DNA of 36,495 nucleotides, from the UHGV virus genome UHGV-0114752; one strand, given 5' to 3'. Below are positions 1-36,495 of this stretch, one piece after another; position 1 is the stretch's first letter, and the number at the start of each line of letters is the position of its first letter. The notes beneath the pieces are model-generated. The model did not search any database. It was not told where the DNA came from and saw only the letters and a list, made by a program, of their open reading frames with translations. This DNA is from a virus. A program made the translations under genes and the position numbers.

Positions 1-882
1 TACCGCATTAAAAAATTGAGGATATGTATTTATCTCAGCCCAATTATATAATTGGCCAGTATAATAGGCGTCAGTCGCTCTAGTGCGAATGTTGCAGTTT
101 ACAATATCTCCCGACTGCCATCCCTTAAGCCATTTATTAACAATTGTTCCATACTGAGCAAAACCCCAAGAAGGATCATATAAGAACGGAATGTCGCAAA
201 ACATACTGGCAAAAGCAGTAGTTGATTTTGCGTTGTATTCTATATCAGGATAATCGGACTGGGACATTGTCATCATACCAATATCCACAAGCTCTGAGCC
301 AAGAGAGTCGCTCATGGAGTCAAGGTAATCATCCGAAGACGGAAAGATTAGGAAAGTAAATTCCGTTAACTTGAAAGTGATAGAGCCTGATTCAGTCCGA
401 GTCCTCGTCAAAACAAGAGGGAAGTGATTCTTGTGGACAATCCATAGTTTGTCGTTCTGTGAGACATATTTGACTTCCAGCAATTCCTCCTCGGTGAAAG
501 GAGACGTCCACCCATTCTTGGCATACTCTTGCTTAAGGTCCAATGGAATATTCCATATAGGGCGAGGAGTCTCTTCTAGGTGACCGCATTGGTAGATCGT
601 GGCGAAGCCAGACATGCCCGGCTTGACTCCGGCGTGCAGGCAAACAATGTAAATATCCTCCGAAGTGCAAGGGAAATAAAGGAGACGGACAGGGCCATTC
701 AGCCGATCAACCAGCTTGAACCCCGGACGCCTTTGAAGCTTCCCGTACTGGCGAGGTATAAAATTCCTCATCCGGGAACATGACGTCAGGTAACGTTGCA
801 TGTCAACGCGAGGCGTGAACGATTCCGAGACCTGCCCCCCGTTGAAGTTAAGTTGAAGCTGTGTTTGCCTTTTGTCAGCCAT
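1..882 (-). CDS. Partial virion structural protein (at least 294 aa, C-terminal part). ORF is open through window start. Possibly the distal part of a nozzle / tail-tubular-B-like protein
   Basis: ATG at 880-882 sits 2 nt after the stop of the 885..1538 ORF. I translated all 294 codons by hand and found no stop down to position 1. The codon boundary falls exactly at nt 1. Confidence 0.6.
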   Translation of the reverse strand, partial: MADKRQTQLQLNFNGGQVSESFTPRVDMQRYLTSCSRMRNFIPRQYGKLQRRPGFKLVDRLNGPVRLLYFPCTSEDIYIVCLHAGVKPGMSGFATIYQCGHLEETPRPIWNIPLDLKQEYAKNGWTSPFTEEELLEVKYVSQNDKLWIVHKNHFPLVLTRTRTESGSITFKLTEFTFLIFPSSDDYLDSMSDSLGSELVDIGMMTMSQSDYPDIEYNAKSTTAFASMFCDIPFLYDPSWGFAQYGTIVNKWLKGWQSGDIVNCNIRTRATDAYYTGQLYNWAEINTYPQFFNAV

Positions 883-884
883 TT

Positions 885-1538
885 TTAATAAAGATAATTG
901 TGACCACCAAACGGGAACGTGGTACCATAAGGAACCCTGCCCCACCCAGATTGACGCATCAATCTGTTGTAGTAGTTGTACCTGCCTCCAGTGTTGTTGA
1001 TGTAGTCGTTCTCCCTAAGCCGGGAAAGTTCACGAAGGTACATGTCCGCAAGAAGATTGTACAAATCCAGATTGTTTGTGATGCGAACGCAACTCAATTG
1101 CGCCCATCTAATCCCTAAAAGCGGTTGCAGGATGGAAGGAAATTCTTGCGTAGTGGTCTTGTCTTGAATGTCCCCAATGTAAACCAGCCTCATTAAATCA
1201 GTGTTGGCATACAAAAACTGACCTTCAATTTGCACAAATTGGAGTTGGTTCTCCCAAGGCTGGCCATTCACTGAAATGATTGTCACCAAATCTTCGGGGA
1301 GCGGGAACGCATTCGAGTAACCAAAGGCTGGCTTCTCCGTGGTAGAAGGCAACAATTCTACTCTCTTTCGAGCGAAGTTCCAATTGCCATCAATCATTAA
1401 GTCGTTGATAGCAAAAGGAAGATAAGCGGCCAATGCCTGACCGTAAACAGTAGGCTTGTTCGGATTATCAGGATATACAGATACTTTGTATTGCCCCAAT
1501 AATCCAAGAGCAAAGTTCGCTACTTCTAGATCAGTCAT
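885..1538 (-). CDS. Hypothetical virion protein (217 aa), downstream of capsid gene
   Basis: ORF track; tight packing (about 20-nt gaps) in the minus-strand structural operon; no recognisable motif. Confidence 0.55.
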   Translation of the reverse strand: MTDLEVANFALGLLGQYKVSVYPDNPNKPTVYGQALAAYLPFAINDLMIDGNWNFARKRVELLPSTTEKPAFGYSNAFPLPEDLVTIISVNGQPWENQLQFVQIEGQFLYANTDLMRLVYIGDIQDKTTTQEFPSILQPLLGIRWAQLSCVRITNNLDLYNLLADMYLRELSRLRENDYINNTGGRYNYYNRLMRQSGWGRVPYGTTFPFGGHNYLY

Positions 1539-1556
1539 TGGCCGCTTAGGGTTAGA

Positions 1557-2111
1557 TTATGGAATGATGAGGTCCATCACGACAGTGTAGGTCTTGTTCG
1601 CGGCGACTGCCGCAGAATTCTGAACAACAATGCAGAAATGATATTTTTCTTTCAGCACGCTGTTCTTGTCCCTCACGTCAGGCCAACCTCCTGAGGAATC
1701 AATATATGACAGAATCTTCTCGTAAGGATCAAGCATCAGAAGGCCCGGATCATTGCCATTGGCCGTGGTGTTATTCCTCACGATTTCATTAGCCGCAGCT
1801 GTAGCCGCGAAAACAGCGATAGGGGCAATCATGTTATCCACGATGTTCCCGTTCTTATCGGTCAGGGCAACACAAACAGTGTAAGTCCCAGCTCCAACGC
1901 CATTATGGGAAAGAGCGACTGAACTCAAGTCAATGATGCAACCTTCTGGTAGATCAATGTCCTGAATGGTGGAACCGCCTGCCGTAGCGGCCGTCCCTGC
2001 TGTGTAGGCAACTACCTTTTTCAAAGTAGCGCCTCGTGACATTTGAGCGTTCAGGAAGGGAGGAAGTCCCTCCGCGACCTGCGCTTTAGCCATGCTCGGA
2101 AAAGTAGCCAT
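1557..2111 (-). CDS. Hypothetical virion protein (184 aa) immediately after the capsid gene. Candidate head-tail adaptor or decoration protein
   Basis: ORF track; Gly/Ala/Thr/Val-rich composition typical of structural proteins; position and size comparable to T7 gp11 (196 aa). Confidence 0.5.
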   Translation of the reverse strand: MATFPSMAKAQVAEGLPPFLNAQMSRGATLKKVVAYTAGTAATAGGSTIQDIDLPEGCIIDLSSVALSHNGVGAGTYTVCVALTDKNGNIVDNMIAPIAVFAATAAANEIVRNNTTANGNDPGLLMLDPYEKILSYIDSSGGWPDVRDKNSVLKEKYHFCIVVQNSAAVAANKTYTVVMDLIIP

Positions 2112-2128
2112 TTTGTTTTATCCTTTCT

Positions 2129-3124
2129 TTAGTAAGCCATTTGAGTTCCGATGACGTCCACCTTGAGAACGCCCTTGTCTTCGATACGGGTGCAACCCAT
2201 AGCGATTTCCGTGTAGGTCTGCCACACGTACTGCTTGTCGCGGCGTTCGTCGATGCGCACGAACATTTCTTCCAGCACCCCGAAGGCCACGGCATTCATG
2301 TTGAACGCAATGCAGGTACGAACGTTTTGAGTGTCAGCACCCGCAGTCGGATCAGTCGCAGAACCAAGCTTCCTCGTTCCGAAGGGAAGCATTTCGGGAG
2401 AAAGCGCCACAAAGCGAATGCCCATTGCATCAAAGATGTTGCCATCCTCGCCAATCGGACGATTCACATTGTAAAGGATGCTCGTAAAGCGTTCTTCCTT
2501 AAGCAGACCTGCCAGCTCTTCATGGGTGATGAGAAGGATAACTTCCGGGCCGCCCAAGTCCTGACGACCTACGTTCTGGCCAAACACGTTGCGGGCACCA
2601 AAGATGGTCCTGATCTGCAAGAGCTTTTCAAACGTAAGGCCAGAAGCCGTATAAGAACCGGAGGGATTGTAGCCTACAGGAATTGTGTTCAACTGCTCAT
2701 TGAAGGGCACTGCAACGTCACCATTCTCGCCAGTCCATGCCGTACCAATGAGGCCCTGAACCGCAATCTGGTCACGGCGACGAGCCATTTCCATACGTTC
2801 AGCCTGAACGATCCGAGGAATAGGAGACTCAATGGTTCCTGCCATCGCCATATCAATGCGATTGATTTCATGCGTGGACTTATAGGGCCTCGTCTTGAGC
2901 CAGCGAACGTTGAATTCAGGTTGCTGTGGGTTCGTGTCACCGTAAAGATCGGTGATTTCCGTGGAGTTCACAGGATCAATGATCTGGAACCGACGCTGGC
3001 GGGAGCTAAGCGGATAGACGCGAAGATAACGCTCCGTGCGCGAAGTATCCTGCTGGATGCCAGCATAAATTGAAGGCGAATATTCATTTACCGCCAAGTC
3101 ATAAAAGTTACCGTAATTAGCCAT
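2129..3124 (-). CDS. Major capsid protein candidate (331 aa)
   Basis: Position directly downstream of the scaffold-like gene and of paired terminators, within terminase-portal-scaffold order; size about 36 kDa; assigned by synteny only. Confidence 0.55.
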   Translation of the reverse strand: MANYGNFYDLAVNEYSPSIYAGIQQDTSRTERYLRVYPLSSRQRRFQIIDPVNSTEITDLYGDTNPQQPEFNVRWLKTRPYKSTHEINRIDMAMAGTIESPIPRIVQAERMEMARRRDQIAVQGLIGTAWTGENGDVAVPFNEQLNTIPVGYNPSGSYTASGLTFEKLLQIRTIFGARNVFGQNVGRQDLGGPEVILLITHEELAGLLKEERFTSILYNVNRPIGEDGNIFDAMGIRFVALSPEMLPFGTRKLGSATDPTAGADTQNVRTCIAFNMNAVAFGVLEEMFVRIDERRDKQYVWQTYTEIAMGCTRIEDKGVLKVDVIGTQMAY

Positions 3125-3295
3125 AATTTTTTGTTGGTTACGTTGTACCGCCTAGACGAATGATTTCTCTTTCATCAAACAGGTATCCTAATTAGGGCTG
3201 ACTGTGTGAACGGCGGTGGTTCACTGTGCTAATTGCGCAAGTATCCTTTCGGGTTGCTCAAGTTCAAGCAATCACACTTTTCGCACACATGCAAT

Positions 3296-3334
3296 AAAAA
3301 AATCTGTGCGCTCCCTTTTACAGAAGCGCACAGA
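3296..3334 (-). terminator. Intrinsic terminator (minus strand)
   Basis: Perfect 10-bp stem TCTGTGCGCT / AGCGCACAGA with a 12-nt loop. The A7 run on the plus strand at 3296-3302 is a U7 tail on the minus-strand transcript. Confidence 0.6.
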
Positions 3335-3425
3335 CACCATTGATTCAATCAAAACAAGAAGAATACCCGATCGACTCCTTTTGGGAGACAATGAACTTAT
3401 ACGAGGAAAGCAGTATTCTGGCAAC

Positions 3426-3460
3426 AAAAAAACAGCACCCTAGCGTGAACTAGGGTGCTG
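3426..3460 (-). terminator. Intrinsic terminator (minus strand), immediately after the scaffold gene
   Basis: Perfect 11-bp stem CAGCACCCTAG / CTAGGGTGCTG with a 6-nt loop. The plus-strand A7 at 3426-3432 gives a U-run on the minus transcript. Confidence 0.6.
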
Positions 3461-3543
3461 GAACATACATTACTATTCGTCGAGAAACAAAAAGCGTTTT
3501 CTTTATACAAAAATGAATTGCGAAGTCAACAGGAAAAGCTTCA

Positions 3544-4464
3544 CTACCATTCAATATGGTTCCGGGCTAAAGCGTAATACCTTTCACGCACATCTTTTGG
3601 CATGTGCGAAGTGTCGCCATATTCCGTAACCATGTCGAGCATCTGTTGCTTGATGGTAGCCGTGTTGCCTCCCATGATGGCTGGCGTCGGCATCGTCCCT
3701 TCCTGATACTTAGCCGCCTTTTCATACAACGCTTCCAAGATGTAAGTGTTGTTCAACGCCATTGAGAGAGCGGGGTCGTCGATGTTCACCCCGGCATTCA
3801 CCAAGCTTTGCTTCAAGATGATCGCGTTCCTTTCGTACTGCGGACCCCACTCCTGTTTGAAGTATTTTTCCGCTTCTTTGGATGCGGCCTCAAGGCGCCT
3901 GCCGAACTCTTCGTTGTTCTTCCTGTACAAGGCGTCCTGATATTTCAGAAGCTCCTGTGCCGTTTCCGCAGGAATGTTATGCTTGTGTGCGAACTCCGCA
4001 AATTCCTTGAAGCTTGCCTCATCGTAATCATCTTTGTACTCATCAGGGATTGAATACCCATCAGGAGAGTCCGGCACTCCCAAGTGCGCACGCCATGCCT
4101 TGATTTCCTCTTCGCTGGCGCCGTCTCCCGGCTTGGACACGCCTTCCGACTTCTTGCCGATGAGCTTGTTCGCATTCACGAACCCTTTTACCAATTCATT
4201 CAGGTTCTTATATTTGCCCAAAGAATCAGCTTCTTCAAACTTCGCGGTCCATCCTTCACTGAAAGAACCGTCTTCTCCGAGGATGTCGGCAATTCTGAAC
4301 CCTTCCTGTGAAGTGCCAGCCGGGAGCTGGTCGGTTCTTATCGTGCCGGGAATGGTAACGGGAGGCTGTCCCTGCCCTGCGTCTCCTGACGGAGCAGGCG
4401 TCGTGGTTGGAGCCGGGGTCGGGGCCGGGGCGCTTGGCTGGCTGTTCGGATTTGTATCAATCAT
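3544..4464 (-). CDS. Scaffolding protein candidate (306 aa)
   Basis: Pro/Ala/Thr-rich N-terminus, highly acidic charged-rich body (DEYKDDYDEASFKEFAEFA), located between portal and capsid; size matches T7 gp9 (307 aa). Confidence 0.5.
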   Translation of the reverse strand: MIDTNPNSQPSAPAPTPAPTTTPAPSGDAGQGQPPVTIPGTIRTDQLPAGTSQEGFRIADILGEDGSFSEGWTAKFEEADSLGKYKNLNELVKGFVNANKLIGKKSEGVSKPGDGASEEEIKAWRAHLGVPDSPDGYSIPDEYKDDYDEASFKEFAEFAHKHNIPAETAQELLKYQDALYRKNNEEFGRRLEAASKEAEKYFKQEWGPQYERNAIILKQSLVNAGVNIDDPALSMALNNTYILEALYEKAAKYQEGTMPTPAIMGGNTATIKQQMLDMVTEYGDTSHMPKDVRERYYALARNHIEW

Positions 4465-4760
4465 TTTTCTAATATGTGTTTAAGGAGCATAATCACTTGG
4501 CGCGCGCCCATGAGGAACATGGCCTTGTTGGTGTCAAAGCCGCTCACAACGCACGCCTCTTTAGGACATGAATCTTTATCAACCAAGGAACTGTCTACAA
4601 ACGCCTCAAGGTATTGTATCAGCTTCGGGCTAAACGGGCTTTGCTTGAATTCCTCCGTAAAAGATTCAAAGTCCTTCTCCACGGCAACACTTGGATTGCC
4701 GAGGAAATCTATGATCTTGGTTCCTTTCTGGGGTTGTCTTTCTTGATGTTGTGTGTTCAT
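4461..4760 (-). CDS. Hypothetical protein (99 aa) between portal and scaffold
   Basis: ORF track; 4-nt overlap coupling with scaffold start. Confidence 0.45.
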   Translation of the reverse strand: MNTQHQERQPQKGTKIIDFLGNPSVAVEKDFESFTEEFKQSPFSPKLIQYLEAFVDSSLVDKDSCPKEACVVSGFDTNKAMFLMGARQVIMLLKHILEK

Positions 4761-4766
4761 GGTAAA

Positions 4767-6389
4767 TCATCGCATGTCGCTAACAGCCTGACCAAGGTTC
4801 TTTTGAATCTGGGAAGCCCCCAAGGCTTGCGTCAGCGCATCGCTTTGGTTCTGGGCATTTTGTTGAGCTGTCCTGATCTGTTTGATCTCGGCTTCGGTCT
4901 TGAGGTTCTTCGTGTCCATGCCAAGCGCCTTGATGCCGTCCCTCAAAATGAAATCCGTATTCAGTGCCTGTAGCACAGAAGGGTCAATTTGGGCCATCGG
5001 AATGGCTATGGTCTGCATGAACTCCGCAAACAAGGTCGGCTTGTGGCGGTCAAGCAACATCTGGAACGGAGTCGTGAACTTGATCTTGAAATCATTCGTC
5101 AAGACTGGAACAAGATTCTCGTTGGAAAGAAGGTCATAGCACCGGAACACAACAGGCTCAAGGAATTCCTCCAGAAGGCGAGTGTAGGCAGGAGAAGCAA
5201 TCCGTGCCGAGTAGGACTCAATCATCTGGGCAACCGTTGCCTTCATGTATTGGGGGTCCTTCACCTGCAACAATGGCGCGAATAAGTCCATGTCGCAAGA
5301 CTTCTGAATGTTGCTCTCCAGACGCTGGACCTGCCATTGCATCTCATTGGCCTGCATCATGTTCTGGAACAAGGGCGTAGGCTTGTTCTGGACGTTCAAG
5401 GGATTGAATGTAGTAACCCCGCCAAACCCCCAGTCAATGTTCCCATCAAACCCTTCCGGCACCAGCATCGGCGGGAATATCTTTTGCATGGCAGATTCCG
5501 AAAGCGCCTTAAGATTGTTGGTAAGTTCAATCTGGTCGCCCAAGGCCCGCTTCCCTGCCCCTGTACCATAAGGCGAATTGGAAATGTCAAAGTAGTTGCT
5601 CACCACAACAGGGCACGTATGGAAGAATTGGGTAAGCAACACGTCCCCGGTCATGTCAAACACGCTACGAAGCACCCATGCCCTTCCATTTGCTTCTTCA
5701 ATCAGTTCCGGGTCTCCCGTCCTCTCTACCTTCTCCAGCAAGTGGAACACAAGCAGGTTGTCCGGGTTAACACTGCTGGCCCTGTACTTCTCCTTAACGA
5801 CCGTAGGCAACACGTTTTCAGGGAACGTCGCAACAATGTCCTGAACCCTCATCCATTCATCCCAGCAAAACGTGTGAAGCTCACCAAACTTGTCACGGTC
5901 AACCATGAAGTCTCCAACCGGAATCGATGCAAACTTGAGCCGACCTTTCTTCTTGTCGTACTCCGACCATAACGCCGCCTGACCATAAGCCGCCCGGTCA
6001 AAGTAAAACTGTTCCGACGCCGTGTGGAAGTTGCTATTGCGAATGAACCACGCAACCGAACGGCCAGTCGTATAGAAAACATCCGTGACGGTCGAATCAA
6101 TTTTCTCGTAGTTCTCAACCGTAGCCAGCGGCTCAAAGCTAAACCATTCGTAGCTCTTGGGCGTCATCAGTTCATGCTGGCCCGCCGCATTGATCCTCAA
6201 TGCTCTTTCCAGCGTCTGGTCAATGTAGCCAAGACTTGAAGGCGTAGATTCATAGACAGCTCCATTCACGTTGAACTTCTTTTCAGGATCAACATATTGC
6301 GCGATCCTCTGCCAATTGCTGACGTATCTCTGACGAAATGCATATAAAGCACCTCGCTTCTCTTTGGGGTCTTGAGTGTTGGCTAACAT
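4767..6389 (-). CDS. Portal protein candidate (540 aa)
   Basis: Large ORF immediately downstream of terminase large subunit in the packaging/head operon; size close to T7-type portals (536 aa); assigned by synteny. Confidence 0.6.
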   Translation of the reverse strand: MLANTQDPKEKRGALYAFRQRYVSNWQRIAQYVDPEKKFNVNGAVYESTPSSLGYIDQTLERALRINAAGQHELMTPKSYEWFSFEPLATVENYEKIDSTVTDVFYTTGRSVAWFIRNSNFHTASEQFYFDRAAYGQAALWSEYDKKKGRLKFASIPVGDFMVDRDKFGELHTFCWDEWMRVQDIVATFPENVLPTVVKEKYRASSVNPDNLLVFHLLEKVERTGDPELIEEANGRAWVLRSVFDMTGDVLLTQFFHTCPVVVSNYFDISNSPYGTGAGKRALGDQIELTNNLKALSESAMQKIFPPMLVPEGFDGNIDWGFGGVTTFNPLNVQNKPTPLFQNMMQANEMQWQVQRLESNIQKSCDMDLFAPLLQVKDPQYMKATVAQMIESYSARIASPAYTRLLEEFLEPVVFRCYDLLSNENLVPVLTNDFKIKFTTPFQMLLDRHKPTLFAEFMQTIAIPMAQIDPSVLQALNTDFILRDGIKALGMDTKNLKTEAEIKQIRTAQQNAQNQSDALTQALGASQIQKNLGQAVSDMR

Positions 6390-6390
6390 C

Positions 6391-6663
6391 TTATTGCCCT
6401 AAAAAGCTTTTCCCTCCAACACCACTCCCCGCTCCAAGCGCATTCTTCGAAGCAACGAATGTACCTCCAAAGGAACTTCTACGGCGGTTCTTCCGAACCT
6501 TCGATTCTGACCCATTCACGTCAACATCTACAGTCTCAACTGGCTTGGGCGGTTCCGGTGCGCTCGGTTGCTCTTGCTTCTTCCCAAGAAGACCTATGGC
6601 TCCGATCCCTTTGATAACTCCCGTAATCGCGTTGCCAATCGCTTTAAATGGATTTCCCCCCAT
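6391..6663 (-). CDS. Gly-rich basic small protein (90 aa)
   Basis: ORF track; Gly-rich N- and C-termini, basic KVRKNRRR patch; function unknown. Confidence 0.35.
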   Translation of the reverse strand: MGGNPFKAIGNAITGVIKGIGAIGLLGKKQEQPSAPEPPKPVETVDVDVNGSESKVRKNRRRSSFGGTFVASKNALGAGSGVGGKSFLGQ

Positions 6664-6940
6664 GTCTATTGTTCCTTTCTATCAGTTTTAGGTGCAGTCT
6701 AGCTTCTTTCCGTCCATACAGATACACATTCCCCCGCCGATAGCCAATAAAATATTTCATCTTAGGCATCTTTAACAAGGAAACAACGAACCTGCTATAG
6801 TCACCAACTACCAAATAAAAGAAAAAACCATTCGCCTCATTTCGACCAACTGAATTGCTCGGATTGCAACACTCCTTCACATTCTCCCACACCCCCTCCA
6901 TGTCTTCCCATCCCTCCGAAATATGAAAGAAATGCCCCAT
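6644..6940 (-). CDS. Hypothetical small protein (about 98 aa from internal Met; the 152-aa version would overlap the terminase 3' end by 104 nt)
   Basis: ORF 6644..7102 in the track. Met-55 (MGHFFHISEGW) is the first start that does not overlap the terminase gene. Confidence 0.25.
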   Translation of the reverse strand: MGHFFHISEGWEDMEGVWENVKECCNPSNSVGRNEANGFFFYLVVGDYSRFVVSLLKMPKMKYFIGYRRGNVYLYGRKEARLHLKLIERNNRHGGKSI

Positions 6941-6998
6941 AACAAGACCATCAGAATACCTCCGTCGCAAAAGATGCCTATGCTCTTCCCACGCCGTC

Positions 6999-8645
6999 TC
7001 AAAACTGATTCCGAAAGCTCGAAGGACTTCTCCCCCTCTCTCTTCTAGTGAAGATGTCATTGTAATCCCTCCTATCATTAAGTTCAGAAAAATAACTACC
7101 AAATCTTTTCGTGCAAACCGCAGGCTTCACACCCCGTGATTCTTTCAACAAGCCCATCATCCGAGCCTCCGCTATATATCTCAAAGAATCAGCCCAATGC
7201 GAAGAACTGTCATGCACAATCTCGTTCTTGTAGGCGCCATCCTCCCCAAGCGCTGGCTTCATCCGATAACTCAACCAGTACGGATAAGCCCTCTCTGTTC
7301 CCGAAATATCAAACCTAAACAACGGGAACATGCTCAACAAGTAATTGATGCTTATCCATTTATCTCTTATTCTAGGAAGACACGCAATCCCCGGCAACCC
7401 CGCCTGTTGCCACATGTTGGCCTGCGTCATCCCTGTGTCCGTCATGTATCCAGCATCATGCGGGAAAAAGTTCCGAATCAATGTAGGATATTTGCTCAAC
7501 AAGCGCGCTGTCCTTTGCGGTGGTCCCTCACTCCCGTACTGACCACAGTCACAATCAAAAATCCATATCAGCCCATCCTTCAACTGGAACAACGTAGAAA
7601 CCGTGTTCAACGGATTCCCCAAGTCCCACGTCGCATAGCAAGGCAAGGTCGGATCATATGGCGCATGCAAAAAATGACCAGCCGTCATCGCTCCTTCCAG
7701 AACCTCTTCCAAGATCGCTCCCTCCATCGGTACCTCAAACGCTTCTTCCAGCGTCGAAGGATATTCTTCGTTCATGGATAAACCATGCTGACGCTTCGTC
7801 TTCTGCCACCAAACCTTTTGCTCTGCCCTCAAATCAATACCATATTTCGCCTTCAACGTCGTAAAATAACTCTCCGTACTCTCACTCAACGGCTCATCAT
7901 CAAACGACTCATTGTTCGAATCCTCCCACCACGGCAAAAACACCACGTCGAAGTCCTTCTCCCCACGGTGTCTCTCTTCAATCTTCAACGCATTCATCAC
8001 GTTCTCATAGAACACACCCTTCTTCCCACCTCGTACCGTCGTCTCTATGAAAATAAAACCATCCTTCGCCGCTGGCAACGTCGCGTTCATGATCTCCCTA
8101 GCCCTCCCCGGCTCCGTCGCCGCTATCGTCCCAAGCTCACTGATGTGCGCAAAACCCAATCCACTCCCTCGAAAATATTTCCCACCAACAATCTCACTCA
8201 CTCGACGTCCCTTCATCCTCACCTTGATCTTCTTATTGTTGCACTCCAAATCAAACAACCAAGGCAACTTCCGATGCAAACTATCCAACGCTACCCTCAC
8301 AATCTCATTCAACTTCTCCTCCGCATCCGGTTGCGTCCTATCAACCAAGGCCAACAACCACCCCTCATTGAACGCCGCCATGTCTGCCATCATCACTCCT
8401 ATCGCCGTACTGCACCCCTGACGTCGCGACTTCGGTATCAAAAAACGCTTCTTCCCATGAATATACGCCTCCTCATGCAAACGCTTCTGAAACGGCTTCG
8501 GTTCATAACTTATCACTCGACCATCCGTCAACTTGATCTCATAAAGGTTGCTCAACCTCCATAACGGGTCCCTCAACCTCTCCAATAATAAACTCTTCTC
8601 TTCCTGACTTAACATACCTCGTCTATCTTTAACACCACTCGACAT
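6999..8645 (-). CDS. terL: Terminase large subunit (548 aa)
   Basis: N-terminal ATPase Walker-A-like KSRRQGCST. C-terminal RNase-H-like nuclease signatures ATWDLGNP, FFPHDAGY, HDSSSHWADSLRY. Size and position upstream of portal. Confidence 0.85.
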   Translation of the reverse strand: MSSGVKDRRGMLSQEEKSLLLERLRDPLWRLSNLYEIKLTDGRVISYEPKPFQKRLHEEAYIHGKKRFLIPKSRRQGCSTAIGVMMADMAAFNEGWLLALVDRTQPDAEEKLNEIVRVALDSLHRKLPWLFDLECNNKKIKVRMKGRRVSEIVGGKYFRGSGLGFAHISELGTIAATEPGRAREIMNATLPAAKDGFIFIETTVRGGKKGVFYENVMNALKIEERHRGEKDFDVVFLPWWEDSNNESFDDEPLSESTESYFTTLKAKYGIDLRAEQKVWWQKTKRQHGLSMNEEYPSTLEEAFEVPMEGAILEEVLEGAMTAGHFLHAPYDPTLPCYATWDLGNPLNTVSTLFQLKDGLIWIFDCDCGQYGSEGPPQRTARLLSKYPTLIRNFFPHDAGYMTDTGMTQANMWQQAGLPGIACLPRIRDKWISINYLLSMFPLFRFDISGTERAYPYWLSYRMKPALGEDGAYKNEIVHDSSSHWADSLRYIAEARMMGLLKESRGVKPAVCTKRFGSYFSELNDRRDYNDIFTRRERGRSPSSFRNQF

Positions 8646-9130
8646 AATTCGTACACCTCAAAGTCGTACTCCCTCTTCAACGGTTTCTTAAAATAACGAC
8701 GCGCTAAACTTAACTTGTCCGTCACTCCTACCTTGTTCAATTTCCGATTCCAACTCTCGTAAACCTTACCCTTGTAGTACCCTAAGTCAAAACTCAACCT
8801 ACTACGCAGTACATAGTAACTGTCCTCCTCCACTTCCTTCCTACCTTCATAACTCCTCTTCTCCCTTCCTCGCTCTGCCGCACTCGTCTTACCATTCCTC
8901 CTCACCCTCTCGTATTTCCTCCGTAAATAACCAATGTACCCTGATAACTTCCCTTCCCTCTCATAAATCCTCCACGCCCTCTGCACGTTCTCACTGCTGT
9001 CCTCCAGCCTCTTTAACCCATGCGCCACTCCATAAAACTCCTGCTCAAAACGACGCACTCCCTTCCCCTCAATCTCTATCGCTACCTCACTCCTTATCCC
9101 ACGATCCCTTGATTCCCAATGTCCACTCAT
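8609..9130 (-). CDS. Basic low-complexity protein (173 aa), Arg/Lys/Glu/Tyr-rich; possible small terminase subunit or DNA-binding protein
   Basis: ORF track; overlaps terL start by 37 nt; strongly purine-biased coding strand. Confidence 0.4.
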   Translation of the reverse strand: MSGHWESRDRGIRSEVAIEIEGKGVRRFEQEFYGVAHGLKRLEDSSENVQRAWRIYEREGKLSGYIGYLRRKYERVRRNGKTSAAERGREKRSYEGRKEVEEDSYYVLRSRLSFDLGYYKGKVYESWNRKLNKVGVTDKLSLARRYFKKPLKREYDFEVYELCRVVLKIDEVC

Positions 9131-9147
9131 AAAACTACTCCTTATCC

Positions 9148-9603
9148 CTAGTTCTTCAAAAGTCTGCTAAGCTCTTCCCCAAGCCCCTTGTCGTCCCCTT
9201 CCTTCTCCCCTAGCCATCCCTTCATCCTTATATACAAACTCAACGCCTGCAAACGTCCATTGCTGTTCACCCCTCGCCCTCTTATCATCTCACTCAAATA
9301 CGTCTCAACCTCCAACCGTGTCAACGTCTTAAAGCCTTCTCCTTCTCCTTCCTCTTCTCCCTCCTCTTCTCCTTCCTCCCCAAACAACTCCAACATCCGC
9401 TCGTAGCTCTCCATCAAACGCCACCCATACGACTTATCTCTCTCCCCGCACAACTTCTCCCCCAAATCAATAAAATCATCCGTCCTATACTCCCCTCCTT
9501 CTCTATACAGCCTCAACAAACTCCCAACCTCCAAGCTGTTCAGCCCTAGCTCCCTCACCAGCATCTTTATCTCTTCTCCCCCTATTTCTCGATTCTTACT
9601 CAT
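9148..9603 (-). CDS. Acidic protein with EEGEEEGEEEGEGEG tract (151 aa); candidate small terminase subunit by position
   Basis: First gene of the minus-strand packaging operon, just upstream of terL. Possible helix-turn-helix LVRELGLNSLEVGSLLRL near the N-terminus. No direct motif proof. Confidence 0.35.
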   Translation of the reverse strand: MSKNREIGGEEIKMLVRELGLNSLEVGSLLRLYREGGEYRTDDFIDLGEKLCGERDKSYGWRLMESYERMLELFGEEGEEEGEEEGEGEGFKTLTRLEVETYLSEMIRGRGVNSNGRLQALSLYIRMKGWLGEKEGDDKGLGEELSRLLKN

Positions 9604-10070
9604 GTCTTCTGCCTTTTATCACACCCCCCCCCAACATAGCAACCTTTTTCTAAACATCAACTCCATTCTCTCCTATATTCATTCATAGAACTGCTCTCAT
9701 TGCTGCTCATTCAATAACACTTCTCTTCTCTCTCTCCTCTCTCTCAAAACCATTTCTACCATCTTAGGCTGATCGAAACTGATAGCTGCTCTCTTCTCAT
9801 AGCCTATTCCCCTCCTCTATTACATATTGGTGTACCTTCTTCTCCCGCTTCAACCCCGCCGTCGTTTTTCCCCGGGGGTGGCGCCTCCATCCCTGCCCGT
9901 GTGCCCCCTAGTGGTGGGTGCTGTGGAGCGCTCCCTTGTGAGGGCCATCGCCGTCCCTGCTGGAGTTGCTATAGTCCGAGAGCATCCCCTCCCCAACTGA
10001 TCGATGCCTCCACGGAATGGGAGAGTCTGATGAAAAGAATAGCTTGATCAAAAAAACATAGAAAAAAGTA

Positions 10071-10099
10071 TTGACGCAAGGTGAAAAAAGATATATAAG
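10071..10099 (+). promoter_or_regulatory. Sigma70-like promoter TTGACG-17-TATAAG for the plus-strand early operon
   Basis: TTGACG at 10071-10076, 17-nt spacer, TATAAG at 10094-10099, 33 nt upstream of the ATG at 10133. Hexamers read directly. Confidence 0.45.
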
Positions 10100-10132
10100 G
10101 AAGGCATCAACCAAAGAGAGCCGAGAAACAAA

Positions 10133-10435
10133 ATGACCGAAACTATCATCAAGAACGGAATTAGGGTTAACGCCTATGCACCGACCAGATTGCTGGAAGG
10201 CCTGCTCGCCTGCGATGGCCTCAAGACGGCAGACCAAGCGGAAGCCAAGATTGAAGAAGTGACGGGCATCAAAGTAGTAGTGGACTATTATCGCGGAGAA
10301 CTCTTTACGTCGATTGACGTGATGCCGTTGAGTCATTTGGCCACACTAGACATCTTGAGGATTGAGGCTGACGAGGCGTTAACGTTTGACGAAATTGTTG
10401 AAAGACTCACAACCCCTTCCCAACTGCCCGCCTAA
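10133..10435 (+). CDS. Hypothetical early protein (100 aa)
   Basis: ORF track; first gene after promoter-like element. Confidence 0.5.
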   Translation: MTETIIKNGIRVNAYAPTRLLEGLLACDGLKTADQAEAKIEEVTGIKVVVDYYRGELFTSIDVMPLSHLATLDILRIEADEALTFDEIVERLTTPSQLPA

Positions 10436-10464
10436 ACCAAAACCCAAACCAAACCAAAACAAAA

Positions 10465-10764
10465 ATGAATACGAAAGAAGAAAAGAAAGAAGTGTATCTG
10501 TGGTCGTGCTACACGGACGGCTATCAAACCTCCATGACCAAGTGGGTCACCGCCAAGACGGAACGAGGCGCCATCATCGCGGCTCATCGTTGGTGCGATG
10601 CCGAGTTGCCTTATGCGACGGGGCCGCATCACCACGTGTCGGTGATGAAAACGACATTGGACGAGGACGGAGAGCCGGAATACGATAAAAAGTACATGGT
10701 CCGGCATCAATCTCGCGGCCTTGCAACTCGTTGGGAATGGAAGGATAACGACTTTAGCCTGTGA
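10465..10764 (+). CDS. Hypothetical early protein (99 aa), His/Cys-containing
   Basis: ORF track; AC-rich leader ACCAAAACAAAA immediately upstream. Confidence 0.5.
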   Translation: MNTKEEKKEVYLWSCYTDGYQTSMTKWVTAKTERGAIIAAHRWCDAELPYATGPHHHVSVMKTTLDEDGEPEYDKKYMVRHQSRGLATRWEWKDNDFSL

Positions 10765-10964
10765 TCGACTCCATGAAAACCGCCGCACTCATAGCCTTAG
10801 GCGTGGTTAGCCTCATCGGATTCGCCGCAATCATCCGTAGCGTTTGGCAGGACTACATCTACCGCCGCGCGCCGCTTGGTGCCATGTTAGTAATTGGCTT
10901 GGCGCTAATCATCATGATGGGCATCACGTTAATGGCGCTAATCTCAATAATCATAAACAACTAA
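10761..10964 (+). CDS. Small membrane protein (67 aa, two predicted TM helices)
   Basis: Hydrophobic stretches AALIALGVVSLIGFAAII and LVIGLALIIMMGITLMALISIII; 4-nt start/stop overlap with upstream gene. Confidence 0.5.
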   Translation: MIDSMKTAALIALGVVSLIGFAAIIRSVWQDYIYRRAPLGAMLVIGLALIIMMGITLMALISIIINN

Positions 10965-10976
10965 CAATCAATCAAA

Positions 10977-11201
10977 ATGAAGACCGGCGATTTAGAAAAC
11001 TACGTAGAGTCCTTGCACCTCTACAATTCGATCTCCGACCTCGAAGACGACAAGCCGCGCCTTTTCGCCGACGAAGACGTCCCAGACTTGGAAGAATCGG
11101 AGACCCTCGCACGCCTCTTCCTGAATCGCCTTAAAGACCAAAGAGAAATCTTAGACTTCGAGTTTAGCGATAAAGGACTCATAATCATTCTCGAGGAATA
11201 A
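10977..11201 (+). CDS. Highly acidic small protein (74 aa, about 28% Asp+Glu); candidate DNA-mimic / anti-restriction-like early protein
   Basis: Composition counted from the sequence (21 D/E vs 8 K/R); early-region location. Function is inferred. Confidence 0.4.
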   Translation: MKTGDLENYVESLHLYNSISDLEDDKPRLFADEDVPDLEESETLARLFLNRLKDQREILDFEFSDKGLIIILEE

Positions 11202-11255
11202 AACAACCACAACAACCAACACAACAACAACAACATACAACTATAACAAATCGTT

Positions 11256-11858
11256 ATGAATAAAAAAATCAAGGAATACCAATGGAAGGCTCTACTCATC
11301 TTGGGGCCGCACACCAGTGAAACGCGCGAACTCGAAGGCACGCTTCAATCCGTCTCCATCGACAGCGCAATCACCACCATCAAATCCAGAATTGCAAAAG
11401 GTGGAGACTTTCACGCGATTGCCTTCCTGTATGACACAAAAACTGGTCAGCTCATCACAACCTCCACCCTCAAGAAAGAAAAGTGCGCGTCCTATCGCCA
11501 AAAGGAAGAACGAAGAAAGCCTCGCGTCAGGAAGGCCACCTCAACCTTCGCACCTCGCATCACCTATGCCTGCAAAGTCGATGGCGTCGTCCGTCAATCA
11601 ATCTCCATCAAAGAGTTCACCATCGATCCCAACGGCAAGCTAAGGGCATCCTCCGGCGTCCTAGAGCTTCCCAAAGAGATCACGCCAAGACACAAGTTCA
11701 TGACCCCAGAAAAGGCCCACAACGCCTCTAATCTCATCATTCAGCATCTCATCAGCAAAGGCATGTTCCCAAGCCGGGAAACACTCGAAAAATGCACCCA
11801 AAAGTGGATCAATCACAACCAACTCATCGACGCTCTAAATAGTCAACCTCAATCATAA
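11256..11858 (+). CDS. Hypothetical early protein (200 aa)
   Basis: ORF track; followed by terminator hairpin. Confidence 0.5.
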   Translation: MNKKIKEYQWKALLILGPHTSETRELEGTLQSVSIDSAITTIKSRIAKGGDFHAIAFLYDTKTGQLITTSTLKKEKCASYRQKEERRKPRVRKATSTFAPRITYACKVDGVVRQSISIKEFTIDPNGKLRASSGVLELPKEITPRHKFMTPEKAHNASNLIIQHLISKGMFPSRETLEKCTQKWINHNQLIDALNSQPQS

Positions 11859-11885
11859 ACCTAGCTCCAAAAACCAAAGAGTCCA

Positions 11886-11932
11886 AGAATGCGGCAAGTG
11901 GCGAAAATCCACATGTCGCATTCTTCTTGTTT
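11886..11932 (+). terminator. Intrinsic terminator (plus strand) ending the first early operon
   Basis: Stem AGAATGCG / CGCATTCT enclosing an inner stem GTGG / CCAC, followed by TCTTGTTT. Confidence 0.45.
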
Positions 11933-12366
11933 AAACACAACGCATTACAACACATTTCCTAACAGCCTCCAAAACTCTAACAAATTATCCACCAACTAAC
12001 TCACACACAACAACTTCCCCATTTTCCCATTGACGCTTTCGCCCAAGTGTCATAAATTGTTATCAAACTTTAACTAATTCATAACACACTACAAAACCAA
12101 CGTGTTGACAATTTCAAAACAAAAAAATATCGACCGATGCCGCAAAATAGTGTTGATTCCAAGGTACCCTATGGAGCCGCTGTGCGGTGATATGACACGG
12201 TCGGTGAGTCCCCCGGACGGCCACCGTCCGCACTTGTTAAACGAATTGAGAGTATTCTATGACGATATGGTGATGTGAGTCAATGAAAAAAAATGATGTT
12301 TATGTCAGAAGTTTGTCCTGCTTGAGAGACGAGGAATGAATTAAGAGAGCTGAAGAGGGTTTGAGA

Positions 12367-12396
12367 GGCTTGAGGGATGGCTTGAGGGATGGCTGG
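12367..12396. repeat. Tandem 12-mer GGCTTGAGGGAT, 2 full copies plus a partial third
   Basis: Read directly; lies in a GT-rich, C-poor non-coding stretch. Confidence 0.7.
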
Positions 12397-12605
12397 ATGC
12401 TAAATGGTTCGGCGTTGGTTTGGTTGTGGTTGTATGTGGTTTGGATTCATTCCTTTGACGGTGTTTTTGGATAGAGGTTTTACGGAGTTTGCTGGTAATG
12501 AGGTTGTGAGTGCTAGTAGATGGAGGATTGTGCCCTGATGTGAGGGTTTTGTGGTTCGTTTGTTGGGAGTGGTTGGTGGTTAGGGGTTTTGGGAGATTTG
12601 CCTGC

Positions 12606-12661
12606 GTTTGCGTGAAAAAAGACATAAAAGGTTCTTGTGTTTGCGTGAAAAAAGACATAAA
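12606..12661. repeat. Two direct 23-bp repeats GTTTGCGTGAAAAAAGACATAAA with 33-bp period (iteron- or operator-like)
   Basis: Copies at 12606-12628 and 12639-12661 are identical. The second copy abuts a perfect TATAAT at 12662-12667. Confidence 0.7.
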
Positions 12662-12667
12662 TATAAT
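12639..12667 (+). promoter_or_regulatory. Candidate promoter: repeat copy 2 followed by consensus -10 TATAAT
   Basis: TATAAT at 12662-12667. Upstream TTTGCG / TTGCGT at -35-like distance (15-17 nt). Would drive the 52-aa ORF 12699-12857 and the 13049 operon. Confidence 0.35.
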
Positions 12668-13048
12668 TTCAACAACTTGAAACTTGAGAAAAAAACAGAT
12701 GAATAGAAACTGGTCTAAGATTGTAGAAGCATGTGGAGATCGTCACATGGATGGGAATGAGCTTGAGAGGGCTTTCTGCGGGGTTGCTGATCGTTTGATG
12801 AGTCTTTCTACGTTTTTGAGGTGGAACGAGGTTCTGATGGGCTTGGAATGGTTTTGATCGACATTTTGGACAACGGCTATGAACGCGAGAGAAAGAGAAG
12901 AGAATTTTCGTTTGAGGAGAGATGAGCTACTACGAGAGTTCATTGATCAGGGGACGAGAGATTGGAAGGGAGTGGAAGACCCTCTTAAGCATCCTAGAAG
13001 AGCTTGAAAAAAATGATAAGGAAAACACAACCAAAACAAGAGAAGAAT

Positions 13049-13678
13049 ATGGAAACAGAAAAGAAGATAGATGAAGAGGCGGTCGATATTGGCGACTCTC
13101 TCAAGTCTTTTATAAAAAAGGCAGAAAGAGAATTGGAATATTGTAGCCTTTCCGAGAAAGATATTTTAGTGAAGTTGCGCGTGGTGGACCTACTGTATGT
13201 TGCGACGAAAGACGCCTATGAACTTAAAGGTCTTCCTGCTAAAGAAGCGTTGCGCCACATTTTGGGGAGGATTTTTTCACAAGAGGCGAGATTACCCGAG
13301 ATTTCGTCTGATTCCTCTCTTTGCAAAAGCATCTACCTCGAGCTTGTGGGTGACGTCTCCAATAAAGAGAAGATTTGTCTTTATTCAAGAGCCATCCATT
13401 ACGTGTGGTACGATTTTGAAAACTTAAAAAGGCAGGCAAGGGTATTGCCATTTGAATTTAAAATTGCTTTTGGCCGGGAAGACCGCGTTTTCGAAACGAA
13501 ATTCATAAACCCTAGTTTTGATTATCTAGGATATCTTAAGGAATCACTACTTGTGGCGTGCGAAAGGAACGCCCAAAGGATAGGTAAATTGAGAGCGTTG
13601 ATTGGCCACTTAAAAGAAATTAAGAACGTCTTTCCGCAGGAAGAACTTAAAAGCTTATTTCCCCATGAAGAACAGTGA
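13049..13678 (+). CDS. Hypothetical protein (209 aa from ATG 13049; track lists TTG start at 13004), first gene of AT-rich island
   Basis: The ATG at 13049 is preceded by the conserved leader ACACAACCAAAACAAG found upstream of other plus-strand genes. No recognisable domain. Confidence 0.5.
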   Translation: METEKKIDEEAVDIGDSLKSFIKKAERELEYCSLSEKDILVKLRVVDLLYVATKDAYELKGLPAKEALRHILGRIFSQEARLPEISSDSSLCKSIYLELVGDVSNKEKICLYSRAIHYVWYDFENLKRQARVLPFEFKIAFGREDRVFETKFINPSFDYLGYLKESLLVACERNAQRIGKLRALIGHLKEIKNVFPQEELKSLFPHEEQ

Positions 13679-14036
13679 TTTGACAAAGATGCTTGCTAGC
13701 ATGCGTGAGTTAAGAGATTTGACGCACGGGGAGCTGGTGGATAAGCCCATTGACGGGCGGAGGTATGTGACGGTCACGGCGATAGACGTGTTGAACTGTT
13801 CGTTCTTGTTCAAGAAAGCGGTTGAAAAGATTTTCATGGACACGGCCAACGTTGACGTTGGGAGCGTCGAAAGGAAGGTTCTCGTAGATGAGGATTGCGG
13901 GGTGGGAGTCCCTGCCTTATCGCTCACATGCTCCGTTTTTACTGGGGAGTACGGTTTGTTCTACGCCCACTACCAAAGGATGCAAAAAGCAGTTTTTGAG
14001 AGCTTTGATGCGTCCAATATCCAAGAAATTTTATGA
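13665..14036 (+). CDS. Hypothetical protein (123 aa)
   Basis: ORF track; 14-nt overlap with upstream gene. Confidence 0.45.
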   Translation: MKNSDLTKMLASMRELRDLTHGELVDKPIDGRRYVTVTAIDVLNCSFLFKKAVEKIFMDTANVDVGSVERKVLVDEDCGVGVPALSLTCSVFTGEYGLFYAHYQRMQKAVFESFDASNIQEIL

Positions 14037-14084
14037 GGTGCTTAGCCTCTCATAAACATAAACAACCAAAACAAGAATAATAAA

Positions 14085-15530
14085 ATGGAAGTACAAGAAG
14101 AACTAGAGCTGGAACTGGATGACCAAATAAAAGCGCCTGTTGGGTGCGAATATGGGGCCTTAATAGGAACTTTTATCGAGGCATATTTAAGACCTAGAAT
14201 AGAAAAGTATTTGGAACTTAGAGAATCGGATAAAGAGGAGTTCCGCCGAATTGGTTGGGCATTAGGTCGTCACCAGCAAGAATGCACCAAAGCTGTTATC
14301 AAAGCGTGCTACCTGTGCGGGATTCCTCTTCCTCCCATGAAATTCGGTGAGGCGATGACGTTAACTAGACATTTAGCTTATCATGTCAGTAGCAACGACA
14401 TATGGAGTCCTGATAGAGAACTCTTGCCCTTTATGAAGGGTCCCCTAGAAGAGAATAGCTTGGAGCTTAACACACTAAAAGACCTCATTCTTTTGGATGA
14501 TGATTATCTCGGCTATAGAGAGTACATTGACAAACCATTGGAATATACAGGAAAGGGTCTCGTCGAAGTTGTTACAGACGTTTACCATATTTATAAATAT
14601 TATTATGAATTGTCGAAAGAGATTAACGAAAAGCCTAAAATAGATAAATTCAAAAAGTTTATAAAAATAAAAAAGAGTAAAGACGGAAATAACCACTCAA
14701 TTATATATACCAAATTGGATAGTAAAAAATACTATTCTAAAAGAAGAGCTTATCATGGCGAAATGCAGATAAACAGATATTTAGAAGAGAAAGAAGAGAC
14801 CTTAGATAATTTACGTCTTGGCTTAGAAATAGAATGCGTTGCGAGAGATATTCCCGCTTTTGAGGTAATGGAAAAAGACCTTTCGAATTTCTTCTATACC
14901 CAAAGAGACGGCTCTCTTCCGATACACGGGAGGGAAATCACTACATTTCCTATTAACTATAAGGACTTGATCGCGGACGGGGGAGTTCTGGACGCGCTTT
15001 TCACTTATCATACGGCCCACAGGGCAACATCTTTTGATATTAATGAATGTGGATTGCATTTTCACGTGTCACGGGAAGTGATCGAGAAAAAATGTGATTT
15101 AAATTTAGTGTATGAAAGGATCATCCGTTTTTATTACGGAGATGGGGAGAGTAAAGGCCTTAACAATAGGATATTCTTGCGAGGGAACGGCCATTATTGC
15201 AGGAAGACGACACTTATTAATTTAATCGAACGCATTGGATTTGAAAATGTAAAAAACAAGGCCATAGCGAAAGTTATAGCTCAAGAGCGCCCGCAACAAC
15301 ATTACTTTGAAATCTGTTTCCATGAGAAGGGAATCACATTAGAGTTTAGGCGAGGGAAAGGATGCATATCGCCCGAGCATGTTAAATGCATGTGCGAGTA
15401 CGTGGCTCTTCTCGTCAGGTATAGTTGCAGTCGGCTTTCAACCGGGAAGAATGATTTGGACTCCTTCAAAAAGTTCTGCGCTAAACGAGCCAAGACAAGA
15501 AGGCTTAGGAACATTCTTGAGCTTGATTAA
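14085..15530 (+). CDS. Glutamine-synthetase-like amidoligase (Amidoligase_2 family) with about 230-aa N-terminal extension (481 aa)
   Basis: C-terminal half carries GLEIECVARD (G-x-E-x-E metal site), QRDGSLPIHGREIT and CGLHFHVSR (G-x-H-x-H) motifs characteristic of GS-like amidoligases. Preceded by leader AACAACCAAAACAAG. Confidence 0.65.
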   Translation: MEVQEELELELDDQIKAPVGCEYGALIGTFIEAYLRPRIEKYLELRESDKEEFRRIGWALGRHQQECTKAVIKACYLCGIPLPPMKFGEAMTLTRHLAYHVSSNDIWSPDRELLPFMKGPLEENSLELNTLKDLILLDDDYLGYREYIDKPLEYTGKGLVEVVTDVYHIYKYYYELSKEINEKPKIDKFKKFIKIKKSKDGNNHSIIYTKLDSKKYYSKRRAYHGEMQINRYLEEKEETLDNLRLGLEIECVARDIPAFEVMEKDLSNFFYTQRDGSLPIHGREITTFPINYKDLIADGGVLDALFTYHTAHRATSFDINECGLHFHVSREVIEKKCDLNLVYERIIRFYYGDGESKGLNNRIFLRGNGHYCRKTTLINLIERIGFENVKNKAIAKVIAQERPQQHYFEICFHEKGITLEFRRGKGCISPEHVKCMCEYVALLVRYSCSRLSTGKNDLDSFKKFCAKRAKTRRLRNILELD

Positions 15531-15547
15531 CTAACATACATAAGAAT

Positions 15548-15838
15548 ATGAAATTAACGGGAAACATTACAAAAGGTTACCAAGTGATGATAAGATTATC
15601 CTGTGGGTTCGAAAACTCGCATCAAAGAGCCGTCTCTAAATACAACATAGGAGAAATTAGGAAAATAGCTAAAGACCTAGCGAAGTCTTATTTCCTTGAG
15701 GGGGAATACACGATATCGGAAAGCAACTTTTTCAGATTAGTTTCAATTTCTATCTACGCTGACGGAGAAGAGTTGATGATGCTAGACGACATTGCGGAAG
15801 GATATTTAAAAAAACTTAGTGAACTTATAAAAGCATAA
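15548..15838 (+). CDS. Hypothetical protein (96 aa) between amidoligase and amidotransferase-like genes
   Basis: ORF track; co-oriented, 17-nt and 4-nt gaps to neighbours suggest one operon. Confidence 0.45.
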   Translation: MKLTGNITKGYQVMIRLSCGFENSHQRAVSKYNIGEIRKIAKDLAKSYFLEGEYTISESNFFRLVSISIYADGEELMMLDDIAEGYLKKLSELIKA

Positions 15839-15842
15839 ACAT

Positions 15843-16490
15843 ATGTGTATCATTGCTTACGGTAAAAAGGGAGACATGACGTTGACACAGCTTAGAACCT
15901 GCATGGAGAATAACCCTGATGGATTCTTCCTGTTAGGATATGAAGAGCATGAGAAAACACCTCACGTCTATTTAAGGACATTTGAAACCACAGAAGTGGA
16001 GGAAGAATTCAAAAGGCTAAAGCCGTCCGACAATTTCATCTTCCACGCCAGAATAAGAACACATGGTTCTATCACCATGAAGAACATTCATGGCTGGGAA
16101 GAGAAGGGATGGATATTCTGTCACAACGGAGTCTTGCATATTAGGGCAAGGGGCGATATGACGGATTCAGAAACCTTCTTTAAAGATATTTTTATCCCTG
16201 CCTTTGGAGATCAGAAAGCCGTTTCCTCTTTAGGGAAAATCAAAATGGTGAATGCTATCATAGGCACTAGCAAAATGGTCTTTTTCAAAGAGGGGAAGAT
16301 GCTATCATTCGGGAAATTCCTAAGGCCAGACAAAGAAAAAGACGTCTGGTTCTCCAACAACACTTACCTAGCTGTGAACTGGTATCCTGTTTTCCCTCCA
16401 CAGGTAGGCTTTAAAAGTAATAAAGTACGACCTGCCGTTAATAGTTCGTTCCATTATCTAGACGAGAATCTGGAATACGAACTGATTTAA
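15843..16490 (+). CDS. Class-II glutamine amidotransferase-like Ntn-hydrolase (215 aa)
   Basis: Begins MCIIAY (nucleophile Cys directly after initiator Met, hallmark of Ntn / GATase-II fold) and has FCHNGVL (HNG motif). Adjacent to the amidoligase as in known phage pairings. Confidence 0.6.
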   Translation: MCIIAYGKKGDMTLTQLRTCMENNPDGFFLLGYEEHEKTPHVYLRTFETTEVEEEFKRLKPSDNFIFHARIRTHGSITMKNIHGWEEKGWIFCHNGVLHIRARGDMTDSETFFKDIFIPAFGDQKAVSSLGKIKMVNAIIGTSKMVFFKEGKMLSFGKFLRPDKEKDVWFSNNTYLAVNWYPVFPPQVGFKSNKVRPAVNSSFHYLDENLEYELI

Positions 16491-16511
16491 GGAATAGAAT
16501 GAGTGTTTATC

Positions 16512-16546
16512 ATGGGCCGACATTAGAGCATGTCGGCCCATTTTAT
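16512..16546 (+). terminator. Intrinsic terminator between convergent genes
   Basis: Perfect 12-bp inverted repeat ATGGGCCGACAT / ATGTCGGCCCAT with a 6-nt loop, followed by TTTTAT. Overlaps the last codons of the minus-strand 16543 ORF. Confidence 0.6.
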
Positions 16547-17178
16547 GAAACGGCTAGAGCATCTTCAACATTTTCATAGGCACATCTGGTGACAATGGAA
16601 GAAGTCGGGGAGGATGAAGAGATAAGAATCGTTTTCCTCTCCGCATCGGACCTTTCGGAGAGAATGTTTGAGAAGTGCGATAAGTTAATATCTGAATTAT
16701 TAATGTTCTGAATATCATCTATCACAAGAGAGCCGCAATTCAACGCACGCATGAGCATGCGAGATTTATCTCGGTTCTTGTAATTGGACGCTTCCAGCAA
16801 AAGACTTAACCCCTTCACATAGAATATGGTATCACCTTTTCTATACCTATTAGCCAGCCAAGCGCAAGCGGCTAAAGTCTTTGGTTTCCCATTCCCATGC
16901 AGAAGGAGAGAATCTTTCATAGTGCTTATCACCTTATTATAAAGCGCTGGAATATCATCATTTTTCATGCTTTCGAGAATGCGAAAATGCTTTATTGGGA
17001 TACGAGCAAGCTTTAAGTCTTCCAGAAACATTTCCTTTTCCCGTTGCAATTTGAAAAGGATTTCCTGTCTGATGAAGTCAGGATCATTATTGTCCACGAT
17101 GGGAATGTTGGTGAACAGCTTGTCCAGAAGGAGTTCAGTTTCTTTTAAAACCTCCGATATTAACTTAGGCTTCGACAT
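16543..17178 (-). CDS. DnaC/IstB-like AAA+ ATPase (helicase loader-like), 211 aa
   Basis: Walker A-like LLLHGNGKPKTLAACAWLA (cf. DnaC GxxGxGKT(H)LAxAI) and Walker B-like SLVIDDIQ. Confidence 0.5.
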   Translation of the reverse strand: MSKPKLISEVLKETELLLDKLFTNIPIVDNNDPDFIRQEILFKLQREKEMFLEDLKLARIPIKHFRILESMKNDDIPALYNKVISTMKDSLLLHGNGKPKTLAACAWLANRYRKGDTIFYVKGLSLLLEASNYKNRDKSRMLMRALNCGSLVIDDIQNINNSDINLSHFSNILSERSDAERKTILISSSSPTSSIVTRCAYENVEDALAVS

Positions 17179-17205
17179 AGGATTAGACCTTTTAAAAGTG
17201 GGGCG

Positions 17206-17586
17206 CTAGAACGTGTGGGAAACGTCGAAGGAAAAAGTTTCCGAGTCAATTGTATAGGTGATTTTCCCGTTTTCGAGGTGACAAGAGACGGTCTTGTTCA
17301 ATAGGGCCGCTTCGGCAAGCTTTTGAAAGTGGAGAGCTAGAACGTGATAGCTTTTATCGGCGCCATCATCATTGAAAAGGAACGGAACATTTGAGAAAAG
17401 GATATTCATCTTCTTCACCGAGAGCTTCTGTGCCGCATAGAAGGCCTTCTGCATGACGCTTTTAGTGGGAAGGATGCCTACAAGAGATAAGAAGCTTCTT
17501 GCCAGTTCAGGATTCTTCCGAACGAACTTTTGAAACTTAACAAGGTGATCCTCGCTATAGAGCGGCTGAACTTTTTTCTGTGCCAT
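17206..17586 (-). CDS. Hypothetical protein (126 aa), co-transcribed with ATPase; possible replication-initiation partner
   Basis: ORF track; 27-nt gap to downstream ATPase gene. Confidence 0.45.
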   Translation of the reverse strand: MAQKKVQPLYSEDHLVKFQKFVRKNPELARSFLSLVGILPTKSVMQKAFYAAQKLSVKKMNILFSNVPFLFNDDGADKSYHVLALHFQKLAEAALLNKTVSCHLENGKITYTIDSETFSFDVSHTF

Positions 17587-17633
17587 GACGTCAACCTATC
17601 AGCAGATCGCATGGGATAAAAGACAAAAATGAG

Positions 17634-17661
17634 TTGACCGTGGCATGAAAAATGATACAAT
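17634..17661 (+). promoter_or_regulatory. Sigma70-like promoter TTGACC-16-TACAAT for the recombination operon
   Basis: TTGACC at 17634-17639, TACAAT at 17656-17661, upstream of the 17679/17703 start. Confidence 0.45.
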
Positions 17662-17702
17662 GAATCCATCCTCAAAAGTTGAAATCAACTCAATACATTG
17701 AA

Positions 17703-18662
17703 ATGAAAGAAAAAAACGATACGCCCGCACAGCTCGCGTCTGTGGTCACTCCCGGGTCTGCCTTGGCAATCGCCATGTCCGACAAGAATGCGATGCAAAC
17801 CTTAGGTTCCATCTTCGTTGCTAAGCAAATGCCGAGGAACCTAGCCGATGTTGAAGCCAAGATAAAGACCCTATGTGCCCATGAAAAGCTAGCGGAGAAG
17901 GCTTTCTTCTCCTACGATAGGGGGAATTCTAAAATCACTGGTGAGACGATCCATCTTGCCAACGCATGCATGACTGCCTACGGGAATGTAGAGGCTGGCT
18001 GGGCAAAGACTGGCGAGACCGTAAACGAAAAAGGAATCACTTGCTCTACATGTGAGGCTTATTGCTTTGACAAAGAAAACAATATCATCAGGAAGGCCTC
18101 TTTCATGGTGCCTCATTACCGGGAAATAAAAGGCGGGAAAGGATATGTGTTGACGTCAGACCGAGACATATATGAGTTGTGCGCGAATATGGCCGCACGA
18201 AGGATGAGAGCTTGCATCTTTGGGATCATCCCTGAATTCCTGAAAGACCTTGCGGCCGAACAATGCAAGAAAACACTGGAGAGGGATAACATGTCGATAG
18301 AGGAAAGGATCAAAATGATGGTTGAAAAGTTCTCTCTTCTTGGTGTGACAGAAGAAATGCTTGAGAAGAAGCTGGGGAACAAATTGTCGGAATGTACCAA
18401 AAACCAGATCATCTATCTCCGTAATCTTTACAACGCCCTATCTACCAAGATTGTTTCTGTCGAGGAACAATTCAAAGATAAAGAAGACGCCGTTGAAGAG
18501 GACAAAGAGAAGAAGAAGAACGTCCCTCCCGTCTTTAAGAAGAAGGGACAAGAAGATAAACCAGTTGAAGGCGTTATTGATCCAGAAGTGGTGACGGGCG
18601 AGAGTGATCTAAATTTAGGTCTCGATGACATGGGTTCCATGAGAACGCCATTTGACGACTAA
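17703..18662 (+). CDS. RecT-family single-strand annealing protein (about 319 aa from ATG 17703; track start TTG 17679)
   Basis: Segment ELCANMAARRMRACIFGIIP parallels the conserved RecT region EEMAKKTAIRRLFKYLP. Acidic C-terminal tail. Immediately upstream of an exonuclease gene. Confidence 0.55.
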   Translation: MKEKNDTPAQLASVVTPGSALAIAMSDKNAMQTLGSIFVAKQMPRNLADVEAKIKTLCAHEKLAEKAFFSYDRGNSKITGETIHLANACMTAYGNVEAGWAKTGETVNEKGITCSTCEAYCFDKENNIIRKASFMVPHYREIKGGKGYVLTSDRDIYELCANMAARRMRACIFGIIPEFLKDLAAEQCKKTLERDNMSIEERIKMMVEKFSLLGVTEEMLEKKLGNKLSECTKNQIIYLRNLYNALSTKIVSVEEQFKDKEDAVEEDKEKKKNVPPVFKKKGQEDKPVEGVIDPEVVTGESDLNLGLDDMGSMRTPFDD

Positions 18663-18709
18663 GAGAAGGTGAGATAAGACTACAACTTGAACACAACCAA
18701 AACAAAGAA

Positions 18710-19822
18710 ATGACTGATGATAGATTAGGTCTGCCGTCCTGTTCCTCGCTGGCTAGGCTGGAGAAGTGCCCTTATTCCTTGGTGTATGATAGGGAAAAGC
18801 AGGAGACGTATACTTCGGACTTAGCCCAGAAAGGAACTAGGATTCATGCTTACTTGGAAGGAGCGCCAATAGTTCTAAGCGAAGGAGAAAGAGAAATAGC
18901 CGAGTCATGCAAGATAGTTGCCAAGAACGTCATAGATGAATGGGCGCAAGGCGAAGGCACACAGGAACTTATAAAAGAAGAAAGAGTCTTTTATGAAAAG
19001 GACGGGAAGAAATTATTCTCCGGGAAACCTGATTTGGCGATTGCGAAACGTGACGAAAAGCTAAATGGACACGTCCTTATACTGGACTATAAGACTGGCC
19101 CAACGGAATACGAAGAAGCTTCGGTGAACTTGCAACTCCGTGGGCTGGCCGTCGCCATCCGTAACTATATCAAACGGGAGTTTGACGAGGACATAGAAAC
19201 CATTTCGTGCGCAATCATCCAGCCTCTAGTGACGTGGCGCCCGCAAGTGGTGACCTACTCTAAAGAGTATTTGGACATAGCCGAAGGAGAGATTGTAGGC
19301 ATCTGTACGGCCCCAAGAGAAGAACCTCGACCGAACAGGTATTGTCACTTCTGCAACGGGTTTGTCGTGTGCAAGGGATGCCAAGAAGCCACTCAACAGA
19401 TCGCGATCACACGGAAGAACGTCTTTGATCTAGTCGTGAATAAAACGCCCAAAGAACGCCGCGAGCTTTATAATACGGCGTGCCTAGCCATGAAGACGGC
19501 TGATGCCATTATCAGGGCATGCCGAGAAGCGATGGAGAATGGGGCGCATATACCGGGGCTTCAATTAAAGGAGGGGAAAAAGGTCAGGTCCATGTCTATT
19601 GACGGGGTGAATCTGATTGCGAGCAGAATCCTTCCTAAAAGCGCACTTGATAGGTGCATGAACGTCAAGGTAACTCAACTGTATAATGAGTTTTACAAGA
19701 TGAAAAACATGACTGGGCGTGTGAATCATAAAGAATGCAAAGAAATGTTTGAGAACTTGTTCGATGATTACATAACTGTGAAGCAGTGCGATAATACCAT
19801 TCAGGTGAAAAGCAATGAATAA
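18710..19822 (+). CDS. PD-(D/E)xK exonuclease of Cas4/RecB-like type with Cys4 Fe-S cluster (370 aa)
   Basis: N-terminal LARLEKCPYS Cys. Motifs GKPDLA and ILDYKTG (D...D-x-K core). C-terminal CHFCNGFVVCKGC three-Cys cluster. Leader ACACAACCAAAACAA upstream. Confidence 0.65.
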   Translation: MTDDRLGLPSCSSLARLEKCPYSLVYDREKQETYTSDLAQKGTRIHAYLEGAPIVLSEGEREIAESCKIVAKNVIDEWAQGEGTQELIKEERVFYEKDGKKLFSGKPDLAIAKRDEKLNGHVLILDYKTGPTEYEEASVNLQLRGLAVAIRNYIKREFDEDIETISCAIIQPLVTWRPQVVTYSKEYLDIAEGEIVGICTAPREEPRPNRYCHFCNGFVVCKGCQEATQQIAITRKNVFDLVVNKTPKERRELYNTACLAMKTADAIIRACREAMENGAHIPGLQLKEGKKVRSMSIDGVNLIASRILPKSALDRCMNVKVTQLYNEFYKMKNMTGRVNHKECKEMFENLFDDYITVKQCDNTIQVKSNE

Positions 19823-19985
19823 GGACTTTATCTTTTTAATTGTGAAGCTACTGGGGTATATGATGCTATTCGCATGCGTCTTCTTTTATGACCAGTTGAA
19901 GGTCGGGAGGCAGGCAAAATTAATCATGCTGGCCCTAGGAATGGGGTGCTTAGTACTTAGTGGATTAGTAATCGGAGAACATTAA
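19815..19985 (+). CDS. Small membrane protein (56 aa, 2 TM), overlaps exonuclease stop
   Basis: Hand-translated MNKDFIFLIVKLLGYMMLFACVFFYDQLKVGRQAKLIMLALGMGCLVLSGLVIGEH. Below the ORF-track size cutoff. Confidence 0.4.
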   Translation: MNKDFIFLIVKLLGYMMLFACVFFYDQLKVGRQAKLIMLALGMGCLVLSGLVIGEH

Positions 19986-20000
19986 AACAACTTACAGACA

Positions 20001-20258
20001 ATGATACAGAACAATCGACGCTGGATGATTTCACCTAAAACATATTATACCTCTTCAACGACAACCAAGTTGCACCATCTCTACAATAACAGGGGAGTAT
20101 ATTGGTTATCATTGACCTTGGTCTCAAATGATGGTCTAACCACTAGAGAAAGATTCAATTTGAGAACAAGAAGCATGGAGAAAGCTATTCGCGTGAGAGA
20201 TACTATCTTAGAGAAGGCGAAAAACAAATGGTTTAAAACAATCAAAATTGAGAAGTAA
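20001..20258 (+). CDS. Hypothetical protein (85 aa)
   Basis: ORF track. Confidence 0.4.
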   Translation: MIQNNRRWMISPKTYYTSSTTTKLHHLYNNRGVYWLSLTLVSNDGLTTRERFNLRTRSMEKAIRVRDTILEKAKNKWFKTIKIEK

Positions 20259-20545
20259 TGATTAACAGAACTAAACGTTCTCCGGGCCGTCCTAGGAGAC
20301 AAAATAAAACGGCCACACAATCCGTGCCGAACGAGGAAGAGAAGCTCTATACAACTGCCGAGGCAATCGCCATCATTCAATCAGGGGAGGCGAAAAGCTT
20401 TGTGTCTGATAAAGGGTTTGTGATGCGGCCATCCGGCCCTTTCGGCACATGCATCGGCATTTACGACAAGAGTAATTTATTTCATGGTTCAAAATTCATG
20501 TTCCCCATGACTCCAAAAAAGATGTGGAAGGTCTATGAAAAATAA
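20258..20545 (+). CDS. Hypothetical protein with AT-hook-like RSPGRPRR N-terminus (95 aa); possible DNA-binding protein
   Basis: ORF track; GRP core motif read directly. Confidence 0.4.
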   Translation: MINRTKRSPGRPRRQNKTATQSVPNEEEKLYTTAEAIAIIQSGEAKSFVSDKGFVMRPSGPFGTCIGIYDKSNLFHGSKFMFPMTPKKMWKVYEK

Positions 20546-20565
20546 ATCTCTACGCATTTCTAGCC

Positions 20566-21090
20566 ATGTTTGAAGACTATTACAAAGTCTCAATAGGTCT
20601 TGATCTGTCACTGTCCAGAACGGGGGTTTCCCTGTTCTGGACCGACAACGAGGAAGCAAAGACAATGTGCATCAAGTCCCCACAAAAAGGGATGAAGCGC
20701 CTTCTGGACCTAGAGCAAAAGCTGACTCAAATACTCTTGCCGTTCAAGGAAACGGCGCTGGTGGTCATAGAAGACTATGCCTTCGGGGGCAGGGGAAGCA
20801 ACCTGTTTGGGCTGATTGAATGGGGCGGAATAGCTAGAATGGCGACTTTCAAACTGGACATCAACGCGATTACCATCTCTCCTAAATCACTAAAGAAGTT
20901 CGCAACAGGGAATGGGAACGCTAAGAAGGAGGACGTGATGGCCGCAATAACTGAAAAATGGGGGTATGTAGCTTCTACCAATGATGAAGCTGATGCCTAT
21001 GCTCTATCCAGAATAGGCGATTCTATCATCCATCCTAGTAGATATACCCAAGAACAGTTAGCCGCTTCTCAAAAATTCAAGCCATTATGA
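20566..21090 (+). CDS. RuvC-like Holliday junction resolvase (174 aa)
   Basis: N-terminal SIGLDLSLSRTG, VVIEDYAF, and C-terminal DEADAYALS match the RNase-H-fold RuvC catalytic Asp/Glu pattern. Confidence 0.7.
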   Translation: MFEDYYKVSIGLDLSLSRTGVSLFWTDNEEAKTMCIKSPQKGMKRLLDLEQKLTQILLPFKETALVVIEDYAFGGRGSNLFGLIEWGGIARMATFKLDINAITISPKSLKKFATGNGNAKKEDVMAAITEKWGYVASTNDEADAYALSRIGDSIIHPSRYTQEQLAASQKFKPL

Positions 21091-21392
21091 TTGACGACAA
21101 GAAATTCATAATCATTTGCCGCATCATAGCTGACGGGAACTCCCCGAAGCTCTCCGCTCTAAGAGTGAAGTCTAATTTGAAAGAGTTCATGGACTTTGCC
21201 GAGAAGACGCCGGAAAACTATAACCTTTATTGCAAATCTTTTTTCAAGGCAAAGAAGATATTTGCACACGGGAAGGACCTGCCCCTATGCAAACTGAAAA
21301 ACAAAGGCTTTAATATTCGGGAGAGAATGGTTCTGGAAAAGTATCTGGAGAAACGAGTTTATTGTTCGAAAGATACTTCGCACTCACATTAA
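21087..21392 (+). CDS. Hypothetical protein (101 aa)
   Basis: ATGA start/stop overlap with RuvC gene indicates coupling. The 3' end overlaps the convergent minus-strand ORF by about 80 nt. Confidence 0.4.
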   Translation: MIDDKKFIIICRIIADGNSPKLSALRVKSNLKEFMDFAEKTPENYNLYCKSFFKAKKIFAHGKDLPLCKLKNKGFNIRERMVLEKYLEKRVYCSKDTSHSH

Positions 21393-21882
21393 ACAGGTTA
21401 GCGAGGATTCCAGCGAAGGCCTCCCCGTTGCCTATTTCGAGCATGTCTTCTTCCTTCTTAATATTCCCCAAATCCACATCAATGAAATTGATTGTTCCCG
21501 GCAGGCCCATGTTGGTATTGCAAAGCCTGCGGTAGTACCCATCAACTCCTTCTTCAAAAAAGTGATATTTGATCTGGTCCAAAACGCGCATAGCAAAAGG
21601 CTCATCGCCATTCGTAGCTATGACCTTCTTGTGTTCGGCAGGGTCGTCATCAGACAAGCGGAACCTAACTACTAGCTTAACATTCTGCTCTTTATATCTT
21701 GCGAACTTAAGCTTGTTTACCTCTATGTCGTACGGCAATAATGCATGCTTGATGCGGAAGTATCTTCTTTGCAACTTCTTTGCAAATGTCTTGCATACAT
21801 TATCCACGAGATAATGAGCGTGGACAAATGATGGGAGCCGCACATCTTCCTCAACGTGAACTCTACCGATGATTAGCCGCAT
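21310..21882 (-). CDS. Hypothetical protein (190 aa) downstream of endolysin
   Basis: ORF track; last gene of the minus-strand late block. Confidence 0.45.
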   Translation of the reverse strand: MRLIIGRVHVEEDVRLPSFVHAHYLVDNVCKTFAKKLQRRYFRIKHALLPYDIEVNKLKFARYKEQNVKLVVRFRLSDDDPAEHKKVIATNGDEPFAMRVLDQIKYHFFEEGVDGYYRRLCNTNMGLPGTINFIDVDLGNIKKEEDMLEIGNGEAFAGILANLFNVSAKYLSNNKLVSPDTFPEPFSPEY

Positions 21883-22426
21883 ACTTAAGAATGCCTTTTA
21901 GAATAGCTTTCGATATCTTGTCAGGGTTATCCTTTATTATGCCGATGTCATAAGGGCTGGTAATGAAACCACATTCGCATAAAACCCATACAGGCCTTGT
22001 CCTTTTCAGCACGGCGAGATTAGCTCTAGGCTGGATTATTTCAGACCTGCCCGGCAGTATGCCAACAAGATGCTCGGCAATGTTCAAGGCGAGTTCTTTC
22101 CCCTTAGTGCTGGACGGGAAGTAACACACATGGGCGCCATGAGGCTTAGGGTCTTCAACCGTTTTGGAACCAACCTGCTTGCTAGCACTGTCACAGTGTA
22201 GGGAAACACCGATATCAAAGGACCCTGAATTAGCGGCTTGAATCGTTCTGTTCAAGTCATCGCTGTTCGAGAGTTCCGGGAAGTCAATGATGGTGGGATT
22301 AAACCCTGATTCTTTTAAGGCGTCGTAAAGCTTGTGACCAATGACAGAAGCCAAAGCATGTTCTTCATACCCATTCCCTCGCGCTCCCGTATTGTTCGCG
22401 TGGCCTATGTCGATAGCAACGTTCAT
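21863..22426 (-). CDS. N-acetylmuramoyl-L-alanine amidase endolysin (Amidase_3 type), 187 aa
   Basis: VAIDIGHANN, SLHCDSA and VLCECGFITSP correspond to the Amidase_3 signatures (AIDAGHGG / SIHADA / VLVECGFISN). Confidence 0.8.
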   Translation of the reverse strand: MNVAIDIGHANNTGARGNGYEEHALASVIGHKLYDALKESGFNPTIIDFPELSNSDDLNRTIQAANSGSFDIGVSLHCDSASKQVGSKTVEDPKPHGAHVCYFPSSTKGKELALNIAEHLVGILPGRSEIIQPRANLAVLKRTRPVWVLCECGFITSPYDIGIIKDNPDKISKAILKGILKYAANHR

Positions 22427-22635
22427 TTCTTGTACTTAGCTAAAAGTTTTGCTACTTCCGCTCCGTGGATAGTATAGCATTTGACCTTTGATTTGACATG
22501 AAATTCATGATATTGCGCTAGGAAATTGCAAGCATCTTTCTCCGTGACGAACAGCTTTATATACTGGTCCTTCTTTGGCTCGTCAATTACGCACAAATAA
22601 AGTGTTACGCATCTCATGCCTTTGATTATCAACAA
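22423..22635 (-). CDS. Small soluble protein (70 aa) in lysis cassette
   Basis: 4-nt overlap with endolysin start. Confidence 0.4.
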   Translation of the reverse strand: MLIIKGMRCVTLYLCVIDEPKKDQYIKLFVTEKDACNFLAQYHEFHVKSKVKCYTIHGAEVAKLLAKYKK

Positions 22636-22683
22636 AGGGGAACTGGTAAGAAAAACTTTACAGTTGGTCAGGGAGAGCTTCCA

Positions 22684-22932
22684 TTATTCCATCTTCCTTT
22701 CAATGTTTTCAACCCTTATGGCTAGTAGCTGGATAGCTTTAGCCGTTTCTACTTGGGCGCGTGTCTGCATGGTCATCAGCTCGGCAAGGCGGTCATTATG
22801 GTGACTCATGATTTCCCCAATGTACCAGCATGACCCACCACAGATAAAAAGAGATAACAGGACGCAAGCAAACACGGGAGAACTCTTAGCCAATTCTAAG
22901 AACCTTGATGGAACTTCTGAAAGCTTACACAT
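22684..22932 (-). CDS. Lysis-cassette membrane protein (82 aa): one N-terminal TM then coiled-coil; holin/antiholin or i-spanin-like
   Basis: TM segment SPVFACVLLSLFICGGSCWYI followed by helical periplasmic region; position next to endolysin. Confidence 0.45.
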   Translation of the reverse strand: MCKLSEVPSRFLELAKSSPVFACVLLSLFICGGSCWYIGEIMSHHNDRLAELMTMQTRAQVETAKAIQLLAIRVENIERKME

Positions 22933-22938
22933 GGCCGC

Positions 22939-23325
22939 TTACTTTTTCATCGCTTGCACAACGGGAGGCTTGCCAGTGATGATGAGATTCCCGTTCTCAT
23001 CCACGCTGTAGCTTATCTGGCCGCCTTGGTCTCCAGTAAGCGTCATAGATGTGTTAGCGCACCCGGAACACATGAAGTAGCTAATGACCGCCACAACGAT
23101 CGCACCGATCAAAGCGATGAGCTTCTTGGGAACTCCGCTTTTAGAAGCATTGATAGCCGCATGCGTCAGGGTAATAGACATGAAGCCGTCGCCAATCATC
23201 CAGTTGGCAAGCTCTTCTGCCTTGGCTTTGTCAGCCTCGACAGACAAATCAAGACCAGTTTGTATAGCAACTTCCTCAACTAGATTCTCAAATTCGTATG
23301 TGAGACTTTCCATGCAATAGAACAT
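22939..23325 (-). CDS. Lysis-cassette membrane protein (about 128 aa from Met at 23325; track gives 153 aa from 23400). Soluble N-domain, one TM near C-terminus. Holin candidate
   Basis: TM LIALIGAIVVAVISYFM. The longer start would place a terminator-like hairpin inside the coding region. Confidence 0.4.
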   Translation of the reverse strand: MFYCMESLTYEFENLVEEVAIQTGLDLSVEADKAKAEELANWMIGDGFMSITLTHAAINASKSGVPKKLIALIGAIVVAVISYFMCSGCANTSMTLTGDQGGQISYSVDENGNLIITGKPPVVQAMKK

Positions 23326-23354
23326 ATCTTTTTTTAAGGATTTGTAAAGAGAAA

Positions 23355-23387
23355 GAGTCGCCGGGGTGCCTCTCTCCCCGACGACTC
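23355..23387 (-). terminator. Candidate intrinsic terminator (minus strand) separating tail genes from lysis cassette
   Basis: 12-bp stem GAGTCGCCGGGG / CCCCGACGACTC with one mismatch and a 9-nt loop. On the minus strand it is followed by TTTCTCTTTAC. Confidence 0.35.
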
Positions 23388-23465
23388 CTTCTTCAATCAA
23401 TCAATGATTCCCTTTACCTTGTTATGCTAGTAGCCTGTTAGACTCCGAAAGAGCTTTTATCATTT

Positions 23466-23831
23466 TTACTTCTTCAAAGCAACATAATACTGCTGGAGAA
23501 GCACAGTTTTTATCTCATCCACCTGTGAAATCAGAAAAGATTCTTCATCTGCAATATCGTAGAGGTAGTCACAAATCTCGTCAATCTTTTCCCGCAAGAC
23601 CTTTCTCACGACAGAATCAGCTACAGGGTCTGGCGTAGGAATGTCTGTCTTCACGACGTCTTCCATCTCCGTTAGCCCAGCAAATGATTCCCGGAAAGTA
23701 TCAAACAGCTTCGATACCTTTTTGTACATGACGTCTGTGGCCTCATGCACCCAGCCAAGTTCCGTATATTGGTGCGTGTTCTGGATGAAGTCCAAGAAGA
23801 CATTCAACCTCGAAAGGTCTAGCTTTTTCAT
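23466..23831 (-). CDS. Hypothetical protein (121 aa) downstream of fibre
   Basis: ORF track. Confidence 0.45.
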   Translation of the reverse strand: MKKLDLSRLNVFLDFIQNTHQYTELGWVHEATDVMYKKVSKLFDTFRESFAGLTEMEDVVKTDIPTPDPVADSVVRKVLREKIDEICDYLYDIADEESFLISQVDEIKTVLLQQYYVALKK

Positions 23832-23846
23832 AATAAATATTTTGAA

Positions 23847-24233
23847 TTAAACAATTGCGCTTAGGAAATAGGCATCGCCCATAACGTCATAGTCATTAAA
23901 TCCGACACAGGTACACACAGTAGCTGATGACGCACTGCATAAACAGGTCATCTCAATACTCATCCCTGCTTTAGGAGTTATCTCAAGATTAGTTCCAACC
24001 AAAGTAGGGTCTTCGTATTTGATAGTGCCGTCGCTTTGCGTAACTGCGATTTGCAATCTTTGTACAATCGCCTGTGGGATTTGTATCTTAGCCCCTTCAT
24101 TGAAAGTTTGCCTACGAGGAGTTAGCTTGATATTCATGTTGGAAGCTTTAGGAAGATCACTAATCACAAAGCTAGTGTTAGTGCTAGAGTTTGCGAATCC
24201 TCGCGCCTTTACATAATCTAAAAAAGTTGCCAT
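23847..24233 (-). CDS. Hypothetical protein (128 aa) immediately downstream of tail fibre; possible fibre assembly / accessory protein
   Basis: ORF track; position; preceded by the homopolymer tract. Confidence 0.45.
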   Translation of the reverse strand: MATFLDYVKARGFANSSTNTSFVISDLPKASNMNIKLTPRRQTFNEGAKIQIPQAIVQRLQIAVTQSDGTIKYEDPTLVGTNLEITPKAGMSIEMTCLCSASSATVCTCVGFNDYDVMGDAYFLSAIV

Positions 24234-24262
24234 TTCTTCATCTTCTGTTGGAAGTTCCGGGT

Positions 24263-24297
<35 letters not shown>

Positions 24298-24298
24298 A

Positions 24299-25423
24299 CT
24301 AAGGGTTTACGGCCACGCTTCCTATGAACACTTTGGACGTGTCCGTTGTAACGTACACAGTACGTGCATCTTTAGTAGCGAGTGCGGTGTATTCTGCCGA
24401 AGTAAGAAGAGAGAGTTTTGCATACATTGCATCACCCATCTCTTTATTCAGGAGATCAGTATTTACTGGATTCGCTTTGGTTGTTCTTGTCGCGCCAGCC
24501 GTGAATTCTGCGTTGCCTCGGAAGGTGACAGGGGCGCCAATTTTCATGTCAACGTTGATTTCCCAAACAGTACTAGGTCCTCCTCCTGCAATAGTACGCC
24601 CTGTAGTATCGGCCCGAAAAGCAAGTGCATTCTGGTCTGACCCTATCGCAAGCACCGCGCCGGATGTCACCGTCACGTTGTCGAAATAAGTCACAGGGGC
24701 TTGGAATGAGGTGCTAACAGAAAAATCTATATGAGTGGAGTTGCCTCCCTCAAAGACATAGGCCAACCTGGTCCCATCTTCATGAAGTTTTAATGCGTTA
24801 GCTCCCGTTCCAAGTACTAGCGGAGCTTCGTTGTTCATAACGATGCTCCCAGTAAAGCTCTTGGTGCCGGAAATAGTTTGCGCCGTCGTAAGCGTCACAA
24901 GATTAGAAGTCCCAGCGGCTATCTTGGAATCAACATAGCCTTTATTTGCCGCTCGATCTCCTCTATCTGGTGTGGGAACGACAATGTTGCTAAAACTCCA
25001 CATCCCAGTGATTGTCTGGTTGGAAGTAGGATCAAAGGAACCGCCTCCCCCGGACGACGCACCGAGGAAGGCCCCATTAAAACTCAATGGTGTTAATACA
25101 TACTGTGTGGATGAGTCCACGTTTACAGTTGTGTATGAAGAGATAGCAATGAAGATATATTGCCCGGCTGTTTTAGTGGTAAGCAATAAAACAGCCTCGG
25201 GGGTAAGTTCTGGATTATCACTCCCATAAACAGCTACTCCACCTGTCGTCAAGGTCAAACAGTAAGCTTTTCCAGCTATTGTCCTAAACGTCTTGCTAGT
25301 TTCATCTCCATCTCGCGGCGAGCCTTCTCCAGTCACAAGAATAGTTTCCTGCTTCCCGAAAACAGGTTCGCCCTTATCATCTCCTGCTGGAGGCGAGCTT
25401 GCGGTTTTTGTTTTTGTTGCCAT
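24299..25423 (-). CDS. Tail fibre protein (374 aa)
   Basis: Gly/Ser/Thr-rich beta-type composition, RAANKGYVDSKIA motif resembling the fibre A-x-K-x-YVD signature, location right after the giant virion protein as in T7 gp16-gp17. Confidence 0.6.
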   Translation of the reverse strand: MATKTKTASSPPAGDDKGEPVFGKQETILVTGEGSPRDGDETSKTFRTIAGKAYCLTLTTGGVAVYGSDNPELTPEAVLLLTTKTAGQYIFIAISSYTTVNVDSSTQYVLTPLSFNGAFLGASSGGGGSFDPTSNQTITGMWSFSNIVVPTPDRGDRAANKGYVDSKIAAGTSNLVTLTTAQTISGTKSFTGSIVMNNEAPLVLGTGANALKLHEDGTRLAYVFEGGNSTHIDFSVSTSFQAPVTYFDNVTVTSGAVLAIGSDQNALAFRADTTGRTIAGGGPSTVWEINVDMKIGAPVTFRGNAEFTAGATRTTKANPVNTDLLNKEMGDAMYAKLSLLTSAEYTALATKDARTVYVTTDTSKVFIGSVAVNP

Positions 25424-25441
25424 TTTTATTTATGTTGAATG

Positions 25442-28400
25442 TTATCTGGATGACCAGCCATTGTCTTTGAGCTTTTTATTAACTCGTCTTAGTTCGCGCG
25501 AAAGTCTTCTATACTCTACACTCCGTTCCCCATAAGTACTTTTAGCTTCTCGTTTCTCCTTACGCAAGGATTTAGCTTCTTGCAGGAGTTTCTCTCTAGT
25601 GTCATAGAACGGGTTGGCATCTGTCCTCGTCGTCTTAGCCGCATTGTGAACTTGAATCGTGGCATTGGCGAAGGAGCTAATCATTTCAAACACACGGCCG
25701 ACAGTTTTCGCGTTGGCTATGTTGGACGTGAGAGCAACGACATCCCCAAGAGATCGGCTTACCCCGGCGCCAACTTCAATCCATTCATTCATGGTCACGG
25801 CGTCCATGTCTTCCGTACTCTTGAGTATGGTCTCGTAAGCGTCGGACAGACCGCGAATCGTTCGGCTAAAGTCCGTGAGCGTGTTCGGTCTAGCATAAAC
25901 ATGGCCGCCACCGAATGCATAATAGTCTAAGGCTTGGAACAGACCTGCGAAAACAGGTGTCGATACCAAAGGCCCAAGGGACATGTTATACAATATGTTT
26001 TCTGCCGTGAACTCGTCGTCGTTGTAGCTGGTGAAGAACGAAGCGGCCATGCCTGTGACGGCGCTTGCAAACCCTACGATAGACCACATCCGAATGAAGT
26101 TCCCCAGCTTGCGCATGTTGCTGATGTCTCCACGCTTGAATTGGCTAAAGAGAATCGCCGTCTTGTTAATCATGTCGGACATGAACAGCACTTGGAAAGC
26201 TTCATACGCAGACCCTCCTAAAGTCCCAATAGCGCGAGTAGATTGATTTTCTGGCTGGGCAGACTTCAAAATGTTGAGATTCAACTGGTCTATAATCTCG
26301 CTTTTGCTAAGGCCTCGGTTGTAAAGAATCTGTGAGGCAAGCATGTTCCCATGCTGGACACACCAAAGGTCAAGGTCAATCAAAGCCGAATTACCGCACT
26401 CCTGCCAATAAAGGACTTGTGCCTGTTTGATGCGAGGCGCATTTTGAGAAGCCTTAATAATCGCTCGGTCCTGCCATGTTAATGGTTTACGAGCAGTTAT
26501 GCCTTCCAATTTGGCCATCTCTTGAAGGGAAATAGGATGAGGATTGACGGCTAGAGAAACCAGCCCCTTTATGATTTCCATACTGCTGAAATCAGTGCCA
26601 ACAAGCGGGTTGAAGAAAGCCGCACCACTACGACAAACCGAAGCAATAGAATTGAAAATCTTCGTTCTCGCCAATGTGCCAGCCGCTTTCATGAACATCT
26701 CGCCAAACATCCCTTGCTGGGCACGAATGCGACCCTCATTCAGGAAGTTATACAATCCCTTTATGAATTGTTGATAGTTCTCCTTACCTATGACGTTCTG
26801 GATTTGTAAGGACGTCTTAGTGTTTAATAAAACTTTGTTATAGTACTCGCTAAGATAAAGGGAAGAAGACCAACCTTCTGCAATTTGTGCATACCTTTCA
26901 AACTCCTGAACAGGGTTTACAAACATGCTTATCTCGGCAGAAGCGGGAGTGCTTCTCTTCTTCATGAAGGAAGGCTTACCTGAATAAGAGATTTGTCCCG
27001 GCTCATAACCCGTTGTGTCATAGAAGCCGTCCCCCATTTGCCCTTCATGTGCGGTAGTGCGCGGGGTATAAAAGTCCTCCATGCTGGAGACTTGACCGAA
27101 GAACGATTCTTCTATGCTTGCTATCTTTAAACCTAATTCCCTGTAAGCGCTTTGTATCGACCGCGCCAAGAACAAGCCGTCAGGACCTAATGCTTCAATC
27201 AGCTCCTGCTGGTCTTGGGCAAGCCTTGCATCATACATCTCTTGCGCCTCAAGAACCCTATTTTCATACGCCTCTTGCGTTATCTCTTCGTTAGATAATT
27301 GTTCATCCAGTTGAGAGATACGGGCATCAAGAAGAGCCTTATCTCCAAAGTCCATCTGGTAGTTGTTCCGAAGCACTGCAACGCCATCCGATTCTTGAAG
27401 CGTCTGATAAATCTTGATTAGTTGCGTTTTGGTAAACTCACCATTACGGAACTGAATCAAATCATTATTCATCTTGTAGAAGTGCCGTGCTACTTGCGTT
27501 GCAGACTTGGCATCTTTGACTCCCCCACGGGTCGCCGCTCCCTTAAGCCATGACGAAATCATCGCATGTCTCTTAACGCGAGCATTGTCACGCTCAAGAG
27601 TAGCCCTGACAACTTCGTTAAGAAGGAAAGTACCGTTTGACTTAAAGCCCGGCAAGGTCTCTAAAACTTCGGCAAGTTGGACTGTTGAAAGAAGTCCAGT
27701 GAAGAAGCTTTTGATGGTGCTATATTCGCCGCTTTCACGAAGAAGAGCTTTCAAATCGTCCACCTTCTTCTCCGTTCCTACTGCACGGGCCACCTCGTCG
27801 CGGAAGACATTCAACTTCTTCTCGCGGCGTTCAAGCTCTTCCCTCCATCTAAGTCTCCCCTCATCCTGTAAACGCTTTAAGGCTTCAAAAGCTTTTTCCT
27901 GATCGGCCGCATTGCGCACATACTGATATCTGCCGTTGTCCATCTTTTCCCGGTACAAGGCAGAACCGAATGTTTCTAAAAGTGATTGCGCCTGCTGGAT
28001 GTTTCTTACCTGTGCGCTGGAAGGGTCTTGTGAACTTTCAATAATGCGTTCCAGCATATTCTGTAGAAGGTCCTGTTGAGCTTCTACCTCGGCAAGAGGC
28101 ATCCTCATGATCTCTTCTATAGCTAAAGTCTGGTACCTCCCTGCCGCATCTAGAGTAGAAGAGACTCCCTTCGTGTCTCTATAGGCCCGCTTAGCTAGAC
28201 GTTCCAGACCGCGAACATTATTAATTTGCTTCTTAGCCTCTTTCCTAAGCGACGCCTCTTCCTCACGGGTTGACTGGCGAAGAGATTTATCAACAAGCTT
28301 TCTGACCTCTCTCTCTATCTTAGCGAATTCAGCTTCCTGAATTTGATAGTTTATAGCCTTCACTCCACGGTCCAAAGCAGTTTGAAGCGACGCCTCAAAC

Positions 28401-31400
28401 TGCAATTGGCTTGTAGGATTGATAAGCTTTTGAGCTAACGACGTAGGAATAAAGGTCTTCCCGTATTGGCCAAAGGCGTTTTGCAGGGTAAGAACGCTAT
28501 TAAGCAATGCGTTCTGTTGCCTCTTGTCGGAGAACTTCCCTTCAACGGCTTGCTCGGCAAGGCTCATAAAAGACTTCCGAATGGCCTTGAGCTTGGCAAT
28601 GGCTTGTTCAGACGTGCTACCGACGATATCGGACATGGCTTTTTCAATGGTCCGAATCCCCGGCCCTACCCGAAGAGCGCTAGTCCTTTCTTGGACGGAG
28701 GGAAGAATCGCCGTTTCGGCCGCGCTGTTTACCAAAGAAGCTATGTCTCTAGCATTCGTCTGGTCAGCTATGTTCGCCAAAGACTGTGACCATTTAACAA
28801 AATCAGCATCCAGAACCCCGTCTTCAATGGCTTGCTTGATGCGTTCCCCTTCTTTGAAGATGTTCCCAACTTCCGCTATGTTGTCCTTTTGCCATTCAAG
28901 GATGCTTTGGACGTCTCCCGGAAGGCTTCCGAGAAGTTCAGGATTGGTCGCCAGCGCCTTCCCCATCGTCGCTAGAGCTTCTTGAAGAGCGACATCATTA
29001 GACAAATCGCCAAAGTCTCTTCCCGTATGTTCCCCATACTTGCGGACGGAATCTTCAATGAACTCTCTAGTGACGGCGCCTGTCTCTAAATCATAAGTAG
29101 CATTAGCGTGAATGATTTCTTCCAGAATGTCTAGCGGATTTGCCCTGCCTTCGATAACGGCTATTTGCCCAGCACGATACGCCGAAACAACCTCCAGATT
29201 ATTAGCAACGTCCTCAACGGTAATTTCACCTGCATTATATTGTTCTCTTAATTCAGGATTAGATTGTATATAAGCTAAAGCCCTAGCTCTCGCTGTGGAT
29301 TGGTTGATGCCTTCTGAATTCTGAATGGAAGTCAACAGCTCATCAGGGTTCAACTGGATGCCTTGGCTCTCGATTGCTGGTTCAAGCTGTCTTTGAGCAA
29401 ACAGGTTCAAGGCTTGGACGAAAGAAGGATTAGAGGCGAGGGTCTCGGAAAGGTAAGTCCCTGCCATTTCATCAGTCAACGTCATTGTGGACTGATTGCC
29501 TGAACCCGGATCAGTAGTGATGATGTCGAAGGTGCCATCCCCATTATCTTTAAAGGTAGGCATCAACTCCACGTTCTTGAACATCTCGGCATTCTTGGCT
29601 ACAAAGTTGAGCATAGCCGCCGAACTACTCGCCGCATTCTCCGGTGACCCATTCAGTTGTTGAGTGTTGAAGAGCGCTTGCTGAATCAGATTCGAACGCT
29701 CCTTCCCATCCGGCATCGTAGCTATCTGATGCGCTATGTCGCTTTCAATCCCTAAGCCAATAAGAGCTTGCGGACTACGGCCTACCTTGTTGATAAGGTG
29801 ATTCGCCTGAAAGCCACCTAACGCGCCCATTGACCCCCCCAATACAACTGTCGGTATGAAGAACGCAGGGTCCAACGGGTTGTAGTTTTCCCACCAGTTT
29901 TTAAAAGTGTTCTGCTCTGTTAGGTCAACACCTAGACTTCTGTATAGATTCTCAACACCAATGTAAACAGGATCAGAAATGCTTTCTTGAACCGTTTCAG
30001 TAGCCGCACCTGCCGCTCCAGACATGGCGATTCTGCCGCCTAGAGAGCGCCCAGCCGCCGCTTGAATCCCACGCACGGCCTCTTCACCGCCCCTTATAGC
30101 CCTGACGCCTTTAAGGGCCACTCCACCAGCCGCCATCGTAAGGGCGTCCAACGCACCTTCAAGAGAACCGACAGTCAATCCATACGCGACAGACCCATTT
30201 TTGCTGGAATTGTTGCTAAACGCCTCAAGCCCAGCACTAGACCCATACACCATAGAGCCTACAGTGGTAGCTGTAGAATATACCGCCACTGGATTTCTGG
30301 TAACCGCCCCAGCAATAAATGAACTTAAGCTAACCGCCGCGACCTTGGGAACATTATCAACCAAGTTTCTTAGGCCCAATCCCCAGCGGTTCTCCGGCAT
30401 GTCGCGAGTCGCCCGATATTCATTCTGGATTGCAAGAGCAAGTCTTAAAGCTTTTTCTTCTTCTAAGCCTTCCGAAGTGGACAATTTGACGAAGTTCCCA
30501 ATGTCTTCATAGGTGTCATCAATAGCTTGTATGATCCACGTGCGCTTATCATCAGGGATGAAATTCGGGAGCATATCAATAGCAAGCTTAAAGGACCCTC
30601 CGTTTTCACCAAGGGCAAGAAGCTTGTCTGCCATCTTGTCCCAGTCCAAAGAACCTTCCTTGATATACTCATCCTTAATCCACGACGTAGCTTCATACGC
30701 CGCTTTGTATTGCGCCCTTAGATAAGGAGCATTATTAAAGATGGACCTAGCATAGATAGAGTCTTCCCCTAAAGCGTCAATAGCTTTTTCAATGTCTCCA
30801 CCATTCTCTAAGAAGGAAGGAAGGAAGTTGCCCTCCGCCCTGTAATAGCTTTCCTTTACTTGCCGCGAACGCTTGAGGTCTTGAGAGTATTTATTGATAA
30901 CACCATTGATGCTATCAACACCATATTCTTGCATGAGAAGCGACGACGCCATCTCATCGCTAATCTCTACATTGGGGAACTTTACATCCTTGATCGCTTG
31001 AATTAGGATTCTTTCCTTCTGTGCATTGTCGGAGTTGTTCCAAGCAAAAATCTGATCGCCATTGAGGATTCCTCCTAGCTCATTATCACTAACCTCTTGA
31101 GCATCAATGTTCCCGTAAAGCCCCTTCTCCGGCTGGATGTTTTGGGTAAGGGCACCTATGATAGCATTCTGACGTTCAATCTTATCTCGCCGAACTTCAA
31201 AGGCAGGATCGATCCCACGCTTTACAAGAGAGTCATGAAGTTTGAGTGCCTCTGAAATCATCGAATCATCAAGCACATCGGATGATTCTATATCTCTTTG
31301 AAGCTTTTTATAAGAATCAAGTTCCGCAAGAGTCTGACGCCTTAATGCGTTAGCTCGTAGTCCAATATAGTCTGCTTGCTGTTGTTCTGAAAGTTCAGCA

Positions 31401-31540
31401 AAGCCAACATTTGCGGCACGTCTTTGCTCTACTGGAATAGATTCTGGGGTTAGGTCTAAAGGACGAAGCTCTTCTTCACCTAAAGGTTGCGTGGCATCCA
31501 GCTCATCATCAGGTGAGGTAAATTGTAGTCTCTGTGCCAT
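25442..31540 (-). CDS. Giant virion protein (2032 aa): internal ejection / core protein (T7 gp16-like by position) or tape-measure-like
   Basis: Single uninterrupted ORF. Long coiled-coil-rich middle. Gly/Ala-rich region (GGVALKGVRAIRGG...AAGAATETV). C-terminal hydrophobic helices (SIVGFASAVTGMAASFF; LGPLVSTPVFAGLFQAL). Confidence 0.6.
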   Translation of the reverse strand: MAQRLQFTSPDDELDATQPLGEEELRPLDLTPESIPVEQRRAANVGFAELSEQQQADYIGLRANALRRQTLAELDSYKKLQRDIESSDVLDDSMISEALKLHDSLVKRGIDPAFEVRRDKIERQNAIIGALTQNIQPEKGLYGNIDAQEVSDNELGGILNGDQIFAWNNSDNAQKERILIQAIKDVKFPNVEISDEMASSLLMQEYGVDSINGVINKYSQDLKRSRQVKESYYRAEGNFLPSFLENGGDIEKAIDALGEDSIYARSIFNNAPYLRAQYKAAYEATSWIKDEYIKEGSLDWDKMADKLLALGENGGSFKLAIDMLPNFIPDDKRTWIIQAIDDTYEDIGNFVKLSTSEGLEEEKALRLALAIQNEYRATRDMPENRWGLGLRNLVDNVPKVAAVSLSSFIAGAVTRNPVAVYSTATTVGSMVYGSSAGLEAFSNNSSKNGSVAYGLTVGSLEGALDALTMAAGGVALKGVRAIRGGEEAVRGIQAAAGRSLGGRIAMSGAAGAATETVQESISDPVYIGVENLYRSLGVDLTEQNTFKNWWENYNPLDPAFFIPTVVLGGSMGALGGFQANHLINKVGRSPQALIGLGIESDIAHQIATMPDGKERSNLIQQALFNTQQLNGSPENAASSSAAMLNFVAKNAEMFKNVELMPTFKDNGDGTFDIITTDPGSGNQSTMTLTDEMAGTYLSETLASNPSFVQALNLFAQRQLEPAIESQGIQLNPDELLTSIQNSEGINQSTARARALAYIQSNPELREQYNAGEITVEDVANNLEVVSAYRAGQIAVIEGRANPLDILEEIIHANATYDLETGAVTREFIEDSVRKYGEHTGRDFGDLSNDVALQEALATMGKALATNPELLGSLPGDVQSILEWQKDNIAEVGNIFKEGERIKQAIEDGVLDADFVKWSQSLANIADQTNARDIASLVNSAAETAILPSVQERTSALRVGPGIRTIEKAMSDIVGSTSEQAIAKLKAIRKSFMSLAEQAVEGKFSDKRQQNALLNSVLTLQNAFGQYGKTFIPTSLAQKLINPTSQLQFEASLQTALDRGVKAINYQIQEAEFAKIEREVRKLVDKSLRQSTREEEASLRKEAKKQINNVRGLERLAKRAYRDTKGVSSTLDAAGRYQTLAIEEIMRMPLAEVEAQQDLLQNMLERIIESSQDPSSAQVRNIQQAQSLLETFGSALYREKMDNGRYQYVRNAADQEKAFEALKRLQDEGRLRWREELERREKKLNVFRDEVARAVGTEKKVDDLKALLRESGEYSTIKSFFTGLLSTVQLAEVLETLPGFKSNGTFLLNEVVRATLERDNARVKRHAMISSWLKGAATRGGVKDAKSATQVARHFYKMNNDLIQFRNGEFTKTQLIKIYQTLQESDGVAVLRNNYQMDFGDKALLDARISQLDEQLSNEEITQEAYENRVLEAQEMYDARLAQDQQELIEALGPDGLFLARSIQSAYRELGLKIASIEESFFGQVSSMEDFYTPRTTAHEGQMGDGFYDTTGYEPGQISYSGKPSFMKKRSTPASAEISMFVNPVQEFERYAQIAEGWSSSLYLSEYYNKVLLNTKTSLQIQNVIGKENYQQFIKGLYNFLNEGRIRAQQGMFGEMFMKAAGTLARTKIFNSIASVCRSGAAFFNPLVGTDFSSMEIIKGLVSLAVNPHPISLQEMAKLEGITARKPLTWQDRAIIKASQNAPRIKQAQVLYWQECGNSALIDLDLWCVQHGNMLASQILYNRGLSKSEIIDQLNLNILKSAQPENQSTRAIGTLGGSAYEAFQVLFMSDMINKTAILFSQFKRGDISNMRKLGNFIRMWSIVGFASAVTGMAASFFTSYNDDEFTAENILYNMSLGPLVSTPVFAGLFQALDYYAFGGGHVYARPNTLTDFSRTIRGLSDAYETILKSTEDMDAVTMNEWIEVGAGVSRSLGDVVALTSNIANAKTVGRVFEMISSFANATIQVHNAAKTTRTDANPFYDTREKLLQEAKSLRKEKREAKSTYGERSVEYRRLSRELRRVNKKLKDNGWSSR

Positions 31541-31541
31541 A

Positions 31542-33554
31542 CTATCTATTCCAGTATGAGATTAAAGCCGAATATATACCTTGTTCATCCTCGTCATTCA
31601 AGCCGTTATTAACCCGTAGAATCCTTGCTCTTCTCTCTGCCACATCTTCTATGGCTTCATCAGAAGGCTTCTGTAAATAGAAAGGATCAATTTGAAGTAG
31701 CCTTCTAGAACCACCAGAAGAAGTATAGAGTTGCTTAGAGAGAACAGGAGTCTTCTTATAGGCCCCTTGTGTCACAACGTTTGAACTCGATATAGGCGAA
31801 ACTTCAAAAATAGAACTGTTGGGAGTGCCAAGCGTGACCACAAACCCACCGTTGGGCATTGAAGGAAGTTCTGTCTTATCTCCCAATTCAAACGAATTGC
31901 CAAGCACGTAAAGGCGAGATGCATTCGCCTGCTCGTTGATGATGCTATCGTCCGTCTGGAAGACATCTTTGTATGAGAAGAAGCCCCTCACTTTTATCCC
32001 AGAACTTTCGGAGACGGAAGTAATAGCATTGCTTAGAATCTGATAACGTTCTGATTCTGTGGGAGTTTTGCCGCCATGACTCCCCATGTAGTTATAAATT
32101 TCCTGCGTAGCCTCATACCTCACTTGGCTAAGGAAGTTCTTGAAATTGGAATCATTGGCTTGGTTCGGAATCTTTTCCCGGACGATATATCTCTTGGCTA
32201 AGGTTTCCGGGTCTTCATACATCCGAGATTCCGTCTTATCCAAATAATATTGTTTGTCCTTAGACATGAAGCTATTTTGGAATTCAGCTTCTGTCATGGA
32301 GATAGGCGACCCATTGCTATCCAGAACATCCCTCCCGGTGTACAAAGGATATTTACCGCTATCCCAAATACGCTCTACCCATGTTTTCGCATCACTTAAA
32401 TATGACGGCGGGGTTTGAGTCTGCATCAATTTGATCAATGATGATTGGTCTTGAGCAGAAAAGTTTGAATTGCTTAGATAGGTTCTAAACGTATTCACCA
32501 TGTTCGCCCGCTCTTCTGGGGTAGAAGATTGGTATTGAGGAATCATGCTCGCCGCATATTTACTCGCCTGTGAGAACTGGGCAGAAGTAGGAGGAACATT
32601 TGCAATCTTCTGGTTATGCATCCTCCACAGCGTAGCAAATTGTTGAGTGTTAATGGCATTCGCATTCAAGGATTCTCTAGCTTGGTCTATAGAAAAGCCT
32701 TGAGGATCAAGCATGAACTTCTCAACAAAGAAATCATAATTCTTCTTCTGGTCTTCATTGATAAATGCTCTGGCTTGGTTGATGCCATACTGTTGTTGCT
32801 CATAGGAAAGCTCTCTAGAATCCACAGAACCCTTGGTCTGAATCTCCTCTAGCAAGCCATAAGGATTCGCCAATGCCTTCTGCTGAACCATGCTAGTGGT
32901 CTTTGCTTGGTCAATAGCGAAGTTGGCTTTCATCTTCTGGGCATCCGAAAGGTACGGTGTTTCCTCCGTGATCCGGGAAGCTTCATCGAACTGTCCGCTT
33001 TTGATAGCGATGTCAATTGCGGCGTTGGTCTCTTCCGTAGCCATTTGACTCACACGCAAAGCCGCTGACCGAGCTACCTTGTTTGCCTCCTGTGCGCGTA
33101 TCTGTTTCATGGCTTCCTCCGTAAGCATCCTATTCTTGCCGAGATAGAATGAGCCATCAAATTGAAGATTGATATTTTGCTGGGCAAGGGCCATTTCCTG
33201 CTGATACGTCTCGGCCCACGTCCCCGGCTTGTTCATCGTGCTAGGATCATTGGAAAGACGAGAAATGATAGTCGCCGATTCATTCATCAGTTCAGCTTGC
33301 ATGCGCCGAGACATGATGCTGTCATTTACGGTCTCAACTTCTGCCTGTGCCTTGCTCCACATTTGAAGCCCTTGACTAAGCCCTTGCAAAGCCTGTTGCC
33401 TAGACGCCGCATCAAATTCATCCCCAAGAGGAACATAGCCCGCTACATTAGTTGTAACGTCTCTAGCATATCTGTTTTCGGGAGTCCCAAGCATAGCAGA
33501 CCTTCTGCTTTGGGAAGAAACCCCAAGTCGGATGTCACGTGTATCTTGTGCCAT
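31542..33554 (-). CDS. Virion internal/ejection protein candidate (670 aa; T7 gp15-like by position and size)
   Basis: ORF track; 1-nt spacing to downstream giant gene; Gln/Asn/Ser-rich. Confidence 0.5.
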   Translation of the reverse strand: MAQDTRDIRLGVSSQSRRSAMLGTPENRYARDVTTNVAGYVPLGDEFDAASRQQALQGLSQGLQMWSKAQAEVETVNDSIMSRRMQAELMNESATIISRLSNDPSTMNKPGTWAETYQQEMALAQQNINLQFDGSFYLGKNRMLTEEAMKQIRAQEANKVARSAALRVSQMATEETNAAIDIAIKSGQFDEASRITEETPYLSDAQKMKANFAIDQAKTTSMVQQKALANPYGLLEEIQTKGSVDSRELSYEQQQYGINQARAFINEDQKKNYDFFVEKFMLDPQGFSIDQARESLNANAINTQQFATLWRMHNQKIANVPPTSAQFSQASKYAASMIPQYQSSTPEERANMVNTFRTYLSNSNFSAQDQSSLIKLMQTQTPPSYLSDAKTWVERIWDSGKYPLYTGRDVLDSNGSPISMTEAEFQNSFMSKDKQYYLDKTESRMYEDPETLAKRYIVREKIPNQANDSNFKNFLSQVRYEATQEIYNYMGSHGGKTPTESERYQILSNAITSVSESSGIKVRGFFSYKDVFQTDDSIINEQANASRLYVLGNSFELGDKTELPSMPNGGFVVTLGTPNSSIFEVSPISSSNVVTQGAYKKTPVLSKQLYTSSGGSRRLLQIDPFYLQKPSDEAIEDVAERRARILRVNNGLNDEDEQGIYSALISYWNR

Positions 33555-33557
33555 GTT

Positions 33558-34403
33558 TTAGAACCCTCCTAATGATGAGCCAAGCTTTGAACCTATAGCC
33601 ATTCCAGCAGGGCCACCTACTACAGCTCCTATTGTAGCCCCAATGATAGAACCGAACGCAGAAGTCCTAGCTTTCTTAGCGCTGGCCCTTGCCTGTCCAG
33701 CACGCCATGAAGCAACTTGAGAACGGTACATGGTGTTTTGCCTAGACTGTTCTGCTTCTCTTTCCGCATCCAAAATCTGCTGTTCAAACTTGTTCATTGT
33801 GCCAAGCTGAACCGCTTCAATAGAACCAGAAGTAGGGGCGAATCCAGTCCTCACAGCAGACACCCTCTGCTGTGTCAAATAGTTCTCCTGATTCCCACGA
33901 AGGCGCATCATGTTCACGCCCGCGATTTTATAAGAAGACTCTGCCTGATTAGCTAAAGCTTGTGCTTGGTATTGATAGCCTTGCTCTGCCTGCCGAAGCT
34001 GACGCTCCTTGTTGAAGGCCCCTGAAATATCGGAGATTACGTTTCCGACAGAACTAAAAGTAGTTGAATTGACACCGAACCCTTCATGGACATCATTCCA
34101 GCCAAGCTTCTCATTGGTCTGCTGGGTCTGCCCATAAGAAGGATTTATGGAATAGACATTAGGTTGAGCCTCAACTCCATATGAATTAGAATAGGTAGCT
34201 GGTTGCGGCATTTCAGGAAAGCCGCTTTCAGTGACAGGGTAAGAAGAGAAAGTCCCTAGCCCGCTATCATCATAATATTGTGGGAGAAGACCCCGACCGT
34301 AAGCTCCGGGCAGGTTGGGAACAACTTGGTTCTCAATCCAACTGGGCCAATTATACAACGTGGCTTCGGCCCACGCCATGTCGTTATACAAGGTCGGAGT
34401 CAT
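33558..34403 (-). CDS. Virion protein with C-terminal glycine-zipper membrane segment (281 aa; T7 gp14-like by position)
   Basis: C-terminus SAFGSIIGATIGAVVGGPAGMAIGSKLGSSLGGF; tight coupling with flanking genes. Confidence 0.5.
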   Translation of the reverse strand: MTPTLYNDMAWAEATLYNWPSWIENQVVPNLPGAYGRGLLPQYYDDSGLGTFSSYPVTESGFPEMPQPATYSNSYGVEAQPNVYSINPSYGQTQQTNEKLGWNDVHEGFGVNSTTFSSVGNVISDISGAFNKERQLRQAEQGYQYQAQALANQAESSYKIAGVNMMRLRGNQENYLTQQRVSAVRTGFAPTSGSIEAVQLGTMNKFEQQILDAEREAEQSRQNTMYRSQVASWRAGQARASAKKARTSAFGSIIGATIGAVVGGPAGMAIGSKLGSSLGGF

Positions 34404-36495
34404 AGATGATATACGCTGATAGAATGTCTGTCTTCTTTGCGTCCGTCAATGCGAAACGCAACCTCGTATCCGTGGAAGAAGGCCCGCTTAGAACCTCATG
34501 CCCTCTACCGTTATTAAGATACACGCTCAACTCCTGTGTGTCATTCTTATTCGCCCCCAAGGGAGCAGAATAATCTAGAGCTTCAATCACGGCTTGAATT
34601 CGAGGATAGCCATATGCTTTCCCTGCGTCACCTGTCATTGGTATGTTAGGAGCAACATCATCAGACGCATCACGCGAGACTTGATATCTCAATTGCGATA
34701 TCTTGGTGGTCATCGCAGGGATGATATAGTTCGACGTGTTGCCCATCGGCAAGGAGATGAACTCGGACTCTATGTGCAACCCCCATATGACGTTTGAAAA
34801 TGTGCTAGTAGGAGTAGTTGAATAGTTAATCAGCGCATCGTTGCCCATCTCAAAGACAGGATAAAACCCTAAGCGGCCCCCGCCGATCATGCGATCGCTA
34901 ACTTGGTAATAATACGGTCCTTCAAGAGCATATGCCGTGGTCCAGCAAAAGCCTGTAGGAATGCCATATTTGCTGGATGTCGGAGGTGCCGTAGTTATGA
35001 TATCAATCTTGGGAGAGTATTTTGGATAAGGGCTTAGTTCGCCTGCCATGTTTCCCTCCCAACAAAAGGAGTTAGCCAAATAATAATCAAATGGTTCTCC
35101 ATTGAATCCGGCAACCGACCTTGTTTGGAAGACTTCCCAGCTACCACCGAATCCTGCATCGGAGACAGTTGGATTATAGGTAGTTTTCCCGTATTGAGGA
35201 AAGTCAATGCAGGGATGGTCAAAGTCCATGTAGGCCAGATAATACTCCGCATTATCTAAACTGGACGCAACAGGGGGAACAGACCTGATGCAGGCGAATA
35301 TGCCTTCCTGACTCTTCACAGGGTTGTAATAGCAAACCACCTGCTTGAACTGGCCGCCTTGGATATCATGCCAATGCCAACCTTGAATCTCCTGCGTGCG
35401 GTTGAATAGAAAGCCGATCATTTTGCCATCACCAGTAGTCCCCCACCAAATAGGGTCAGGGTCTTTCATGATGCTCTGTGATGTGATGCCGGATTCCAGA
35501 AGGTCTGTCGCTGCGATGGAAACATCTTCGGATTGGTACCCATCAATTTGAAAAGAATAAAGGGAATGAATAAGGCCTCTCTTATCCTTGGGGACAAAGA
35601 ATAGGCTCTCGGTCATCAATTCCCCCTGAAAAGCAGATGACCCCCATCGGCTCTGTTCTTTAATCGTAGGGATTGGACTGTTAATATCATCATCATTAAT
35701 CACCCATTCCCCAATGTCCGTGCCAACAATTAAATCCTTGGAAGAAGAAAGCCATTGGATGATCTGTGCCTGATTCGCTCCAATGGTAAGATTCCATCCT
35801 GAATCAGCTTGGTCATCAACTGTGAAATCTTCGTATCTGTCCACACGAGACGCCCAAATCGTCTGTGGCTGGGCCTTGGTCCCAGCAAAAACAAGACGGC
35901 CTCGCCTGATAGTAACGGCAGAAGGATATCCCTTCTGAACATTAAAGGCGCTTTTTACTAGAGTGTTGAAATAGTAAATAATTTTATATTTATTTACGCC
36001 GACAAGTTTTCTTTCGACAAAATAGTTCAGTCTAAAATAATTAGTGGCAATATCATTAAAAAAATTAGTACGATCAGGACAAAATGCCATTGGCAAAATG
36101 TTAATATTCCTTAACACTGTCCCATTATTTGCACTGCCATTATAATTTTTCTGGTTAATGTAAGTAGCAAATGGATAGGAATTAATCGAAACCGTATCGG
36201 CACATGTCAGCTCAACGGGAAGATTTCTAATAGCTTCATCCGTATGAATGCCATTTGTAGCTGAATTTGTAAAAGCGAATCCAAGAAAATATCCATGCGG
36301 GGCGCTTCCTGTAATAGTAACTCGCCTCTTAGCTGGTTGGGAAGCGTTCGATACATTAGCAATGGATACACCTTTATTCAAGCCTGGGAACGTTTCTCTA
36401 ATACTCATCCCCGAAACATAGAAGGCATAGCTATTATCAAACTCTTTTCCTACATCAATCTTCCATTCCCCCTGAACGTAAGCAAATATGATATT
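34384..36495 (-). CDS. Large virion protein, N-terminus not in window (at least 703 aa; track lists 674 aa from Met at 36408). Candidate nozzle / tail-tubular-B-like protein
   Basis: Frame stays open for 29 further codons upstream of Met 36408 to the window edge, with the codon boundary exactly at 36495. Aromatic/Gly/Asn-rich beta-type composition. Confidence 0.55.
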   Translation of the reverse strand, partial: NIIFAYVQGEWKIDVGKEFDNSYAFYVSGMSIRETFPGLNKGVSIANVSNASQPAKRRVTITGSAPHGYFLGFAFTNSATNGIHTDEAIRNLPVELTCADTVSINSYPFATYINQKNYNGSANNGTVLRNINILPMAFCPDRTNFFNDIATNYFRLNYFVERKLVGVNKYKIIYYFNTLVKSAFNVQKGYPSAVTIRRGRLVFAGTKAQPQTIWASRVDRYEDFTVDDQADSGWNLTIGANQAQIIQWLSSSKDLIVGTDIGEWVINDDDINSPIPTIKEQSRWGSSAFQGELMTESLFFVPKDKRGLIHSLYSFQIDGYQSEDVSIAATDLLESGITSQSIMKDPDPIWWGTTGDGKMIGFLFNRTQEIQGWHWHDIQGGQFKQVVCYYNPVKSQEGIFACIRSVPPVASSLDNAEYYLAYMDFDHPCIDFPQYGKTTYNPTVSDAGFGGSWEVFQTRSVAGFNGEPFDYYLANSFCWEGNMAGELSPYPKYSPKIDIITTAPPTSSKYGIPTGFCWTTAYALEGPYYYQVSDRMIGGGRLGFYPVFEMGNDALINYSTTPTSTFSNVIWGLHIESEFISLPMGNTSNYIIPAMTTKISQLRYQVSRDASDDVAPNIPMTGDAGKAYGYPRIQAVIEALDYSAPLGANKNDTQELSVYLNNGRGHEVLSGPSSTDTRLRFALTDAKKTDILSAYIIYDSDLV

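Follow-up and report, generated by a model that had tools for sequence, protein, structure and literature searches.

A predicted amidoligase and class-II glutamine amidotransferase gene pair that phage strains repeatedly delete or break

Cassettes that encode an Amidoligase_2 protein together with a class-II glutamine amidotransferase (GATase), among the early/DNA-metabolism genes of podoviruses, include those of phiEco32, LUZ24/PaP3/tf/UFV-P2, RIO-1/PSA-HP1, 7-11, and CW02. The phiEco32/LUZ24/RIO-1-type cassettes comprise 5 to 7 genes, including those for an ATP-grasp enzyme, a COOH-NH2 ligase (PF14395), and a gamma-glutamyl cyclotransferase, and their GATase is a 486-aa GATase_6 protein. The source named for the multi-enzyme gamma-glutamyl/peptidoglycan-modification cassette is reportedly the 2009 work of Iyer et al. 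The role of phiEco32/LUZ24/RIO-1-type cassettes is proposed only from comparative genomics (Hardies et al. 2013 via PMC5498523; PMC3890496; PMC3517423). The minimal two-gene architecture, PF12224 plus GATase, is found in the marine OM43 phages MEP401 and MEP402 and in related HMO-2011-type viral genomes, where the pair is likewise of unassigned function (PMC10580990). In MEP402, gp06 (548 aa, Amidoligase_2-type, with an N-terminal extension) is followed by the overlapping gp07 (291 aa, a stand-alone class-II GATase), in the early/replication region.

According to our analysis, the window, by which we mean the whole stretch of 36,495 nucleotides (UHGV virus genome UHGV-0114752), carries a very divergent member of this phage pair, which is already known from many phages but whose function was never worked out; the original prediction that the pairing is known from phage comparative genomics, with its role unsettled there, agrees with four reports (PMC3890496, PMC5498523, PMC10580990, PMC8989533). 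The window pair shares with that of MEP402 its two-gene architecture and its early/replication position. However, the two ligases are similar at the motif level only (BLASTP E=0.016), MEP402 has no small ORF between the genes, MEP401 and MEP402 belong to a different lineage (Zobellviridae) and have a different host, and the window proteins score below Pfam thresholds. Phages of the MEP401/MEP402 type are the only cultured phages matched in tblastn by the window GATase (25.8 to 30.1% identity), and tblastn with the window proteins reached no phiEco32/LUZ24/RIO-1-type phage; the additional enzymes of those cassettes are missing from the window, whose GATase has 215 instead of 486 aa. We regard 14085-16546 as a three-gene, dispensable cassette that ends the rightward early operon of an uncultured gut-type, podovirus-like phage of about 36 kb. 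The cassette and the two ORFs that precede it have the following features.

13004-13678, plus strand: ORF of 224 aa from TTG, or about 209 aa from the first ATG
13665-14036, plus strand: ORF of 123 aa
14085-15530, plus strand: ligase gene, 481 aa, predicted Amidoligase_2/glutamine-synthetase fold
14085-14639, plus strand: N-terminal extension of the ligase, residues 1-185 (low pLDDT, low identity)
14640-15530, plus strand: predicted catalytic domain of the ligase, residues ~186-481 (pLDDT ~90-95, motif columns)
15548-15838, plus strand: orphan ORF of 96 aa, between both enzyme genes
15843-16490, plus strand: predicted class-II GATase gene, 215 aa
16512-16546, plus strand: hairpin terminator with TTTAT tail, closing the rightward operon (sequence, folding energy)

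The five co-oriented ORFs of the original prediction were all found on the plus strand (13004-16490), and so was the terminator assigned to them, a perfect 12-bp inverted repeat (16512-16523/16530-16541) with a 6-nt loop, followed by TTTAT and abutting the stop codon of a convergent DnaC-like gene. Its folding energy is -23.5 kcal/mol (z = -4.23; 0 of 200 shuffles fold equally well), and it was not caught by a simple terminator scan because its T-tract is short. The five-gene unit itself did not hold, since the 123-aa gene is kept in relatives without the cassette and is therefore a conserved flank rather than a partner, while the 224-aa ORF is variable, having no homologue in relatives and differing by an in-frame indel of 312 bp between strains that are 98-100% identical; this leaves three genes (14085-16490) plus the hairpin (16512-16541), adjoining replication/recombination genes. 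The AT-rich island is real but more modest and narrower than proposed: the GC content of 14085-16490 is 0.396 versus 0.462 for the whole window, about 2.5 sd under same-size windows (rank 12th lowest of 682), whereas the 123-aa gene, at 0.481, is not AT-rich. The convergent DnaC-like neighbour, beyond the predicted island, is also GC-low (0.406).

The 481-aa protein is predicted to be a very divergent Amidoligase_2, that is, an ATP-dependent carboxylate-amine ligase of the glutamine-synthetase fold. Pfam gave no Amidoligase_2 match for it at E≤1, and residues 401-454 weakly matched NCBIfam YbdK; the fold assignment, which upholds the original one despite the Pfam miss, rests on transitive profile homology (47 of 54 relatives match PF12224) and on structure prediction with a fold search, where GCL enzymes are among the best matches. 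All three signatures ascribed to it are present, G-x-E-x-E as GLEIE (246-250), RDGS (274-277), and G-x-H-x-H as GLHFH (323-327), within a metal/ATP motif set consisting of G246-x-E248-x-E250, D275-G-S277, G282-x-E284, G323-x-H325-x-H327, and E420-x-R422, whose E-x-E, D-G-S, E, H-x-H, and E-x-R columns show no or almost no variation across the 54 relatives. The N-terminal domain exists, but its length is about 185 aa and not 230, as the part modelled with confidence as ligase domain begins around residue 185-190. This extension is fast-evolving, mostly helical in the model, and devoid of a recognisable fold, with pLDDT <50 at residues 1-25, 58-64, and 73-162; identity to family members is 9-15% over residues 1-95 and 16-31% over residues 96-190, compared with 29-53% in the catalytic domain. 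Relatives carry heterogeneous extensions, several of them rich in zinc-ribbon motifs, and since ligase length in other phages varies between 289 and 550 aa, the extension is deemed optional.

The 215-aa protein is likewise predicted, from its profiles and model, to be a stand-alone class-II GATase or gamma-glutamyl amidohydrolase of the Ntn type with an N-terminal Cys nucleophile. It begins with MCIIAY and contains HNG at residues 94-96, as originally noted, and M1-C2, R70, N95-G96, and D108-S109 are invariant in 19 homologues. Pfam GATase_4 scored it at 21.6 bits versus a cut-off of 23 bits, although 13 of the 19 family members match; the family profile, however, matches the solved class-II amidotransferases 3mdn (2e-6) and the GlmS glutaminase domain 1xff (4e-5), aligning HARIxTHG with the HTRWATHG of GlmS and HNG with HNG. 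The best 40 Foldseek matches of its AF2 model (pLDDT 84.7) are GlmS, EgtC, PurF, and AsnB, with EgtC at E=7e-6 and 14-17% identity. Thus the proposed Ntn/GATase fold stands, and of the profile-HMM check suggested for the locus it can be said that Pfam alone nearly fails both enzymes, while deeper profiles and structures settle the folds. With GlmS, PurF, and AsnB the protein shares the fold, the N-terminal Cys nucleophile, and the Arg, Asn-Gly, and Asp constellation that binds glutamine. To our knowledge, the glutaminase domain of these enzymes is fused to a synthase domain that never has the glutamine-synthetase fold; the window GATase, instead, is a separate protein adjoining a ligase predicted to have that fold.

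Across about 75 phage loci, the ligase and GATase genes are adjacent and on the same strand in essentially all, and invariably so wherever the flanking sequence is long enough; in many pairs the two genes abut or share 1-10 nt. Both families occur in 34 of 35 phage clades, whereas every other neighbour family is found in at most 10. Three loci (L010, L027, and L070) have the order ligase-GATase-ligase-GATase, and such joint duplication speaks for a cognate 1:1 complex rather than for a hydrolase shared downstream. We regard an obligate enzyme pair as the conserved core of the cassette. Pair matches were obtained in contigs of marine and gut origin. Of the ten neighbour families that recur most often in the 35 clades, seven have Pfam matches (terminase, WhiB, PD-(D/E)XK, SSB, ERF, capsid, and portal), WhiB being found in high-GC contigs.

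The 96-aa ORF begins 18 nt past the ligase stop and ends 4 nt ahead of the GATase start, and its position and size are conserved only within this phage family. The original suggestion that it is a substrate or carrier was rejected for a conserved role of that kind: no homologue was found beyond its own 100%-identity cluster (profile-profile comparison of its sub-clades gave E=0.11), in other phage groups the ligase and GATase genes have no such ORF between them, and its C-terminus is not conserved (IKA, KEG, KQK, INL, and GKK in the respective small ORFs).

The cassette is dispensable, and wild strains repeatedly delete or break it, at the following positions.

14550-16492: segment of 1,943 bp deleted in strain L091 (blastn against the window)
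14724-14729, plus strand: A6 tract in the ligase gene, codons 214-215; A7 in strain L090
15128-15132, plus strand: T5 tract in the ligase gene, codon ~348; T4 in strain L089
15251-15256, plus strand: A6 tract in the ligase gene, codon ~389; A5 in strain L089

The alignment of L091 to the window stops at 14549 and resumes at 16493, between flanks that are 99.7-99.9% identical; the deletion takes out ligase residues 156-481, the 96-aa ORF, and the entire GATase gene and leaves the hairpin terminator. In L090 the A7 tract splits the ligase into ORFs of 218 and 255 aa, in L089 the T4 tract yields a 379-aa truncated product, and the variant P0188 leaves frame at the 15251-15256 tract. The frameshifts of L089 and L090 are confined to the ligase gene, and the GATase and small ORF are intact in the frameshifted strains. 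Homopolymer frameshifts could in principle be sequencing errors, whereas the L091 deletion cannot, and neither can the clean absence of the cassette from the sister phages L012-L014, which share 81-82% identity with the window in portal and terminase. In the aligned flanks of near-identical strains that lose the cassette, no change was detected. This presence and absence among close relatives, together with recurrent within-species inactivation, bears out the accessory label more strongly than base composition does. The intact ligase allele is nevertheless the commonest, with the exact window sequence on 6 contigs and further intact 481-aa alleles, and relatives with core-gene identities of only ~40-55% retain the cassette at the same locus.

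As a best guess, the pair would carry out glutamine-dependent amidation or gamma-glutamyl chemistry on a host component, to a benefit that depends on conditions, and the mechanism that we consider most likely, with a rough probability of 40%, is a two-subunit glutamine-dependent amidotransferase. The ligase, ATP- and Mg-dependent, would activate a carboxylate as an acyl-phosphate; the GATase would bind glutamine or a gamma-glutamyl moiety and cleave the amide through a Cys2 thioester; and the ammonia freed from glutamine by this Ntn subunit would presumably be passed to the ligase, which would convert a carboxylate on a host-cell component to a carboxamide or a different amide. Choice or regulation of the target may fall to the fast-evolving N-terminal extension of the ligase and perhaps to the orphan 96-aa protein; the heterogeneous extensions on relatives would fit such variable targeting parts. 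The benefit may be conditional, e.g., in host takeover, counter-defence, or superinfection exclusion, and this would explain the frequent loss of the cassette. We know of no glutamine-synthetase-fold ligase that takes ammonia from an amidotransferase subunit, and the ammonia-channelling class-II amidotransferases known to us are fused to synthase domains rather than stand-alone, both of which count against this mechanism. So do the lack of any ligase-GATase fusion among the long relatives and the fact that EgtC, the best-characterised stand-alone enzyme among the fold matches, is a gamma-glutamyl amidohydrolase. The GATase and small ORF that remain intact beside a frameshifted ligase speak against strict co-dependence, although these events may be recent. 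In phages, Gat-QueC already couples an amidotransferase domain with a non-canonical synthetase and so provides a precedent (PMC6884629).

The EgtC match also lends itself to gamma-glutamyl conjugate chemistry with opposed or sequential steps, possible but rather doubtful, in which the ligase would join glutamate (or its side chain) to an amine carried by a protein, peptide, or metabolite and the Ntn enzyme would mature, recycle, or reverse the conjugate, or else the Ntn enzyme would first deamidate glutamine to give the ligase a new carboxylate. The GATase model fits EgtC as well as GlmS, R70 and D108 suit any substrate with a free gamma-glutamyl head group, the ergothioneine pathway couples the GCL-type ligase EgtA with the stand-alone Ntn amidohydrolase EgtC (PMC6154287), and the larger phage cassettes that add a gamma-glutamyl cyclotransferase are described as gamma-glutamyl amidoligase systems (PMC5498523). 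The resemblance to EgtA/EgtC, where an ATP-dependent GS/GCL-fold ligase shares a pathway with an Ntn amidohydrolase, is nonetheless one of logic and not of membership, since the Egt pathway needs three further enzymes between both steps, none of which is in the window; for a self-contained two-gene module, making and then hydrolysing the same bond would be a futile cycle, paired co-duplication is less expected for a shared hydrolase, and neither a cyclotransferase nor an ATP-grasp partner was found in the window. A PafA/Dop-like logic differs further in that Dop, the deamidase, is paralogous to the ligase and is not an Ntn amidotransferase, and the window encodes no small Pup-like protein that ends in a conserved Gln or Glu.

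Either chemistry would be compatible with modification of a peptidoglycan stem peptide that blocks superinfection, the target being a carboxylate of a peptidoglycan precursor, as proposed for the larger phiEco32, LUZ24, and RIO-1 cassettes (PMC5498523, PMC10580990). Recurrent loss would fit such a conditional benefit, MurT/GatD carries out glutamine-dependent amidation of a stem-peptide carboxylate with different folds (PMC3267633), and the occurrence of the pair in phages of very different hosts calls for a ubiquitous substrate. We deem this target improbable, however, since no more than 2 of the 5-7 enzymes of those cassettes are encoded in the window, no signal peptide or membrane segment is evident in the sequence or model of either protein, and the literature examined shows no experimental test of the proposal in any phage.

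The originally suggested decoration of phage DNA, e.g., amidation or glutamylation of hypermodified thymidine or 7-deazaguanine, fared worse and is now very improbable. Amidoligase and amidotransferase Pfam matches do lie next to thymidine-hypermodification genes in viral contigs (PMC8989533), the amidotransferase domain of Gat-QueC works in 7-deazaguanine DNA modification (PMC6884629), and the cassette is located beside replication and recombination genes. Yet a Pfam scan of 35 window ORFs, including all non-nested ORFs of at least 110 aa, detected no dUMP hydroxymethylase, TET/JBP, 5-HMUDK kinase, aGPT-Pplase, DpdA, or FolE/QueD/QueE/QueC, and these families are also absent from the ten most recurrent neighbour families; strains drop the cassette with no detected change in the aligned flanks. 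The scan detected no DNA polymerase either, which argues against the use of non-canonical dNTPs.

A decaying, currently functionless passenger undergoing neutral erosion is hardly credible, for although frameshifts, an internal deletion, complete absence, and persistently low GC relative to the flanks would suit it, the intact allele is the commonest, the locus is held across distant relatives, every catalytic residue is intact, and conservation is far higher in the catalytic domains than in the variable flanking regions, which indicates purifying selection.

According to our analysis, three genes at 14085-16490 and the hairpin behind them form a cassette which encodes a putative ligase, a small protein and a class-II amidotransferase-like protein (GATase). 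The features of the region are as follows.

13004-13678, plus strand: 224-aa ORF
13665-14036, plus strand: 123-aa gene, flank of the cassette
14085-15530, plus strand: 481-aa ligase gene
15548-15838, plus strand: 96-aa ORF
15843-16490, plus strand: 215-aa GATase gene
16512-16523 and 16530-16541: arms of the terminator hairpin

The original prediction had drawn a five-gene unit from 13004 to 16546. All five plus-strand ORFs exist and the motifs quoted from them are present (GLEIE at residues 246-250, RDGS at 274-277 and GLHFH at 323-327 of the ligase; the MCIIAY start and HNG at 94-96 of the GATase), but the true boundaries enclose only three genes. The 123-aa gene persists, 37-38% identical, in relatives without the cassette and is therefore a conserved flank, while the 224-aa ORF has no homologue in those relatives. 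When compared with the 98-100%-identical strain L002, the 224-aa ORF contains a clean in-frame segment of 312 bp (104 codons) which is absent from L002, and L002 has an extra 159 bp just upstream of this ORF (~12982); 13004-13678 and the site at ~12982 are a hotspot of modular indels beside the cassette. In relatives at a greater distance the ligase is preceded by genes for 190-aa and 157-aa proteins, which were rejected as homologues of the 224-aa and 123-aa ORFs.

The AT-rich stretch was likewise found to be real and narrower than claimed. The GC content dips at 14085-16490 to 0.396 vs 0.462 for the window (standard deviation of same-size windows, 0.027; among the 12 lowest of 682), whereas the 123-aa gene, at 0.481, is not AT-rich; the convergent DnaC-like gene directly beyond the terminator is also low (0.406). 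The cassette lies 4.6 to 9.6 GC points below its flanks in 13 of 13 loci of the window's phage family, and other phage groups carrying both enzymes have no consistent GC bias. The operon is closed, as predicted, by its own terminator, a perfect 12-bp hairpin followed by TTTAT (-23.5 kcal/mol, z = -4.2), which a consensus terminator scan missed because the T-tract is short. A-rich leaders without a Shine-Dalgarno sequence precede the three cassette genes (14060-14084, 15531-15547 and 15839-15842). A sigma-70 promoter scan gave 14 sites vs 11.6 expected and is not informative for the window, since such leaders suggest a host with other signals; together with matches in gut metagenome-assembled genomes (MAGs), they suggest a host of the Bacteroidota type. 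Early-operon expression, as predicted from gene position, is regarded as established.

Direct searches with HMM libraries were insufficient alone to identify the proteins. In the Pfam scan the ligase matched no family at E ≤ 1, PHROGs and PADLOC searches with the five proteins returned nothing, and NCBIfam gave for them only weak YbdK and GlmS hints, the former a carboxylate-amine-ligase match at ligase residues 401-454. The ligase also had no match in a tblastn search of catalogued phages, nor its profile among solved-structure sequences at E ≤ 10, and a nucleotide search of catalogued phages found no DNA match. Transitive profiles and structure were therefore used, and the profiles match both families anticipated by the original prediction. 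A word-indexed search of 5.8 billion proteins returned only one 98% twin of the ligase and one 31%-identical relative, whose alignment with it exposes the conserved blocks GLEIE, DGSL, GxExTT, GLHxHVSR and EFRRGKG; an exhaustive HMMER search with this alignment retrieved 1398 proteins at E ≤ 1e-3 (144 at E ≤ 1e-10), all matching the C-terminal ~240 residues. PF12224 (Amidoligase_2) is matched independently by 47 of 54 aligned relatives, with a best E value of 5e-12, so that homology of the ligase to bona fide members is demonstrable. The closest relative clades score 18.9 to 19.6 bits on PF12224 vs a cut-off of 22 bits, and missing this threshold reflects the sensitivity limit of a curated model, not a biological criterion. 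In the 54 sequences G323, H325, H327, R366, E420 and R422 are invariant, and conservation reaches at least 90% at G246, E248, E250, D275, S277, G282 and E284; the window ligase has every one of these residues, and its metal- and ATP-binding motif set (E-x-E, D-G-S...E, H-x-H and E-x-R) is complete. The ligase is thus predicted from its sequence to be a very divergent, catalytically intact Amidoligase_2, and modelling predicts for it the glutamine-synthetase (GS) / glutamate-cysteine-ligase catalytic fold.

For the GATase we found 19 homologues, in which M1-C2, N24, G27, H68, R70, T73, G75, H94-N95-G96 and D108-S109 are invariant; the N-terminal nucleophile stands in an M1-C2-I3-I4 start shared by 19 of 19 family members. 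The window protein reaches 21.6 bits on GATase_4 (PF13230; E = 1.2e-4), below the cut-off of 23 bits, and 13 of the 19 match this family at E ≤ 0.01 (best E = 2.6e-7). Against solved structures the family profile finds 3mdn at 2e-6 and the GlmS glutaminase domain 1xff at 4e-5, and the HMM alignment to 1xff places HARIxTHG over HTRWATHG and HNG over HNG. R70 and N95-G96 are the counterparts of GlmS Arg73 and Asn98-Gly99, and D108 is probably that of Asp123, reading T-D-S-E against the T-D-T-E of GlmS. In a Foldseek search of the PDB with the structure model (pLDDT 84.7), the top 40 matches are all GlmS, EgtC, PurF, GFAT or AsnB, with E values down to 3e-6; the model thus assigns the GATase to the Ntn-hydrolase fold, as originally proposed. 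The window protein has the nucleophile, the oxyanion hole and the residues for the alpha-amino and alpha-carboxylate groups of a glutamine or gamma-glutamyl head group.

The conserved unit consists of the two enzymes. Among 79 loci scanned with HMMs of both families, five of them cut by a contig end, the ligase adjoins the GATase in the same orientation wherever the flanking sequence suffices. As a rule it lies upstream, with frames that often abut or overlap by 1 to 10 nt, and in two loci (L032 and L079) downstream; in a family of ~35-41 kb contigs the order is ligase, small ORF, GATase and convergent DnaC-like loader. Three unrelated phage contigs carry both genes in tandem duplication (ligase-GATase-ligase-GATase):

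L010, 3987-8990: tandem duplication of the pair
L027, 4858-8711: tandem duplication of the pair
L070, 4980-8678: tandem duplication of the pair

When neighbors within 6 kb were clustered across 35 clades defined by GATase identity above 60%, both enzyme families were present in 34 of the clades and no other neighbor family exceeded 10, which makes the pair a self-contained two-enzyme unit. Seven of the ten most recurrent neighbor families have a Pfam match (terminase, WhiB, PD-(D/E)XK, SSB, ERF, capsid and portal). A search of 185,579 species genomes gave only 9 matches, all in gut-type MAG contigs, so that the subfamily is essentially viral.

The termini of both enzymes vary far more than their cores: residues 1-95 of the ligase are 9-15% identical vs 29-53% in its catalytic core, and the GATase tail 15-25% vs 49-62%. 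Ligases of other phages measure 289 to 550 aa and are heterogeneous in their N-terminal extensions, some of which are rich in zinc ribbons; this suggests that the catalytic domain stays constant and that the extensions may be exchangeable modules for targeting. Long extensions packed with CxxC zinc-ribbon motifs occur in the relatives P0134, P0148, P0149, P0161 and P0165, Pfam DZR matches in one aligned relative, and duplicated small beta-rich modules in the Amidoligase_2 relatives P0043, P0068 and P0074; these features indicate that macromolecules are likely targets in some parts of the family. The structure model of the window's own extension was of too low confidence for a fold search. None of 16 long Amidoligase_2 relatives inspected in a Rosetta-stone search starts with Met-Cys or contains a GATase domain.

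The 96-aa ORF is packed tightly between the two enzyme genes. A homology search with it found nothing outside its own cluster, and hhalign of the small ORFs in the equal position of sister sub-clades was not significant (E = 0.11). Most phages with the pair lack a small ORF, and the 96-aa ORF does not accompany the pair in other phage groups. No Pup-like peptide-tagging system was recognized, as no small tag protein ending in a conserved Gln or Glu is encoded with the ligase; the C-termini of the small ORFs differ (IKA, KEG, KQK, INL and GKK). In one sister clade (L016-L026) these ORFs start with tandem octapeptide repeats, (MKEQKKEP)n, whose copy number varies between near-identical contigs and yields products of 103 to 143 aa; (MKEKTEPT)n repeats occur at 4230-4364 of L001.

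The cassette is dispensable, as natural isogenic knock-outs exist in the form of frameshifts, a 1.9-kb deletion and clean absence. Three contigs (L012-L014), found through a neighboring 327-aa core gene, resemble the window in portal (82% identity), terminase (81%), PD-(D/E)XK nuclease (63%) and DnaC-like protein (48%), but carry none of the three cassette genes and hence neither enzyme; their 123-aa homologue and DnaC-like gene are ~177 bp apart, with only hairpin terminators between. The empty site (L012 8770-8947; L014 3720-3896) contains two strong hairpins. In one of them, runs of A and T border a G- and C-rich stem of 12 bp (CCCCCCGGCAG...CTGCCGGGGGG), an arrangement like that of a bidirectional terminator. 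Distant family members with core genes ~40-55% identical keep the cassette at the same locus, so that a recent insertion was rejected and loss in the L012-L014 lineage appears more parsimonious than gain elsewhere.

Shortened forms also occur within the 90%-identity ligase cluster. Strain L090 has A6 changed to A7 at 14724-14729, and strain L089, which shows zero substitutions in the ligase gene, has T5 changed to T4 at 15128-15132 and A6 to A5 at 15251-15256. These apparent frameshifts are the only within-ORF indels across alignments of 9.1 kb and 6.0 kb. Of the 48 homopolymers that reach 5 nt or more in the 9.1-kb region compared with L089, the ligase gene holds only 10, and the chance that three of three within-ORF indels fall in it is roughly 1%. 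L091, 99.7-99.9% identical across the flanks, lacks 14550-16492, a deletion of 1,943 bp which spares the terminator but removes the GATase and the small ORF together with the catalytic domain of the ligase. The intact ligase allele is the commonest, and the exact window sequence occurs on 6 contigs. Close relatives thus differ in whether they carry the cassette at its fixed locus, and the natural knock-outs are ready-made comparison strains.

As to function, we consider it established, as a prediction from sequence and models, that the cassette encodes an ATP-dependent carboxylate-activating ligase and a Cys-nucleophile glutamine or gamma-glutamyl amidase; the two are obligate partners. Our preferred reading, to which we give a probability of roughly 0.4, is that they would be the two subunits of one glutamine-dependent amidotransferase whose target is some ubiquitous component of the host. 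It is favored because of the tight 1:1 linkage, the overlapping or abutting reading frames and the co-duplication of both genes. Against it counts that we know of no GS-fold ligase that takes ammonia from a glutaminase subunit, and that class-II enzymes which stand alone, EgtC for example, are hydrolases. If a GS-fold enzyme did carry out glutamine-dependent amidation, it would represent a new type of amidotransferase. An extended version, which we hold to be unlikely, is that this would be the first heteromeric glutamine-dependent amidotransferase with a GS-fold synthetase subunit and would amidate, early in infection, a carboxylate group of some host macromolecule or of a molecule in immune signalling; recognition of the target would fall to the hypervariable N-terminus of the ligase and to the orphan small protein, both under arms-race selection, and the whole would be a widespread, conditionally beneficial counter-defence module of at least 34 phage clades. 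Should the target be a defence component, a new class of enzymatic counter-defence would follow.

The main rival, possible though doubtful, is that the pair forms and hydrolyzes a gamma-glutamyl conjugate by EgtA/EgtC or PafA/Dop logic, in agreement with the structural neighbors and with the literature label "gamma-glutamyl amidoligase" (PMC5498523); in a self-contained two-gene module, however, this would be a futile cycle, and one operating without a Pup-like tag. Rather improbable is peptidoglycan modification for superinfection exclusion, the published guess for larger cassettes of the phiEco32 / LUZ24 / RIO-1 type. With these the window shares the pairing of Amidoligase_2 and class-II GATase genes in the early region; it carries the two-enzyme core only, since the Pfam scan of 35 window ORFs, including all non-nested ORFs of at least 110 aa, detected no ATP-grasp enzyme, COOH-NH2 ligase (PF14395) or gamma-glutamyl cyclotransferase.

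DNA hypermodification, which the original prediction had entertained and beside whose thymidine-modifying genes the pair has been annotated (PMC8989533), is very improbable here, as every required partner is missing. By Pfam, the same 35 ORFs include no source of a modifiable base (dUMP hydroxymethylase, thymidylate-synthase-like or otherwise, or TET/JBP; FolE-QueD-QueE-QueC or any Que enzyme), no nucleotide kinase and no DNA-acting transferase (5-HMUDK with aGPT-Pplase; DpdA), and hypermodification genes are likewise absent from the ten most recurrent neighbor families in the 35 clades. The self-contained nature of the unit also argues against this reading for the window's subfamily. Neutral decay of the cassette is scarcely credible, being contradicted by conserved catalytic residues and long-term retention.

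The founding paper, by Iyer et al. in 2009, is said in papers that quote it to have predicted the pair of Amidoligase_2 and class-II amidotransferase from genomics. The pair has since been annotated in LUZ24-like phages (PMC3890496, PMC3517423), in RIO-1-like and phiEco32-type phages (PMC5498523), in OM43 phages together with more than 30 viral genomes related to them (PMC10580990) and in archaeal viruses (PMC11706807), and our literature search on phage amidoligases found no functional or anti-defence study and no experimental function. The window shares the minimal two-enzyme form with MEP401/402, but its version is far more divergent and has a clade-specific ligase N-terminal extension and an orphan small ORF. 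The pair is therefore already known, and the window adds the three-gene boundaries, a self-contained pair without detected DNA-modification genes, and the natural knock-out strains. The family extends much beyond Pfam-based annotation, with below-threshold proteins and homologues in ~35 phage clades.

The window is essentially a whole genome of ~36 kb, near-identical contigs measuring 36,021 to 37,374 bp. It encodes a T7-like portal, a Phage_capsid_2 capsid, an Amidase_3 endolysin and tail genes, as well as the DnaC-like loader, a phrog_3657 protein, a DUF2800/PD-(D/E)XK nuclease and RuvC; neither an RNA polymerase nor a DNA polymerase was detected in any part of it, and none of the 35 ORFs scanned with Pfam matches a DNA polymerase. 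The closest cultured portal, from Pelagibacter podophages, is 26% identical. A 2032-aa ORF on the minus strand (25442-31540) takes up one sixth of the genome and has no Pfam match, and its neighbors of 670 and 674 aa are equally unannotated.

Extreme strand asymmetry marks 6000-9700, most strongly 8000-9700, where the plus strand has 7-11% G vs 37-42% C and the GC skew falls to -0.65. The minus-strand genes of this region, a 548-aa terminase-like ORF and ORFs of 173 and 151 aa rich in E, G and R, are consequently almost free of C on their coding strand. A CT-rich microsatellite-like tract at 9340-9385 (CTTCTCCTTCTCCTTCCTCTTCTCCC...) is translated in the 151-aa ORF as a GEEEGEEEGEGEG run and differs by several small indels from strain L002, here 99% identical. 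Between a 200-aa ORF (11256-11858) and the five rightward ORFs, ~1.1 kb at 11860-13000 holds no convincing gene and could have a regulatory role, act as an origin or mark an end of the genome; its composition passes from CA-rich (11860-12100) to GT-rich (12340-12680), and a 26-nt direct repeat, TG(C/T)GTTTGCGTGAAAAAAGACATAAA, lies at 12603-12628 and 12636-12661.
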